IMG/VR virus record: IMGVR_UViG_3300035208_005087
Location: 32,001 to 96,000 of that record
Source: a virus
Lineage: Duplodnaviria > Caudoviricetes
DNA: 64,000 nucleotides
Strand: one strand, 5' to 3'
Position numbers and translations under genes: made by a program. The notes below the pieces were generated by a model that did no database searches, was not told the origin of the DNA, and saw only the letters and a list, made by a program, of their open reading frames with translations. Numbering within the stretch: the stretch's first letter is position 1; each line of letters starts with the position of its first letter. Below, in pieces: positions 1 to 64,000 of this stretch.

Positions 1-871
1 ACGCCCAGCCTATGGACCTGTCATAAAAATGTACGGACAGTAAATCATCTGCAGCCTGCTCCGTTCCTGTGATAAGCTCAAAATTGAACATATCCTGAGA
101 GCGCAATACAGTACCACGACTTCCTACAACGACCACCAACCCCTGGTCTACGATAGCTATACTATGCAAGTCATCAGCCACCGGTAGCCCGATTTTAGCC
201 CAAGAGACCCCTTCGTTATCCGTTTTGTACAAGGACCCCCCGTCTCCTACTAAAAGTCCAGTTTTTTGTGTAAGAAACTGGATATCCCTAATAGTGTAGG
301 ATGTCGGTGCCGGTTGGGTTAGCCAGGTCACCCCACCATTGGTAGTCTTCAACAAGATACCGTTTTCCCCTACCGCCCACGCTTTGTTTTCGTCTACCAC
401 CCACACACTTCGTAGCGTACCTACTATGCTCGTATCGGTGGGTGTGGTGACTCCTGCCATCTGGTCATCTACTAAACCTCTCCACACCTCTAAAAATACT
501 CCATCCGCCCTTGATCCTGCGACCAAAGGAAACTCGGATAAGTCTATCTTATTAGAGTGCTCTTCCGTTGTGTTGGTGTTCGCAACATACACCGGCCATC
601 CGTTTACCATCGCCATTTCGGGTTCTGCCGTTTTCGGGTTTTGGGTATAAAACACTTCACCAAGGCCTGGCTCCGCATAAGGTTTTTTCATAGACACCCA
701 ACCAGAGCCTCGAAAAGACGCTGTCTTCTTGGTCAAGTCCTGCTGCAGTTGTTGTCCCAAGTTTAACTCGGAATCCAGTATGGGTCGCCCAGCCTGAAAC
801 ACCACCGAGTCAAAATTATAGTTCTCACTATTAAAAGTATGGGAAACGTCTTGTCCTAAATTCTTTGTCAT
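1..871 (-). CDS. Partial (runs off window) baseplate/fibre protein: DUF4815/DUF6519-like N-terminus plus YCF48/BNR-type beta-propeller repeats
   Basis: Not in the ORF track; translated by hand from ATG at 871: MTKNLGQDVSHTF...VVFQAGRPILDSELN..., then blades WAVGENGILLKTTNGGVTW, LVGDGGSLYKTDNEGVSW, VVGSRGTVLRSQD. The frame is open to the window edge. Confidence 0.75.
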   Translation of the reverse strand, partial: MTKNLGQDVSHTFNSENYNFDSVVFQAGRPILDSELNLGQQLQQDLTKKTASFRGSGWVSMKKPYAEPGLGEVFYTQNPKTAEPEMAMVNGWPVYVANTNTTEEHSNKIDLSEFPLVAGSRADGVFLEVWRGLVDDQMAGVTTPTDTSIVGTLRSVWVVDENKAWAVGENGILLKTTNGGVTWLTQPAPTSYTIRDIQFLTQKTGLLVGDGGSLYKTDNEGVSWAKIGLPVADDLHSIAIVDQGLVVVVGSRGTVLRSQDMFNFELITGTEQAADDLLSVHFYDRSIGWA

Positions 872-886
872 TTTTTATACCCGTAT

Positions 887-3800
887 TCAATTTGTTTCTG
901 CTGAAGCATCTACTAAAATGCTGTTACTACCTACCACCAAACTCTCAGTAACCCCTGCCTTTATATCCGCAGCATAGTCTTCCCCAGGCTCTAAAAAGGT
1001 ATAATATGTCGCAGAATACTCCTTGGTCTGAGGAGGTGTCCCATCCGTTGTGCTTACGATTATTCTACCATCTGCTAGGATATATGACCGACCAAGTGCT
1101 GTGGAAACGTCCAAAGGGCTCCCCGCTGTTACTAAGGCCCTCTCGTTCTCATACACAGCCCTAAATAAATTAACATCACCCCCGCCATCTACCGTACCAT
1201 AATTTAGCACAGGACGCAAAGACACATAGGAGGTCACTCCACGATTAGCATTGGTGTTGTAAACCACAAAGTCGGCAAAGCCTAAGTAATCCATTTGGAT
1301 CAAAGAACCGTTTTGTTTCATCATCCTTGGGATCGGTAAGTGTACCGTTCGTACTCCTGGCACATCCTTTACCATCTTTATCATGTCATCTAGGTTTATG
1401 CCCTCACCCACCTTTAATGAACTTATGTGGTTAGCGAGTATTGTCTGTATTTTACTTTTAACAACATCCTCGGAAAATCCTCGTTCTCTTATCACCTGTA
1501 TAGCAATGTCTACGAAATTCTGGATACACCCCTTCACCGCGATGTCTGCTGTACTATTGCGGGCACTTTCTAAAGCCTCTTGTACCCTCTGTAAGGCCTC
1601 ATTTACTGTGTAGGTCACTGTGAGATTTTGAGAGTGACTGTAAGACAGATACACCTGTGAACCTGCCCTGATTTTGCTGAAAGGCTGTAAGTACAAATAT
1701 GTGTACCCCTGAAGTCCACCCTTCCCTATAGTATAATCCACGTCTCTCTGGTACACATAAAAACCTTCACTATCCGCAGACACCACTAAAGAGTCCGCAT
1801 CTACCCCTTTCTTGACAATGCGTATAGGCTGCGTACTTAAGAATAAATAGGCCTCCGCCGTTACTTGCCTTGTGGACTCCGAGGGAAACCCATTATAAAA
1901 CTCTATGGCTACGCCATCCCTAGCCTTAGTGGAATTCCCTAAAAGCAACGGGTCCTCTAATTTGACAAGGCTATAGCTTTCCGTGGGTAACTCCCCATCT
2001 ATATCCCCCACTACAGAGACAATAGCATTCACAGGCTGGTTCTCCAGCACATAAGTATTAGACCCCCTAAACCGGTAGTCCACTTCTATAACATCTAAGG
2101 TAGCCATGCCTATAGACAAGTTTTTAGAGTTTTGAGCAAGCTGAATGCTATCCCCGCTGCCCGTGCCCACTAAAGCCCCTGCTGTATCGTACGCCGCCCC
2201 CCTTGTCACATTAACTACTTTCACTACCTCAAAGATAGGAGTAGAGGGTGTCACAAGAGAGTTATTCGTCCGGACCCTGAATAGATTTGCATCTTCTACA
2301 AAGAATTTTTCGCCAGCATTAGTCCCTGCCGGCCCGTCATAACTAAAGGCTATAATATCCTGTCTTTCTCCCAATATGGAGCTTTCCACATACACATCGA
2401 CTGTGCCACCTAGGTGCCTCCCCGTGTCGGGGTCCTTATCCCTCAGCATGTCCTCATCCCCTGACTGGACTACCCTAGCAGAACGCACCCCTGGAACACT
2501 TAAAGCTCTTAGCAGTATGCCTGTCTTAGTACCTGTGTCCAGCCCTGCAATTGCAAGCTGCGCTCTGTTTGCTAAGGAAAGGTTTGACTCTCGGTTCGTC
2601 CCTCCAAAAGTAGGACTGACATTCGTCACTCTGTAGCGAGAATCCGCCCCTGATACGATTTGGTTTATGGCACCCACGGGCACATTCCCTAAAGACCCAG
2701 CAGCATAGGATACTATCTCTACTTCGATCTCGTATCGCTGTTCTACTGGATTAAAGTAATTCTGTTTATTAGACTCATAAATCTTTTTAGTCCCTAATAC
2801 TATGAATCGTATAGCGGACCCATTAGTCCCGAACCCTGGACCCGTGGATAGCACCGCCCCATCGTTTATCACTAACCCCTCTGGAGGGACATCGGATGCG
2901 TACAGTAACGCCCTGCCTCTAGAGGGTTGGGCCTTTAAGCGGGTTATCTCATGGTTGGCAGCCTTCTTGTCGAAAAAAGAATCTATAAGCGCCTGTACCG
3001 CATTAGAGTCGGGCATCTTAAGAGCGCTCTTTAGTCTAGATTTCTTAATGGAAGTGTCTACAGGGTCCGACACTCCGTCCCCGTTTTCATCATCGAATTG
3101 GGCTAGGGTCTTAATGGAGGCTGTCTGTGCATAGAAGTCTTGTATGACGTAGTAGCTAGCAAACTCCTCACTAACAGGGTCTAAAATATCCCGATACACT
3201 GAAGATGGGATTAAGTTGGCGTCTTTGTTTTTGCCTCCTAGAATGCGTTGGATCATAGAACTAATTATCTGTTCTCTTGACCTCTCGGGCACATTACTGG
3301 GAGTTGCCGCAAAAGTTATAAATTTACCACTCACCTCTGTTGAATAGGGACTCTCGACTAGGTACCCCAACGTAGGCTCGTACACAATGGATGTAACTGT
3401 AAAGTAGAACACGGATTGATTGTCGTACGTAGAACTAGCTAGTAACCCTGTGGCTACCAACTCATCAAGCAGGCTTTTGTCTAAACGAAAGGTAAACTCC
3501 TCTCCTTTTAGCAACCCGCTCACCTTCGTCTCTACCACTAGTCCGTCCACTTCTGAAGACACCGACCGGATAGGGGCGGATATCTGTCTCGTCCCTGTGG
3601 GGAACTCTACATAGGAAGAGTTCATCAGACTATAACCACCAGCACCCCCGCCTGGAGTGTTAGACACATAGAAATTATACCCTATCAGATCCCCCGTATA
3701 GTTCTCAACAGAAACCCCTGCGCAGGCTACTTCTAAGTATTGGTTGTTTCTGCGTACTAATACACCCGTTGGTACTGGAGCTGATAGTATCCTGTCCGCT

Positions 3801-4174
3801 ATGGTAGTTAACGTCATCTTTATGTAAGTAGGTAGGCTTATCTCACCTGTCTCTGCGTCCATCGCAATAAACTCTACACATAAAGTATTACCTGGGGTCC
3901 ATGGCGCCCCTAGTACAGATGCCTTAAACGACCACGGGTATGGTGCCCCTGTGTCGAGTAAATCACCATCCTTGACCACTGTTATGGCTTCTTGTAAGTA
4001 CTCTCCCGTATAATTAGGGATCTCTCCTGTTCTCTCGTCTATGATGTCATATCTATAGCGGACATCGTTAGCCTCCGAGGATACTATTGTCCCCGAGACT
4101 ATTTGAGACTTTGAGGTAGTACGGAAGTTGTCGGTACTAGTGGGTATTAAAATTTGAGGAGCACTGATCGCCAT
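887..4174 (-). CDS. Baseplate wedge protein, baseplate J/gp47-like, with N-terminal FN3-like extension (1095 aa)
   Basis: J-family motifs: ITRLKAQPSRG, AAGSLGNVPVGAI, GGTNRESNLSLANR, ALSVPGVRSARV, GGTVDVYV, VKDVPGVRTV. Located in the baseplate module. Confidence 0.85.
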   Translation of the reverse strand: MAISAPQILIPTSTDNFRTTSKSQIVSGTIVSSEANDVRYRYDIIDERTGEIPNYTGEYLQEAITVVKDGDLLDTGAPYPWSFKASVLGAPWTPGNTLCVEFIAMDAETGEISLPTYIKMTLTTIADRILSAPVPTGVLVRRNNQYLEVACAGVSVENYTGDLIGYNFYVSNTPGGGAGGYSLMNSSYVEFPTGTRQISAPIRSVSSEVDGLVVETKVSGLLKGEEFTFRLDKSLLDELVATGLLASSTYDNQSVFYFTVTSIVYEPTLGYLVESPYSTEVSGKFITFAATPSNVPERSREQIISSMIQRILGGKNKDANLIPSSVYRDILDPVSEEFASYYVIQDFYAQTASIKTLAQFDDENGDGVSDPVDTSIKKSRLKSALKMPDSNAVQALIDSFFDKKAANHEITRLKAQPSRGRALLYASDVPPEGLVINDGAVLSTGPGFGTNGSAIRFIVLGTKKIYESNKQNYFNPVEQRYEIEVEIVSYAAGSLGNVPVGAINQIVSGADSRYRVTNVSPTFGGTNRESNLSLANRAQLAIAGLDTGTKTGILLRALSVPGVRSARVVQSGDEDMLRDKDPDTGRHLGGTVDVYVESSILGERQDIIAFSYDGPAGTNAGEKFFVEDANLFRVRTNNSLVTPSTPIFEVVKVVNVTRGAAYDTAGALVGTGSGDSIQLAQNSKNLSIGMATLDVIEVDYRFRGSNTYVLENQPVNAIVSVVGDIDGELPTESYSLVKLEDPLLLGNSTKARDGVAIEFYNGFPSESTRQVTAEAYLFLSTQPIRIVKKGVDADSLVVSADSEGFYVYQRDVDYTIGKGGLQGYTYLYLQPFSKIRAGSQVYLSYSHSQNLTVTYTVNEALQRVQEALESARNSTADIAVKGCIQNFVDIAIQVIRERGFSEDVVKSKIQTILANHISSLKVGEGINLDDMIKMVKDVPGVRTVHLPIPRMMKQNGSLIQMDYLGFADFVVYNTNANRGVTSYVSLRPVLNYGTVDGGGDVNLFRAVYENERALVTAGSPLDVSTALGRSYILADGRIIVSTTDGTPPQTKEYSATYYTFLEPGEDYAADIKAGVTESLVVGSNSILVDASAETN

Positions 4175-4176
4175 AA

Positions 4177-4917
4177 TTATCTAGCCCTATATTGTGTAAG
4201 TTCAAGTATCTGCTCATAGTCCAAACTCGCCCCGCTTTGGCTGGTGTACTGAACATACAAGTTAATCACCGAGGGGTCTTTCCCATCCTGTGTGGCCCTC
4301 ACTACTTCTATTGCATCGAGCACCTCATCGCCACTCACTTCAGGGTTTGCTTCCTGATGCTTTATCTGTACCCTTTTTAAGTTGCCCAAAGCGTTCTGGG
4401 CTCTAAATTCTATTTCTCTAAGAAGCACCGACACGTCCGTAATCTTGGACCCCAATAGTGTGGATATACCGCTACCCACCCAGGAATAATACTTGTTAGT
4501 GCCTACAGTCGTGATAATGGCCTTTTCCACACTTTGTGACAAGAGAGCTGTACCGCTTAATGTACGAACCACTCCAGGGGCGTCCTCTGCCAAGTCGTCC
4601 ACAAAACCTACACCCAGACACTTAGGACAAAAATTTATGTAAGTATAGTAATCCACGGTGTATAGGGCTCCGTCATATAGCTCTGGTTCGTTCAATAATA
4701 TCTTGTGGTATTTGTTTTCAAAAAGGAGCTGCTTGTCTTGTCTTAGCGTGTAACGAGTGGGAGAAACTTCCTCTCCAAACCGGTACAGAGAGACGGAAGC
4801 CTTTATGGATATGGGTAATTCTGGAGACAAAGTTATTCCATCTGGCCCCAAAACCAGGATCTCTCCTAGCAGTCTGTGGTCACATGTGTTTTGTATTCTG
4901 ATGTCTCGTGTTGCCAT
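4177..4917 (-). CDS. gp25/GpW-like baseplate wedge (sheath initiator) protein with a Cys/His zinc-site-like insertion
   Basis: LSQSVEKAIITTVGTNKYYSWVGSGISTLLG resembles the gp25 core; also TCDH and CPKC. Lies directly upstream of the J-like gene. Confidence 0.7.
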   Translation of the reverse strand: MATRDIRIQNTCDHRLLGEILVLGPDGITLSPELPISIKASVSLYRFGEEVSPTRYTLRQDKQLLFENKYHKILLNEPELYDGALYTVDYYTYINFCPKCLGVGFVDDLAEDAPGVVRTLSGTALLSQSVEKAIITTVGTNKYYSWVGSGISTLLGSKITDVSVLLREIEFRAQNALGNLKRVQIKHQEANPEVSGDEVLDAIEVVRATQDGKDPSVINLYVQYTSQSGASLDYEQILELTQYRAR

Positions 4918-4979
4918 ATAAAATGTAGGTTCTACCCAAGGGACATTCCTGGAGTTTTTATCTTTTTCTTCTGTTTTGG

Positions 4980-4992
4980 ATTAGGAGATTAT
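4980..4992 (-). promoter_or_regulatory. Putative late promoter motif ATAATCTCCTAAT
   Basis: Exact match to recurrent intergenic motif ATAATCTNNTAAT, upstream of the gp25-like gene. Confidence 0.65.
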
Positions 4993-4993
4993 C

Positions 4994-6121
4994 CTACGAG
5001 GACTGGTCTTCTGCTGCCAAGGACTTAAGGTCTGTTATCACTTTTTCCATATCCTTGAGATACCTTTTTACACCCTCTGATGTTTCACACCCTGACAAGG
5101 ATCTTTTTAGAGATGCGAACTTATTCTCTAAAAACACTACTTTTCTCTTTTTCTCTTCATCGTCATATTGCCTAATAGACTTCTTGAACCGGTTCTCTAG
5201 CATCTTATACTCGTATGAGGCTAGCACTTCAAGACCCTTTCCTTTTTGAAATACCTTTGTCTCTGCTGCAGCCCTTTCCAACTTCCCTGCCTCTTCTGCA
5301 CCTTGCACGCGCGCCCTTGTTAGTTGGTCATTGGTGAGGGCGGTTCTTCGCCTATTACAGAAATTGGACGAGTACGGCGCCTGCTTAGCTAGTAGCCAGT
5401 TATTGAAATCGGAAACTTTTTTAGACACAGCATCTACGGGTGCCGGAGTCAACCCCATTACTACGGCGTTTAACCCTATGGGAGTGCTTGAGCGGTCTCC
5501 TGTCATAACCGTATAGGCATATCTAGCCATTTCTTTCTTTTCCTTCTGTAACTCCTGAAGCTGTTGTAACTCCGCATCTCTAAGTATTTGTTCTTCTTTC
5601 GATATGGAGTCTATTATCCGTGCATTCTCTAATGAATACAAGGCCCCTTGTGCTCTATTGTTTGCAGAACTAGCCGTTCCCATATTACTCACCTGCCAAA
5701 CTTTCTTCATTATTTCCTGGTACCTCTTCAGCATAGCCTCCTGCGCTTTATGCACACTGTCCACTACATCGGGATTGTTCAGCAAACCTATCGCAGGTAG
5801 GCACTCAAACTTATCTAATTTATTTTGACTAAGGTATACCAATTCTTCTGGAAAGGTATTGAGGTATCGGTCCCTTATCTTCTTTATTTTAGCTTTTATG
5901 GTATATACCGCCTGCCCTATAGGTAATTCCCCCGCGGGTAAATCTTGATCCCTATCTCCCCACTCTAACTTTACCCCTAGCACTTTAGTCCAATCCCATT
6001 TGGATAAACCTGTCAGGTTATACTGAGCCAACATTTCGGAGACATCACTAAGGGCTTCCAATACCTTGAAAGCCTCCTTACTCAATATATCCAGTCTTTC
6101 TAATGGATCTATCTTAGCCAC
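4994..6121 (-). CDS. Hypothetical helical/coiled-coil protein (375 aa)
   Basis: Long ORF in operon with a GGAG SD; no recognisable motif. Confidence 0.7.
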   Translation of the reverse strand: MAKIDPLERLDILSKEAFKVLEALSDVSEMLAQYNLTGLSKWDWTKVLGVKLEWGDRDQDLPAGELPIGQAVYTIKAKIKKIRDRYLNTFPEELVYLSQNKLDKFECLPAIGLLNNPDVVDSVHKAQEAMLKRYQEIMKKVWQVSNMGTASSANNRAQGALYSLENARIIDSISKEEQILRDAELQQLQELQKEKKEMARYAYTVMTGDRSSTPIGLNAVVMGLTPAPVDAVSKKVSDFNNWLLAKQAPYSSNFCNRRRTALTNDQLTRARVQGAEEAGKLERAAAETKVFQKGKGLEVLASYEYKMLENRFKKSIRQYDDEEKKRKVVFLENKFASLKRSLSGCETSEGVKRYLKDMEKVITDLKSLAAEDQSS

Positions 6122-6123
6122 TA

Positions 6124-6645
6124 CTATCTCCCCGTCTCTGTTGTCTCATTGTCTTTGCGTACTGCGGTTCTTTCCTCTTTTAACTTCCGTAGCTGTTCCA
6201 ACATTTGATTCGCTTTCAACCTGGAACACAGTATCTTGTAGTTTATTCTTCTAAGAAAAGAATCCTCATTTTTAAGCTGCTTTAGTAACTCACCATACCC
6301 TATGTTAACATCTTGATCCCCCACTGCCACCAAGGACTGCTTACCCGTCTTAGTGTTTTCCGTGTAGTCCAAAGTACCCAGCTTTGCCGGCGCCGCTAAT
6401 CTGTTTGCAGCCGAAAATCCTGGCAGGGTACGAAAGGCATCTGACTTTGGCCCCAAGAAACCGAGCTTAGTCAAATATCTGTCCTCCACCTTTTTTAGTT
6501 TGGCTATTAGATCTAGTTGTGTCTGTATATCTCCCTCTAGCGTTTCCACCGCCCGCATTCTTTCACTATAAGACGTACGGGCCATACGTAGGAGCCACTC
6601 ATACCTTTGAGCCTGATAGGTGTCTGTTAGCTTACCATAGAGCAT
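6124..6645 (-). CDS. Hypothetical helical protein (173 aa)
   Basis: ORF translationally coupled (TAATG overlap) to the upstream gene. Confidence 0.7.
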   Translation of the reverse strand: MLYGKLTDTYQAQRYEWLLRMARTSYSERMRAVETLEGDIQTQLDLIAKLKKVEDRYLTKLGFLGPKSDAFRTLPGFSAANRLAAPAKLGTLDYTENTKTGKQSLVAVGDQDVNIGYGELLKQLKNEDSFLRRINYKILCSRLKANQMLEQLRKLKEERTAVRKDNETTETGR

Positions 6646-8489
6646 TAGGATCCTCCGGAAACGAGACTTGTTAAGAACTCCAAAGTTTTTTGGGCGTACT
6701 TTGTGGAAGTTTCTAATGTATCCCCTATAAGACCATTATCTAACTCTTTTCTCCGGGCCACATCATAAGCTTTTTTCGCCCGCTCAAATTGTCCTGCCCT
6801 TTTTATTTTGGAAACCTCGTCTTTAGAGGCACCCCCTAATCTGTCTAAGGATTCCAAAGTGATTGCTCCTGTAAGTAGTACCGCTCCGGCACACACCGAG
6901 CACAGGTTTCCTTGAAAAGGGTTAGGGGCCTCCTCATCGAATGCCCCACTTGCTGCAGCTCCCCCACCCAAGGAAACCGCACTAGGCAATCTTGCTGCAT
7001 TAAATCTTCTCCTAAACCCCTCTACTCCTCCCCTTTCCACGGGTATCGTTAGCACCATGGCTGAACCACTCAACTGCAAAGCTCTTAACGAGTCTAAAAT
7101 AGCTTTTAGTTTCTCAAGAAATTCCGCTATCTTTTTTACCCACCTTTCTAGAGCATCCAGAAAGGTGCTGTAGTGTTGTGAGTTTGAGACGGCCACGGCC
7201 TCAAAGCGTAAAGATATATCACTCAGCCCATTCAGTATAGCGTCTAGGCTTTCCCCTATTAACCCCCTTAATGAGATGTTACTCCAATAGGGCGGGTCTC
7301 CCGTGGCCACACCTTGTAATAACCCATCGGGAGTTTCGTAGCTACTTTCAGCATAACTCTCGGGTACACAAGAAGTCGCCCGAGCTGATGTAAAACCCCC
7401 TATAGTCTCATCCTCTACATACTCCCCGTTTTTATCCTTCAGCAGAGGCGCTACCTTATAAAAGTACATTTCCCCGTTGATTACCTCAAAGTCAGTATAG
7501 GACATGTTCTCCTTAGACCCTTTTATTAATATGGGGTTACCATTGTTGAACGCAAAGTCTCTATACACCCTTAAAGGCTTATTTGCATTTACCCAACTAT
7601 CCGCAGATACTTTTTTGTCCTCTTCAGGGTATTCCCCCTCTAAAGTCTTACTCCGGTATACGCGGTACCCCTCTATGGGGATCCCCTTAGGAGACGACCA
7701 AGTTATTTTTATAGCAGGTTCTTTTACCCCAAAAATAGAGGAAGTTAGAAAACCCCCTACAGACCCCCCAAAACTGGGCATTTCCGATTTATAAAATAAA
7801 CCTGGCGTTGCTGTCAAATTCGCTACAGGGGACAACTTTTGAGATTCATTTTTAAAAAATTTAGCTAAGACCTGCAAGTCTTTTAATAAGTCCCCAATGT
7901 TGCTGGCCCCTACTAAAGCTATTACAACGCCCCCTATGTAGTCCCCCTCATAAAAAACAGGACGATTAGGGTCCGATTTATTTGTTAAGGCGTGATCGAC
8001 TTTGGCCTTAAACTCCGGAAAACCCCCTGATGGAGAATCTGGTGAAAATGGAGAAATACTCGGGGTCACCAAAAGGCCGTACACACCTGTCGAGGATAAG
8101 CTCACGGCGATTTCCTCGAGTGACTTTAAAATAGCTTTTATCGCTACATTCAGGGCTGTGAATAAACTGTTTACATCTGACTGGAAAGCGTTAATGATTG
8201 TTCCTATGGTTTTTACTATCTCTAGGGACAGTTCCACAGTACTTATGATATTGGACAACCCTGTTAAAGTCTTTCCTACTATAGACCCTGCTGCAGAGTC
8301 CGGGTCTAGGGGCATCCCTAACGATACTCCTCCTGAATACCCCCTCCACCTGTCCTCTGTGCCAGCACCTTGCCCCCCAGAGGGTGTTGGAACACTGCGG
8401 GCTTCGGCCCTTTCTTTTCCTTCCAATGAGCCTATGGGCACCACGACGGCTGATGGGGCATTCTTATCGTATTCAAAGTTACCCTGCAT
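6645..8489 (-). CDS. Baseplate-region protein with a central FN3-like domain flanked by duplicated helical modules (~614 aa)
   Basis: FN3 signature IKITWSSP...GYRVYRS...YTD...GEMYFYKVAP. Start moved from 8555 to the ATG at 8489 (MQGNF), which follows a G-rich SD (GAAGGGGGG). Confidence 0.65.
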   Translation of the reverse strand: MQGNFEYDKNAPSAVVVPIGSLEGKERAEARSVPTPSGGQGAGTEDRWRGYSGGVSLGMPLDPDSAAGSIVGKTLTGLSNIISTVELSLEIVKTIGTIINAFQSDVNSLFTALNVAIKAILKSLEEIAVSLSSTGVYGLLVTPSISPFSPDSPSGGFPEFKAKVDHALTNKSDPNRPVFYEGDYIGGVVIALVGASNIGDLLKDLQVLAKFFKNESQKLSPVANLTATPGLFYKSEMPSFGGSVGGFLTSSIFGVKEPAIKITWSSPKGIPIEGYRVYRSKTLEGEYPEEDKKVSADSWVNANKPLRVYRDFAFNNGNPILIKGSKENMSYTDFEVINGEMYFYKVAPLLKDKNGEYVEDETIGGFTSARATSCVPESYAESSYETPDGLLQGVATGDPPYWSNISLRGLIGESLDAILNGLSDISLRFEAVAVSNSQHYSTFLDALERWVKKIAEFLEKLKAILDSLRALQLSGSAMVLTIPVERGGVEGFRRRFNAARLPSAVSLGGGAAASGAFDEEAPNPFQGNLCSVCAGAVLLTGAITLESLDRLGGASKDEVSKIKRAGQFERAKKAYDVARRKELDNGLIGDTLETSTKYAQKTLEFLTSLVSGGS

Positions 8490-8793
8490 GTGCCCCCCTT
8501 CGTAGGTGCCGTATGTTCTCTTTTTTTTCTTCACTGATCTTCGAGACCAATGCAATAAGATGCTGAATAAGGTTTATTACAGGTGATGGTGGTGCTTCTG
8601 TGGCCCGGAACCACCGAGCCCCACATTCGCCTTCCACGCCTTCAGCACCCGTTTCGCCTCGGACACCTGTTGCTCCCACAGCCCCTACATCCCCTTGCAC
8701 GCCTTGAGCACCTGGAGTAACACCTTGGATCCCTTTCACGCCTTGAGCACCTAGAGCTACACCTTGAATTCCTTTTAAATTGTTACTCATCAC
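8479..8793 (-). CDS. Short collagen-like protein (104 aa)
   Basis: Gly-X-Y run GAQGVQGDVGAVGATGVRGETGAEGVEGECGA; GGGAGG SD upstream; fills the gap between neighbours. Confidence 0.6.
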   Translation of the reverse strand: MMSNNLKGIQGVALGAQGVKGIQGVTPGAQGVQGDVGAVGATGVRGETGAEGVEGECGARWFRATEAPPSPVINLIQHLIALVSKISEEKKENIRHLRRGAHAG

Positions 8794-11700
8794 CGGTCGC
8801 CTCCCTAATCATCTTTTTTAATGGCACAATAGAAGACAGTACTCCTAAAGTCTTGTGCAAAAGGCGGTTCATCCACACCTTTCTATTGTAAGACAACCTT
8901 TCTCCACCCTCCCCAAACTGAGTCCTAAGCTGTCCTTCCCTTGTCACTAACCAACCTTTTTCCGCACCCAATACATTGGCCCTGCTCTGTTGTCTATCCC
9001 TCTCTTGCATTAACTCATAATCAGAAATCACATAGTATACCATATCCCCCTTTACACCAAAAGGTACAATATAGGGGGACCCAACTGTCAAGTTTTTATT
9101 AACAGTTAACAAAGCCCCGTAGGGGGTATCCAGTGGGAAGGTAGTACTAAACTGCACAGCACTATTAAAGCTGTTTAGCGCTGCTATAAGGTTCCCTAGT
9201 GTGCTGTACAGCCCGTATGAGTACGTTTGAGATGTAGACGGCCCCGTTATAGTCATACTGAAGATATTTGAGGAAAGACTATACCCAGGGGCTGTCACAA
9301 CCACTGTAAGTGCATCCTCCATACGAAAACCCTCCGTAGTAGACGAGGAGTACCCTTCTCCTACCAAGGTGTTATCCCACACACCATAAGGGTGCGGTAC
9401 ATAAGACCCTATGATGTTGCCGTTGTTTAAATACCCAGGGAAAACCACTAGGTTACTCCCGCCCGCTCCTAACGGTACCGAGGGGTCCTTTGTTTTATCC
9501 CCAAAGAGTACCCTAGGGTCGTATCCCTCTGTCTTTTGATTTAGCGCATCGAATAGAACCACCGCCTGCCCCGTTGCATCGTAAGCCTGACTTATCACGT
9601 CCTGTACATCGTCCCTAGCGAGAACCCCTTCTTCAAAAGCACAGATGTATTTCCCCTCGTCCGCCTCCAGATCCTCTAGTGTATCTTCGTCTCCCTCGGT
9701 AACTGTTTCTGTCCCCTCTAGCCTGGTAGTATATTCATCCTCGGCTAATACAGCCTGGGCGTGAGTAATACCTATAGCCGATGAAGCGTCCGTTTCCTCT
9801 GAAAGTTCTTCAGCACCCTCCTTCGCCTCTCCCAGTTTAATGTATAACCTGTTCGCAAGAGCTTGCGCTTCTTCTACCTTCGTCGTAAGAACGTCCTTGT
9901 TCGCTTGAGTACCCCTTTGTATTTTATTCGATATGGCTAATAGACCTTCGATGGTGTCCTTAACACTCAATCTTTTAGACCGCTCCATGTCATACAAAGA
10001 GATGCATGAGTAACTGTTCTGAGAACCTTTGTATATAACACCTTTGACAAAGCCTAGGTCTAGGGCCTCCCAGCTTGGTACCCGCACCCACGCTAAGGGA
10101 TTCCGGGACCTCAATACAAGTGTCCTTCTATACCCTGGTGTAGTCCCTGTGTCTGGAACCTCTAGGGGCCATAGCACCGACACCGCCTTATTTACTTCTG
10201 AAGCTAAACCATCCCACTTATACACCTCTTCTACGGTTACGATAAAGTGCGGGGCCATCTCCTCATTCAATTTACTGGCTATTTCCTCTAACGACCAATA
10301 TCTACTTAACAGGGGCGGTACTATACCCATTACCTCGTTTTCAAAAGAGACCTCGTGTACTTCCCATGTGCCTCCGTCATCTGTAGATTGTTGGATATAA
10401 AATTTTGTAGCAGGGTCTGTGCTCTGTATGAGCACTCTCTGGCCCAAAGAGCTTATGAGCATAGCTCCTATATTTCCTTTGTCGTCTGCAAAGCCTATAT
10501 TCCAGGGGTCTTGTCGGATCACTTCGTACGGGATACCCTCAAAGATGTCTAAGTCGGGAGGCGGGGTACTTCCCGCCCCTGGTATCTCTGTGCTAACCCT
10601 AACCGTTGTTGAAGATAATATTTCCTCTATTTCAAATAGCTCTGTCACGCCCTGTATTTTTATCTTATCCCCTACAGAAACACCCTTAGTGTCCTTATCA
10701 AAATTAGCATACAGGCTGTACACCCTGCCGGACCCACCCTCATTGTACACAGCACAGGTATCAAAAGGCGTGTAACTCTCCGCAAACCGCCCATCCCCTA
10801 ACGGGGCGTCCTTAGCATAGTTCAATGGAAAAAATTTAGACACCCCAAAAGTGCTTTGATGATTTACATCGTACCATGTATATATATCACCCCCTCGGGT
10901 GTTGCCAATAACAAAACCCTTCAGTGCTTCAAACTCTTTGGAAAAGGATTGCATCCTCGTTCTATAATACTCAGCGATTTTCCACAGTAAAGTGGCAGTA
11001 AGATATAAGTCTCGTACCAAAGAAAAATTATCCTCCTGCACCCCTTTCAATAAACCAGTACTACTGTCTGCGGACATCCCGGCACTCCCCTGTGTCTGGG
11101 GTCCCCTTAGTGCTTCTTTTTTCTTTTCCAGATAAGGAAGCACCCATGCGCCTAAGTAGTCCCACTCTTCTTTTGTCTCTATGATGAACTGGTCTCGTGC
11201 TAGGTAATCGGTCGTGACTCTGAGCTGTGTGCCTTGTGATATGCCTACAAACCGTTTTCCTTTTACCTCTATAGCACCGGTTACCTGGCGGGGGCACGCA
11301 TAGGACAAGAAGTAGCGGGCACCTTCTTCATGCCCTTCGTTGAGCACTATTACGCCACCCTCAGCTAAGACATAATCGGTTTCGTTCTTCAAAAATTCTC
11401 GGGTACTGTCCTGCTGCCTTATTATGGTAGGTAGGACCCTCAGGGTATAGGGCAACTGTTTAGGGTTAAAACCTTGTTCTATAGGAAAGATACTCTCCGC
11501 TGAGATGTCTCCTATATCAGCCCCTTGGAGATATTCAAAGACCACCCCTGGTACCCCTGTCTCTATATCCTCTAGGACTTCTTCTAAACTTCTACCTACT
11601 AGGGTGTAAGGGCCATATGTTACATCCGCAACACCCTCCTCCCTTTTGGTTAAGATTAATCCCTCCTGATTTTGGGATATGGAGAATCGGGTCGGAGGTG

Positions 11701-14107
11701 AATTCTCTTCCAGGGTGTACCCTATAATAACCGCTGGTACCGGTGTGTTTAGCAAGGGAAAAGCCGGTATCAGAATGTTGTCACCCTCTTCATAAAGGGG
11801 CTTTTCTGATATGAGGACACCCACCCCTTGCTTCACTTCTTTGGCCAAAGGGGGTGTTACCCCCAATAAGGTGTTTCCCCCTACAGAGGTTTTTGAGGTA
11901 ACATAATATACCCCGGCGTTTTCTACATCTACTAGGCACCCTGGGCGGCAAGGTGCTTCCCCTACTAAGGTGATTTCACTAGCTCCCCCAGGGGAACCTT
12001 CTGCATTATACACCGAGGTTAAAAAGACTAAGGGTTCGTCGGATACCATATATGCCAAGGTGCCTACGGTATTCCCTACTTCTTGATAAAAGGTAACCCT
12101 AGTGTTTAAACCATCCATATCTTCTTTTTGGGCAACTCTTACATACTCTTTTATAGCAGGGTTCGTCCTGCTATAAAACTTTATGATGCTCCCCGTCTCT
12201 ACTGGCACATCCGCTGGGGAGGCACTCTCCCATACCTTACTAGAGACCCCCGCTGTAAGCGTGTTTGAGTAGCGAACTAAAGGGGCGAATGGGAGGGATC
12301 CTGTCTCTATAGAAAAGGAAACAAAAGCATGCCCCCATTGGGCTAACCTTGGTAGACCTTCTTCTATAAAAAGTATTTGTGCATCCTTGTGTTGTTTAAC
12401 TTTATCTCGGTAATTAAAGGTGCTCCCTCCGGGTAAAACTACCCCCAATATATCAGCATCCTCCCGAATTGGGAAAGTAATGGTGTTTTTATCAATAGCA
12501 GCTAAAGGTAGCCCCACTACGCGGATGGCAAAAGAGCTCTGAGAGAACGCCTTGACGTATGCCTCTACAGCTAATGCAGGAGAATACGTTACCTGTATTT
12601 TATCTATTTGGGATACGAGTTCCTCCTTAAGAGATATCACCCCGTTTGTGTGCATCACCTGATAATCCCTACCCTCTTGTAGTATTTCCCTTTTGGACCC
12701 TTTCCCCTTATGGACTTCCACGAATACTGTTCCGGGTATGATGGGAAAGGCCTTCGTCCGTAGGGTAGGCGCCCTTTCCACCAACACGGATTCTTCCAAG
12801 GATGCCCCTTGTACTAAATAGGATATCCTAAGGGTTTCATTTTCTTGTATACCATTGATCAGGTAGAGGGCACCATTTTCTGTATTTACCGAAAAGTCCT
12901 CCCCCTCTCTTAGGTCTTTTTCCCCTTCAAAATCTTCTGCGATAGCGTCTTCCCACGATACTACCGCTTTCTTTACAGATAACCCCGAGTAAAACAACCC
13001 CTTGTCAGTTAGCACCGCCCCTACCAAAGGTTCTGCACTTTTTCTATCAAACACAGCGACACTCCCAGATAACCCGTCCCCGAAAAAGTCAACATTTGGG
13101 ACCAACTCGGTACTCCCTTCCGTTACTGTCAGAGATTCTGCCCATACATTGGTTATAGCACCATCACTATCCGTAGGGGCTATGATCCCCTTAAAGTCTT
13201 GAACACTCTCCTCATACTCGTAGTCCTCTAACAGATGTATGTTAGCTACAGAGGCCTCCTCAGGTAAAGGCAAGTACCCATCAAAGATAGGGTTAGGAGT
13301 GTACGATAACAGATAGTCCTCCCCAAAGACCAATTCTCCCCCTTGCAACCCTATGGTTAATTTAGAGAGATCCTGAGGTCTTGTTAAATTTGAGGGATAA
13401 GGTACCGGGGTAAAAGTCTCTATGAGCTTGTCGGCACTAGCCGGCGGAAGAAGTTTAGAAACAATCCCTACTATGTTAATATCTGCCTGACCCTCTTCGT
13501 TGCTCCCTGGTATATTGTAATAAGAAACACCGTTCCGGAAGGAGACTAAGGACTCATCCCCCTTTGTGTCGTGCGGGCCGCTCCGTGTCGCTCCCGATTC
13601 TAGCACATACGCCCCTGTTTTGTCGTCAAAAGAAAAAGAGGTTACAGCTTCTGTGTTCCTATAACTATACAGTTTCGCCCTGCCAAACTTCAACTTAAAA
13701 GACTGGGCTTCTCCCGTTGTGGTCTCCCCTTCAAATGCGCTTTTTAAAAGCAACTCTGTATTTGATACCTTTACCTGTATAACATAAACGATCCCCCCCG
13801 TAGCGGGTCTTATAAAATCCCCAGCCTCTATCCCAGAGAACCCGTTGGCAACAGTGGTGGACACTGTCTGGGTCCCTTCAGTAAAGGTAACAGTAGCTAC
13901 CACACTAGATGTATCTAAAGTTATCTCCGATTGTATGAGGTATGTTCCTGGAGTTTCTGTATCTGACCCCTCCGGGGTATTAGTAAACAGAAGACCTGAT
14001 TGTGGATTGTTTAGTCGATTACGAAGAGCGTTCCTAACGACCCTGTTCTCCAGTTTATTCAATCCATTTATTTTCCTTAAATCATCCACGGTCATTCTCC
14101 TTGACAA
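8783..14107 (-). CDS. Large virion (baseplate-associated) structural protein (1774 aa) with repeated beta-sandwich modules and a C-terminal coiled coil
   Basis: Size and position after the spike; repeats such as LREGEDFSVNTENGALYL, LQEGRDYQVMHTNGVISL, LKNETDYVLAEGGVIVL. Confidence 0.75.
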   Translation of the reverse strand: MSRRMTVDDLRKINGLNKLENRVVRNALRNRLNNPQSGLLFTNTPEGSDTETPGTYLIQSEITLDTSSVVATVTFTEGTQTVSTTVANGFSGIEAGDFIRPATGGIVYVIQVKVSNTELLLKSAFEGETTTGEAQSFKLKFGRAKLYSYRNTEAVTSFSFDDKTGAYVLESGATRSGPHDTKGDESLVSFRNGVSYYNIPGSNEEGQADINIVGIVSKLLPPASADKLIETFTPVPYPSNLTRPQDLSKLTIGLQGGELVFGEDYLLSYTPNPIFDGYLPLPEEASVANIHLLEDYEYEESVQDFKGIIAPTDSDGAITNVWAESLTVTEGSTELVPNVDFFGDGLSGSVAVFDRKSAEPLVGAVLTDKGLFYSGLSVKKAVVSWEDAIAEDFEGEKDLREGEDFSVNTENGALYLINGIQENETLRISYLVQGASLEESVLVERAPTLRTKAFPIIPGTVFVEVHKGKGSKREILQEGRDYQVMHTNGVISLKEELVSQIDKIQVTYSPALAVEAYVKAFSQSSFAIRVVGLPLAAIDKNTITFPIREDADILGVVLPGGSTFNYRDKVKQHKDAQILFIEEGLPRLAQWGHAFVSFSIETGSLPFAPLVRYSNTLTAGVSSKVWESASPADVPVETGSIIKFYSRTNPAIKEYVRVAQKEDMDGLNTRVTFYQEVGNTVGTLAYMVSDEPLVFLTSVYNAEGSPGGASEITLVGEAPCRPGCLVDVENAGVYYVTSKTSVGGNTLLGVTPPLAKEVKQGVGVLISEKPLYEEGDNILIPAFPLLNTPVPAVIIGYTLEENSPPTRFSISQNQEGLILTKREEGVADVTYGPYTLVGRSLEEVLEDIETGVPGVVFEYLQGADIGDISAESIFPIEQGFNPKQLPYTLRVLPTIIRQQDSTREFLKNETDYVLAEGGVIVLNEGHEEGARYFLSYACPRQVTGAIEVKGKRFVGISQGTQLRVTTDYLARDQFIIETKEEWDYLGAWVLPYLEKKKEALRGPQTQGSAGMSADSSTGLLKGVQEDNFSLVRDLYLTATLLWKIAEYYRTRMQSFSKEFEALKGFVIGNTRGGDIYTWYDVNHQSTFGVSKFFPLNYAKDAPLGDGRFAESYTPFDTCAVYNEGGSGRVYSLYANFDKDTKGVSVGDKIKIQGVTELFEIEEILSSTTVRVSTEIPGAGSTPPPDLDIFEGIPYEVIRQDPWNIGFADDKGNIGAMLISSLGQRVLIQSTDPATKFYIQQSTDDGGTWEVHEVSFENEVMGIVPPLLSRYWSLEEIASKLNEEMAPHFIVTVEEVYKWDGLASEVNKAVSVLWPLEVPDTGTTPGYRRTLVLRSRNPLAWVRVPSWEALDLGFVKGVIYKGSQNSYSCISLYDMERSKRLSVKDTIEGLLAISNKIQRGTQANKDVLTTKVEEAQALANRLYIKLGEAKEGAEELSEETDASSAIGITHAQAVLAEDEYTTRLEGTETVTEGDEDTLEDLEADEGKYICAFEEGVLARDDVQDVISQAYDATGQAVVLFDALNQKTEGYDPRVLFGDKTKDPSVPLGAGGSNLVVFPGYLNNGNIIGSYVPHPYGVWDNTLVGEGYSSSTTEGFRMEDALTVVVTAPGYSLSSNIFSMTITGPSTSQTYSYGLYSTLGNLIAALNSFNSAVQFSTTFPLDTPYGALLTVNKNLTVGSPYIVPFGVKGDMVYYVISDYELMQERDRQQSRANVLGAEKGWLVTREGQLRTQFGEGGERLSYNRKVWMNRLLHKTLGVLSSIVPLKKMIREATGDE

Positions 14108-14112
14108 AGCTA

Positions 14113-14709
14113 CTACATAAAACTAGCTAAAAAACCTGTGGCTGCGGGAGCAACACTAGGTGTTCCAATTATAGTAAAACCCGGTACTACTAAAGATAAA
14201 TTTAGGGTATTACACACACCCTCCGCTATGGCCAGAGACCATCTATCCCTATCCTGCCCTAATGCTCCATATGTTGCCATGGTAGATGTTAACTGAGCAT
14301 AAAATGTTGCTGCATTAAATAATGTAGCTTTCCCTGAGCCAGCACCTACTCCTACCCCAGGGGATATCCCCGTCAATACTAGAAGGGGCAAACTACTAAC
14401 AATCCCGGTACTTATCGCCACACACTTCCTGGCCACCCCTGTACCTACTAGCCCTTTACTGGCTGCAGCCAGTGTTATGGCATTAGACATCGCCTGAGGT
14501 ACCACTCCTGTCGGGGGTGTTGACACCCCTATAGCACCTGCACCCGCCGTACCAGTGGCCATTACCTGGACAGTACCTGGTAACAAGAATTGGGTGCTGC
14601 AAGTCATAGCTATGGCGCCTGCCACCTTAGTGAGGTCAGCCCCTACTAACCCCAAAGAGGCCCCTGTGGCCACGATAGTGTTGCTCACGACTGCTGCAGG
14701 AAAAGGCAT
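14113..14709 (-). CDS. Small Gly/Ala/Thr-rich hydrophobic virion protein, spike-adjacent (198 aa)
   Basis: ORF immediately downstream of the spike gene; very few charged residues. Confidence 0.65.
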   Translation of the reverse strand: MPFPAAVVSNTIVATGASLGLVGADLTKVAGAIAMTCSTQFLLPGTVQVMATGTAGAGAIGVSTPPTGVVPQAMSNAITLAAASKGLVGTGVARKCVAISTGIVSSLPLLVLTGISPGVGVGAGSGKATLFNAATFYAQLTSTMATYGALGQDRDRWSLAIAEGVCNTLNLSLVVPGFTIIGTPSVAPAATGFLASFM

Positions 14710-14710
14710 T

Positions 14711-16753
14711 CTATAACCCCGCCTTCACTTTAAAAGAGGGTATTAAAGGTGCCCCTGTCATATAATCTTTATGTGATAAAAAAGTGATCACCCCTGACCT
14801 TGTCGCTACATCTCCTAAACCCACTAAAGGTGCATTTATATCTGCCGACACTAGAGCTTTAATAGAAACTTGGGTGCCTCCCAATGTCACTGTGCCCGCC
14901 TTGGTCTGCATGGCTATATTACCCGCCCCCACAGATACTCCATAGTTACCTGCCGAGATATTGACATCATAGCTACCGGCTGTAACCTTATCCTCTATCT
15001 TCCCCGCGACTACCGACCTTTCTATATTACCGGCCAGTACCACAGTAGTGTGGTTACCCTTTAAAATCTCAGTAGAATCATCTCCTAGTAGTATCTTCTT
15101 CTCGTCACTGCCTTTTACAATTTTCTCTGTTCTTTTTGCAGTCTGGATTTTTATCTCATTTAGGGCGTTCACGGCGAATGACCCAGCGGTATTTATAGAC
15201 TTATCGCCTATGATAGCCTCTTCTGAGGATCCTCCTACACTCACTTTTCGGGACGCTCCTATCTGTTCTACGAGATTCCCCCCTATGTCCTTTTCCACAT
15301 TACTCGAGACTTCTTCTCGTGTGTGGCCCGCCACCCTGTCTATCTTTTTGTATTTACTTCGGGCACTAAAATTTAAAGGAGACCCGTCTAGAGCCACAAG
15401 AACATTCTCATCCCAGGAACTGTCAAAACCATACTCTGTGTATGAACCGTTCTGTAAACGAAGGAACATGCTTCGGGATACCGTATTTTTTGAGGGGTTC
15501 TCCAAGGAACCTCCGATGTCCCAGCGTACTGCTCCCTTACAGTAAGTGTCCCAAGATAAGCCTTTATCCAGGGACGCACCCCATTCCTCTCGTTTCCCTC
15601 CCCTAGCTACTAGAAAGTGAGAAAGCCCTGGAGTCCCGCTGCGAGAGACCCCTAGGTATGTGTGAAGGGCGCCTTCTTTATCTTGCCCAAAGAAACCTTT
15701 GTCTGGGATATGAAACGCCCACGCTACCCCCCTTCTACCTAGGGTGTCCTCATCCCCAGAAGGCGTTAACGCGTCAAACTGTAGGCTACCCGTCCCTTTT
15801 ATGTCTTTCAAAAAAGCTGGAGCTAAGAATTTACCGTAAGTCTTGATATCGTTGGGATTGTTCCCTACCATATTCGCGAGCAGAAAGATTGTGCTGGGGG
15901 TCCTTACCGATGTCTCGATACCCTCGTTTACATCATTAACTATCTTATCCAAGATATTTGAATCTTCTACCTCTAGCCTATACTCATTGTATACCCGGCC
16001 CTTGTATGCATATTTCCCGCCGATGTACACACTGGAGGTACCATCCGCATGCATCACCCTTGTGGCTTCGAGGCTGGGATCTCTTTCTCCAAAAGTCTCG
16101 AAGTCTAAGCTATTTCTTTGTATAGGTCCCGCCGATCTCCATATCCCGTTAGCAAACACATAGTTTTGCTGAGATGTACTAATGGCACTCCCATCCGGGC
16201 GTAGCCTTATTGAGTTACCCATAGAGTCAGAGAGTTCTGCCCCTTCATCCAAAAACAATTCCGACCCTTGCGCCGATGCCCACCGGCCTTCTCCCGGACG
16301 TAACCTTCTTAATTTCGCCGGCTGTATTCTATTTGTCTCTAGGATGTCATCAGAAACTTCCTTGGGGTATAAGGAAAGCAGTTCGCACCCATAGGCGAAT
16401 TCAGGTTGGGGGACAAAAAAGTACAAGGGAATAGGCCCCATCTCGGACCTTATAAGAACCACGAGAGCCCCTATCTCAGGACATATACCGGCAAACCCCG
16501 CTGGGCCCACATACCCCGTCCACATACTAATATCCGTCAATATCTGAGTAGACCCTTGTACCTTCACGTCCATGGTGCCCATCTCTGAGTTGACACGGGC
16601 CACCTCTGCCATAAAGAGTTCTTTACCCCACTCCTTCCTCGCAGCCTTAGAGGCCTTCTCTCCTTTAAAATAGTGGGCACCTTCCCCTTCCGGGAGGCTC
16701 TTATTGTTTACAATATTCTTGACATTGGTATTAACTGGTATCTGCTTTTTCAT
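14711..16753 (-). CDS. Central baseplate spike, T4 gp5/VgrG/gpV-like (680 aa)
   Basis: N-terminal OB-fold motif (AEVARVN...GFAGICPEIGALVVL) and C-terminal beta-helix repeats (ILLGDDSTEILKGNHTTVVLAGNIERSVVAGKIEDKVTAGSYDVNISAGNY). Confidence 0.85.
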   Translation of the reverse strand: MKKQIPVNTNVKNIVNNKSLPEGEGAHYFKGEKASKAARKEWGKELFMAEVARVNSEMGTMDVKVQGSTQILTDISMWTGYVGPAGFAGICPEIGALVVLIRSEMGPIPLYFFVPQPEFAYGCELLSLYPKEVSDDILETNRIQPAKLRRLRPGEGRWASAQGSELFLDEGAELSDSMGNSIRLRPDGSAISTSQQNYVFANGIWRSAGPIQRNSLDFETFGERDPSLEATRVMHADGTSSVYIGGKYAYKGRVYNEYRLEVEDSNILDKIVNDVNEGIETSVRTPSTIFLLANMVGNNPNDIKTYGKFLAPAFLKDIKGTGSLQFDALTPSGDEDTLGRRGVAWAFHIPDKGFFGQDKEGALHTYLGVSRSGTPGLSHFLVARGGKREEWGASLDKGLSWDTYCKGAVRWDIGGSLENPSKNTVSRSMFLRLQNGSYTEYGFDSSWDENVLVALDGSPLNFSARSKYKKIDRVAGHTREEVSSNVEKDIGGNLVEQIGASRKVSVGGSSEEAIIGDKSINTAGSFAVNALNEIKIQTAKRTEKIVKGSDEKKILLGDDSTEILKGNHTTVVLAGNIERSVVAGKIEDKVTAGSYDVNISAGNYGVSVGAGNIAMQTKAGTVTLGGTQVSIKALVSADINAPLVGLGDVATRSGVITFLSHKDYMTGAPLIPSFKVKAGL

Positions 16754-16763
16754 CTTATGGTAC

Positions 16764-19121
16764 CTATTCTATCTCGGAAACCTTTGTGGCTACTGTGTCT
16801 TCCCTGTTATCTACGGACCCTGTCGTGATTTCTGATCTTTCTTCTTCCCCAGTAATATTAGCAATTCTTTCTGCCAAGGTGCTTTGGCCGCTTTTAGAAT
16901 CCTTGATAGTGGTGTCTTCTCCTAGGATTAATGTCGCCCCGTACGGGAAACCCCCTATATGTTGGAACCCATTCACATCCGTAAACGGATGGGTATCATC
17001 AGTATATCTCACCAGTTCGGTAAGGGTGCCGTTTGCATATTGTTGTGTAAATGTTTCTTTTGTGGCATCTGCCGCCGCAGACTCGACCAACTGTGTGTAG
17101 GCCGCCGAGCGAACTACATTCCAAAAACCGGGATTTGGAGAGGATATAAGGTTATTAGTCTTAGCAAATTTCTCTAACGCCGAGGACTCCCTGCTGTACA
17201 CATCGTTTGGTGATGCCTCTTTTCTTGTACCCTTCTCCACCTCTGATATGGCCTCCGCCTCTAAATTTTTTTGGGTGTCTTTGGCTTTATACCTTCGGTC
17301 CACATCCTTAGCCTGTTCCTTCGCATCTCTCGCTTCTGTCTCCGCCTTGTATATATACCCCTTGAGCAAGCGGCCCTGGTCGTCATATACTCTCTCCCTT
17401 TTAGCGGACAATGTCAGGGTCGTAGAGGCCTTGGACCCGAAGGATATACTGTGCTGTATCCCTTTTATATAATAGTAAACATCCATGTGCTCGATATATA
17501 CGGGATACCCCAGACGAAGTTCCGGCCTGCAAGCTATAGTTATAGTTGCTGAGAAAACATTAGAATTGGCCTTGGCCATCTCTGAACACGCCATCGCCCT
17601 TAATGACTTAGGGTTACTACCGAATGTAAGGTTTACTGTTTTTTCCCGTATACCAAATCTCTCCATTAGAGCAAAGTCCACGTGGTACGCAACGTACGGA
17701 GTGATTTTTCCTGTTTGAATGATGGGGCCCGTCACTTCTAAATATGTGACGACATTAGTGCTATCCTCCGCGATATCCATGCTTTCTATGTCTTCCGCCT
17801 TTATTGTGTATATCGTGTTCCTAGATACATCCATATTATAAAAAGGAGGCTTAAACACAAACATACCATTAGGGTCTTGGTAGAACTCAAAATTTATACT
17901 ACCCGCTACGTATGAAGCCATCTCTAACTTAGTCATTCGGACCGGTTCATTGCCTACTTGGTATTCTTCGAAATTCGCAAAAGGTAAGGCCTCACCTATT
18001 AAATCGAACTGCACACTGAGCCCCACTCCCGGTTGTTGCAGATGCTTAGCCATATACACCAAGTCTCCTTGGTTGGCGGGGTCTGTGTTCTTACTTGAGA
18101 CTGTTTCCGCCTCTAGAACATCCTGTTGACTATTTTCCGCTGTATTATTGGACCCCTCCTGCCCAGGGTCTTGCCCCGTTACAGATACACCAGACGTACG
18201 GGCGTTAGCAGCCAATTTCTCCGCAATCTTGTTAGCCTCTACCAAATCAAAGTCTTGGGAGCTTTTGCTGATGTCTAGGGCGCCACTTACCCCGTACATC
18301 TCCAAATTAGACGTGAACCTTGGGTCAGCCCCGTTATTCGTATCTGTCTTTGTTGCAGAACCGAAACCATACCTATCATTCCAATCCTTAATTATCCCTC
18401 CAGCAATTAACTCGTAGGCTCCTGTATCTGTGCCATTATCATTAACTTGATAGGGCAGGGACAGAGGTGGTATCCCGTTTTCCGAGAAAGACGGAAACAC
18501 AAAATTCTCAAAAGAAGTTCTTTTGAATAAATTCAAAATTATTTCCCAGGGATTCATGAATCTATATATTGACCCAGCATGCCCCACTGCCGGTGCGCCA
18601 AAGCGTTGCTGTACCGGTGACGCCACCACATTCACTATCTGGTCCTCCCACCAACTGAGGGTATCCCGGCAGGATAAAGTTATCTGTGCCTCATTACCAT
18701 TAAAGGACTCATTGATAGTTCTCACAACCCCCCAAAAGGTGGGGTAATATATAGGGGTTCCATCTTTTCCTAGGTAGCGACCCTTCGTGTAGACCCTCAC
18801 CTCCATCATGGTTTGGAAGAACCCTATTTTAACCCCATTAGGCTGCGTTAAATAATAACTTTCATTCAAACTATCATACATAGGGCACACGAAGGAAATA
18901 GAACACGTGCCCGCCCCTGGTTGGGTTGCTGCAGAAGAGGTTATACCTGTTAGCCCCGATTTAAAGTCTAACTCTTTGGTGCGCGTTTCTACCGAGTTTA
19001 CTCTCGAGAGAAGCACCCTCGCACGGTCTTTGCCCATAACAAGAACGAAAGAGTCTGGACCAAGTTTAAGAACTTCCTTACTTTTGAATTCGTTTAGAGA
19101 GTAAATTCCTTTATTTGCCAC
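16764..19121 (-). CDS. Baseplate hub protein, gp27/gpD-like (785 aa)
   Basis: FEFYQDPNGMFVFKPPFYN, RFGIRE, RPELRLGYPVYI...YYIKGIQHSISFG...TTLTL. Sits between the tube initiators and the spike; GTG start after GAGG. Confidence 0.8.
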   Translation of the reverse strand: MANKGIYSLNEFKSKEVLKLGPDSFVLVMGKDRARVLLSRVNSVETRTKELDFKSGLTGITSSAATQPGAGTCSISFVCPMYDSLNESYYLTQPNGVKIGFFQTMMEVRVYTKGRYLGKDGTPIYYPTFWGVVRTINESFNGNEAQITLSCRDTLSWWEDQIVNVVASPVQQRFGAPAVGHAGSIYRFMNPWEIILNLFKRTSFENFVFPSFSENGIPPLSLPYQVNDNGTDTGAYELIAGGIIKDWNDRYGFGSATKTDTNNGADPRFTSNLEMYGVSGALDISKSSQDFDLVEANKIAEKLAANARTSGVSVTGQDPGQEGSNNTAENSQQDVLEAETVSSKNTDPANQGDLVYMAKHLQQPGVGLSVQFDLIGEALPFANFEEYQVGNEPVRMTKLEMASYVAGSINFEFYQDPNGMFVFKPPFYNMDVSRNTIYTIKAEDIESMDIAEDSTNVVTYLEVTGPIIQTGKITPYVAYHVDFALMERFGIREKTVNLTFGSNPKSLRAMACSEMAKANSNVFSATITIACRPELRLGYPVYIEHMDVYYYIKGIQHSISFGSKASTTLTLSAKRERVYDDQGRLLKGYIYKAETEARDAKEQAKDVDRRYKAKDTQKNLEAEAISEVEKGTRKEASPNDVYSRESSALEKFAKTNNLISSPNPGFWNVVRSAAYTQLVESAAADATKETFTQQYANGTLTELVRYTDDTHPFTDVNGFQHIGGFPYGATLILGEDTTIKDSKSGQSTLAERIANITGEEERSEITTGSVDNREDTVATKVSEIE

Positions 19122-19129
19122 GCTGTCCT

Positions 19130-20512
19130 CTATGCCCCCTTAGCTTTCCCTGCGTAGCTTCTGCTTAGGCTAGGGTTGTATTCCATGTGTATATGTTCTG
19201 TGTCCTTTCCTCTAGGATGCCAGTACACCCATATCTCCCCTTCCGTTACCTGAGCTATTTGACGTACTATTATCTCCCGAAGATAATAAGGATATACCTG
19301 GTTTATTCGGATGTCTATAGCCAAGCCTTCATAATGTTTGGACCCTTGGACGTGTTCGCTGTCTAATGCGCTGGTTAGCACAGGAGGAAACCATCCACTA
19401 GTATCCTGCCCCGCTGCTTGAGCTATTTCGGCAGCCTCCTGAAACGCCCCATATACATTAGGGATCACTGAAGATATTTCTGTACGCAACCCACCGTAAT
19501 TAACTGTGCTATCTTTTATTCGGAGTTTACCCTCCTTTATAAAACCCTCAATGTAGCCCCCTACGGACCCAAGGGTAGCTCCGCTGTAACCTCTTCCCGG
19601 GACTTTTTCAATCTTAGCTAGAAGCTCCTTGTCTATCCCCAAAGTGTAGACAAAAGATGTGCCTTGTTTCCCTATACGTATCCCTGTATTGTTATTCGTA
19701 TCGGAATGCATGTGCCCTGTTATTCTATCCCCTTTCAATCCCGAGATAATAAACTCAAAAGAGTAATTAAATTTAAAGGGACTCTCAGCACTACTCTCTA
19801 ATGTAAAAGCCTGAAAAGACCCTAGGTACCCCGTACCATCGTATGTCACCAGGACATTATCCATTACATGCACTACTCTGTTCTTATCCACCCCTGTCAG
19901 AAGGTTTAGGTGGGAGGGTGTCACCCTTCTTTGGGAGGATGCGGGGTTTTCTCCACTACTAGTGATTTCCTTTTCCTCCACCGGTGCCGTAGTGTCCCCC
20001 TTTTGCTCTTGCTTAGGGTCGGTGCTAGAGGGCGCCTTAGGGCTCACCGTGTAATAACCGTTATGCCTTATCATGGCCAGGAAAGACATTAGGTTAGCAA
20101 AAGCCAATGTGTCCTTCCTAGCATTAATAGGGGTCGTACCAGCTAACCCTCCCTTTGCAGTGAAAAAAGCAGCGGAAGACCCGTTGCCCGTTATAGTACC
20201 CTGAGCAGGCCCCCATAACGTCACTATGTGGGAGTCTCTACCATATGAGCTGCTTTGCATCTGAGTAGAACCGAAATTTACATCCGAGGGGTTTATTAAT
20301 AACCTCAAGGTGCCACCGACTATATTCCCGTCCCCATCTTGCATCGCAATTTGAAAGGGTAACACCCCCTTACTCGTTGTTATTTTCGTCGCGGAGGAGA
20401 CATTGTTAGGCACTCCGTTTACTGACGGACTAAAGGACCCTTGCAACCCCTCTAATTGAGGATTGTTTGCTAGCCACTTAGCTACTAATTTATCTACGTT
20501 CACGTCCGCCAT
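19130..20512 (-). CDS. Tube-initiator-like baseplate protein fused to a C-terminal peptidase M15 (Hedgehog/DD-peptidase, LAS) domain
   Basis: N-terminal LLINPSDV...WG...YLGSFQAFTLESSAESPFKFNYSFEF; C-terminal zinc motifs SKHYEGLAID and HIH. Confidence 0.75.
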   Translation of the reverse strand: MADVNVDKLVAKWLANNPQLEGLQGSFSPSVNGVPNNVSSATKITTSKGVLPFQIAMQDGDGNIVGGTLRLLINPSDVNFGSTQMQSSSYGRDSHIVTLWGPAQGTITGNGSSAAFFTAKGGLAGTTPINARKDTLAFANLMSFLAMIRHNGYYTVSPKAPSSTDPKQEQKGDTTAPVEEKEITSSGENPASSQRRVTPSHLNLLTGVDKNRVVHVMDNVLVTYDGTGYLGSFQAFTLESSAESPFKFNYSFEFIISGLKGDRITGHMHSDTNNNTGIRIGKQGTSFVYTLGIDKELLAKIEKVPGRGYSGATLGSVGGYIEGFIKEGKLRIKDSTVNYGGLRTEISSVIPNVYGAFQEAAEIAQAAGQDTSGWFPPVLTSALDSEHVQGSKHYEGLAIDIRINQVYPYYLREIIVRQIAQVTEGEIWVYWHPRGKDTEHIHMEYNPSLSRSYAGKAKGA

Positions 20513-21721
20513 CTATAGCCACCTTGTGTACTCTGACTTAAAAGATACATTATAATTCAAGGCATAAGGAGAAGATGCATCCTCTGTTACATCAAAGGAC
20601 TCAAAGAACCCGATAAATTCCGCGAAGTCACATCTTATTCGTATGTAGAGCCGTTGCTTTATGAAACCTACCCTTGGGTGCCTCCTTACAATCTGTGGCT
20701 GGGAGGGGTTTGCGTAATTAAAAAACTCCCTAGGTACCTCATTCTTATCATCTATTCTTTCCTGCTGGTAAACAGCTCCATTCATCTTGTATATATTAAC
20801 AAGATGTTGCAGTTCCTTAAAAGGTTCTGTCATACCCCTGCTTTCTACACAGAGACCTCCCCCTACCCTTTCCCCCTCTCCTGGGAACCTTATAAAAGCA
20901 AAGGTGCTTCCATTGAAGTTGACCATATCCATCTCATCACCCCAGTGCTCCTCTACCCACCTCGTTAGGGTTTGAGTCCTACTGATGATTTTAGACCCGT
21001 TTATGACTAGGGAGGCTGGAGACATGTTTAGTTTTAAGGAACTGATCTTAACCCCTTCTGGCCCCTCTATGTCTACTCTTTCCGGACGCCCCATAACACC
21101 CGTAGGGGCTACCATTTCTACTAGGAAATAATCCCCCTCTGGTCTTCTTCGTGCCATGCTGTCCGCCTTGTACCATGTAAGAGGGGTTTCAGAGGGAGTG
21201 TCACCCTCGTCCTCGGAGGCTTCGCTGGTATCGTTTAAATCTCTTACAATACCCTCTTGTATATTGTTGGAGGGGCTGAATGTGGCGATGATGAACTCTT
21301 GATCCTTTACAGGGATGGCCCTAACTAGAGCATTGAAGTCTTCTTTAAACAGATACGCAGGGGTTTCATTAAGAATGTCCTGTAAAGCTGTTTGATAGTA
21401 TTCAGGGTACCAAGGGGACTCAATTGCTATACCCCCCTCGACAAATCTACCATTATCTATTTCCGGTAACTCTAGCATCTGAGTGCCATACACATAAGGT
21501 ACTCCCTCACCTCTCCCTGTTACGTACATTTCTAAGCCCTGCGCATCTACTCCAAGGTCAGATAAACCCGACAGCGTTCTCACATCGAATACAAGTCTGC
21601 GGAGGTATGTCTCATATGTCCTGTAGTTAAAACCCGGAACTCTTTCCTTTAGGTAATCATTTACCACATCAAAGGGATAGAGAGGGTTGTCTGGGGTTAC
21701 TTGTTGTGTACGATAACCCAT
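20513..21721 (-). CDS. Tube-initiator-like (gp48/gp54-type) baseplate protein (402 aa)
   Basis: LNMSPASL...HWGDEMD...FIGFFESFDVTEDASSPYALNYNVSF; paralogous to the downstream gene; follows the tape measure. Confidence 0.7.
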   Translation of the reverse strand: MGYRTQQVTPDNPLYPFDVVNDYLKERVPGFNYRTYETYLRRLVFDVRTLSGLSDLGVDAQGLEMYVTGRGEGVPYVYGTQMLELPEIDNGRFVEGGIAIESPWYPEYYQTALQDILNETPAYLFKEDFNALVRAIPVKDQEFIIATFSPSNNIQEGIVRDLNDTSEASEDEGDTPSETPLTWYKADSMARRRPEGDYFLVEMVAPTGVMGRPERVDIEGPEGVKISSLKLNMSPASLVINGSKIISRTQTLTRWVEEHWGDEMDMVNFNGSTFAFIRFPGEGERVGGGLCVESRGMTEPFKELQHLVNIYKMNGAVYQQERIDDKNEVPREFFNYANPSQPQIVRRHPRVGFIKQRLYIRIRCDFAEFIGFFESFDVTEDASSPYALNYNVSFKSEYTRWL

Positions 21722-24633
21722 TAGTGCGTACCCTCCCTACTATTCTTACCTTCTAGTGTGGCTTTAGACTTGACGGTACTGCTCCCATTAGAATTTATCG
21801 TGGAGTCTATTTTAACATCTAACTTCTGTTGAGCGGAAGACCCAACAGGACCCCTTGATATTATTTCCTTCAGCTTACTTAGCTCCTCCTGTTTTGTAAA
21901 GAGCAGCTCTTGCCTACCTTGTTGTATGCCCGTCTGTTGATCCGCTCTTAGAGAGCCTCCTTCCAGTATCTCATTGGTATGCTTGGTTTCCTCCCCAACC
22001 TTAGTGAAAAGAGCTTTCTCCACCTTTCCCCCTAGAAGTTTATTGAAGTTTTCTAAGGCTTTCTTGTCACTCCCCTTGTCCCAGTTTCCGAGCATTAGTG
22101 ACCCCGTGATATCCTCTTTGGTCTCCTCACCCAAGGAACTCCCCTCTACCATCTTTACATATTTATCCCGTATGTTATATATCTCATCCCTGGTTACGCC
22201 CTCCTTGGTCTTTGCCTTGTCAGTAAGGTCTGTAAGCTCCTTTCTTAAGGCCCCTGCGTCTTTAAGATCTTTTGTGGTGCCTCTCATCTCTTCTAAATGC
22301 TCTTGGACAGGATCCCCTCCAAAAAATTCTTTTGTTAATACACCTAGGATGTCCGTTACGCCCGTTCGGATTGCTGCAGAAATACCCACCATCGTTTGCA
22401 TGGCTTTACTGTCCGATAAACTATAAACTATAGAGTCCTTGGCTATTTGTGTCATCTTCTCAAGGGGCGTTAATGCCTCTATCATTTTATCTTGACCCTC
22501 GACGGTGAGCTCCTCTCCTTCGAAACCCCTTCCAGCTTTAGCGGACTGTCCGATAACCTTCTCTGCAAAAAGGTCTATGCTGCCTAAGCCTCCTTTTTTC
22601 CCTTCCTGTATATTTTTTATCGCGGAAGAAAGACGGTCTCCCACGGCTACCGCATCTGTTTTTAGCAGCCCTGCTAAATCCTCGGAGTCCACCCCGTAGT
22701 AAGCTAAGTCTTCCCTTGCCTTCTGTATTTCCTCTTCGGTGGCTTTTGATCCTTTCTGCAAGATTTCTGCTATGTCTTGTAAGTAGCCCAACTGTTCCTG
22801 TTTTTCTTCCCCTTCTTCTAGTCCCTGTACCTCTGCCAAAGCCCTGTTCATTTGGTCAAACGGTTCTTTTGCTTTGGACGCTACAGACAGCAATGCCCTA
22901 TTCATTTGATCCATCATCTCATTCGAGATACCTAACCCTGTATAATCTTGGTATAACCCACTACCTTTTGTAGTCGCATCCAGTAGGCTCCCTTGCCCCC
23001 CTGTTAACATCCGTAACGTTTCTAGAAGCATTTCTGGGGAATCCTCCGCTCCCTTTATCTTTAACATCTGAGCCATGCCCGATGCTTGGTCGGTGATACC
23101 CGCTAATTTTTCTAATTGTAGTATATTAACTTGATACCTATCCCTCTCTTCCTCGGTAGTAGCTCCTTTTAACTTTTCTTTCTGTGAGGCCAGCATCTGC
23201 CCTCTAAAGTCTTCGTAGTTTACCCCTTTATTCAGCATCTGAGACCCTAGTGTGACCCCTTGGATATGAGACATATTTGCTGTCCAAGAAGCCATATCCG
23301 CCCCTAACTTCGCACCCCCTTCCTGTGTCATGCCCGCATTTTTGCTCATCTTCTTCACAGCGTTGGCCGCCTCCCCCGTAAAGTTACCATATGTAGCCAT
23401 TGCCATGGTAGACTGCAAAACATACTGATAAAATTTATTTGTCTCTATTCCCGCTACTTTTGCCCCTTTGGCTACCTCTAGCATACCCTCTTGTACAGTC
23501 TGTAACCCTGAACGCATTTCCTGAGACTGTTCCGCAAATATTTCTCCGGTGATATCCATAGTCATCCCTAGGGTAAGGCTAGACCTGCGAACTGTTTCCA
23601 TAACATCGCCCATGTAACCCAACTTACTCCCAGTCGCCTCCAAGGTCATACCTGCATTAGCCATACTGCTGAACATGGCATTCCACTCATTATGGTCCAC
23701 CCCTAGTGAAACATTCCTAGCAATGTCCCGTATCTCTACATTATATTCCTTGGATAACCGGGAAAATTCTCCCCCCGCGAACTGTGCTCCTGCTATCTTT
23801 TGATAGTCCGCACGGGCTCCTTTCACTAAGCGGTCAGCAGAGTTTACCATGTCATTCAACTTGCTTAACCCCGCTACGACCCCCGATACAACTGGTACTA
23901 GTTTACTGGCTCCAGCTATAAGTGCCCCAGCCCCTTTCATAGCCCCACCCATCTTCACTTTACCCGCATCTTGGAGAAGGCCTCCCTTCTGCTTCAGCAT
24001 CTCCCCTTGGACACGCCAACCTTTGCCTGTACCATCCTGCCACCCCTCTTTAATATCAGAGAGACCAGCCTTCGACGCTTTCATCTTTGCTAAAAGACCT
24101 TTACCTACCACCCTGTCATCTATTTTATCTATCTCCGCAGCAATTTCTTTGACCCTTTTCGCAGTATCCTTTTTGTCCTTTTCTGAAAACAACGATATGG
24201 GGTTAATATCCCCTCCGTTCCGTTGTATCACATTGATGGCCTTAGTGGCCTCCGCCGCCTGCCTCTCGAACTCGTTTACCACCTTACGACTAGTCACAGA
24301 AATTAAACCCTGTAACTCTTTAAAGGTCTCGGGTATCTCCTCTAGCTGGTCTTCCCAGGATCTCTGTAAGTCTCGGACTTCTTTTTTTAACTTTCTTGTG
24401 GTGCTTAATTGTTCTTTAAGATCTTTTGTTAAAGACTCTTCGACCCCGTAGAGGTCCTCCGTCCTGCCTACCCTTTCCTCTTCCTCGCTATTAATAGCCT
24501 TTAGCAAATCCTTCTGCTGTAAAAGGGTCCGAACATCTTTTTCCCGTACCCCCGATGCTTTACTTAACTTCTCAACGGTTTTGTCAAGTTCCTCGTTGGT
24601 TCTCTTAATGTTCTCAGGATTTAACTCAGCCAC
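21721..24633 (-). CDS. Tape measure protein (970 aa)
   Basis: Long alpha-helical Ala/Gly/Met-rich protein in the canonical position after tube and chaperones. Confidence 0.8.
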   Translation of the reverse strand: MAELNPENIKRTNEELDKTVEKLSKASGVREKDVRTLLQQKDLLKAINSEEEERVGRTEDLYGVEESLTKDLKEQLSTTRKLKKEVRDLQRSWEDQLEEIPETFKELQGLISVTSRKVVNEFERQAAEATKAINVIQRNGGDINPISLFSEKDKKDTAKRVKEIAAEIDKIDDRVVGKGLLAKMKASKAGLSDIKEGWQDGTGKGWRVQGEMLKQKGGLLQDAGKVKMGGAMKGAGALIAGASKLVPVVSGVVAGLSKLNDMVNSADRLVKGARADYQKIAGAQFAGGEFSRLSKEYNVEIRDIARNVSLGVDHNEWNAMFSSMANAGMTLEATGSKLGYMGDVMETVRRSSLTLGMTMDITGEIFAEQSQEMRSGLQTVQEGMLEVAKGAKVAGIETNKFYQYVLQSTMAMATYGNFTGEAANAVKKMSKNAGMTQEGGAKLGADMASWTANMSHIQGVTLGSQMLNKGVNYEDFRGQMLASQKEKLKGATTEEERDRYQVNILQLEKLAGITDQASGMAQMLKIKGAEDSPEMLLETLRMLTGGQGSLLDATTKGSGLYQDYTGLGISNEMMDQMNRALLSVASKAKEPFDQMNRALAEVQGLEEGEEKQEQLGYLQDIAEILQKGSKATEEEIQKAREDLAYYGVDSEDLAGLLKTDAVAVGDRLSSAIKNIQEGKKGGLGSIDLFAEKVIGQSAKAGRGFEGEELTVEGQDKMIEALTPLEKMTQIAKDSIVYSLSDSKAMQTMVGISAAIRTGVTDILGVLTKEFFGGDPVQEHLEEMRGTTKDLKDAGALRKELTDLTDKAKTKEGVTRDEIYNIRDKYVKMVEGSSLGEETKEDITGSLMLGNWDKGSDKKALENFNKLLGGKVEKALFTKVGEETKHTNEILEGGSLRADQQTGIQQGRQELLFTKQEELSKLKEIISRGPVGSSAQQKLDVKIDSTINSNGSSTVKSKATLEGKNSREGTH

Positions 24634-24648
24634 CTTTGTCTCCTTAAC

Positions 24649-25704
24649 CTACCCGCGAGGTCTTAATACTCTCTTTCCCACATTAGAAGCCTTCCCTTCT
24701 TCCGAGGGAGAAGTCTCAAATCTCTTTGCTGCTAAAGAGTAAAGGTCCGTCTCACCCTTCTCCAAGGATTCCAGCTCTTCTTTTGTCAAATCAAAACTTC
24801 CTGAGAAATTAGGACTTTCTACACGACGGGCCCTTATCTCGGCAAGCTCCTCTTCTTCTTTTCTCTTTCTCTCTAGCATGTCTTTTCTTAACTTACCTAA
24901 GTACTCGTCCATAAAAAGATCATGCTTATCTTTTTTCCCAGTCATCTGCCTGTTTAACTCCTCCACCAAATCCTTTGTAGTGGATAAGCTAGCTGCCCAA
25001 GTGTCCTTCTTCTCTGTAGAGTTCCCCTCTATTAAGTCTTTATGCGCTAGGCTCCCAAACTCCACTAGGATGGCGCGCTCTTCCTCCCGCATCTTTTTGC
25101 GGGACTCTACTTTTTGTTGAGTTTTCTGAACACCCTTGGGGTTCGTTGCAGATGCAACATACATAGCGTCCGACAGGTTCTCCTCATATGCCTCTTCCTC
25201 ATCCAAGGACATATTAGTTAATGCCCACGCATCCACATATTCACTTACACCTACATAGGAGGCTCCCCATATACCGGTGCTTTCATCCGTAATATCAGCT
25301 TTTCTCCCCTTCAATCTCCACAGTATCCTAGACCTTTGGGATAAAACAAAACCGTCTATGAGACGGTAATACCTCTTATACCTGTGCTGCAACTTTATTG
25401 CCACCTCTTCTATGTGGGTGAGCATCTCTAAAGGTAGGGCCTTATACATAGCCACTATCTCCTCTAGACGCTTCGTCCTCTCCCCTAGTATGGACACCCC
25501 TTTGACCATGTAGGTGGCATAGGCCAATCTGTATAATCTAAAGTCCCAGAGGGTCTTACCGAAAGAATGCTGTCGCACTAAGGACATCTCTAAAGGAGAC
25601 AAAGTCTTAACAATAAAAGGAGTACCCTCCACAGATACACCAGCTATGTCAAAGCCCCTCTCGATGACCCCCTCGATTACCCGATAGGCCGCACCTACAT
25701 CCAT
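24649..25704 (-). CDS. Putative tail assembly chaperone 2 (351 aa)
   Basis: Position between tube and tape measure; charged helical protein. Confidence 0.55.
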   Translation of the reverse strand: MDVGAAYRVIEGVIERGFDIAGVSVEGTPFIVKTLSPLEMSLVRQHSFGKTLWDFRLYRLAYATYMVKGVSILGERTKRLEEIVAMYKALPLEMLTHIEEVAIKLQHRYKRYYRLIDGFVLSQRSRILWRLKGRKADITDESTGIWGASYVGVSEYVDAWALTNMSLDEEEAYEENLSDAMYVASATNPKGVQKTQQKVESRKKMREEERAILVEFGSLAHKDLIEGNSTEKKDTWAASLSTTKDLVEELNRQMTGKKDKHDLFMDEYLGKLRKDMLERKRKEEEELAEIRARRVESPNFSGSFDLTKEELESLEKGETDLYSLAAKRFETSPSEEGKASNVGKRVLRPRG

Positions 25705-25712
25705 AGCCCTAC

Positions 25713-26285
25713 CTAACTTTCTTTAGGAGTGGTAAAGGACCCCTCCTCGGCATGCTCCGGAGTCTCCTGCACCTTTTCTAGTACTTTCTTTCGGCGCTCT
25801 TTCTCTAAGGTTTCCATTGCTTTGAGCTCCTCTTCTTCTTCCTTCTCTTTAGCTAAGAGATCTTCCCCGAACCACTCATAGGTCACAGAATCTCGTACAG
25901 TTTCCCGGAAACGTCTTTTAAGGTCAGTCGCAAGAGTGTATAATACATCCAAAATGCTTCTAGGCCATGTGACTATATCTTCCATGAGATACACAACCTT
26001 TTCGTACTCGGTGCCATCCTCTCCCTTAATAATATCTGGGATAACTTCCCCGTCTATAGCATAAAGCATAGACGCAACAGTCCTAGCCCGTATGTTTTGT
26101 AGGGCGCTAAAGACTTCAGACGTGTCTTGTTTGTCTTGTGCTTTGGTAGAGTACTCTGCTATAATGTACTCGTCTTTTGTGCTAGAAGGGGTGAAGGTAT
26201 ATTTGGTACCAAAAACCTCTGCGTCGATTATATTCTTTTTGGCCTTTAGATTTTCTTGAATCAAAGCCAGATACTTGCTACCCAT
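25713..26285 (-). CDS. Putative tail assembly chaperone 1 (190 aa)
   Basis: Position directly after the tube; acidic; AGGAG SD. Confidence 0.55.
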   Translation of the reverse strand: MGSKYLALIQENLKAKKNIIDAEVFGTKYTFTPSSTKDEYIIAEYSTKAQDKQDTSEVFSALQNIRARTVASMLYAIDGEVIPDIIKGEDGTEYEKVVYLMEDIVTWPRSILDVLYTLATDLKRRFRETVRDSVTYEWFGEDLLAKEKEEEEELKAMETLEKERRKKVLEKVQETPEHAEEGSFTTPKES

Positions 26286-26437
26286 GTTTTATCTCCTATG
26301 CTTATGTTTCTTTGCAACTACGATAATAGCGATAGGACGGTAGCCTAAATGTATGTTCTGTTTGTTATATACATGACTCCTGTTTTCCTGGAGTCTATAG
26401 CGCTTACACGCCTTATCTTATTTCGTATTTTTTATTT

Positions 26438-26471
26438 AAAATAAACCCCTCCAAGATCGTTCTCGGAGGGG
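26438..26471 (-). terminator. Intrinsic terminator after tail tube gene
   Basis: Minus strand CCCCTCCGAGA-ACGA-TCTTGGAGGGG followed by TTTATTTT. Confidence 0.75.
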
Positions 26472-26491
26472 GCTACCTTTCTATCTCCGTC

Positions 26492-27172
26492 TTACCCGCC
26501 AATGGCTGGTTCGGAAAACCTTACTGAAGTAAGCTTGTTACCTGTGTCGATAACTTCGTCAGTGATAACCTGGTTAGTGCCGTCATACACATCTGAAACC
26601 ATCATAGAGCAGTTTTCTTGCACTAAAGCTGAGTCAGAGGAGTAGCTGGTGCTCCAATCTTGAAACCAACAACCTTCCATAAAGGTTACTAACGCACTTA
26701 ATTCACTAACACCAGTTGCCTCACTAGTAATCAAATCAGACGACATGTGGTCTGAAACTACTTCAGAGAAAACTGTTTCTTTTTTAATATCAAAAGGCCA
26801 ACGGTGGTGCTTCAACGACCGTACAAGACCAGCAACCCCACCCTTGTACCCAAACACTTGATAAATGTTTGAGAGGTATTGAGCTGTTCTGGTGATGCTA
26901 ATAGTCATTGGCTCCGTAAGGCCTGGGATTACTTCTGCGATTTGGTCGCCATAGCCTATACCTCGTATAGGTTCCATAGACCGTGATTCGCTTGGGTCGT
27001 AAGACGCGATTACCCCTACCTGTACAAGACCCTCAGAAGCAGAGCTATCCGCATCATCACCAATTACAGTGGGCCGTGCAAAAATCTTGGTCTTAGAAGA
27101 TATTTCCGAAACCGTATTAGGGGATACACCCTTTCGAACTACATAGGTGTCCTGTTCACTAGATAAAGCCAT
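26492..27172 (-). CDS. Tail tube protein (226 aa)
   Basis: Beta-rich protein downstream of the sheath; PIRGIGYGDQIAEVIPG, FMEGCWFQDWSTSY...VQENCSMMVSDV; followed by a strong terminator. Confidence 0.8.
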   Translation of the reverse strand: MALSSEQDTYVVRKGVSPNTVSEISSKTKIFARPTVIGDDADSSASEGLVQVGVIASYDPSESRSMEPIRGIGYGDQIAEVIPGLTEPMTISITRTAQYLSNIYQVFGYKGGVAGLVRSLKHHRWPFDIKKETVFSEVVSDHMSSDLITSEATGVSELSALVTFMEGCWFQDWSTSYSSDSALVQENCSMMVSDVYDGTNQVITDEVIDTGNKLTSVRFSEPAIGG

Positions 27173-27200
27173 CTGTCTTTCCCTCGCTTAAAAAATGTAC

Positions 27201-27938
27201 TTACTCAAAAAGACTGCTTAGCTCGTCTTTGTCAGACGCCTCTAAAGCGATCCCATCAATTCCTGTATCAAAAGACATTTCCACGCCGGCCACCTTAATG
27301 GTACCCCCAGAAGTGCTCTTCTGGCTGGCTGTTTTTACCACAGGGGCATCACTCTTTGCTACCATATCAGAATCCAAAGATTCCGCTTGATTAGGAGTTT
27401 GCTCGGGGGTTAATTTAGCGCCTGTCGCTTTTTCTACATCTTTCGTATCTGTGCCCTTGTTATGACTACCATCGGGAGTTTGTTCCTTTGGTAGAGCTGC
27501 AGCAGCTACCGCATCGGGACGACTTGCATCCAAACTAGCTTCCTTCTCCTGCGTGTCTTTCTTAGCCTTGTCGTCACAAGCAGCTTCTTTGCTTTCTTCT
27601 TCTTTCTTTTCAGAAGCGTACATAGAGGCTAGTTTTTGACGAACACTGTCAGCTGCTTTTTCTGACCAGAAAAAGGGCTTCTTTTCCCATTGGCTTTTTT
27701 CCTTGGACACTTCCTGGTAAGGGTGTTCAAAAGGAATAGAGGTATCCCCTTCCACAATGGCTTTTTCTTCAAACATCTTTTTAAGACCTTCAGGATCCAA
27801 AAAAGCTGCTAATTTTTCTTGGGGCATATTCTCTAAAGCATATGCAGCAGTAGCCAGATCTGAGGCCATTTCCTCGCTACCTGTCACCACCTCAGAGGCT
27901 TTTTTTAGAATGCTCGCTAATTGTTTACTGTACTGCAT
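27201..27938 (-). CDS. Acidic low-complexity protein between sheath and tube, possible internal virion protein (~245 aa)
   Basis: Start moved to the ATG at 27938 (MQYSK) after AGGAG; many K-x-A-[ASG] motifs. Confidence 0.65.
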   Translation of the reverse strand: MQYSKQLASILKKASEVVTGSEEMASDLATAAYALENMPQEKLAAFLDPEGLKKMFEEKAIVEGDTSIPFEHPYQEVSKEKSQWEKKPFFWSEKAADSVRQKLASMYASEKKEEESKEAACDDKAKKDTQEKEASLDASRPDAVAAAALPKEQTPDGSHNKGTDTKDVEKATGAKLTPEQTPNQAESLDSDMVAKSDAPVVKTASQKSTSGGTIKVAGVEMSFDTGIDGIALEASDKDELSSLFE

Positions 27939-27961
27939 TATGATTCTCCTTTTGTCCAATA

Positions 27962-30796
27962 CTACAGAGTACTTCGTAAGTAATGTGTTGCTACGATCCA
28001 GTCTACACCAAAGATAGGCACATACCGTACGGCTACGTTGATTACAGAGGGATCCTTATCATCTTGACGGACAACAAAGTTGTTGCTGAAGTCCGCAATA
28101 AGATTAAGACTCTTAAGAGAGGTAAAGTAAGATGCCAAGGCTGTTTTGATTTCATTAGAAACCCCACCCAGACCCTTACGTCCGATAAATCGGTCACCCA
28201 CTCTACGAACACCTTTCTGCACTTCATGCTTTGTTTCCACGATACGTGGGTTCCTAGTAAGCACTGAGGTCATGTCGGTGGTCAAACCCATCAACACTTT
28301 GATATTGTTGTTCTTATTTTCTAATACGGTCACCCCTTTTTGAGCAACTAAGGCTGCTGTAGCTTTTGTCAAACTTCTTCCTAACCTTTGGAAACCTACT
28401 AGGGATATGTTTGTCAAAGGTGTAGCTACATCATACACAGGAGAAACGTCGGCGCCAGTCATGGCCACTGCAACATACTCCCCGCCTACCAAGATGTCTT
28501 GGTCGACACCGTTAGAGTCTGGGATAGTTATCACAGCGCTATCTGGGTACACCAAAGTGATCAATTCAGATTTTAAAGCCTTTGCATAGTTTAATGCATC
28601 CTCAGGAGTAGACCCTGCTGCCAAACCAATAAAGGATGTCCTTTCATTTTGCATACGAATGCTCGATTGTTGGGCATTAGATGTACGCAAGTAGTTAAGC
28701 ACTTGTCTGTTCGCTGTCAACACACTTAATAATGCAGGACGAGTCCCGTTACTTAGCGGTTCGTTGAAAGAGTCGATTGCTTCCACATAAGATGCAACAG
28801 AGGCGTCATTACTGTTAGGCGCTTTACGTACCTGCTTTACAGCCAAGGCTTGGCCACCATTCAAAAAGTACAGATTAGCTGCCATTACCAAAGGATTGTT
28901 TTGTGCTAATGGACCAAACAGATTTTGTACTTCAGGAAAGGATGTAACATATTTCACTGAGTAATCTGTTTTTTCCTTATCAAAGGTCACATAGTACACA
29001 TCACCTACTCGAGGTTCTTCGTCTTGTACCATGTTAAAAGTTTGGATAATGGCGGTATCTTCAAGGCCCACATTAATGGTGTCTTCTACGCGGAAACGGA
29101 CACCTGGGATACCTAGCTCTACGTTAGTTGATACGGTAAACCGTTTACTCACATTAAACACCAGTGTTCCTGCTGTCGCGGCTTCTAATGCAAAAGTGAA
29201 ACCAGTTACAGAATCCTTATAGGTCTTCCCAACCATGCCAGTGTTTACTGCACCAGAACCTGTAGCGTTTGGCACACTAGAGGTAACTGTGAACTCACCA
29301 GAGGCATCTACAGTTACTGTCACTACTTCGTCCCCGTATACACGGGAAGGGGTCACGTATGCATTACTGGTTCCTCCTACTCCGTCCCAGGTAACAGTTC
29401 CTGTATCCAGGAAAGTCGCAGTGGAAGTACTAGAAGGGTCTAAAATAACTTGACGAGCGCTGCCGTATGCGTCACCGATTACGGTGTATTCGCCAACACC
29501 CTCACCGCCCGATACCTTGTTCCGTACTGTCCAGGTGTCATCTGCCAAAGTGTTTACAAAGAAACTAGCAAAAACCTTGTCCCCTGGTGCAGGTGCACTT
29601 TGAAGAGTAATGTTCCTTCCTTCTACCTTTGTTACCACTACTTGACTAGCGCTTGCCTCATCTGCACCTACATACACAACTAAATCGTCATGAGGGTTAG
29701 CCGTGCCGTTGGAAACAGAAGTCAGTGGAGTACCTTTACCGTCCCCCTTTACAGGCTGATAAGGTAAGGTGTATATTTTAGTGACGGCGGTAGTCGTAGC
29801 CTGTGCTTCTACCATGTAGTAACGGTAGTCCACCATACTAGCATCGACTTTGTTGTCGTTAAAGGCATCCGCGCCCACTTCATTGATCCCAGCAGAAACA
29901 GCTATAGAGCTGCCCCAATGGATCTCATTGCCACGGGCTAAAACGTAATCTTTGTTTTTAAAGAAATCCGTGCGGCCTGGGTCAAAACCCACTCTTGCGA
30001 TATTGGAAACGATAGCAGCGGGCAAGATATCTGCAGTGTCTTGGAAATTGTTAGTAAAATAGCTAACAAGCACCTCTGCACCATCTGCAGGGGCATTAAC
30101 TAGCGTGAATGTCCCAAAACCCCCAGAGATACTATCAATATCAACAAGGGTGCCATCTACTTGAGCTTGGATAACAGGTACCTGTATCATTACTCCATTT
30201 ACTTCGTTGGTAACCACAGCTCCGATACTGGTACTAGTGGCGTTATTTCCGCCATTGTCCCCTGCCACGATACGTGCAGAGTCCACTTTAAACACTCGGT
30301 TACTCCCGTCCGCTTGTAGAGAAAGATCTTCATTCTCTACATAGGTGTCACGTCTTTTGAAGTAGTAATTTAGTTCAACAATGTCCCCTTGCGCGGGAGG
30401 GTTCACTAAGGTAATCAAACCTGTGGCCGCGTCTATAGACTGCACAGGCACGCCCTCTCCATTTACCACTACTACCACATCGTTAGGGTTAGTAGCATAA
30501 GTGCCTTCACCATCGTTCAGCACTAGCGGGTACTGTCGTGTATAGAAGTCCACATTTACACTGTCTTGTACATTCCCACGTCCATTGCTTGACGCAATTT
30601 CCCCTAGGATGATGTTTGCCGCACTAGAGGACGACCCTCGCACCATTTCAAAAGCTTCAATCCTTTCTTCTTCTTGGCCTACAGCTATTAAAGCAGCATA
30701 CCTTGCCTGACCTGCAGCAGTAGGGCTGGGAGCTTGAACAAATGTTCTAGTGTATGTCCCCGGAAACGCAAATTGTTCTAGTGGTCCGATTGCCAT
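27962..30796 (-). CDS. Contractile tail sheath protein with inserted beta-sandwich domains (944 aa)
   Basis: N-terminal FPGTYTRT; VQNLFG...AANLYFLNGG; LVYPDS; C-terminal FIGRK...DPSVINVAVRYVPIFGVDWI. Confidence 0.9.
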   Translation of the reverse strand: MAIGPLEQFAFPGTYTRTFVQAPSPTAAGQARYAALIAVGQEEERIEAFEMVRGSSSSAANIILGEIASSNGRGNVQDSVNVDFYTRQYPLVLNDGEGTYATNPNDVVVVVNGEGVPVQSIDAATGLITLVNPPAQGDIVELNYYFKRRDTYVENEDLSLQADGSNRVFKVDSARIVAGDNGGNNATSTSIGAVVTNEVNGVMIQVPVIQAQVDGTLVDIDSISGGFGTFTLVNAPADGAEVLVSYFTNNFQDTADILPAAIVSNIARVGFDPGRTDFFKNKDYVLARGNEIHWGSSIAVSAGINEVGADAFNDNKVDASMVDYRYYMVEAQATTTAVTKIYTLPYQPVKGDGKGTPLTSVSNGTANPHDDLVVYVGADEASASQVVVTKVEGRNITLQSAPAPGDKVFASFFVNTLADDTWTVRNKVSGGEGVGEYTVIGDAYGSARQVILDPSSTSTATFLDTGTVTWDGVGGTSNAYVTPSRVYGDEVVTVTVDASGEFTVTSSVPNATGSGAVNTGMVGKTYKDSVTGFTFALEAATAGTLVFNVSKRFTVSTNVELGIPGVRFRVEDTINVGLEDTAIIQTFNMVQDEEPRVGDVYYVTFDKEKTDYSVKYVTSFPEVQNLFGPLAQNNPLVMAANLYFLNGGQALAVKQVRKAPNSNDASVASYVEAIDSFNEPLSNGTRPALLSVLTANRQVLNYLRTSNAQQSSIRMQNERTSFIGLAAGSTPEDALNYAKALKSELITLVYPDSAVITIPDSNGVDQDILVGGEYVAVAMTGADVSPVYDVATPLTNISLVGFQRLGRSLTKATAALVAQKGVTVLENKNNNIKVLMGLTTDMTSVLTRNPRIVETKHEVQKGVRRVGDRFIGRKGLGGVSNEIKTALASYFTSLKSLNLIADFSNNFVVRQDDKDPSVINVAVRYVPIFGVDWIVATHYLRSTL

Positions 30797-30924
30797 TGCT
30801 TTTTCTCCTCATTTCTGCCTACGCTCTTTTCCAGTTGCTAGAGGTTTCACTCTTACTGACACCCCTGTAACGGGCATAAAAAACACTACAGGGCATTAAA
30901 AAATCTATAATGCACTACAAGGGA

Positions 30925-30937
30925 ATTAGAAGATTAT
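30925..30937 (-). promoter_or_regulatory. Putative late promoter motif ATAATCTTCTAAT upstream of sheath
   Basis: Exact motif; 21 bp (30925-30945) are identical to 35632-35652. Confidence 0.7.
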
Positions 30938-30959
30938 CCAACAGAGTCTCGGGGAAAGT

Positions 30960-31391
30960 CTAAACGGCTAGTTTCCGGAAACCTTTTTTATCCCAGGTTT
31001 CCTTACCCTTTGCCTGGGACACAGCTTCCGAATACTCTTTAGCCCGTGCCTTGCGTTTCTGATCACCAAGTAATGCTTCAGGGTTGAATGTTTGTCCTGG
31101 TTTTATACCAAGGTCTACTACATTAGCCCCCGCTAGCCTCTTTTCTTTTTTCTTAGTAAGGTCTTCCCACTTCTTGTGAGCTGAGGCCCCTACTACTTTA
31201 TCGATTTCGGATTCCGTGTAGGCATCCTTCTTCGTAGTATCCAAAGGAGTGCTGACAGCAAAGGTGTCTGCTCCTAGTCTGCGAGTCTCACTTCCGCAGC
31301 GAGGGCAAATCTGATCATCTTTGTCCGCCACCTTAGCGAGCTTTTCTGATACCAGATTACATCCGGGGCATTTGTATCTATAAATTGGCAT
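30960..31391 (-). CDS. FmdB-family zinc-ribbon protein
   Basis: MPIYRYKCPGC...CPRCG...RRL signature. Confidence 0.8.
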   Translation of the reverse strand: MPIYRYKCPGCNLVSEKLAKVADKDDQICPRCGSETRRLGADTFAVSTPLDTTKKDAYTESEIDKVVGASAHKKWEDLTKKKEKRLAGANVVDLGIKPGQTFNPEALLGDQKRKARAKEYSEAVSQAKGKETWDKKGFRKLAV

Positions 31392-31421
31392 GTGAGTCTC
31401 CTATTTGTTTTGTTTTATTTT

Positions 31422-32831
31422 TTAGAAAAGATACGGATACGTTGTAATGGGGTACTCCACTAAAAACTCAGGAGTATCTTGGGCGTCATAGAGGCTCACC
31501 TCTTGGACCCTTCCCCTCTTGATTCTTTCTACCGCCTCTACATCGTACGTGTACTTTTTCAATTTTATTACGTATGGTATAAACTTCTTCCACTCGGTCA
31601 TTACCTCTATATTGAGGCTACTTTCAAAATACATTGCTTGCGTGGCATCATCATACACAGATTCGGATTCATTTGACGGTGTGCAGTCCTCTATGGTGAT
31701 TCCTTCGTTTTTTAATAGCTCCCTTCTATTCACCCAAATGTCCGAAGACAAATGATCAGCTATTTCCGAAGTCGTCAAAGGATCTCTTGAAAATACCTTC
31801 CACCCTAAGGTCATGTTATAATGACCACCTTTAACATGTGCGGCTTTTTCTCTTCTAGCGGTCAGTACCACACACATCTTATCACCCTTCTGTCTCCTAG
31901 AACCAAAGGCTAGTACCACCCCTTTAATGGCCTTGTCATTATAGGAATACTCCGTAGGTATATTGAAAGGTCCTAGAGTGTCCCCCTGCCACCTATAAGA
32001 AGCGTACAGGGTTGTCCCTGCCTGTATCGGCTGCAAAAATGTCACTAACCCGTCTGGCGTTACCGTGTAATCCACATCCCTGTCTAAAAACAGAAGGGGG
32101 GCACGGGGTGAGGACCTCGTATAAAGGGACAGCACAAAATCTATCAATACTGGTGTCTGGCTTAATTGCACAGTAACTTCCGAACCAGTGGTCTTCTCTA
32201 CAACAACCTCTCCATCTTCTGAGTACATGGGGGTTATTATAAAGCTATTTTCCTCCTCCATCTCCAAGAAATAAAAACCGGGACGAGCCACGTCCTTATA
32301 AAAATAAGACACCTCTACTGTCTCGGAGGGGTTGACTATCGTTGTCAACTGTACCTCTCCTGTAAGAGGATCAACACTCCTAGGTAATATCTGTACTCCA
32401 TTTATGTGTACTTCTACCTGACCAATATCCGTTAGCAATAAAGGGTTTTGCGCTCCTTTAGTTATTGGCTTTTTACTAGTGTACACTTTGGTTCTGTCGC
32501 TACTTAGTGTAGCAGTAACATTTTCTTTATTCACCCACTTCGAGATATTGTAGACATCCTCCCAGACCCATTCTATACTTGTCCCCGGGTGGTTCCCTAC
32601 CTTAGTTATAGTTACCATGGACATCAATGTCCCAAAGGTGTTGTCAGGGCTCAAGTTTATCCTCGTAGCGCTCGTATCATACAGACTGACCCCTATTTGC
32701 GGACGCTCTTTGCCCATATGGTACTTGCCATACGCCTTTACGTCCGTCTTGTATACAGGGTGCCTTTTTAACGAGTCATTCAACTCATCCATAAATCTTT
32801 TTTTAATTACTTGGTAAAGATTGTTTTCCAT
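31422..32831 (-). CDS. Putative tail completion/terminator (neck) protein with inserted beta-sandwich domains
   Basis: Position upstream of the sheath; ERPQIGV, WKVFSRDPLTTSEIAD, YFESSLNIEVMTEW. Start probably MENNL (32831) after GGGGTG. Confidence 0.55.
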   Translation of the reverse strand: MENNLYQVIKKRFMDELNDSLKRHPVYKTDVKAYGKYHMGKERPQIGVSLYDTSATRINLSPDNTFGTLMSMVTITKVGNHPGTSIEWVWEDVYNISKWVNKENVTATLSSDRTKVYTSKKPITKGAQNPLLLTDIGQVEVHINGVQILPRSVDPLTGEVQLTTIVNPSETVEVSYFYKDVARPGFYFLEMEEENSFIITPMYSEDGEVVVEKTTGSEVTVQLSQTPVLIDFVLSLYTRSSPRAPLLFLDRDVDYTVTPDGLVTFLQPIQAGTTLYASYRWQGDTLGPFNIPTEYSYNDKAIKGVVLAFGSRRQKGDKMCVVLTARREKAAHVKGGHYNMTLGWKVFSRDPLTTSEIADHLSSDIWVNRRELLKNEGITIEDCTPSNESESVYDDATQAMYFESSLNIEVMTEWKKFIPYVIKLKKYTYDVEAVERIKRGRVQEVSLYDAQDTPEFLVEYPITTYPYLF

Positions 32832-32849
32832 GACTAAGCACCCCATTAT

Positions 32850-32887
32850 AAAATAGGGAATAAGGGTATGGTACCCTTATTCCCTAT
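32850..32887 (-). terminator. Perfect 16-bp-stem hairpin/terminator after the actin-like gene
   Basis: ATAGGGAATAAGGGTA-CCA-TACCCTTATTCCCTAT then TTT on the minus strand. Confidence 0.7.
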
Positions 32888-32890
32888 GGA

Positions 32891-33904
32891 TCATTCTGAC
32901 TCTAAACTAGCAGCAATTAACAATCCCTTAGCCACATCGGCTAAAGGGTCGTTTGCCATACGTATTTCTGACACTTCAAAAGGGAAATCCTTTATCTTCG
33001 CAAATTCCCGTTTAAAGAACTCTAGGAAATTGCCGGCTTGTGATGTCCCACCAGAAATTATAATAGGTAAGGGCTTCTCAATCTGCACGGCACTCTCCGC
33101 CCTGCGGAATTCCTTTTTGATGCTGTCTACCACATAGTTAATTAAATTCTTGTAGTACACGACCACCGCTTCCCGTTCCCGTTCTGTCTTAGGGTCCCCT
33201 TTAATTGGGTCTAGTAGATCTACTCCCTGTTCTTTGATAGCCATAATTTGTGCCTGAGTCTTGCCTGTAGCCCTGGCCGCTCCTTCATCAATCCAGTCCC
33301 CACCACGAGCTACCGAGAACTTCATGCCCGCTACGGTTTGGTACAATAAGGCAGCATTAGTCATACCCGCACCAAAACTTAAACCTAGGGCAGTGAACTC
33401 TTCCGCCTCTGCGTTAGCGTACACTACTGCGGTAGCTTCGTTCATAGCTTCTGCTGTATACCCAAAGCTAGTCAGGATCTTTTTAAACATTGCTTCGTGA
33501 TAAAACACATCCGCATCCTTATCTAAAGGTGCCGCAGGTACCGAGAAGTACAGTACCTCTCCCTTGGGTGAGGGCTCTCCTACTACTTCCTTTAAAAGTA
33601 ACATCAAAATCTTTTCTGCTTCCCGCTCCCCCGCTGCGATCACGCCCTGGGATAGCGGCCTTCTTACTTCTTTTTTTAAAATGTTGGCCATTCTGAGGGA
33701 GGCGTCCCCTATGATGTACAAAGTGTCTTCTTTTTCAATGAACGGCACCTTGCTCATTTTTAGCATGTTTCGAGTGCTCTTTTCATTATCTATGTCGATA
33801 AAGGCATCTCTTACCGAACGTATGGATACGCTTGCCATTTCGGTTTCATCTGAGTATGTAGCCCCTACTAAAAAGCAGGTACCCACGTCGAGTCCTTTTG
33901 CCAT
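32891..33904 (-). CDS. Actin-like ATPase (volactin/MamK-like family), 337 aa
   Basis: All actin-fold motifs are present: phosphate1 GLDVGT, connect1 MNEATAV, phosphate2 SFGAGMTN, RGGDWID, adenosine ISGGTS, connect2 DPLADVAKG. Confidence 0.9.
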   Translation of the reverse strand: MAKGLDVGTCFLVGATYSDETEMASVSIRSVRDAFIDIDNEKSTRNMLKMSKVPFIEKEDTLYIIGDASLRMANILKKEVRRPLSQGVIAAGEREAEKILMLLLKEVVGEPSPKGEVLYFSVPAAPLDKDADVFYHEAMFKKILTSFGYTAEAMNEATAVVYANAEAEEFTALGLSFGAGMTNAALLYQTVAGMKFSVARGGDWIDEGAARATGKTQAQIMAIKEQGVDLLDPIKGDPKTEREREAVVVYYKNLINYVVDSIKKEFRRAESAVQIEKPLPIIISGGTSQAGNFLEFFKREFAKIKDFPFEVSEIRMANDPLADVAKGLLIAASLESE

Positions 33905-33907
33905 TTG

Positions 33908-34591
33908 TTATGTCTCCTTCTGTTGTGTTTTATTTCTTAAGGCTTTTAGCCTATTTAATGAGTTCCTCACTGTATCCCCTTGTCCCACACTAGTTGTCTG
34001 CAGGTGGATATGATTGGCCATATCTGTTACCGCTAGATTACCTGGGATGTACACCTCCTCCCGGAGCTCCCTATTCTCGCTACCCCTAACACCTCGTGCT
34101 GGCGAGGTGACTCCAGGACCTGCCACTGATATCCCCGATAAAGTCTTTTCCATTTTTGTGGCCGAGGACTCTATAGCTTTTACGGTTTCGGTACTCTGCC
34201 TACTCACCATCTCCTGCATATCCTCGAATTTACGATCTATTTTCTGTAAAAGTTCAGATAATCCTTTTTCTCCCTCTTCGGGCTGAGTCTCCACACCCTT
34301 CTCTTTGAATGAGGACACTTCTTCTAACTTTTTTTCAAAACTAGAAATTTTAGAAACTATTTGCTTCAATTCTTCTTGATCTTTCTTTGGGGCAGGTTTT
34401 GGAGGGGGCACTAGGGGGCCTAAACCCTCATCCGTGATAATGGCCACCCTCCCTTCTTGTGCTGCCTTATTTAGATCGGCAGAGTGGGATAGTTGCTCTT
34501 TAGTATAAGTTTTAACTTGACCAAAATAAACCCGATCATTGAGATCGGGTATTTCTACAGTTCTAAAACTTATGCCTTTGACTTTTATCAT
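33908..34591 (-). CDS. Coiled-coil protein, putative partner/adaptor of the actin-like protein (227 aa)
   Basis: Small N-domain, Pro-rich linker, coiled coils and a basic amphipathic C-terminal helix (VRNSLNRLKALRNK); ends 3 bp before the actin ATG. Confidence 0.6.
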   Translation of the reverse strand: MIKVKGISFRTVEIPDLNDRVYFGQVKTYTKEQLSHSADLNKAAQEGRVAIITDEGLGPLVPPPKPAPKKDQEELKQIVSKISSFEKKLEEVSSFKEKGVETQPEEGEKGLSELLQKIDRKFEDMQEMVSRQSTETVKAIESSATKMEKTLSGISVAGPGVTSPARGVRGSENRELREEVYIPGNLAVTDMANHIHLQTTSVGQGDTVRNSLNRLKALRNKTQQKET

Positions 34592-34637
34592 GTTTTATTT
34601 TGGCCCCCATTATCCCCGGGGGCTTTAGGGTTTTTTA

Positions 34638-35576
34638 TTACGCTAGATACCGAGAAAGTTTGTCTTGTTTGACTAAAGACGCGTTTTTCCAGTCAGAGTA
34701 GTCTTTCACCGCTACTGTGTCCTTTTTACCGTCTTCTGGAGAAACTCTCACATGGGTGGGGTTTCCATCCTTGTCGTAGCCCTTAGCTTGGTACTCTTCC
34801 AGTTTGTGTTCTTCGGTTTGAATGTTTTCCATTACTTGCTCGAACATCTTGTTCAATTCTTTCATGCGATCCTGTGGTTTCTCTGCACGGCTTTCCGCAG
34901 TCATCAGAGATAGTAACAAAGCTGCTACCGCTGGGATATTTTTCATCATACCAGCTTCTTTGGTTTCACCGTCTTCTTCGTCTGACGCTAACTTTAAGTT
35001 TTTCAACAAGCGTTCGCCTTCTAAAGCTTTCTTTTTCAACTCTTCTTCATACGCACGTTGTTCTTCATCAACAGATAGATCCACACCTGTGTACTTGTCC
35101 TTTATATGGGGGTCTGCGGCAGGGGCTTGTTGCATGATTTTTTTCATTTCTGCAGCAAGTTGTTTCACAGCGTCTTTACCTAACCCTGCAACTTGTTTTG
35201 TTACAGTTTTAAGATCCAGGCCTGCTAATACTTCTTGGCCTTCTGCAGGTTGAGTTTCTTCAGATTTATCACCTTCTGTGGCCTCATCTTCCATCTCCGC
35301 AGCGTTCACATAGTAACGAGCACTTCCTTCTGTTGGCATGTAGGACATAGTGCCACTTTCACATGCAGCACATTTGATAGTGTCATTCACATGTACAATG
35401 AGGTCGTCACTAGCGATTTTCTCACTTGCGGCGTACTTCTTAATGGTAGCGTTGATCTCTTGTAAACTTTTGCTGTGCCCACAATCGGCGCAAGCAAAAA
35501 CGGTAATCTTTTGCGCTTCTGCTTCCAATGTGTCAGCTAATTTTAAAAGCTGTTCTGCCGCGGTAACTAATCTCAT
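34638..35576 (-). CDS. Zinc-ribbon-containing protein, possible internal head protein (312 aa)
   Basis: CADC and CAAC pairs; K-x-A-[ASG] motifs; AAGGAG SD and a promoter motif upstream. Confidence 0.65.
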   Translation of the reverse strand: MRLVTAAEQLLKLADTLEAEAQKITVFACADCGHSKSLQEINATIKKYAASEKIASDDLIVHVNDTIKCAACESGTMSYMPTEGSARYYVNAAEMEDEATEGDKSEETQPAEGQEVLAGLDLKTVTKQVAGLGKDAVKQLAAEMKKIMQQAPAADPHIKDKYTGVDLSVDEEQRAYEEELKKKALEGERLLKNLKLASDEEDGETKEAGMMKNIPAVAALLLSLMTAESRAEKPQDRMKELNKMFEQVMENIQTEEHKLEEYQAKGYDKDGNPTHVRVSPEDGKKDTVAVKDYSDWKNASLVKQDKLSRYLA

Positions 35577-35631
35577 TTCTAAACTCCTTATACAAAAATT
35601 TTGTTAAAAATTGTAAAACATGTACAAAAGG

Positions 35632-35644
35632 ATTAGAAGATTAT
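35632..35644 (-). promoter_or_regulatory. Putative late promoter motif ATAATCTTCTAAT
   Basis: Exact motif; heads the 312 aa - 227 aa - actin unit. Confidence 0.7.
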
Positions 35645-35659
35645 CCAACAGACACTTCT

Positions 35660-37054
35660 CTAAAGCGTTATATTCTCGAAGGTAACCGTGCGGCCAGTCT
35701 CCCTCACACCCTCTGGTACCGTACTTTTTTCTGGAATAGTCGGGCTAGCATCCGAGGGTCTGTTCTCCCTAAATGCGTTCCAGGCCTCCGGTGGTGCACT
35801 CTCTCCTCCTCGTATGGGTATCAGGTAAATCGGGTCTGTTTGATCTACATGAGCTAAGGTAAAGTGCTGCTGGTAAATCGCCCCTCGACTTCCTTGAGGA
35901 TTAGGTCTGTTTACGAAGTACCTATCATTGTTTGCCCGTACTACTACATCCCTGTCATTTAATAAGGGTTCTGGCCCTGTCCAGGTATTCCAGTCATATG
36001 TGATGTGAAAGCCGGCATCCATTAGGTTTACGGCTTTCTCAGTCTCCGGTGGGGCTATTAATATATCATAAGGGCCTTCGTAACCACCTATGTACCCTGT
36101 ACCGTAACACTTAGGGCACCCCCCATTCTTAAGACCGACTCCTTTAGAGTACCCAAAATCCTCATTGTAGCACCCACACCTTTGGCCGTTCCATTTTCTT
36201 AAAAAGAGTTTTACTCTCTCCCCTTCCCTCTCTAATAACCACTTGTTTTTTCTGATGGCTTCTTTCCACACCCAATCGGTTTTCTCCATTTGGTATGGAG
36301 TTTGAGCCTCCACCTCAGAAATAGGGGTCTCTATGGTCACCCCCTTACTCGGATCGAAAGCTACCGTTGTTACCTTGTAGTATAGCTTCCTGTGCATATC
36401 CGTGGCAATCAGCCCATTCAAGTATGTGTAGGACACCCTAATACCCCCAGTAAGAAGATCGGGCAGGACAGGTGGTACGTATGCATTTTTTATAGGATCA
36501 TATGTCCTATTTGTGTTCAAGTATATGAGCCCTTGCTCTGCATGTATCTTAAAAGGTATTACTGGGACATAGCCTTTCCCATCTCCCGCATCCACTTCTA
36601 TTAGGATATGCGAGTAATTTACCTGTCCTTGGCTATTGGTGCCTGGGGCTATCAAGGGTTTGTGCATCGTGTGAAAAAACCACTTTTTCTCCGCGTTATT
36701 TGCAGGGTTTAATCTGTTTAGGACATCTTCCCTCTCTACAAAAACCTCTGATGTTTGATCCCTCACAGATTTCGCCGAAAGGGGTGCTACATTTATTTTA
36801 GTGTACTCTCCTGCCGGTGTATCAAAACACCGATACACATTCACCCCTAGTATGTCTAGACCACTATTGTATGGTATAGCTGCCGGGTTATCCCAGCGGA
36901 TATCCAACACTCCTATCAAGTAAGGGCTCGTCACGTGTACGTTTTTTGGAGGTAATGGTAAACTCACTGGGTCGGAGGAACCGCTTCGATAAGGTAGATT
37001 AAAACCAGGGCTACCCATCCCTTGTACTAAACTGGTTCTGTTCATCTCTGCCAT
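35660..37054 (-). CDS. Putative head-closure/neck protein with FN3-like N-terminus and Cys4 zinc finger (464 aa)
   Basis: IRWDNP...GVNVYR...YYKVTTV FN3; GERVKLFLRK..GQRCGC...CPKCYGTG; WTGPEPLLNDRDVVV...RYFV resembles stopper beta-barrels. Confidence 0.55.
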   Translation of the reverse strand: MAEMNRTSLVQGMGSPGFNLPYRSGSSDPVSLPLPPKNVHVTSPYLIGVLDIRWDNPAAIPYNSGLDILGVNVYRCFDTPAGEYTKINVAPLSAKSVRDQTSEVFVEREDVLNRLNPANNAEKKWFFHTMHKPLIAPGTNSQGQVNYSHILIEVDAGDGKGYVPVIPFKIHAEQGLIYLNTNRTYDPIKNAYVPPVLPDLLTGGIRVSYTYLNGLIATDMHRKLYYKVTTVAFDPSKGVTIETPISEVEAQTPYQMEKTDWVWKEAIRKNKWLLEREGERVKLFLRKWNGQRCGCYNEDFGYSKGVGLKNGGCPKCYGTGYIGGYEGPYDILIAPPETEKAVNLMDAGFHITYDWNTWTGPEPLLNDRDVVVRANNDRYFVNRPNPQGSRGAIYQQHFTLAHVDQTDPIYLIPIRGGESAPPEAWNAFRENRPSDASPTIPEKSTVPEGVRETGRTVTFENITL

Positions 37055-37057
37055 TTT

Positions 37058-37849
37058 TTAATCCCTTAGGGCTACAACCTTTTTACCTATCTTCATGTAT
37101 GCTTCGTCCCCAAATGTTCCTGTATAGTAAGAAACTCTCATGGTTATACCTTCTTGGACCTGCGGGATATCCAAACCATACCCTCCCCACACAAGAGTAT
37201 TCTCCACGACAAGGAAGTCTATACCTTCTCTCTGAGAGGTAGCCTGGGCTATGTTTACCGCAGTCCCAAATACGGGGGCTTCTACTAAAGTTACATATTT
37301 GTTTTGTACATCGGTAGCTGTAAGGGTGATATATTCTGTCACTATCCTTCCCGAGGGGCTTGCGTCCCCTACCAGATAAAGGCTACTGATTCTTGTGGTC
37401 GACGGGGTTCCTAGCGGGTTACTACTAGAAACGTACGCTGCCCACCCTTCTACTATATCCGAATACTGTACATCTGACACTTTAAAGGATACCCTTTTCT
37501 TCACACCTCCCGCTGTTACCCGTGCTCCCAGTGTGTCCCCTTTTACATGCAATGTTGCAGAAATTTCCTTGGCCGTTCCCAGCATTAATGTCTCGGACCT
37601 TCCCTCATACCCTGGGACTGTGTAAGTGGCCCCTCCATCTTGCGTACTTAATATCAGGGACTTTGTTCCTACTACCGCCCGATCTGAACGTATTTGGAAG
37701 CACACCTCATGGTGGGAGTTTTTTAAACATATCTCTAGAGCCGAGAAAACATTAGGAGTACTAACTTTAAAAGACATGGACACCCCTGACAACCCTGGGT
37801 ATTCCAAGGCCATGTTTGTCAGTACGTAGTTCGTGCGCATTTTGAGCAT
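37058..37849 (-). CDS. Virion structural protein with C-terminal beta-sandwich module (263 aa)
   Basis: QREGIDFLVVENTLVW...EGITMRVSY module, shared with the 82-aa and 957-aa proteins. Confidence 0.6.
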   Translation of the reverse strand: MLKMRTNYVLTNMALEYPGLSGVSMSFKVSTPNVFSALEICLKNSHHEVCFQIRSDRAVVGTKSLILSTQDGGATYTVPGYEGRSETLMLGTAKEISATLHVKGDTLGARVTAGGVKKRVSFKVSDVQYSDIVEGWAAYVSSSNPLGTPSTTRISSLYLVGDASPSGRIVTEYITLTATDVQNKYVTLVEAPVFGTAVNIAQATSQREGIDFLVVENTLVWGGYGLDIPQVQEGITMRVSYYTGTFGDEAYMKIGKKVVALRD

Positions 37850-37861
37850 ATTCCTGCCTCC

Positions 37862-40735
37862 TTAGGTGTGTACGATATTTAATGTTTTTGCTGCGAAATT
37901 TACGGACACATCCGTTTCTTCTTCTATCAACCAGTTAATGGGAGAAAAACCAGTTACCCCGCTGGCCCCTTTATACACCCACTGCTCTCTGGGTAAAAAG
38001 ATAACGCTTTTCCCCACCACACCGGTAAAGAGGGGGTAGTCCCCTGCTAGCACACATATTACTGTCGCAGTTTCTTGAAGGGCTCTTTGTATGGTCCTAT
38101 ATGGATTCCCTAAACTACCATTACCTGTATCATCGTTACCGTCCACTGTAACGAACACCTTATCCCCTGGTATATCTTTAGGGTCAAAAGGTTGTATGGC
38201 TAGTCTATCGGTTCTCTTAAGTAAGGGGATCTCCGGGCGCGAGTCATGGATATCCAAGCGGGACGGGGCAGTCTCGAGTATTTGCTCATCAAAGTATTGT
38301 GTTCTTTTAGACACATGCGGTGTCTCTGCCCCCATTATAGGGGACACAGTATCTGCGTCCGCTTTATCTAAAGCGTGGCTCAGTCTTCTCACCGGTTTAT
38401 CTAAATTTCCGTCCCACACATAATCGTGCCCTATTTGAGACATGTACAGATTTTCGGATACCCTGTTGTACACATCCACCAAATTCTCTAAGGCGCCTAT
38501 ATCTGGGGGCTCTCCCTTGTATGTTCGATCTACTTGGGATAAGTCTCGTTCCCTGCTGCTAAGTGAGTCCTTATTACGAGTAATATAGGATGGATTTCCT
38601 GCCAAACGGTTGGGGCTAGCATCGTCTATACTATAATCAAAATCTACGGGGTTTTTATAGAGGGGGTCGCTGTTTATATTTGATGGGTCAGGAGAGAAGT
38701 TTAAGGACGACCCAAATATGTTATTGTTTTTGAACTCGGCCAGAAAGCCGGATGACATGGTAAGGGCCTGAATATTGGTTAAACTGTTTGAGTCTAGAAC
38801 AGTGTGCCCTTCCGTGGTACTCCCTCCTATCAACTCAAAAGTTATCCTTAATACATCTCCTAATTCCATAGTATCCCAAAGGTATGGGTTTTCTGGCTCT
38901 GTTGCAGGGTAATTCGGGTTCTTGTTTAACTGTAGGGTGTCATCTGTCACTACCGTAAACTCTGTACCGTAAAAAGCCGATGTACCCTCTGTATCGTTGA
39001 TGACCACGGCGTAATTACCCGATGGGCTCTGTAAAAAGTTGAAAGGAAAGGGGCCTATGGTGCCGGTGTCTATAAGTGCTTGGTCTACTGTTATGTACCG
39101 CACCCCATAAGACACTGCGGAGGCTACATCATCTATTTGCACATTTACTAGATTATCCAGGGTGTTATGCCTAAACTCCAGTTTCTTAACCGACTGGACC
39201 CTGACCCCTAACTCAGCGGCTTGTCCCAATATGCTGTATGCCACCTCTGATATAGCGCTACCTGCCCATAGGGGTTTTAAAGCTATGGCCTTAACAGTTG
39301 TTGTTGCCCCTATTTGAATAGGTGTCGTGTACTCTGTAGACGAACCATCCGGGGTATCCCCGTTCAGTGTATAGTAGATTATTGCATCACCAGGGTCTGT
39401 CGCCAAGGATACTGTTTGTGGAAGAAGGTAAGACCCCCCGTCCACATCAAAGGTCGGTGCCGCCACCGTCCCTGTGATTGTATATACCCCTGTTAACACC
39501 TCGGAGTCTGTCCACCCTGTTTTCTTTGCAAGGGCTTTGAGGGTCACAGATGCACCTACGGTGACAGATCCCGTGTATAGGGTGGAACTCGTTGTGGGTG
39601 TAGTCCCGTCAGTCGTGTAGTAAATGGACACCCCTGGTGTAGGGGTGGTTATTTCCACCGCCTGCCCTGTAATATACACGCCCGGTGCAACACCAAAAGC
39701 CAAAGGCTCTATTTCAAACACATATGTCTCAGAAACTACCAGACTATCTAGCATCCCGGCTTTGACGGCTATAGCCCTTACTTGCTGCGAGACTCCTACT
39801 TGGAATTCTCCACTATACAAAGGATCTGCCGTTGTGGGTATCTGACCATTAGTTGTATAGTAGAGAGAGGCATCTGGTGTTGCCGATGTTATTTCCAGAG
39901 AGAATTCGGTATTAAACGTCCCTGACACCACACTAAAAATCGGGGCGTCCACCGCCACTACTATGTGCAGGTTCGCCGAGTAACTATAATTCCCATCAGA
40001 CACGGTAACACTATTATCCCCTTGATCTACTAGGGGTTGGTCTACCTCTACGGTAAATATATACCCAGTTCTTACCGAGGCCACCTGCGTCCCATTTATG
40101 GACACTTCCGCCGTGTCCAAATCTAAAACAGCATTTGTTGTATCAATAGTGAGGGTATTTTGAAAAGTTAGGCTGTTATCCGGGTCTACTGTGATGTAGG
40201 AGAATGGCTCCTCGTAAGTTCCTGTAAAGAGGTTGCTTTCTGTGTCTTCATAGTATAGGCCAAGGGATTCTCCCTCTATGTACTCTGTGGACGCTGTTAC
40301 CTGTCCGTCTTCTCTATCCCAGAAGTATTCTACTCCTAAGCTATCCTCAAAGAACAGGTACCTTACTGTGTCAGTAGTGTCTACATAGCTCAGGGTGTGC
40401 TGGCTGCCTGTAACATTGTAAACGGACATTGAAACCGCATCAGTAACTACTACAGTGTCCACTACTAAATTGAATCCATTTTCTAGTAAGTCAAAGTCAT
40501 ACTTAGTAATCACCCCGTTGGATAAAATGTACAGTAAGAAAGTCTCTTCCGTGCCATCCACTATTTTTAGTGCTGAGTAATCTTGGGCCCCTCCCATTAT
40601 AACATGGGAGAAGCTATTATACTCTACTGTCAGTGTACTTCCGTTTGCTATATAGAATAAGGCGGTCCCTCCCTCGTAGGGAACCTCTATTGCAAAGGAG
40701 GCTTCACTGTAGGATGGTACTTGGGTTTCAGACAT
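37862..40735 (-). CDS. Adhesin-like protein: 3x chitobiase/beta-hexosaminidase C-terminal (Fn3-associated) domains, choice-of-anchor-Q-like segment, DUF1565-like motifs (957 aa)
   Basis: Three IYYTTDGxxP...Y...(V/L)(K/R)A(I/L)A repeats; NINSDPLY...PDIGALE; VFVTVDGNDDTGNGSLGNPYRTIQRAL. Confidence 0.75.
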   Translation of the reverse strand: MSETQVPSYSEASFAIEVPYEGGTALFYIANGSTLTVEYNSFSHVIMGGAQDYSALKIVDGTEETFLLYILSNGVITKYDFDLLENGFNLVVDTVVVTDAVSMSVYNVTGSQHTLSYVDTTDTVRYLFFEDSLGVEYFWDREDGQVTASTEYIEGESLGLYYEDTESNLFTGTYEEPFSYITVDPDNSLTFQNTLTIDTTNAVLDLDTAEVSINGTQVASVRTGYIFTVEVDQPLVDQGDNSVTVSDGNYSYSANLHIVVAVDAPIFSVVSGTFNTEFSLEITSATPDASLYYTTNGQIPTTADPLYSGEFQVGVSQQVRAIAVKAGMLDSLVVSETYVFEIEPLAFGVAPGVYITGQAVEITTPTPGVSIYYTTDGTTPTTSSTLYTGSVTVGASVTLKALAKKTGWTDSEVLTGVYTITGTVAAPTFDVDGGSYLLPQTVSLATDPGDAIIYYTLNGDTPDGSSTEYTTPIQIGATTTVKAIALKPLWAGSAISEVAYSILGQAAELGVRVQSVKKLEFRHNTLDNLVNVQIDDVASAVSYGVRYITVDQALIDTGTIGPFPFNFLQSPSGNYAVVINDTEGTSAFYGTEFTVVTDDTLQLNKNPNYPATEPENPYLWDTMELGDVLRITFELIGGSTTEGHTVLDSNSLTNIQALTMSSGFLAEFKNNNIFGSSLNFSPDPSNINSDPLYKNPVDFDYSIDDASPNRLAGNPSYITRNKDSLSSRERDLSQVDRTYKGEPPDIGALENLVDVYNRVSENLYMSQIGHDYVWDGNLDKPVRRLSHALDKADADTVSPIMGAETPHVSKRTQYFDEQILETAPSRLDIHDSRPEIPLLKRTDRLAIQPFDPKDIPGDKVFVTVDGNDDTGNGSLGNPYRTIQRALQETATVICVLAGDYPLFTGVVGKSVIFLPREQWVYKGASGVTGFSPINWLIEEETDVSVNFAAKTLNIVHT

Positions 40736-40742
40736 TACTAAG

Positions 40743-43565
40743 CTACCTTCTGTATACTACCAAATATGTTACCAGTACTTCCTGGGCATCGTGACTGGTG
40801 TCTGTGAAAGTTATTATACCGGACGTTGCCGATACACTGAAATTATTAAGAGGCACCCCGCCTTTGGTTATTGTCACAGTGTCTATAGCTCTAAAGTCTA
40901 CCTCGCTAGCTTCAGTCACAGTGAGAGTGTCCCCACTTACTATGTACGCCGTGTTTTCTTTTTTCTGCATGTCCGTGTAGTACAAAACGAAGTTTGACAC
41001 AGCCTCGTCCAGGTTGGTTTTTAACTCCATGGCAGAAATCAATGCCGTATACCTTTCCCCTTCTATGAATTGATTTTCAGAGGATATCCCCGCAGCATTA
41101 TTAAACTGGAAGTTAAGACCGTTAGACAGTGCTACGTATTGCGTTTCCTGCAAAGGGTGTTCCCCTGGAGACGCGGACGCCCCTATTTTGCCCTCCACTA
41201 TCGAGATAGTGTCTACCACAGGTTCAAACCAATATCCTCCTAGTATCATGGGGGTGTCATCGATTACCCCCATGCTAGCCTTAGGTAACATATTCCCAAC
41301 TGTGTTCATATTAAATACGGGAGGGCTTGTAGACCTAGTGACCACTTGGACTTCGTTTGTACTTACGTTGTATGAATACCTTCTAGTACTTGTCACCCAT
41401 CTTAGCACCCCCGTCCCATCCAAGAACGGATAAAAACCTTTGATATAGTCATTTGTGTTGTTGAATGAGTATAAGCTCTCTTCTGTACTATAACTGTCTA
41501 CTTCTGAGACTTTTTTTAAAGTATAGGCGGTCGACCCTGTCCTTACCATGTAAAAAACCTCACGAGCCCCCGCCCTGCTTATGGCCGGTGACGGTGTGTA
41601 GGAAGAATATGATACCCACTTGTTGGTACCTACCCCCGCCCTGACATCTACCCCCCTCCAATCATACACGACAGTACGCTTCGTGGTGGACCATGTTAAA
41701 ACCTTATCAAAAAAGTCTACAGTATTTAAAACGTCTTTTGCGTCCGAGGTCATAACATTTAAAGACGGCACCTCTGAGAAAAGCACAGTATCCTCCACCG
41801 TACCACTTGCCTTAAAGGTTGACACGGAGAACAATGTGAACCCTTGGCCATTATGGAGACAGGCGACCGTCTGTGACACTTCGTCATAGGCTAATGCGTT
41901 GTATGCCGACACCCCCGCTATAAGGGTCGGGCCGTACAGAGTATCCGTAGTAGTATCACAAATAAGTATCCCGTTGTTTGTGTTTACTACTATATCATCT
42001 CCCACCTTTACATATGTACTCCACGATGCCGGGATACTTGCAATTGTCTCAGGTTGCTCTAGATGACCTATTCGCCATTTACATAGCAACATGTTAGAGT
42101 TGCCCGGATGTTCTTGGTATTCGGCATTCACAGAGTAATACACATATTCCCCGACTTGTACCGTCCACGCTATGATTAATTTCGCTGTAGTGCCCTCTAC
42201 CTTGATCAAGGCAGGTGTGCCATCAGCTTTCTTAGTGGGCACCATCCTGACTCTGTGATTTCGGGGATACACTACCGTGTCCGTCGCTACTGAGAATATA
42301 GCGGTACTTTCCCTCGTAACTGTGGTAGGCCCCGTACCGTTGTCCAAAAGATTTATGGCAGTGCCCGCCAAAGCGTCCGCCTCACTGATAGCTACCTTCA
42401 GTACCGCCGCATCATATATAAGATAGTACTCCTGCCCCTCTACCAATGGTTCAGGCAAAGTGCCCCCAGAAAAGGAAACTTTCACGATGCCTCTGTCCTC
42501 ATTGTCCCACGCTGCCAACAAGGTCGTTTGCGGTGTAAAAGAGTCTATAGATGCATCAAAAGTAACCGTGTCCTGATACAAATCACATGCATCGCCGCTT
42601 TTCGTTATTTTAAAGTCTAGGTATTTTGAAAGCACGCTGCATACTGGTGTGCCCGTGATCTGAAGGGTGCCTTGTCCTTGGGGGGTTATGGTCGCATTTG
42701 TAAAGGAGCTTGTATCCCCTACCCCATGCTGCACGACCGGTTTTACCTGCGGGTTCTTAGCATTCGTGTTAGCGGCTACTACCACATCCCGATACCCCAT
42801 AGTAAAGATAGTTGAGGCGTGCATGCCATAATGCTGGCTTGTAGTAGAAGACAAAGTTCTGGACACCTTGAATAAGCTTTCCGACTGCGCCCACCCGTTA
42901 TTACTCCTTTCAACGGCATACTGAAATATAGCATCTATATCCGTGGTAGTCCCTCCCGGTATACGTACGGCCCTTCCAGCTTTACTAATATCCTCCAAAA
43001 AATACGGGGTAGTATTTACAAAAGAAGCCCCCAATGAATTGTTACTTGCTCCTAGTAGTCTTCCCCACGACCCTATCATGGCATTCGCCCAAGCATTACT
43101 AACGGCCCCTGTAGACGCCGAACTGTTAGACACCACCGCTTGGATAGTGTAGCTTAAATAAAGTATCGTTTCGGGCGTTTGGACTATGGGATTAGTCAGG
43201 GCCACAAAGGAGTATAGCTCTGTAGAGGACCCCGACCCAAAGGCGTTTATCTCTCGAGACTCGACAGGTGCTGCAAAACTATAGGTCAGTCTGACACTAT
43301 TGTTATTATTTATGTAACTGACGGACGTCGCATATTCATTCGCTATACAGGTGTACCCTGGAACGCTACTAGTACTTGAAACTCTCCGGTAGTCTTGGCC
43401 ACCTGTGGAGGTCCCGTTATATAGCTGCAAATAGGAAGGTGCTGTCCCAAAAGCTAATTTCCCATACCCAAAGTCTGTAATTAAATTATCAGAACGTTCC
43501 TCAAATAAAACCTCTCCGGTGATCTCATGTATAAGCTGGGCCTCGTAGACTCCTTTAAATTTCAT
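40743..43565 (-). CDS. Tail fibre/receptor-binding-like protein (940 aa)
   Basis: N-terminal GEVLFEERSDNLITDFG typical of fibre anchors; Ser/Thr/Asn-rich beta structure. Confidence 0.55.
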   Translation of the reverse strand: MKFKGVYEAQLIHEITGEVLFEERSDNLITDFGYGKLAFGTAPSYLQLYNGTSTGGQDYRRVSSTSSVPGYTCIANEYATSVSYINNNNSVRLTYSFAAPVESREINAFGSGSSTELYSFVALTNPIVQTPETILYLSYTIQAVVSNSSASTGAVSNAWANAMIGSWGRLLGASNNSLGASFVNTTPYFLEDISKAGRAVRIPGGTTTDIDAIFQYAVERSNNGWAQSESLFKVSRTLSSTTSQHYGMHASTIFTMGYRDVVVAANTNAKNPQVKPVVQHGVGDTSSFTNATITPQGQGTLQITGTPVCSVLSKYLDFKITKSGDACDLYQDTVTFDASIDSFTPQTTLLAAWDNEDRGIVKVSFSGGTLPEPLVEGQEYYLIYDAAVLKVAISEADALAGTAINLLDNGTGPTTVTRESTAIFSVATDTVVYPRNHRVRMVPTKKADGTPALIKVEGTTAKLIIAWTVQVGEYVYYSVNAEYQEHPGNSNMLLCKWRIGHLEQPETIASIPASWSTYVKVGDDIVVNTNNGILICDTTTDTLYGPTLIAGVSAYNALAYDEVSQTVACLHNGQGFTLFSVSTFKASGTVEDTVLFSEVPSLNVMTSDAKDVLNTVDFFDKVLTWSTTKRTVVYDWRGVDVRAGVGTNKWVSYSSYTPSPAISRAGAREVFYMVRTGSTAYTLKKVSEVDSYSTEESLYSFNNTNDYIKGFYPFLDGTGVLRWVTSTRRYSYNVSTNEVQVVTRSTSPPVFNMNTVGNMLPKASMGVIDDTPMILGGYWFEPVVDTISIVEGKIGASASPGEHPLQETQYVALSNGLNFQFNNAAGISSENQFIEGERYTALISAMELKTNLDEAVSNFVLYYTDMQKKENTAYIVSGDTLTVTEASEVDFRAIDTVTITKGGVPLNNFSVSATSGIITFTDTSHDAQEVLVTYLVVYRR

Positions 43566-43579
43566 AAGTAATTCCTCTT

Positions 43580-44875
43580 TTATAGGATGGACGTACTTCC
43601 TGCACAGGACACGCCTACCGTAATTTCTTCCTCGATAATTTCTGTATCTATGTGGTAAGTTTTAGTATTCATAGAATATCCGCCGGCAGACACTTGCACC
43701 CCCGCAGTCTCCGCCACGAGCTTGTTTACATATACTAGCGTTTTAGTTATACCAAAACCCCCTCCACAACTAACCCCTACCTTGGCTAACTCCCTTATCA
43801 CCCCCGTTTCTTTTTCTGGGTTTATCTCTATCCGTTGTTCTACTGGCAAAGAGAATGCAGCCGCAAAACGAGATGACCCGTACACACCGTACGCCCCTGT
43901 AAACCCTATGTAAAAAGGGGATCCCTCCGAAGGTAACTTTATGAGCTCCCCGGTCTCCTCGGGGAGTATACTCTGTCTTAGTTCTATGTCTTTATCATAC
44001 AGCTGGATACTATCCACCCTACTGTACCCCAAGGTTATCTGGGCCCTATCCACTAAATAAGGTACCGATATATAATACCCTTCCTCTGTTCCATCTGTAT
44101 TGTAGAGGCTACCCTCCGAGAGTCCTCCTAATGTGTACGGCACGTACCCCTTCACTGTAGTGCTAGACACGGCCGAGGGACTCACCCTATTAATATTTAC
44201 AAAAGGATCCGGCTGTATGATGGAATTGTTTACGGGGTAGTCCTCTTTATACTGGAACTCCGCTATATTACCCTCTACGTCCACCATCCTTTTGAATAAA
44301 GACCCGTTCTTTGAGAAAAGCACTGTAAGCACCCCGTCCTCAAAACTAAACTTAGGGTACAACCCTGCACCCAACACATGGGTGTCTCCTCCGGTCCACT
44401 CCCAATCCAGCCCGTTGTGTACCTGCTTCTTATAAAAGATCAGCTTAGCCCCGTCCCTGAAGTTATAAATACGTTCTATAGCGCTGCCACTTGTCTGAAC
44501 TATTGCAATAAGGGCATAGTTTTCTTGATATGTGTCAAATAAGCCTATGTCTCCCGTGGTACTGTTTACCAGGACATATTTGTAAGAGGGTATCACCACT
44601 GGTAAAAAAGTTTCCGGCCAGGTGAGCGTCGTACCGTTTACTATTACAGACGAGGGAGCTAATCTTATTTCTGTATCTCCAGTCTTAGTACAAACATTTA
44701 AGTCTTGAGGAGCTCGAACTCCTGCCGAGTACACGAGGATAGACGCACCCGTACTGTGCTTTACCATAAAGGAGTTGCCCACTGTTAGTACTGGCTTATC
44801 CATAAAGGTGCTAGGGATGATGGGTCCCACCCTTATTAAGGGTCTGCCACTTTTTATGATTTTTGTATTCGCCAC
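43580..44875 (-). CDS. Hypothetical beta-rich virion protein (431 aa)
   Basis: GTG start after GGAGG; lies in the fibre cluster. Confidence 0.6.
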   Translation of the reverse strand: MANTKIIKSGRPLIRVGPIIPSTFMDKPVLTVGNSFMVKHSTGASILVYSAGVRAPQDLNVCTKTGDTEIRLAPSSVIVNGTTLTWPETFLPVVIPSYKYVLVNSTTGDIGLFDTYQENYALIAIVQTSGSAIERIYNFRDGAKLIFYKKQVHNGLDWEWTGGDTHVLGAGLYPKFSFEDGVLTVLFSKNGSLFKRMVDVEGNIAEFQYKEDYPVNNSIIQPDPFVNINRVSPSAVSSTTVKGYVPYTLGGLSEGSLYNTDGTEEGYYISVPYLVDRAQITLGYSRVDSIQLYDKDIELRQSILPEETGELIKLPSEGSPFYIGFTGAYGVYGSSRFAAAFSLPVEQRIEINPEKETGVIRELAKVGVSCGGGFGITKTLVYVNKLVAETAGVQVSAGGYSMNTKTYHIDTEIIEEEITVGVSCAGSTSIL

Positions 44876-44887
44876 CCGTTACCCTCC

Positions 44888-45664
44888 TTAGGTCACGATA
44901 GTTCCGTGGATGTTGTTAGAGTGCACAGCCCCTTCCTCTACCCTTCGTAAATCTATACCCACTTCCTGTGTACCTATATCATTTTGATGGATATTAGCGT
45001 AACGGTAGTTATCCACCTCCACAGCCTGTAGGCCTCTAAATTTACTTCTCCGTACGGTTATAGACCCTCTCTGGGTAGACGCACCATTCACTGCTACCAC
45101 ACCCGCGCTATCAAAAGATAACTGATCCACCGTCACCGATAACCCGTTATCTACCGACAGACCCCCGAAGTTAGCCCAAGGGTCCTTCCCCAATCCCTTA
45201 ACTTTACAGTGGGTCCTTTTTTGGATGACCCTATTCCCGTACTCCCCTGGATATAGTAAAAGAACACCACCACCTCTCAACATATCTAAGGCCAAATCCA
45301 TGGAGGACACCGGTGATCTCATACCTCCTAAAGCCGTGTTGGACCCATTAAACGAGTCCACATATACTGTATTCCTCTTTCTTTCTAACCATATAAACTT
45401 CTGTAGGGCCACTGTATATTGTGTAAGCACACCCTCATAACCCACCTCTACCACGATCTCTTCTGGAAAGGGGTCCGCATCTGAATACCCCTCGTCTTGT
45501 ATCTGAAGTACCCCTGACGTAGCGTTTATATAAAACAAGTGGAGAGGGTCTCCACTTACTATAACAAAGGTGTGGGGGCCCTCTCCATACTGAGGAGGTC
45601 TTATCGCCCCTATCATGTAATCGGCGCCTTTATCGTGAGGGACTTTGAAGGTGTAATCCGCCAT
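44888..45664 (-). CDS. Cadherin-like plus DUF1565/short right-handed beta-helix protein (258 aa)
   Basis: FVIVSGDPLHLFYINATSGVLQI (cadherin-like); VYVDSFNGSN...LYPGEY; beta-helix rungs ANIHQNDI, AVHSNNIHG. Confidence 0.6.
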   Translation of the reverse strand: MADYTFKVPHDKGADYMIGAIRPPQYGEGPHTFVIVSGDPLHLFYINATSGVLQIQDEGYSDADPFPEEIVVEVGYEGVLTQYTVALQKFIWLERKRNTVYVDSFNGSNTALGGMRSPVSSMDLALDMLRGGGVLLLYPGEYGNRVIQKRTHCKVKGLGKDPWANFGGLSVDNGLSVTVDQLSFDSAGVVAVNGASTQRGSITVRRSKFRGLQAVEVDNYRYANIHQNDIGTQEVGIDLRRVEEGAVHSNNIHGTIVT

Positions 45665-45912
45665 TAGTTCCTCTCATACATGACTCGTATGTTTACTACG
45701 AAGCCCTCATCTATAACGCCCTTTATATCAGACCCTGGTAGATCCCAAGAGAGGGTGCTACCAGTCACCGTAAAGTCCACCCCGTACACCTGGGCTGGTC
45801 CTCCTATAGGGTCCACGGACACCTCGTCAGGTAATATAGGGGCATAACTTAGGGATAAACTACTACCCGGGAGGCTTCCTATATCCTCGAAATACTCTAC
45901 TTCTAAAGCCAT
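45664..45912 (-). CDS. Stand-alone beta-sandwich module protein (82 aa)
   Basis: QVYGVDFTVTGSTLSW...IRVMY; AAGGAG SD. Confidence 0.65.
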   Translation of the reverse strand: MALEVEYFEDIGSLPGSSLSLSYAPILPDEVSVDPIGGPAQVYGVDFTVTGSTLSWDLPGSDIKGVIDEGFVVNIRVMYERN

Positions 45913-45924
45913 CTTAATCTCCTT

Positions 45925-46833
45925 TTAGCTCCAACCGCCGCCGCTACTTACATAGTTCCTACGAGACTGCACCCCAACCCTACTGTAAGGACCCAATGCT
46001 GCCGAAATACCAATACCAAAACGAGGCTGCTTTAAACCTTTCACTATCTTAATGGTACTTTTTGCCTCTTCCTTCAACTTATCGAAGCTTTGCTCCAAGT
46101 TCTCTTTCATAGACATGTACTTAGAACTTTTTTCCAAGTCTAAGGACACGCCCGAAATAGAGTAGTTAAACTCATCCGCTATCCAGTTTAGGGCTACTGC
46201 TCGGCACGCTCTCGCCCCCGCGCCAACTATGATCGCTGAGGACCAGTTGTATGGGAGGTTGTCTAGTGTTATGTCCGTTGCGGGGGGTGCCGAGTTAAAG
46301 TCGTACACAGTGTCCAGTAAATAGTAGTACAGCTCCTCATCTTCCCATATATACCCAAACACCTCTGTTTGGGTCTGAAGGAACTTTTCCGTCGAGGGAG
46401 GCCTAAACCTATAATTTCTATCGGGGTTGTTGTCCCTGAGGGATATCCTGAGCCTCTTTATGAGTTCATCCAAAAAAGGTAGCTGAGGAGGTCTAAAACC
46501 CGATTTATTTGTAACCGTTGAGGTATCCACTACATTGAAATTTTGTATCACCTGCATGATGGGGGAGGTGGCTTCTTCTTTAAAACTCCACCGTACTACC
46601 CAGTCCCCTATATTCGCGTCTAAGGGGATAGTTGTTGCCGCATAAAATTCACCTACCCCCGTGGACTGAGGTATCTGATTTGGTTCCCCTATCAACACCT
46701 CTAAACCTGTAGTAAAGTCAAAAACAGCATAGGTTATTGCGTACGGGTCTACTAATTGCCCGGCTCCGTTTCTTATGGATATCCTCAGGTCACTTGGCCC
46801 TGTTACCTGACCCTTCTGAAAAGCTACACTCAT
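45925..46833 (-). CDS. Putative head-tail adaptor (neck) protein with N-terminal Ig-like domain (302 aa)
   Basis: Helical C-domain LRISLRD...IWEDEELYYYL...FNYSISGVSLDL resembles adaptor proteins. Confidence 0.5.
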   Translation of the reverse strand: MSVAFQKGQVTGPSDLRISIRNGAGQLVDPYAITYAVFDFTTGLEVLIGEPNQIPQSTGVGEFYAATTIPLDANIGDWVVRWSFKEEATSPIMQVIQNFNVVDTSTVTNKSGFRPPQLPFLDELIKRLRISLRDNNPDRNYRFRPPSTEKFLQTQTEVFGYIWEDEELYYYLLDTVYDFNSAPPATDITLDNLPYNWSSAIIVGAGARACRAVALNWIADEFNYSISGVSLDLEKSSKYMSMKENLEQSFDKLKEEAKSTIKIVKGLKQPRFGIGISAALGPYSRVGVQSRRNYVSSGGGWS

Positions 46834-46845
46834 TATAGTTTCCCC

Positions 46846-47316
46846 TTACTTGTACAGCACGGATAGTTCGTCTTCTACTTCAGGAGCCTCTGTCTTAGCA
46901 CCTTTTAGGCCTAATAGTTTTAGCATCTGATCATTCTCATTCTCGGGAAGCCCTTTCTTATTGTCTTTCTGCCTTTTCTCTACTAACGCCCCGATATCGG
47001 TATTGCTAGCCACCTTCAATTCGTACACCTGTTCCCCATCCAACTTAGCAGCATCTGCCGGTGTGATTACCTTTCCTGCTTGCTTTTCCTTGGCAGCAGC
47101 CTGTTCCACCTGGCGTAGCACATCTTTGAGGGCCATGAGTATCTTGTTCCTCTTACCCTCATATCTGGTGGTAAACATACCCGTTTTACCTTTGTCCTTC
47201 AGACCCAAGAATCTCTCTAGACCCATGGGGTCTTCCCCCTTAGCATACAGAATGGCTAAAGTCAGTATTTCATACAAGGTTCTTTGTTTCACTTCATCTA
47301 CATCTACCTTGATCAT
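46846..47316 (-). CDS. Hypothetical protein (156 aa)
   Basis: ORF in operon with an SD. Confidence 0.6.
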   Translation of the reverse strand: MIKVDVDEVKQRTLYEILTLAILYAKGEDPMGLERFLGLKDKGKTGMFTTRYEGKRNKILMALKDVLRQVEQAAAKEKQAGKVITPADAAKLDGEQVYELKVASNTDIGALVEKRQKDNKKGLPENENDQMLKLLGLKGAKTEAPEVEDELSVLYK

Positions 47317-47326
47317 CTCTACCCCT

Positions 47327-47833
47327 TTACACTATTACTACTGTTGCCGTTAAGTCCATATAAGGACTTGCTATTTTCTTGTCCGACACCCCTGCACTTT
47401 TGACCCAAAAGAGTGTGTCTATTGTCCTGGGTTCGTCCTCTGCCCGTACTTGATATTCCCAGCGTATTGCGTACCTTCCTGTAAACCACGAGTCCCCCAC
47501 TATGAAGTTAGGTCGAAAAAGCCCTTCCCTCATCTTTAAAGGGACTCTCTCTGTGTAACCTATGGGATTAAAAACTTCGCTTTCTGGAAAGAAAAAACCC
47601 ACAGCATAGGATACGTCATATGGTGAAAAAGGAGCTTGGGAGGTATCCCTAAAAGCTATAGTTAGATCTGCATCAGTAAGAAACATCCCGTGTTTCAGCA
47701 CAGGGATTGCCGGGTTCTCTTTCATTACCGGCGGTACCTGTCCTGGATAGAGCGGATCCTCTATATAAAAACCACCCTCGGCGGGTGCTTTACAGAGGGA
47801 CTCTTTCGAGATGTTGGGTACATAGGCAGTCAT
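47327..47833 (-). CDS. Ig-like protein paralogous to the N-domain of the 302-aa adaptor (168 aa)
   Basis: DLTIAFRD...PYDVSYAV...GRYAIRW versus DLRISIRN...PYAITYAV...GDWVVRW. Confidence 0.65.
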   Translation of the reverse strand: MTAYVPNISKESLCKAPAEGGFYIEDPLYPGQVPPVMKENPAIPVLKHGMFLTDADLTIAFRDTSQAPFSPYDVSYAVGFFFPESEVFNPIGYTERVPLKMREGLFRPNFIVGDSWFTGRYAIRWEYQVRAEDEPRTIDTLFWVKSAGVSDKKIASPYMDLTATVVIV

Positions 47834-47852
47834 AGTAAAAACTGCGCTATGG

Positions 47853-47865
47853 ATTAGAAGATTAT
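47853..47865 (-). promoter_or_regulatory. Putative late promoter motif ATAATCTTCTAAT
   Basis: Exact motif within a 33-bp intergenic gap. Confidence 0.7.
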
Positions 47866-47866
47866 C

Positions 47867-48331
47867 CTAGGCGCCTTCGTCTGCACCCTGTTCTAGGTCT
47901 TCGTCGCTTTCCATTGCAAGGATTAGTTCTAGTACTATGTAGACGATGTTGTTGTCGTAGTCTACCAAAGGGATATAATCTACCTGGCCTTCCCAAAGGA
48001 ACTCCCCTAAACCATCTCTAAGTTCTGTGCTGTCTGCGCCAGGATACTCACTTACGATATAGGCAAGAACAGGTTTGTGAGAAATTTCTTCGAGAGTTTC
48101 TTTCCTCTCCGACACGAAATCAGATACTAAGGCATTTAGCACCCGGTAGTCTTCAGGGAGGTCCCCCTCAAACGGTACAGTCAGCTGCACATAGAGGACG
48201 AAATCTTCCTCATCTATACCCGCTACCTCTTTATTACCTGATTCATGTATTTCACCTACTAAAGGCTTGCCCCAGGTTATTTTCTTTTTGGCATCTTTTG
48301 TAGCCTCAAAAACTTCTTGGATAGTTAGCAT
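47867..48331 (-). CDS. Acidic hypothetical protein (154 aa)
   Basis: ORF with AGGAG SD. Confidence 0.65.
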   Translation of the reverse strand: MLTIQEVFEATKDAKKKITWGKPLVGEIHESGNKEVAGIDEEDFVLYVQLTVPFEGDLPEDYRVLNALVSDFVSERKETLEEISHKPVLAYIVSEYPGADSTELRDGLGEFLWEGQVDYIPLVDYDNNIVYIVLELILAMESDEDLEQGADEGA

Positions 48332-48332
48332 A

Positions 48333-48590
48333 TTATCTCCTGCTTCCTAAGATTTCCCCACACAAGGACTTTAATGATCTGATTTTATCCACCAACTCTA
48401 AAGCATCCACCTGTAGTTGGTGCGCTAAGTAGTCCTTAACCAGCGTACCCGCCAGGCTAGTCCTGTTGTCCAAATGGAAGTATACCCTGCCTTTATCTGA
48501 CGAGTACCTTACTAACTTACAACCTGCTGCCATTAAACTTGCTGCCTGGTACATGTCACAGGTCCGGTATTCTTCTGTTTGTTCAGCCAT
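48333..48590 (-). CDS. DUF5659-like small protein (85 aa)
   Basis: YRTCDMYQAASL...G...GRVYFH...Y...LQVDA...IRSLK pattern. Confidence 0.6.
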   Translation of the reverse strand: MAEQTEEYRTCDMYQAASLMAAGCKLVRYSSDKGRVYFHLDNRTSLAGTLVKDYLAHQLQVDALELVDKIRSLKSLCGEILGSRR

Positions 48591-48706
48591 TTTTATATGT
48601 CCTTTTGGATGTGCCCCTAGGGGGTGCGCCTATATCTGTATGTTTATTTACAGGTTAAAAAGAATATTTAAAGAATATGCTCGTCGCTTCCATACGCTAC
48701 AAAACG

Positions 48707-48739
48707 AAAAAGGACTAAGGAGAGTCTCTCCTTAGTCCT
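48707..48739 (-). terminator. Intrinsic terminator
   Basis: AGGACTAAGGAGA-GAC-TCTCCTTAGTCCT followed by TTTT. Confidence 0.75.
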
Positions 48740-48767
48740 ACAAATGTTTTCTGAGCTCTAATGTTGC

Positions 48768-49091
48768 TTAGAAGTCACCAATGGTGTTGCTTGGGTCTGT
48801 TTTAGTACCCACAGTACCAGAACGAATACCTAAACCAGTAACGCCAGCCAAGGTGTCAGTTTCTTCAAAAACAAAAGCATCTTCAAATTTCTTTAAGATA
48901 CCTTTTTCTCGAGATAACAACACGTTCCCTGAGTTTACTAAAGCAATGCAATCACCAGGATTAACAACAATGTCCTGCCCGATAGTGCCCATTACACCGC
49001 GACCTAACTGAGGACGTACACCTACGTCTTCTAAGTAAAGAGCACCGTAGTTCACACCGTCATAACGAATTACTGTATATTTTGAAGCCAT
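48768..49091 (-). CDS. Small virion protein, possibly abundant/decoration (~107 aa)
   Basis: Start moved to MASKY (49091) after AAGGA; has its own promoter motif and terminator. Confidence 0.6.
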   Translation of the reverse strand: MASKYTVIRYDGVNYGALYLEDVGVRPQLGRGVMGTIGQDIVVNPGDCIALVNSGNVLLSREKGILKKFEDAFVFEETDTLAGVTGLGIRSGTVGTKTDPSNTIGDF

Positions 49092-49177
49092 GATAAGTTT
49101 CCTTTTTCGGTTCCTGTCCGTTCCCCACCCCACTATTGGGACTAGTTTTACAAGACTTTGTACTTTTGTTTATCTGT

Positions 49178-49190
49178 ATTATTAGATTAT
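49178..49190 (-). promoter_or_regulatory. Putative late promoter motif ATAATCTAATAAT
   Basis: Exact ATAATCTNNTAAT, intergenic. Confidence 0.6.
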
Positions 49191-49206
49191 GTCTTAGCCA
49201 CCTCTA

Positions 49207-49878
49207 TTAGGGGGCTGGTTTTGCTATGAGCGTGTACTCCACTTTACCAGGCACAGTGCCTGAGTAGTTTGAGTAGGTGATTAACATCGCACGGGCACCG
49301 AGAGGATCATTTTTAAGGTATATAGTTTCGGTCGCTATTACCCCCGTCCCAGAGAACGTCCTCTCTATCACAAATTCGTCTTCATAAAAAGGTACACTAG
49401 ATACCGCCAAGGCTCCTCTCGCCGAGGAGGCTCCCGCTACCCACCCTCTAGCCGCTTCTGATAAAGCGGACAGCTGGGCGCTCTTAGCATAGTTGTCAAT
49501 TTGTACACCCCTACGCACCCCTTCTGTCCCTACCGCCTTCGCAGGAGCTTCCGCTAGGTCACTTTCCCCATCCACCCCATTCACATAAGTCGCTTTGAAG
49601 TACAACGGGGTACTGGCAAAGGACACTGCGGCCAAGCTGATGTCTGCGCTCTGCACCTCTGCTAGGGATACCGTGATCAATATCCGCGGGTCGGAAATGC
49701 CTCGTTCTGATAGGTAGGGGATGGAACCTTTCACCTTATAGAAGGTAGCAAACTCCCCTACCGCTACATACACATTCAAGTACTCCGCGTCCAGTATACC
49801 TAACTCAGCTTTATCCACAAAAAGATTTACCTGATTACTGTAAACCTTTTCTAGTTGTAGCCTTATTGTTGTTGCCAT
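49207..49878 (-). CDS. FN3-like structural protein (223 aa)
   Basis: YLNVYV...LYFKATYVNGVDGES; similar to 59732..60346. Confidence 0.6.
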   Translation of the reverse strand: MATTIRLQLEKVYSNQVNLFVDKAELGILDAEYLNVYVAVGEFATFYKVKGSIPYLSERGISDPRILITVSLAEVQSADISLAAVSFASTPLYFKATYVNGVDGESDLAEAPAKAVGTEGVRRGVQIDNYAKSAQLSALSEAARGWVAGASSARGALAVSSVPFYEDEFVIERTFSGTGVIATETIYLKNDPLGARAMLITYSNYSGTVPGKVEYTLIAKPAP

Positions 49879-49925
49879 GTCTCTGCCTCTTTTGTTTTAA
49901 TGTCTTTCAAAACCGCTACGAAACC

Positions 49926-49938
49926 ATTAACAGATTAT
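49926..49938 (-). promoter_or_regulatory. Putative late promoter motif ATAATCTGTTAAT
   Basis: Exact motif overlapping the glycosyltransferase stop codon. Confidence 0.6.
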
Positions 49939-52900
49939 GATTTCAAGAGGTTCCATTCCTGGAGCCACCCTTTCGCTATGTTCTCCCAGGAGTAGGCGAC
50001 CGCTTTCTTGTGTGCTTTTTCTGCCCAGTACCAGCGGTAAGGCTCGTCTGTTAGTGTCTTTATTACTTCCGCTAAAAACTTTTCTTGGTACTCTTTAGTG
50101 AAAGACCACTGTGTGGGGTTCACTGTGTCTGGCCCTGTTATGTATATACCAGCCTCCCCCACTGTAGTCAACAACCCTGCTAAAGGGGTTGTTACTATAG
50201 CATTCTGGGCCAAGCCTGCTTCCACCGCGGATATACAAAAGGTCTCTGTGAACCACGTAGGATATGCCCAAACTTTGGCCTTCTTCTGGTACTCAGCAAG
50301 TTCCTTCTTAGAAACTCTACCTACATACTTCACACCCGGTTGGTCTAAGAGTCCTTTCAGTTTCTCGATCCTTGCTAGCTCTTCAGCGTTGTTCCTGGCC
50401 AGGGCCGCCTTTTCCCAATTCTCAAAGCCGTATGCAACCACTAATTCAAAGTCTGGCACCTCTTTAAGGATTTGAGGGACCATACCCAGCAACTGCAATA
50501 ACCCTCTATCAGGAGATGAGCTGTAAACCGCCATGTTCTTCTTCTCTAATATGGGCACCTGGGCATACAGTTCTTGTCTTACGCCATTGGCCGTCAAAAA
50601 CAATTGCTCTTGGGGTATCCCGTGATGCCTGTGCACAAACTCTTTATGCCATTCACTCAAAACACCATACTTTTTAACAGCCCATTTTTTTACATCGTAG
50701 TTTTTGTCCTGGTTCAACCAAATGTCATGTACCATTACATCTACCCTTCCAGCATGGAGCTTACCCTGGTTATACAAATCACAGGATCTTGATAACAGAA
50801 GGAAGTCTACGTGTAAATGTTGGGACCACTCAAAGTACTTACTGTAATGCAGGTAGGTTACTCCGTCCTTATCTTTTGCCCCATCCTCCACACAGTCGTT
50901 GAACACATACGTATCCGCACCCGTCTTACTAAACTCTGCCGCCAACTCCGCAGCCCATGTTTCAGAACCCGCCATACCTCTCTCAACAGTGTCCCTGTCC
51001 CATTTTTCCCATGCAGGACCTGTAAATATTACCACCCTAGGCTTCTTCCACTTTTCCTGATAAAGCCAGTGATTATATTTATCCTCTTTGTCGTATTCCT
51101 CTTTACCTTCACTTTGATAAGCCCCTCGACTTATACCACCAAAGTGGAAAACAAATGAATCTATAGCCTGCCCGGTGCGGTAGTTCATCTTTTTTAACCG
51201 CCGACAGTGGTCTAGATCCTCGCAACCGTTCTTATATAAAGGATCCAATTCTCCTACTTCAAGCCACGCCGACCGTGCAAATATTGTGGCATAGTAAGCT
51301 ACCCACGGCTGCTCTCTGAACTGCCCATGTAGCGCACCATTAGAGCGTTCCATAAACTCATTTAGTTCTGCTAAGTGAGGGTTTATCTGGGGTATTGTCA
51401 TGGCAGGTACTAACTCTAAACCAGCCTTCTGTAACCGCATCGGGTAATTAGGAGTCCCTTCTGTCCCGTGTAACCACCCCCTGTCACAGTTAGACAGAAC
51501 ACCGCATGCTGCTAACCTATCCTCTCTGTCCATTTTAGCAGCCAAGTTATCTAACCAACCCTTAGAAACAATTACATCTGAGTTTAATACCACAAAGTAT
51601 TTGCCTGCACCGGACATATTTACACCGGCATTCACCGCTTGGGAAAAATTCTTTCTTTCACCCCTCTTACCTAATACAGTCACACCCTCTAAGGAGTCTA
51701 AGTACTGCCAAGTCTCTTCCCCCGAACCCGCATCAGATAAGATAATGTGATAGGGGTGATCCGTATTCGCACGTATGCTCTTTACACATTCTTTGAGGTA
51801 CGGCACCTCATTGTATACGGGGACTATGATGGGGATAGCTGGTTTTGGTCCTTCTTCTACAGCTTTAGGGGTTATAACTTCTCGGGGTTCCCAAGATGTG
51901 AGAACTTTATCCCATTTATCAGCGATGGCCTCTATAGAATACCCTTGTACGCTATCTTTCCCATTCATGCCTATCTGTATCCTTTTATATACATCTTTTA
52001 ACTCTACTAATGCTGCATACCAGTCTTCGGGGTTGTCACAAAGATAACCGTTTTCCTTATGCTTTATAAAGTCTAGATATGCCGGTAGTTTTGAGGCTAT
52101 GACCGGGATACCTAAGGCCATGGCCTGGGCTGCCTTGATATTGGATTTTGCGGGCTGCTCTTTTACTCTTTGTGGGCACAGTACTACATGGGCACTTTTC
52201 ATAACATCTTGCCAACCTTCCAAGCTCCACGGGACTGTCGCATTTTCCCATTCGGTACAAACCTCTAGCTCATACCCTGCCTCTGTTATAGTGTCCTTTA
52301 AGTACTCTGTCACTAGGTAGGAATTACCTCCCATACCTATGAACAAAGCTTTTAACTTTTCCTGACCTTGCAAGTAATTGTAGGGCTCCCCCTCTAACGG
52401 TTCATAGGCGTCCTCTATCACCGTAACTTTCTTTGCATACGGTTTTGCCATTTTTGCTAATTCTTTTGAACAGCATACCACTCCGTCAGCTAAGGATAAC
52501 ATTTCCGCTACATTGGTGATACCTATCACCCCCTCGTTAAAATCGAAAAGGACGAGGATGCCTTGCTCCTGCAACTTTTTTACTAGCTCCATATCCACTG
52601 GACTGTACGAGCTGAAGATAGCTATGTCCAAAGTGTCCTTAGCTTTTGCTACTACGGTGTCTACGGGGACTCTGTGATAATTACTGTGTACATCCGCAGC
52701 GTACCCCCTCTTCTTCATCTCTAACAGTAAGTTTAATCTTCGTATTCTTTGTGAGGGGTATTCTGGTACTATGACTTCCTCAAAGAAGCCTATTCTATAC
52801 TGGGACAAAGGGCCTGTCTTTCCTTGAGGGGTTTCTTTAGCTTTCCTTAACTTCTCTTGTAGATAGTTCACGTTGCCTACGTACGCCGCGCTACCCGGGC

Positions 52901-53996
52901 TAATCTCTAGGAATTTTTGCGCACAGAGAAGCGCCCGCTCCACATTGTTAGTCTCATCATACAAGAACATTAGTTTCTCTAGTGGTTTTTTATTGTAGTA
53001 TGAGGGGTCCGCTGCAAAAAGGCCATCTGCTTTTTTAGTCAATGCTTTTTCTAGATACTGTATCGCCTTGTTCTTATCTTTACTTAAATGTACTTCTATG
53101 TCAGCAAGGAGCACATACACCTCTGCGTACTCTTCACTGATAGTGAGAGCTTTTAGCAGGGTCTCCCTTGCTGCTCCTAAATCTTGTTTTTCTTTGAGAT
53201 ACCTAGCAAATCGTATATGTGCTTGTATCCGATTCTGGTAATAGTCATTGGGGCCGTTCAGGTACTCTTTTAGGGCCTTGATAGATTTTTCCCTCTCTCC
53301 CGAATCAAAAAGATCTTTTACATAATAAAAGATATTTCTGGGGGAGGCTTTCCCACTACCATAAAGCTTTTCCAAAATACGTAGATTTCTGTCAGTGTGT
53401 GTGGTTTTAATGCGCCTATGCTCTACACTAATGTCAAACCTTTCTAAATGGGGCACATTTGAATATATTGGAAGATATTCATGTATAGGGTCGCACCATC
53501 GGTACACTGGATCATTTAATGTGATTCTTTCCCTAGGTAAGGTCAGTAACACTTTGTCTCCCGACCATGAGTAATTATAATTCATTAGCACATAGTGCAC
53601 CTGGCATTTTTCCAAAACACTACTTTTCAAATCTTGCAATTTACGGTATGCCTCTACACTTAATTCATCATCAGCGTCTAACCACATGATGTACTTACCT
53701 TTCGCCTGGTCGTAACAGTAATTTCTTGCAGCCGAGAAATCATCTACCCACTTAAAGAAGGGAGTCCTTGCTGCATACTTTTTGGCCACGGCCTCTACTT
53801 GTGTATCTTCGTGTGTCCTTGTTACTATTATCTCGTCAAACAAAGAACCTTGGGTACTTCTTAGACATCTCTCTAATTCTACCTGTTCCTCTTTACCCAC
53901 TATGATGCACAGGGATAATAGCGTGTCCCCCTTAGTTTTTGCCACGGTATTCCTCACATTTCTCGTTTTTTTCTTACGATGTTTAGCAGCACTCAC
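49935..53996 (-). CDS. Multidomain glycosyltransferase GT2-TPR-GT4-GT2-GT4 (1353 aa)
   Basis: GT2: LSLCIIV...DDFSAARN...WLDADD; TPR helices; GT-B: KSNIKAAQAMALGIPVIAS; GT2: IIVPVYN...NFSQAVNAG...LNSDV...EDLD; GT-B: YPTWFTETFCISAVEA. Confidence 0.9.
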   Translation of the reverse strand: MSAAKHRKKKTRNVRNTVAKTKGDTLLSLCIIVGKEEQVELERCLRSTQGSLFDEIIVTRTHEDTQVEAVAKKYAARTPFFKWVDDFSAARNYCYDQAKGKYIMWLDADDELSVEAYRKLQDLKSSVLEKCQVHYVLMNYNYSWSGDKVLLTLPRERITLNDPVYRWCDPIHEYLPIYSNVPHLERFDISVEHRRIKTTHTDRNLRILEKLYGSGKASPRNIFYYVKDLFDSGEREKSIKALKEYLNGPNDYYQNRIQAHIRFARYLKEKQDLGAARETLLKALTISEEYAEVYVLLADIEVHLSKDKNKAIQYLEKALTKKADGLFAADPSYYNKKPLEKLMFLYDETNNVERALLCAQKFLEISPGSAAYVGNVNYLQEKLRKAKETPQGKTGPLSQYRIGFFEEVIVPEYPSQRIRRLNLLLEMKKRGYAADVHSNYHRVPVDTVVAKAKDTLDIAIFSSYSPVDMELVKKLQEQGILVLFDFNEGVIGITNVAEMLSLADGVVCCSKELAKMAKPYAKKVTVIEDAYEPLEGEPYNYLQGQEKLKALFIGMGGNSYLVTEYLKDTITEAGYELEVCTEWENATVPWSLEGWQDVMKSAHVVLCPQRVKEQPAKSNIKAAQAMALGIPVIASKLPAYLDFIKHKENGYLCDNPEDWYAALVELKDVYKRIQIGMNGKDSVQGYSIEAIADKWDKVLTSWEPREVITPKAVEEGPKPAIPIIVPVYNEVPYLKECVKSIRANTDHPYHIILSDAGSGEETWQYLDSLEGVTVLGKRGERKNFSQAVNAGVNMSGAGKYFVVLNSDVIVSKGWLDNLAAKMDREDRLAACGVLSNCDRGWLHGTEGTPNYPMRLQKAGLELVPAMTIPQINPHLAELNEFMERSNGALHGQFREQPWVAYYATIFARSAWLEVGELDPLYKNGCEDLDHCRRLKKMNYRTGQAIDSFVFHFGGISRGAYQSEGKEEYDKEDKYNHWLYQEKWKKPRVVIFTGPAWEKWDRDTVERGMAGSETWAAELAAEFSKTGADTYVFNDCVEDGAKDKDGVTYLHYSKYFEWSQHLHVDFLLLSRSCDLYNQGKLHAGRVDVMVHDIWLNQDKNYDVKKWAVKKYGVLSEWHKEFVHRHHGIPQEQLFLTANGVRQELYAQVPILEKKNMAVYSSSPDRGLLQLLGMVPQILKEVPDFELVVAYGFENWEKAALARNNAEELARIEKLKGLLDQPGVKYVGRVSKKELAEYQKKAKVWAYPTWFTETFCISAVEAGLAQNAIVTTPLAGLLTTVGEAGIYITGPDTVNPTQWSFTKEYQEKFLAEVIKTLTDEPYRWYWAEKAHKKAVAYSWENIAKGWLQEWNLLKS

Positions 53997-54163
53997 GATA
54001 TCCCTCGCATTTCTCGTTTTTTTCTTTCGACAAAATCGGCCAGGGCTACCCTTGCCTCCTCGGCAGGATCTGTCATTCTTTCCTTAGCATAGCCCCCAAA
54101 CCACTCCTTTACTTCAGGAGAAACCCTTAACGACCACACTACTTTTTTGTTTTTGACGCTCAT
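53993..54163 (-). CDS. Ribbon-helix-helix (CopG/Arc-like) DNA-binding protein (56 aa)
   Basis: MSVKNKKVVWSLRVSPEVKEWFGGYAKERMTDPAEEARVALADFVER: alternating beta strand then two helices. Start moved to the ATG at 54163. Confidence 0.65.
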   Translation of the reverse strand: MSVKNKKVVWSLRVSPEVKEWFGGYAKERMTDPAEEARVALADFVERKKREMRGIS

Positions 54164-54185
54164 ATGTATACCATGGTATACATAT
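54162..54185. promoter_or_regulatory. Perfect 24-bp palindrome, putative RHH operator
   Basis: ATATGTATACCATGGTATACATAT, between the promoter motif and the RHH start codon. Confidence 0.7.
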
Positions 54186-54196
54186 TTATAGATTAT
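54184..54196 (-). promoter_or_regulatory. Putative late promoter variant ATAATCTATAAAT
   Basis: One mismatch to consensus; intergenic. Confidence 0.55.
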
Positions 54197-54209
54197 TAGG
54201 GGACCTGTG

Positions 54210-54818
54210 TTAGCCCATGTATGTGATGACATCCGCAGCAGCTAGCAGCTGCTCGTACTTTACCATTCGTTGCTCTGTTAAGAAGTCATCACGAGGAGTT
54301 ACCCTTAGTACTATCCGTGCTTCATCAAAGGACCCTGTCATGACTAAGGGTATCAGATTCATGGTTGCTTGTGCTATGCCCATACCCGATTGGGAGTCTA
54401 GATCCGAGGTTATACATTCCTGCCGAAACAAGGAGATAAACTCAAAGCCCACCTTGACGTTGTAAGCTACCTCGTCCGCAGGTGTATATACATTATTTAA
54501 TCGCATACAGTTGTTATTCATCTCTATCTCATACCTGGATTGGTTTACCGCTTCTCCGAAGAAGTCTATGACCTCGTGCGACGCATAGTCATCTAGTATG
54601 CTATGAGACTCTGTTAACCAGTAATTCTTATTGTTATACACGCAGACCGAGTCTACATAACAAACCCTACTTATATAACTCATATCTTCTATTCTCCTTA
54701 GGTACAGATAAGGGGTATGGTCTGTTATCCCGTATGAAACCAAGAACTGCTTTGCTAGGGCTATGGTGTCAAAAGCCCCTAAAATTTTGGATGTAGATTG
54801 TTTCATTAAATATATCAT
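54210..54818 (-). CDS. Hypothetical protein, possible fibre assembly factor (~202 aa)
   Basis: Start moved to the ATG at 54818 (ATGA overlap with the upstream stop, GGAGG SD). Confidence 0.55.
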   Translation of the reverse strand: MIYLMKQSTSKILGAFDTIALAKQFLVSYGITDHTPYLYLRRIEDMSYISRVCYVDSVCVYNNKNYWLTESHSILDDYASHEVIDFFGEAVNQSRYEIEMNNNCMRLNNVYTPADEVAYNVKVGFEFISLFRQECITSDLDSQSGMGIAQATMNLIPLVMTGSFDEARIVLRVTPRDDFLTEQRMVKYEQLLAAADVITYMG

Positions 54819-55390
54819 AAGGCCTCCACTTTTAGGTACAGTGTGGACGAGGTGCTTACAAAGGGTTCGCAGGTGTCGCCCGTTAACGACCACCCCAGAA
54901 CGGTCGCCCCTGCCCCGGAGTCATCACGAGCACTGGCTGCCGTTCTGTACGTCATATACCTTTCTCCTAGCCCTAAATAGTAGGAAGTACCTCCTACAAG
55001 AGTCGGGCCTGTTCCTCCAAATGTTTTTGTGTGTATGTAAGACGCATCCCCCTCTATAGTATCTCCTACGACTGCCGACACTCCTGTCATACCCATTTGC
55101 GAAAAAACCATAGTCCGGTTCGCATTATACACCGCTACTACATAATTAAAATGAGGGGGGGTGTTGCTGTGTATCATACTGAAAGCCTCTAATGTCATCG
55201 TCGATGCCGGTGTGTACTCTACCATGAATACACTGTCCGTCACGAAGGGCTGCCAACTGTCTGCGCTAGCGCCCCCTTTTTGCCACAACAAATTATCCCC
55301 CATCCATACGTGAGAGATGTCATTGGGCCCTAGCACTATCTCACTAGTTTCAACAAAGGAGTTTATCACTACGTTACTGGTGTCTGCCAT
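54815..55390 (-). CDS. Small beta-rich protein downstream of collagen, possible fibre tip/receptor-binding subunit (191 aa)
   Basis: ISHVWMGDNLLWQ N-terminal motif seen in small fibre-associated proteins; position. Confidence 0.55.
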   Translation of the reverse strand: MADTSNVVINSFVETSEIVLGPNDISHVWMGDNLLWQKGGASADSWQPFVTDSVFMVEYTPASTMTLEAFSMIHSNTPPHFNYVVAVYNANRTMVFSQMGMTGVSAVVGDTIEGDASYIHTKTFGGTGPTLVGGTSYYLGLGERYMTYRTAASARDDSGAGATVLGWSLTGDTCEPFVSTSSTLYLKVEAL

Positions 55391-55394
55391 GACA

Positions 55395-58300
55395 TTACCC
55401 TACTAAGAAGTATAACCTTCCTGCGACCCTGCTTCCTACTTCCGGCAGGGTCGTCACCACCTCGATACTCGTCACGACGTTAGTCCCCGCTACATTTGCT
55501 ATGGGGCCTACACCCGTGCTGCCCTGTAAACCTGTGGCGCCCTGGTTTCCTTGAGTACCTTGTGTTCCTTGGATACCTGTGACACCCTGGGTACCTTGCA
55601 ATCCTTGTATACCTGTTGCACCTTGGATTCCCTGAGTACCTTGCAACCCTTGAACACCTGTTGCACCTTGATTTCCCTGAGTACCCTGTGTTCCTTGGAT
55701 ACCTGTTGCACCTTGATTTCCCTGAGTACCTTGCAACCCTTGAACACCTGTTGCACCTTGGATGCCTTGAGTACCTTGTATGCCTTGTAAACCGGTTACA
55801 CCTTGGATTCCTTGGATTCCTTGTAAACCAGTTTCACCTTGTGTGCCTTGTAAACCAGTTACACCTTGGATCCCCTGGATTCCTTGTGAACCAGTCTCGC
55901 CTTGTGTGCCTTGAGACCCTTGTAAACCGGTTACACCTTGGATTCCATGTAAACCGGTTACACCTTGGATTCCTTGTAAACCAGTTACACCTTGGATCCC
56001 TTGGGTTCCTTGTGAACCAGTTTCGCCTTGTGTGCCTTGAGACCCTTGTAAACCAGTCTCGCCTTGTGTGCCTTGGATTCCTTGTAAACCAGTTTCGCCT
56101 TGAATGCCTTGTAAACCCGTTACACCTTGGATGCCTTGAGTACCTTGTAAACCAGTTTCGCCTTGTAAACCAGTTACACCTTGGATGCCTTGGGTTCCTT
56201 GTGAACCAGTTTCGCCTTGGATACCTTGAGACCCTTGTAAACCCGTTACACCTTGGGTTCCTTGTAAACCGGTTACACCTTGGGTTCCTTGTGAACCAGT
56301 TTCGCCTCGGATTCCTTGAGTACCTTGTAAACCGGTCTCACCTTGGGTTCCTTGTAAACCGGTTACACCTTGGGTTCCTTGTAAACCGGTTACACCTTGG
56401 GTTCCTTGGATGCCTTGTAAACCAGTTACTCCTTGGATGCCTTGAACACCTTGTAAACCAGTAGCACCTTGGGTTCCTTGGATTCCTTGTGAACCAGTTT
56501 CGCCTTGGATTCCTTGAGCACCTTGTAAACCGGTCTCACCTTGGGTTCCTTGTAAACCGGTTACACCTTGAGTTCCTTGGATGCCTTGTAAACCGGTTTC
56601 ACCTTGGATGCCTTGAACACCTTGTAAACCAGTAGCACCTTGGGCGCCCGTGTCTCCTTGAACGCCTTGTGTACCAGTTTCACCTTGCGTCCCCTGAGCA
56701 CCTATGGCACCTTGCGTCCCTTGTAAACCTGTTACCCCTTGAGGCCCTTGTATTTTTCCTACACTTTGCCACCCCGAGGAACTGTATACGTAACCTTCAC
56801 CATCCTCGTCTAAAACGAGATAAAGATCTCCTAGCTCTGGATCAACAATTGAAGCTAAATCACTAAAGGTAGATACCGCTCCCTTTAGTGTTACCGATGT
56901 CCCATCCTGCCCCTGTAACCCCTGAGGACCTGTCTCACCCTGTGTACCAGTTTCACCTTGTAAACCTGTGGCACCTGTTTCTCCCTGTGTACCTGCTGCA
57001 CCCGTTTCTCCTTGGACACCTTGAGCGCCTGTCCCCCCTTGTTCCCCCTGTACACCTTGTAAACCAGTTTCGCCTTGGAGACCAGTGGTTCCTTGAACAC
57101 CCTGGAGACCCTGTAGGCCAGTTTCCCCTCGAGTACCCTGAGCGCCTGTCTCGCCTTGTACACCTTGGAGACCCGTTTCTCCCTGGAGACCAGCATCCCC
57201 TTGGATCCCTTGTATACCTGTTTCTCCTTGATTACCTTGTAAACCTGTTACACCTTGATCTCCCTGTTCCCCTTGGAGTCCAGTTTCTCCTTGAATACCT
57301 TGTAAACCTGTTATGCCTTGAATACCTTGTAGACCCGTCTCACCTTGGTTGCCTTGGGTTCCTTGTATACCAGTTTCGCCTTGTAAGCCAGTTACACCTT
57401 GGATACCCTGTACACCGGTTTCTCCTTGAACACCCTGTACGCCAGTCGCACCTTGGATACCTGTGCCCCCTTGGAGGCCTTGTACCCCTTGCTCACCTTG
57501 GGCGCCCGTTTCGCCTTGAGTACCCTGTAGACCGGTCTCACCTTGTTCACCTTGGGTTCCTTGTAAACCAGTGACACCTTGAAGGCCTTGTGTACCAGTT
57601 ACACCTTGTTCACCTTGGGTACCCTGTAGACCAGTGACACCTTGAGTACCCTGTAGACCGGTCTCTCCCTGGGCACCTGTGTCTCCCTGGGCACCTTGCG
57701 TCCCCTGAGCACCTGTGGCACCTTGCGTCCCTTGTAAACCTGTTACCCCTTGAGGCCCTTGTATTTTTCCTACACTTTGCCACCCCGAGGAACTGTATAC
57801 GTAACCTTCACCATCCTCGTCTAAAACGAGATAAAGATCTCCTAGCTCTGGATCAACAATTGAAGCTAAATCACTAAAGGTAGATACCGCTCCCTTTAGT
57901 GTTACCGATGTCCCATCCTGCCCCTGTAACCCCTGAGGACCTGTCTCACCCTGTGTACCAGTTTCACCTTGTAAACCTGTGGCACCTTGTGCCCCTATTT
58001 CACCTTGTAGACCTTGGGCCCCTGTCTCGCCCTGAGCTCCTGTAGTCCCTAACTCACCTTGGGCCCCTGTCTCGCCCTGATCACCTTGTAGACCTTGGGC
58101 CCCTGTCTCTCCTTGAATCCCCTGGATACCTGTGTGTCCTTGAGCTCCTTGAGTACCGGTGACACCTGATGCCCCCGTTTCACCCTGTAGACCTTGGGCA
58201 CCCGTTTCTCCTTGAGGACCAGCGAGGCCCGTGGGACCTTGTAAACCTGTACCCCCTTGCGCACCTGTTTCTCCTTGTACCCCTGTTTCTCCTTGTATAC

Positions 58301-58568
58301 CCGTAGGCCCTGCAGGCCCCGTTATACCTCCAGAGGGCGAAGCTCCTGTAAACCCTTGTACAGCACCTTGTACCCAAGACCGGCCATCATAGTATTCTAA
58401 GGTCCCTGTAGGGTCCCCCAAATCGCTTTTGTGTAAAACAACGTATCCTTCTTCAGCAACAAGGGCGTCCCTTTGCACCGTATCCACCACGGGTACCTTC
58501 AGGATCTCGCCCTTGTGTTTCATATTTAACGTTTTCACAACAAACACCTCTTGAGTAACTGTACTCAA
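55395..58568 (-). CDS. Collagen-like fibre protein (1057 aa): G-x-Q/G-x-T triplets with two identical globular interruptions
   Basis: Roughly 280 Gly-X-Y triplets; TTG start. Confidence 0.9.
56681..57987. repeat. 296-bp direct repeat (56681-56976 and 57692-57987), 1 mismatch
   Basis: Base-by-base comparison; offset 1011 bp (in frame). Confidence 0.9.
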
Positions 58569-58580
58569 GACGGTACGCCC

Positions 58581-58593
58581 ATTAATACATTAT
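58581..58593 (-). promoter_or_regulatory. Putative late promoter variant ATAATGTATTAAT upstream of collagen
   Basis: One mismatch to consensus within a 33-bp gap. Confidence 0.55.
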
Positions 58594-58601
58594 TCTGGGG
58601 A

Positions 58602-59714
58602 TTATAGCGTGCTTCTTTTGAATACTACCTGCAGCTCTCCGGCTGTTAAATTCTCTACTAACACTCTAGTTTTCTCATTCACTTCATCTGTACTTATATT
58701 GAAAAAAGGTGCAACCCCTAGCTGTGAAAAGACTTGGTCATCAGGAGGTACCCCGCCCCGCGCTAAGACATTAAAGTAGAAGCACGATTGATTCGCACCC
58801 CCGCTTATAGCCATGAAGTAAGAAAGGGCATTATAATTTTCTGTAGTGACTGTGTCCACTACCGACGTCCCCCCTGCGGGTACCGTTGTGGACACGACGG
58901 TTTCTGGCGGTATAGGAGGGTCTTCATTAGCAGCCACCACCGTTACTTGCCATTCCCCTGAAATCTCTTCCTCCGCTCCAACAAAAGATACCGATACGGT
59001 GTTTAACCCCACCCTTGTGATTTCTGTAGGCAGTATCAACTGATGGTTGTCATCATACACCTGTACCACTACATTAAGGGTATTGAGCATATGTTCTACC
59101 TCTAAGATACCTGCCACTAGACCCCCTTCCCGGAAACTTCGTGCATACGAAAAAATGGCCTGAGGCTCTACCTTCTCCCCTAGTATTTGTACACTCCACG
59201 AACCCGTTAAAGGAGCCCCTCCCGCTACAGACACTTTTACCCTATTAGGGTCCAAAATATCTATGGAAGAGGGGAGGGTAAGATTAAGGTTATTGTCAAA
59301 AACTTGGACAAACACACCCTCTGACCCTATATTATGTACAAAAGTAATGTCCTCCTCTGGGGAGATGTCCGACTGTGTGAAGTTCTGAGTAAACGAACGT
59401 ATTTGACGGGTGCCCCCCGTACTGGACAAAATCGTTACCCGCCACTCCCCATTGATCCCGTCCGCCCCTGTCAGATCTATATCCACTATGCTATTACTTA
59501 CTATGCGTATCTCTGTGGGTAATACCATCTGGTTATTTTCATCATACACCTGGGCTACTACCGACCGTGTATTAAAAGGGTGCTGCACTCTGTAAATATC
59601 GTTGACGACCATGTCACTTTTAAAAAGACTGGTATAGGCACCTACCTGGTCCCCTACCACAGACACCCCCGTTGAGATGCCCATCCTGTTACTTTGCTGA
59701 AAACCTAAAAGCAT
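58602..59714 (-). CDS. Virion protein with three tandem ~80-aa beta repeats (370 aa)
   Basis: H...V.(V/A)QV(Y/F)D.N....LP..I...G.W.V repeated three times. Confidence 0.7.
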   Translation of the reverse strand: MLLGFQQSNRMGISTGVSVVGDQVGAYTSLFKSDMVVNDIYRVQHPFNTRSVVAQVYDENNQMVLPTEIRIVSNSIVDIDLTGADGINGEWRVTILSSTGGTRQIRSFTQNFTQSDISPEEDITFVHNIGSEGVFVQVFDNNLNLTLPSSIDILDPNRVKVSVAGGAPLTGSWSVQILGEKVEPQAIFSYARSFREGGLVAGILEVEHMLNTLNVVVQVYDDNHQLILPTEITRVGLNTVSVSFVGAEEEISGEWQVTVVAANEDPPIPPETVVSTTVPAGGTSVVDTVTTENYNALSYFMAISGGANQSCFYFNVLARGGVPPDDQVFSQLGVAPFFNISTDEVNEKTRVLVENLTAGELQVVFKRSTL

Positions 59715-59731
59715 CGCTCCTGTCCCCTTTC

Positions 59732-60346
59732 TTAGAAGTGTACCACTATTCGGGCATCTACTATACCACCTCCAGTAACTAGGGAGACTCCCATATCCTT
59801 CGGTATATGTCTATAAATCGTGTAGTACGTCTTCGGATGGACCGGCATACTTTTCTGAGGAGTGGCGTCCACCCCTGTGATATCTACATAAAGGACTTCC
59901 TCTTCGGAGTTGTTAAAAAACTCGATGAAGAATACATCCTGTGTAAAAAGCAGTCTTTGTACGTTGGCACCAATAAACCTAGATAAATTTTCCGAAGATA
60001 CTATAGGGCTCTGAGATGTCCCTGCATCCACCTTTTGGTCTGCATTGGAGGGGACCATCCGTGAAGGCCCCATAGCGCTCTCTACTCCCGAAGGATCTAC
60101 ACCCCTAAGTGCTATGTAAAAGGTATCTGATTCCGCTAGACCTTTGGCACTTCTTAAAAAAGAGCACCCCGATAATTTCTTTCCCCGAATGCTCTGGTTA
60201 GGGACTTTTTGAACGATTACCGAAAAAGTCCCTTCCTCCCCTGTCATGGAGAGATACACATCGAAGTATTTGTAATCGGGCTGAACATCCCACACTAAGT
60301 CTATGGTTTTGTTCTTTGAATAAATCTGCGCCACTGGTACGGCCAT
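59732..60346 (-). CDS. FN3-like structural protein (204 aa)
   Basis: IDLVWD...YFDVYLS...FYIALRGVDPSGVES. Confidence 0.65.
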   Translation of the reverse strand: MAVPVAQIYSKNKTIDLVWDVQPDYKYFDVYLSMTGEEGTFSVIVQKVPNQSIRGKKLSGCSFLRSAKGLAESDTFYIALRGVDPSGVESAMGPSRMVPSNADQKVDAGTSQSPIVSSENLSRFIGANVQRLLFTQDVFFIEFFNNSEEEVLYVDITGVDATPQKSMPVHPKTYYTIYRHIPKDMGVSLVTGGGIVDARIVVHF

Positions 60347-60363
60347 TACTAGTTACCTCTAAA

Positions 60364-60795
60364 TTAGATGATGTTTTTCGCTTTTTCCTTGAGGCGTCTC
60401 AGGCGTACCTCATCTATACCCGCCGAGTTTTGGGAGCGGGCTTCTTTACTTACGTACTTTTTAAACTTACCTGTGTCAGCCCCTTTCTCTTTGGCCAATT
60501 TTTCTGCGTCCTTCCATGAAGAGACTTCTTCCCCATTTACGTTAGGTATTAGACCCTTGTTACCGTACCTTTCTAGCTGAGTCACAGACATTTGTGCCCT
60601 ACTCTTACGGCGCCGACGCTCTTCCATGTAGTACTTACTTGCCGTCGGGCCTTTTATATAAGACCCAGAACCCCCCGTGGCGTATCTACGCATGGGTTCT
60701 TTACACGCATCACAAAGTATTTCAGGTCTCTCCCCTAACTTGTGAACTACATCTTTCACCTCACCGCAAGCACACTTGTATGTGTATATAGGCAT
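60364..60795 (-). CDS. FmdB-family zinc-ribbon protein
   Basis: MPIYTYKCACG...CDAC...MRR signature. Confidence 0.8.
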   Translation of the reverse strand: MPIYTYKCACGEVKDVVHKLGERPEILCDACKEPMRRYATGGSGSYIKGPTASKYYMEERRRRKSRAQMSVTQLERYGNKGLIPNVNGEEVSSWKDAEKLAKEKGADTGKFKKYVSKEARSQNSAGIDEVRLRRLKEKAKNII

Positions 60796-60812
60796 AATGG
60801 GTATCTCCTTAT

Positions 60813-62120
60813 TTATGATATTTTATCTTTTATTACTGCATAAGCTACATCGGAAAGATACTTAGGTATCTTACCAAAAGCTTTTTTGTATTCTACTAAC
60901 AACAGGACTATGGTGCTGGGGCTATCCTCTAGCCTCTCCAGTACTTTTTCCTGGACACCCTTTCTGAGTTCCGCAAAGGTACCCTGCACATAGTCATATA
61001 AGGCGTATTCACTTACCCCCCTATCCTTTAAACTTTTTCTACCTTGTTTTAACACATCCCCATGTAGCCTAGAGTCCTCTAAGAATTGTACAAAATCCGT
61101 CTTCCGGTCTAGTTGATACTCTTCCGTAATTTCCTCTTTGGGTAAAGTGCTTATATCTTTAAAAGCGTCGTCCTTCACACTCAGTAGCTTGTTCTGTATA
61201 TCCTCGGTGTATGCTTCCTCATCGGGTAAGAAGTCTGATAACTTTGTAGACACGGCGGCTATGTGCTTACACGCGGTTAAGCCCTTGCCCCTCCCTCCGT
61301 TTTCCTTGCTGCGGGGCTCCATTAGTTGAGGACGAAACTTAGGCATATACATGTACTTACCTTTCACAGCATAAAATTGGGGGCCTCCCCATAAAAAATC
61401 CTCACAAGAACAGGCTATCAGACAAGGATGCTCAGCTAAGGACGACTTGCCTTGTGCCTTCAGGAATTGTACTGTAACCTCCTGAGCATCTGAGCCTCCT
61501 GTAACCTTTAATACATATCGTCCTTTTTCTTTCTCATCTTTTTTTGAAACATCCTGTACCGTCAAACTTTTTGCACTCTCTAAGATGTCCCTAGACCTTT
61601 CATGACTGCTATTATCCATCACTTCTTTAATGGTCTTGGCCACCTTCTTACCAGGAGTCTGGGAGGCTTCTATCGTGTTGTACGGACCATACAGATTGGA
61701 ACCCCACGGATTGCCTGTCGCATCATCTTGCCTATGCCGGTTTTGCCAAGTCATCCAACGAGAATTGTCGGGCATCTCACTTCTATTGGGTTTAGTGAAC
61801 TCTACAGGGAATAAACTACCCTTACCCGGTCCTAAATTGTCATTCTCATTTGCTGGCTGGTACTCTTGCTCCCTAGAACGGCTACGTCCATCTTGTACCC
61901 CATCCAGTAAACTTTTACCTAGCTGCCCGTCCGCGTTGGCCGGGCTTGTGTCCACGACAGCCTTAGAAAATTCATTAATGGTGTTCTGACTGGGACGCAC
62001 CCTTGGCGTGTTTTTCTTTTTAAGATACTCTAACCAAGGAAGACTTTCTTCCTCTTTATTAAATCCTAGGTACCTGGAGGCCACCTTGTATGCTAAACTT
62101 CTTATAACAGTATTCTTCAT
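60813..62120 (-). CDS. SWIM zinc-finger protein (~435 aa)
   Basis: CSCEDF...CKHIAAV. Start moved to MKNTV (62120) because the track's start lies inside a terminator. Confidence 0.7.
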   Translation of the reverse strand: MKNTVIRSLAYKVASRYLGFNKEEESLPWLEYLKKKNTPRVRPSQNTINEFSKAVVDTSPANADGQLGKSLLDGVQDGRSRSREQEYQPANENDNLGPGKGSLFPVEFTKPNRSEMPDNSRWMTWQNRHRQDDATGNPWGSNLYGPYNTIEASQTPGKKVAKTIKEVMDNSSHERSRDILESAKSLTVQDVSKKDEKEKGRYVLKVTGGSDAQEVTVQFLKAQGKSSLAEHPCLIACSCEDFLWGGPQFYAVKGKYMYMPKFRPQLMEPRSKENGGRGKGLTACKHIAAVSTKLSDFLPDEEAYTEDIQNKLLSVKDDAFKDISTLPKEEITEEYQLDRKTDFVQFLEDSRLHGDVLKQGRKSLKDRGVSEYALYDYVQGTFAELRKGVQEKVLERLEDSPSTIVLLLVEYKKAFGKIPKYLSDVAYAVIKDKIS

Positions 62121-62171
62121 GTATACCTTTATTGTATTGAAAGAATATTTTGCGGAACTGTTGAAGGCATG

Positions 62172-62199
62172 AAAAAAGGGCACCAAAAGAGGCGCCCTT
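62172..62199 (-). terminator. Intrinsic terminator
   Basis: AAGGGCGCC-TCTTTT-GGTGCCCTT followed by TTTT. Confidence 0.7.
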
Positions 62200-62207
62200 C
62201 GATTTCC

Positions 62208-63518
62208 TTATGCGAGTGCTTCTAGTCTCGCGATAGCCCCTTTCTTCACCTTCCAGTGAGACTTTTTGCTCACCCTGATAAAGTTCAGCTGGTCTTTGGA
62301 TTCTAAAGACTCAACTAAGGCCACCTTCTGTTCCAGGTTCAAGGTTTCCCAGTTCTCTGGGTATTCCCCCTCTACTTCTGAAGGTTCTGCTTTCTTCGGG
62401 GCGGATTTGGCACTAGCTTTCTTGCTAGTCTTAGCCTTAGGTGCCGCTTTCTTTGGTGCGGGAGGAGGTGGGGGAGCCTTTTTGCCTTTATCTGCCACGG
62501 GTACTAATTTAGCGTACTCCGAAGCTAATAACTGACTGTCAGTCCATCCCGCGCTTTTCATTTCCTCATACGTGTATCCGTTGACGGTCACTTCCGTCGA
62601 TATAGGCTGAGCTTCTGGGGGTACAGGTACTGGAGCCTTTTCCTGGGCTGCTCTGCGTTTTTCAATAGCAGCTAGTTTACTTGCCTCCCATTCCCTTCTT
62701 GCTGCCTCACTGGTCTTCGCCTGCTGGTGCACGTTGCCGTCTACGATACCTTGTGACCCTACCACCGTCACGGTAGAGTGGGGGCTTTCTTTGTATTCTT
62801 TGTACTGTATTCCAGCTTGCTTTAAAACAGTCCTTTCTATCGCTTCCTCTGAAATAGGTGTACGGCTGGTCACTTCAGTCTTTTCTGCCTTGGAAGGAAC
62901 CTGCCTCTTTAGGGGGATAAAACCCTCGTCGGCGTAGTCCGCTACCTGTAGTTTTTCCCGTACAGTGCTTGGAGCCACCACCCCTCTGTCTGTACGTACC
63001 GTGGCTACCACCTCATTCTGGCCTTCTTCATCCAGTACTGCAAGCTTGGTTCTACCTGTCTGTGCTGTGGTAGCCCTCTGTTGTACCGATCCAGCATCCT
63101 GGTAAGATGTTGTACGGGCGATTACACCCTCTTCATCATTGTCTACATTTAGACCTCGTTGAGAGGAAGTAGCGCTAGAATAAACAGTTCGGGCATTATT
63201 ATCAGACTTGGCTTCATGGCGCACCTCCCTAACGATCTCCTGGCGTTCTTCCACTAAAGGAGCTCTCTCCTGCATCACAGGGGCTTGTTGTGGCACCTCT
63301 TGCTCTACGGCACCATCATCGACCAGTAACCTTAGCCATCCTAACTTAATGCATTTAGACAAAGAAGTAGAGGCATCTTGTATGCTGCCGTACTTGACAT
63401 TATAGCCATCATATTGAATGATTTCCCCTGGGGATACTGTCAACCCCATATTTAAGGCGGGGTTGTTTATCAAAGATAAAGTGAAACGCTCAACGACGAC
63501 GTAGCTTTTCATGTTCAT
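62208..63518 (-). CDS. Hypothetical, largely disordered protein with Pro/Lys/Ala-rich linker (436 aa)
   Basis: AGGAG SD; has its own promoter motif and terminator. Confidence 0.7.
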   Translation of the reverse strand: MNMKSYVVVERFTLSLINNPALNMGLTVSPGEIIQYDGYNVKYGSIQDASTSLSKCIKLGWLRLLVDDGAVEQEVPQQAPVMQERAPLVEERQEIVREVRHEAKSDNNARTVYSSATSSQRGLNVDNDEEGVIARTTSYQDAGSVQQRATTAQTGRTKLAVLDEEGQNEVVATVRTDRGVVAPSTVREKLQVADYADEGFIPLKRQVPSKAEKTEVTSRTPISEEAIERTVLKQAGIQYKEYKESPHSTVTVVGSQGIVDGNVHQQAKTSEAARREWEASKLAAIEKRRAAQEKAPVPVPPEAQPISTEVTVNGYTYEEMKSAGWTDSQLLASEYAKLVPVADKGKKAPPPPPAPKKAAPKAKTSKKASAKSAPKKAEPSEVEGEYPENWETLNLEQKVALVESLESKDQLNFIRVSKKSHWKVKKGAIARLEALA

Positions 63519-63604
63519 TACAAGGTACTCCTATTTGTTATGTACTGTCTTTTCGGCTCCCTGGGACGAGAGGCCTTTTGTTATATTAATACACTACTTT
63601 TTCA

Positions 63605-63617
63605 ATTAGTAGATTAT
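63605..63617 (-). promoter_or_regulatory. Putative late promoter motif ATAATCTACTAAT
   Basis: Exact motif, intergenic. Confidence 0.65.
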
Positions 63618-63626
63618 GATGCCGCC

Positions 63627-64000
63627 TTATCCTTTGGCCAATGCCGCTAGCTTTTCCAGGATTTTTTCTTTCCTTAATTCTCTTGTTTGAGCAAGTTGGG
63701 CCAGATAATCCTCAGAATCCTCTATGTCCCCGGGCTTCTGCGTGTTTACCCGCATTTCACTTAAAGCCTGCCCAGGTTCTTCATCTGGGTCCCCCGTACT
63801 AGTCTCCAAGTCCTGTACGTGCTCTTCCTCGTCTTGAAGAATATCCATAAGCTCATCCGCTAACCCATATTCCCCTAAAGACATAGCCTGTACGATCCTT
63901 TCTTTATACCTGGCCACCGCCGTGTGTTCATCCTCTAGATCCTGTAGTAACATCTCAGAGGATTTAGCGCTCTTCTTTATTTCCCCTAAGGATACATCTG
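63627..64000 (-). CDS. Bacterioferritin/ferritin-like protein, C-terminal part (partial, starts beyond window)
   Basis: EMLLQDLEDEHTAVARY...GEYGLADELMDILQDEEEHVQDLET di-iron helices; the frame is open to the window edge. Confidence 0.75.
   Translation of the reverse strand, partial: DVSLGEIKKSAKSSEMLLQDLEDEHTAVARYKERIVQAMSLGEYGLADELMDILQDEEEHVQDLETSTGDPDEEPGQALSEMRVNTQKPGDIEDSEDYLAQLAQTRELRKEKILEKLAALAKG

Follow-up and report, generated by a model that had tools for sequence, protein, structure and literature searches.

A volactin-family actin and a candidate docking adaptor encoded among the tail genes of a phage

What use would a phage make of an actin gene set among the genes for its tail? 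To our knowledge, phage-encoded cytoskeletons comprise very few systems, namely the PhuZ tubulin and, in one prophage, the actin AlpC. The window analysed here, a stretch of 64,000 nucleotides from a viral contig of 128.5 kb, encodes a 337-aa protein with an actin fold and, just upstream of it, a 227-aa protein that the initial annotation had described as its coupled partner. CheckV put the completeness of the contig at ~28%, and our genome-wide statements cover that fraction; the host of the phage is probably a bacterium.

Layout and expression signals of the cassette

The two open reading frames are present as they had been described, at 32891-33904 and 33908-34591 of the minus strand, and only 3 nt lie between the stop codon of the adaptor (TAA, 33908-33910) and the start codon of the actin (ATG, 33902-33904). 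The unit is nevertheless larger than the two genes it was taken to hold, as a third gene of 312 aa, here called g312, was found at 34638-35576 of the same strand. The features of the cassette are as follows.

32853-35644, minus strand: whole cassette, three genes between a promoter-like motif and a terminator
35632-35644, minus strand: promoter-like motif ATAATCTTCTAAT, 55 nt 5' of g312, the first gene of the unit
34638-35576, minus strand: gene 1, g312 (312 aa), with an N-terminal helix, Zn-ribbon, acidic region and 'LxRY'
33908-34591, minus strand: gene 2, the adaptor or 'partner' (227 aa), from iterated HMM homologs and an AF2 model
34424-34591, minus strand: soluble N-terminal domain of the adaptor (aa 1-56), from the AF2 model and TM prediction
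33911-34066, minus strand: C-terminal module of the adaptor (aa 176-227), a 'VYIPG' strand motif and a basic amphipathic helix 'NSLNRLKALRNK', the proposed actin-docking tail
33913-33920, minus strand: Shine-Dalgarno sequence GAAGGAGA of the actin, within the last codons of the adaptor, read off the sequence
32891-33904, minus strand: gene 3, Volactin-family actin (337 aa), from PF25216, BLASTP and AF2
32853-32887, minus strand: intrinsic terminator, a perfect 16-bp hairpin and then the UUUUAUAAU T-run, from folding energy

The late-promoter-type motif and the perfect hairpin that had been claimed for the ends of the unit were both recovered. The motif is enriched in the window, with 10 copies that all lie on the minus strand and at gene boundaries; shuffled sequences gave 1.6 copies on average, and none of 100 shuffles reached 10. 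Its placement ahead of the structural operons suggests that it is a late promoter, and since the cassette has this promoter-like motif in common with those operons the unit looks late-expressed, as had been proposed. The terminator hairpin (-24.2 kcal/mol, z -4.2) begins 4 nt past the actin stop codon, and the Shine-Dalgarno sequence of the actin, a strong one, is embedded in the 3' coding end of the adaptor. The whole has the appearance of a self-contained, late-expressed cassette from a huge phage.

The product of the first gene, as seen in the alignment, consists of an N-terminal helix with a CxxC...CxxC Zn-ribbon, an acidic variable region and a short C-terminal 'LxRY' motif. Homologs of g312 were detected at 28 loci, usually at position -2 relative to the actin, and no Pfam or PHROG family matched the protein. 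Within the system it could serve as a regulator or be a second client.

The actin and its adaptor

The resemblance of the 337-aa protein to haloarchaeal volactin, which had been proposed from a few sequence motifs, was borne out by searches. The protein matched the Pfam family PF25216 (Volactin) over the full length of the profile (1-321 of 321) with 255.5 bits and E 1.1e-75, far above the curated cut-off of 35 bits and in agreement with a Pfam search of the whole contig, and BLASTP aligned it with the Halobellus rufus volactin P0390 at 39% identity over 340 aa (E 5e-84). The signatures of the family, the phosphate-1 DxGT, the catalytic Glu, the phosphate-2 SFGAG and the adenosine GGTS, are all found in it, and the residues D6, G8, T9, E156, S176, G178, G180, G285, G286 and T287 were invariant or nearly so when scored in 297 sequences from the viral search and 121 from the archaeal search. 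No match to MreB_Mbl (PF06723) was obtained with the protein at E <= 0.01 in Pfam, nor any MreB at E <= 1 when phmmer was run against PDB sequences. The AF2 model (pLDDT 87, pTM 0.85) showed a four-subdomain actin fold whose best structural matches, BeeR (8r2n, Z 26.4), MreB (4cze, 24.1) and crenactin (4bql, 24.0), were aligned over residues 1-337. MamK matched the model with a TM score of 0.72, and the ParM structures, with Z values of 15.7-20.9, fell below BeeR, MreB and crenactin. The 337-aa protein is thus a genuine volactin-family actin and not an MreB or a ParM.

The volactin of H. volcanii forms dynamic filaments whose tips are anchored to the membrane (PMC10869688), and by analogy with its behaviour in vivo the phage actin would also polymerise into filaments. 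Position 176 of the phage protein is a Ser, in contrast to the phosphate-2 Asp of actin, MreB and ParM. We asked whether this substitution marks a stable filament incapable of hydrolysis and rejected the idea, because Ser is also present in 118 of the 121 archaeal volactins, so that it is not specific to phages, and because the H. volcanii filaments are dynamic. In many relatives of the phage actin the phosphate-2 loop carries an inserted intein.

The AF2 model of the adaptor agreed with the architecture that had been read from its sequence, namely an N-terminal domain, a linker, coiled coils and a C-terminal helix. The N-terminal domain was modelled with pLDDT ~96 and the topology b-b-b-b-a-a-b; it is followed by helices at residues 70-97 and 108-153, a disordered stretch and the C-terminal helix at 206-226. 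Comparison of the homologs resolved the protein into a soluble N-terminal domain, a hypervariable linker and a conserved tail, "[FY][IV]P[ST]…L[KR]xL[RK]K", and no TM segment was predicted in the adaptor of this clade. A word-based homology search with the adaptor gave only one relative (95%), and a local iterated HMM was used in its place; the latter detected homologs at 49 loci, at 36 of which the gene stands at position -1 relative to the actin. The adaptor itself has no Pfam family, and no family matched more than one of 40 adaptor homologs. For the fold of the N-terminal domain only a weak lead emerged, the best Foldseek match being YqbF (2hjq) at E 0.49; the ESM Atlas returned only unnamed viral clusters for it, and a VIA-wide fold search was dominated by coiled-coil matches.

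The tail of the adaptor recurs across the viral clades. In the 128-kb contig the adaptor tail is the sole one of its kind (tail HMM, E 1e-14), while in all the other viral clades the same module forms the C-termini of unrelated small proteins encoded at -1 or -2 of the actin, many of which begin with an N-terminal TM helix. When a tail HMM built from phage sequences only was run over 769 ORFs, archaeal CdpA-like neighbours of volactin ranked first and second (E 3e-4 and 5e-4), although three of the five archaeal CdpA_N neighbours scored poorly (overall range E 3e-4 to 0.4), and a neighbour of a bacterial volactin gave E 0.019; these similarities to cellular neighbours are modest (E 1e-2 to 3e-4) and concern a short helical segment of biased composition. 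Judged from this pattern of conservation, the tail probably docks onto the actin. Since the tail is joined to a membrane anchor, and not to a soluble domain, in archaea as well as in other phage clades, the system looks modular, with the actin and the docking tail constant and the anchor or cargo domain exchangeable.

We also looked for fusions of adaptor and actin that could serve as Rosetta-stone evidence. This candidate line was dropped, as the N-terminal extensions of the longer family members fail the adaptor HMM; they consist of ParB-HTH, HU, Zn-ribbon or unknown domains.

Genomic context and proposed role

The cassette occupies a slot in the tail backbone, immediately ahead of the genes for the tail terminator, a Zn-ribbon protein and the sheath. 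The genes on either side, which lie outside the cassette, are listed below.

35660-37054, minus strand: 464-aa protein paralogous to the tail terminator; counterpart of Tunturi_5 gp322 'minor tail protein', E 2e-19
31422-32846, minus strand: 474-aa tail-terminator-like protein, directly 3' of the cassette; tblastn to the Tunturi_5 'tail terminator', E 2e-8
30960-31391, minus strand: 143-aa Zn-ribbon tail-backbone protein; PF09723, and Tunturi_5 gp325, E 5e-19
27962-30796, minus strand: 944-aa tail sheath; similar to phage G gp178 and to the sheath of Tunturi_5

The 474-aa gene does adjoin the actin, as the initial annotation had it, but the label of a tail-completion gene gives way to that of the annotated tail terminator which it matches. 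The 143-aa Zn-ribbon protein, at +2, was considered as a third component of the system on account of the Zn-ribbon gene found beside volactin in haloarchaea. It was rejected because it is a tail-backbone gene that is also present in Tunturi_5, which has no actin; the HMM similarity of the protein to archaeal Zn-ribbon proteins (E 1e-4 to 3e-3) probably reflects a generic CxxC.

When loci of the huge-phage clade were sampled by their tail terminator, the actin was present in 29 of 30. All the tail-module loci fell into one clade of the actin tree (support 97), which is unrooted, two MAGs checked for an MreB outgroup having yielded no clean MreB. Every locus of this clade with enough upstream DNA also encodes the adaptor, so the conservation of the upstream gene with the actin, a check that had been proposed, held. 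The adjacency of cassette and tail terminator is kept down to ~40% actin identity, and within the module the actin ranks highest in conservation (79 to 40% identity, versus 68 to 32% for the sheath). In other viral clades the actin unit lies in the head module. Tunturi_5 and phage G have the same tail backbone without the cassette. Its absence from Tunturi_5 indicates that the cassette occupies a slot of the backbone and is not an integral part of the tail, and the tails of both phages indicate that tail assembly in itself does not require it. Where it stands could simply be a matter of timing.

The reading that we favour, as rather probable, is an actin filament made by the phage late in infection and equipped with a docking adaptor, which organises or positions virion assembly. 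The volactin-family actin would assemble into filaments late in infection, and the strand motif and basic amphipathic helix of the adaptor would attach to it. The soluble N-terminal domain, carried on a long variable linker or coiled coil, would hold a cargo, most likely an assembly intermediate of the phage or an assembly site, and through it the filament would organise or position the building of virions. This choice of cargo follows from the fixed place of the unit before the tail-terminator and sheath genes and from the promoter-like motif of the structural operons. Phages of this clade would thus probably build their own actin filaments during virion assembly.

A filament could instead act on the host, enlarging or reshaping the cell, blocking division or making a compartment for very large particles, with late expression a matter of timing alone. 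Volactin affects cell shape in H. volcanii (PMC10869688), the adaptors of other phage clades include membrane proteins, and the cassette, which has a promoter-like motif and a terminator to itself, looks like an insertion that the phage could do without. The adaptor of this clade, however, has no TM segment, and the tail-terminator adjacency persists across deep divergence of the actin; we regard host remodelling as unlikely.

Somewhat less credit goes to an assembly chaperone, an Hsp70-like, ATP-driven actin-fold ATPase that would serve neck or tail assembly with the partner as co-chaperone or substrate adaptor and with no cytoskeleton involved. A comparable viral protein is known from closteroviruses, where the Hsp70 homolog builds the virion tail. 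The position of the unit is fixed, in the tail module of this clade and in the head module of others; the nucleotide-binding domains of Hsp70s matched the actin model with Z about 20-22 (BiP 21.9), only 2-4 units below the best actins, and the top matches in a BFVD structure search were viral Hsp70s. Against this, the protein shares 39% identity with one that is filamentous in vivo, its best structural matches are polymerising actins, and its 337 aa comprise the actin fold alone, without a substrate-binding domain. The membrane-anchored adaptors of other clades and of archaea are better suited to a tethered filament than to a chaperone, and relatives build the same tail backbone without the actin.

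We consider it very unlikely that genomes undergoing replication or packaging are moved or positioned by the filament through a DNA-binding adaptor, in the manner of ParMRC or AlpAC. The initial annotation had likened the C-terminal helix of the partner to the tail of ParR or AlfB, and a conserved adaptor-like element was indeed found in all viral clades; other actin-adaptor systems likewise place a docking helix at the C-terminus, beyond a folded domain and a linker. Fusions of the actin to ParB-HTH or HU domains occur in bacterial relatives, and a volactin lies in the replication region of one phage-like contig. However, no DNA-binding Pfam family was common among the 40 adaptor homologs (the sole hit to a DNA-binding type was MerR_2 HTH in one homolog, weak at E 0.0061), the N-terminal domain is net neutral (8 basic and 8 acidic residues, counted from the sequence), no centromere-like repeat arrays were detected in 32700-35800 or 30000-38000, and structural modules house the unit in the viral clades that were examined. 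With no recognisable DNA-binding domain and no centromere-like repeats, the analogy to ParR and AlfB holds for the architecture only. That virions carry the actin, the adaptor or the two together and eject them to act early in the next host would fit genes that sit among structural genes, but the unit has a terminator of its own that insulates it, and we give this idea hardly any credence.

The volactin family, studied so far in one haloarchaeon only, proves to be mostly viral: it comprises 1,494 clusters at 50% identity, and most of its ESM Atlas clusters belong to Uroviricota. Among the phages of one clade, with genomes of roughly half a megabase, the actin is near-universal and better conserved than the sheath, and it looks important to the phage. 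The conserved tail predicts a coupling of the filament to cargo or membrane, and assembly organised by an actin filament would bear on how very large virions are built and arranged in a small cell. More tentatively, the adaptor tail might be a universal volactin-docking peptide of archaea, bacteria and phages, and a large, widespread clade of huge phages might organise assembly by a late actin cytoskeleton with interchangeable soluble and membrane adaptors. If this wider proposal were true, phages would have a second, actin-based cytoskeleton alongside the PhuZ tubulin spindle, and the volactin-binding factor of haloarchaea would be named. The motif in the archaeal CdpA-like neighbour offers haloarchaeal cell biologists a specific stretch of residues to mutate.

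Comparison with known systems

A phage volactin actin with a docking adaptor was not described in the literature that we searched. The closest system is that of haloarchaea, in which the CdpA-like HVO_2016 adjoins volactin (PMC12126565). Volactin VolA (HVO_2015) belongs to the same family as the phage actin, with the phosphate-1, SFGAG and GGTS signatures in both, and in both cases the protein encoded upstream on the same strand has a long linker and a C-terminal helix 'D..L..L[KR].L[RK]'. The anchors differ, the 4-TM CdpA_N of the HVO_2016 type being replaced in the phage adaptor by an unrelated soluble domain of 56 aa. The phage unit also stands in a late tail module of a phage genome and includes an additional Zn-ribbon/acidic gene, and whereas archaeal volactin acts in cell-shape transitions, a role of the phage protein in assembly is our proposal.

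AlpC and AlpA of prophage CGP3 in Corynebacterium glutamicum likewise pair a phage-encoded actin-like protein with a co-transcribed upstream adaptor gene; AlpA reportedly tethers phage DNA to the filament and aids replication. The present unit apparently belongs to another actin family, lies in a structural context and has no DNA-binding signature. ParMRC, AlfAB and Alp7AR also combine an actin-fold polymer with an adaptor in which a linker joins a folded domain to a C-terminal docking helix, but there the adaptor gene is downstream of the actin and here it is upstream, with neither an RHH domain nor centromere repeats. PhuZ of the nucleus-forming jumbo phages (Chimalliviridae), which is thought to move capsids and to centre the replication compartment, is similarly a cytoskeletal polymer encoded by large phages; it has a tubulin fold, not an actin fold, and no known docking adaptor of such a kind, and the 128-kb fragment contains no tubulin gene. 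BeeR, MreB and crenactin, which gave the best structural matches to the phage actin at a sequence identity of only 16-18%, are all filament formers.

Identity and spread of the actin

The 337-aa protein is a genuine volactin-family actin. It aligned with the whole of Pfam Volactin (PF25216) at 255.5 bits (cut-off 35; E 1.1e-75), and among haloarchaeal volactins, which were gathered by a search starting from an archaeal-like representative, it was 39% identical over 340 residues to that of Halobellus rufus (E 5e-84). MreB_Mbl gave no Pfam match at E ≤ 0.01, PHROG held no family for the protein and a PDB sequence search returned no match. The initial annotation had likened it to volactin rather than to MreB or ParM, and these comparisons bear that out. 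The AF2 model (pLDDT 87, pTM 0.85) was ranked by Foldseek closest to MamK (TM 0.72), MreB, actin and BeeR (TM 0.72); an independent aligner gave BeeR Z 26.4, MreB Z 24.1, crenactin Z 24.0, Hsp70 nucleotide-binding domains Z ~20–22 and ParMs Z 15.7–20.9. The volactin of Haloferax volcanii forms dynamic filaments whose tips touch the membrane, and its binding factors are not known (PMC10869688).

The phosphate-2 Asp position holds Ser in 293 of 297 viral-search sequences and in 118 of 121 archaeal-search sequences. We rejected this Ser as the mark of an inactive phage ATPase since it is a family-wide signature. The text form of the table in Supplementary Fig. 8b of PMC10869688 gives 'VDFGAG' for the H. 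volcanii motif, against the Ser of the 118 archaeal volactins here. Among the very few members that keep Asp is P0163, from a phage-like 330-kb contig (NCBI GCA_024449895.1), where the gene lies amid replication and nucleotide metabolism (NrdD, RuvC, RecA) and not in a structural module.

A word-based search with the actin returned 2,119 relatives, and a profile search against 1.84 billion representatives detected 1,494 clusters (E ≤ 1e-3), of which 521 reached E ≤ 1e-30. The family clusters of the ESM Atlas were mostly from Uroviricota, with one archaeal and one bacterial HU-fusion cluster. Among GenBank phages the actin was confined to two huge ones, both uncultured, of 485 kb and 595 kb. 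Conserved sites in important genes are the usual targets of inteins. In 20 of the 150 representatives of the family, some of them from the tail-module clade, the phosphate-2 loop was interrupted by Intein_splicing/Hint domains, frequently accompanied by an HNH endonuclease (examples are L066:~8001-10100, L104, L110, P0126, P0148 and P0134).

Several variants were seen beside the plain form. On a 247-kb bacterial metagenome contig (L088:6860-10676) a plain volactin adjoins a fusion of ParB-HTH and volactin, 891 aa in length, that has a long Pro-rich tail; the setting looks cellular and bacterial (McsB/McsA, OMP decarboxylase and RND-MFP close by), and the upstream 403-aa protein has the terminal sequence '…EDALAKLKRMQGG…'. 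Other fusions were to HU (P0240; Atlas cluster in Acidobacteriota), to Zn_ribbon_4 (P0269) and to Wzz/GNVR/P-loop kinase (P0188, Planctomycetota MAG), and P0122 (729 aa) carries two complete volactin domains in tandem. Longer family members were considered as partner–actin fusions and rejected, as comparison with the partner HMM showed that their extensions are not the partner.

The three-gene unit and its place in the tail backbone

The window spans positions 32001–96000 of its parent IMG/VR viral record, which is 128,544 bp long and about 28% complete (CheckV); this indicates a phage genome of several hundred kb. Every gene around the actin lies on the minus strand:

32891–33904, minus strand, actin ORF (337 aa)
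33908–34591, minus strand, partner ORF (227 aa), ending 3 nt ahead of the actin start
34638–35576, minus strand, g312 ORF (312 aa), a third gene that the initial annotation did not discuss
35632–35644, minus strand, promoter-like motif ATAATCTNNTAAT, 15 nt past the stop of the preceding gene

GAAGGAGA sits in the final codons of the partner, 8 nt ahead of the actin ATG. ATAATCTNNTAAT occurs 10 times in the window against an expectation of 1.6, on the minus strand only, at gene boundaries ahead of structural operons (for example 4980, 30925, 35632, 47853, 49178, 49926 and 63605), and is a candidate phage-specific promoter. The actin stop is followed by a perfect 16-bp hairpin with a U-run (−24.2 kcal/mol, z −4.2). 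The motif at one end and the hairpin at the other therefore delimit 32853–35644 as one insulated three-gene transcription unit, which has its promoter-like motif in common with structural operons. The two ORFs, the promoter-like motif and the closing hairpin were thus present as first described.

About 50 of 78 viral loci showed the same order: a ~460-aa protein, g312, partner, actin, a ~450–480-aa protein, a ~140-aa Zn-ribbon protein and a ~930–1000-aa protein. The last is the tail sheath (it matches phage G gp178 and the Tunturi_5 sheath), and the protein encoded immediately after the actin has a match annotated as tail terminator. One repeated domain is common to the 464-aa protein (35660–37054), the 474-aa terminator (31422–32846) and the 944-aa sheath (27962–30796); its HMM gathered 141 proteins, encoded at positions −3, +1 and +3 relative to the actin in 54 loci. 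In Tunturi_5, a cultured relative, gp322, gp324, gp325 and gp326 form the same backbone and the repeated domain is present in gp322, gp324 and gp326; the space between gp322 and the terminator is taken up by a single protein, of 159 aa, which is unrelated. The cassette thus occupies a slot of a conserved tail backbone and is no obligatory component of the tail. A volactin-family actin was absent from both Tunturi_5 and phage G; phage G gp506 (BFVD G3MAP7), encoded far from the tail module, is a 371-aa actin-fold protein (TM 0.60, 10% identity) and by sequence is no volactin.

The cassette is near-universal within the tail-module clade. With the tail terminator rather than the actin used to retrieve loci, the actin was present in 29 of the 30 that had 1.5 kb or more of upstream DNA, and the partner in nearly all of these 29. 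Strong purifying selection acts on the actin, the most conserved module gene in 11 of 11 comparisons (79–40% identity, against 68–32% for the sheath and 61–28% for the terminator). In the other viral clades the actin gene belongs to a head module, close to the portal or to a T4-type Gp23 capsid gene. Partner–actin contigs were also found in MAGs of 'Candidatus Altiarchaeales' (WJJK01; L082, L084, L086) and KSB1 (QNDG01; L083, L085), one of which has two such loci; their adaptors have a tail of the phage type (E 4e-16 and 9e-15), and they are most likely misbinned phage contigs.

The partner and its C-terminal tail

A database search with the partner found a single relative (95%). With an iterated HMM, homologs were found in 49 of the fetched loci, directly upstream of the actin in 36. 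All tail-module loci form one clade of the actin tree (support 97, 42 rows), and the partner was present in every member with enough upstream DNA. The partner is an upstream protein co-inherited with the actin and bearing a conserved tail. No part of it has a Pfam family. Its regions are:

N-domain, ~55 aa, conserved, pLDDT ~96, without a TM segment
middle, hypervariable, Pro-rich or coiled-coil
C-terminal module, conserved, '[FY][IV]P[STND]…' and, at the very end, a basic amphipathic helix

Members of the g312 family share a conserved helix and Zn-ribbon (~100 aa), a low-complexity acidic stretch whose length varies greatly, and a short 'IDYDSLxRY' motif at the C-terminus; the hydrophobic segment at about aa 212–228 of the window protein is not conserved.

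The partner HMM had no match in the head-module clades. Small proteins at −1/−2 there end in the same module ('DFIPS…VEELKKLQK', '…ALKDLKKMK', '…QKDKLKKLR', 'PFIPR…AKKLRKVK'), in agreement with the view of the partner's C-terminal helix as an adaptor-like element, and most have a single N-terminal TM helix. Matches of the expanded tail HMM were almost confined to the C-termini of −1/−2 genes, and the partner was its sole match on the contig of this phage (E 1e-14). The T4-like clade has a second, soluble tail-bearing protein of 113–134 aa downstream of the capsid gene (L063:14103-14504, L078:8077-8418, L057:14786-15127), matched at E 7e-6 to 5e-4 although not in the HMM training. Because soluble and membrane-anchored proteins bear the same C-terminal tail, the sequences suggest two clients per filament in this clade.

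In five of six archaeal loci the gene immediately upstream of volactin codes for a protein with a CdpA_N domain. The CdpA paper notes that HVO_2016 adjoins volactin and merely hints at a common function (PMC12126565). In the four best cellular matches of a phage-only tail HMM, the matched part was the C-terminal region.

Table. Best matches of the tail HMM from phage partners alone to all 769 ORFs of seven cellular loci
Rank; protein; E
1; CdpA-like neighbour, L097; 3e-4
2; CdpA-like neighbour, L095; 5e-4
3; nearby Salinarchaeum protein; 5e-3
4; protein upstream of bacterial chromosomal volactin; 0.019

A tandem motif, '[ST][VI]D[DE]x[LV]xxL[KRQ]xL[KRQ]GG … DDQxAALxxLR', recurs in each of the five CdpA_N tails from archaea. 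The relation between partner and CdpA-like tails is only suggestive, because three of the five scored poorly with the phage-only model.

Possible function of the actin and its adaptor

The initial annotation had proposed a late actin/adaptor system that positions or transports capsids or reshapes the host cell. The observation itself was confirmed, and the interpretation found partial support, as to the volactin actin, the co-inherited partner and the conserved tail. On this reading the actin would polymerise, the partner tail would dock on it and the N-domain would bind a cargo. This cargo would most likely be a virion-assembly intermediate or assembly site, because the position of the cassette beside the tail terminator is fixed; timing alone could also explain that position. 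DNA partition, to which the ParB-HTH or HU fusions of some bacterial relatives point, is unlikely: the adaptor has no shared DNA-binding family in Pfam, its N-domain is net neutral by residue count and no centromere-like repeats were found at the unit. A chaperone role, with which the fold alone is compatible, agrees poorly with 39% identity to a filament-forming protein and with the tethering of adaptors to the membrane in other clades.

In the literature searched, jumbo-phage and huge-phage reviews and surveys included, we found no paper linking volactin to phages. The system is of a kind already known, a phage-encoded actin with an adaptor, and has a good foundation in comparative evidence.
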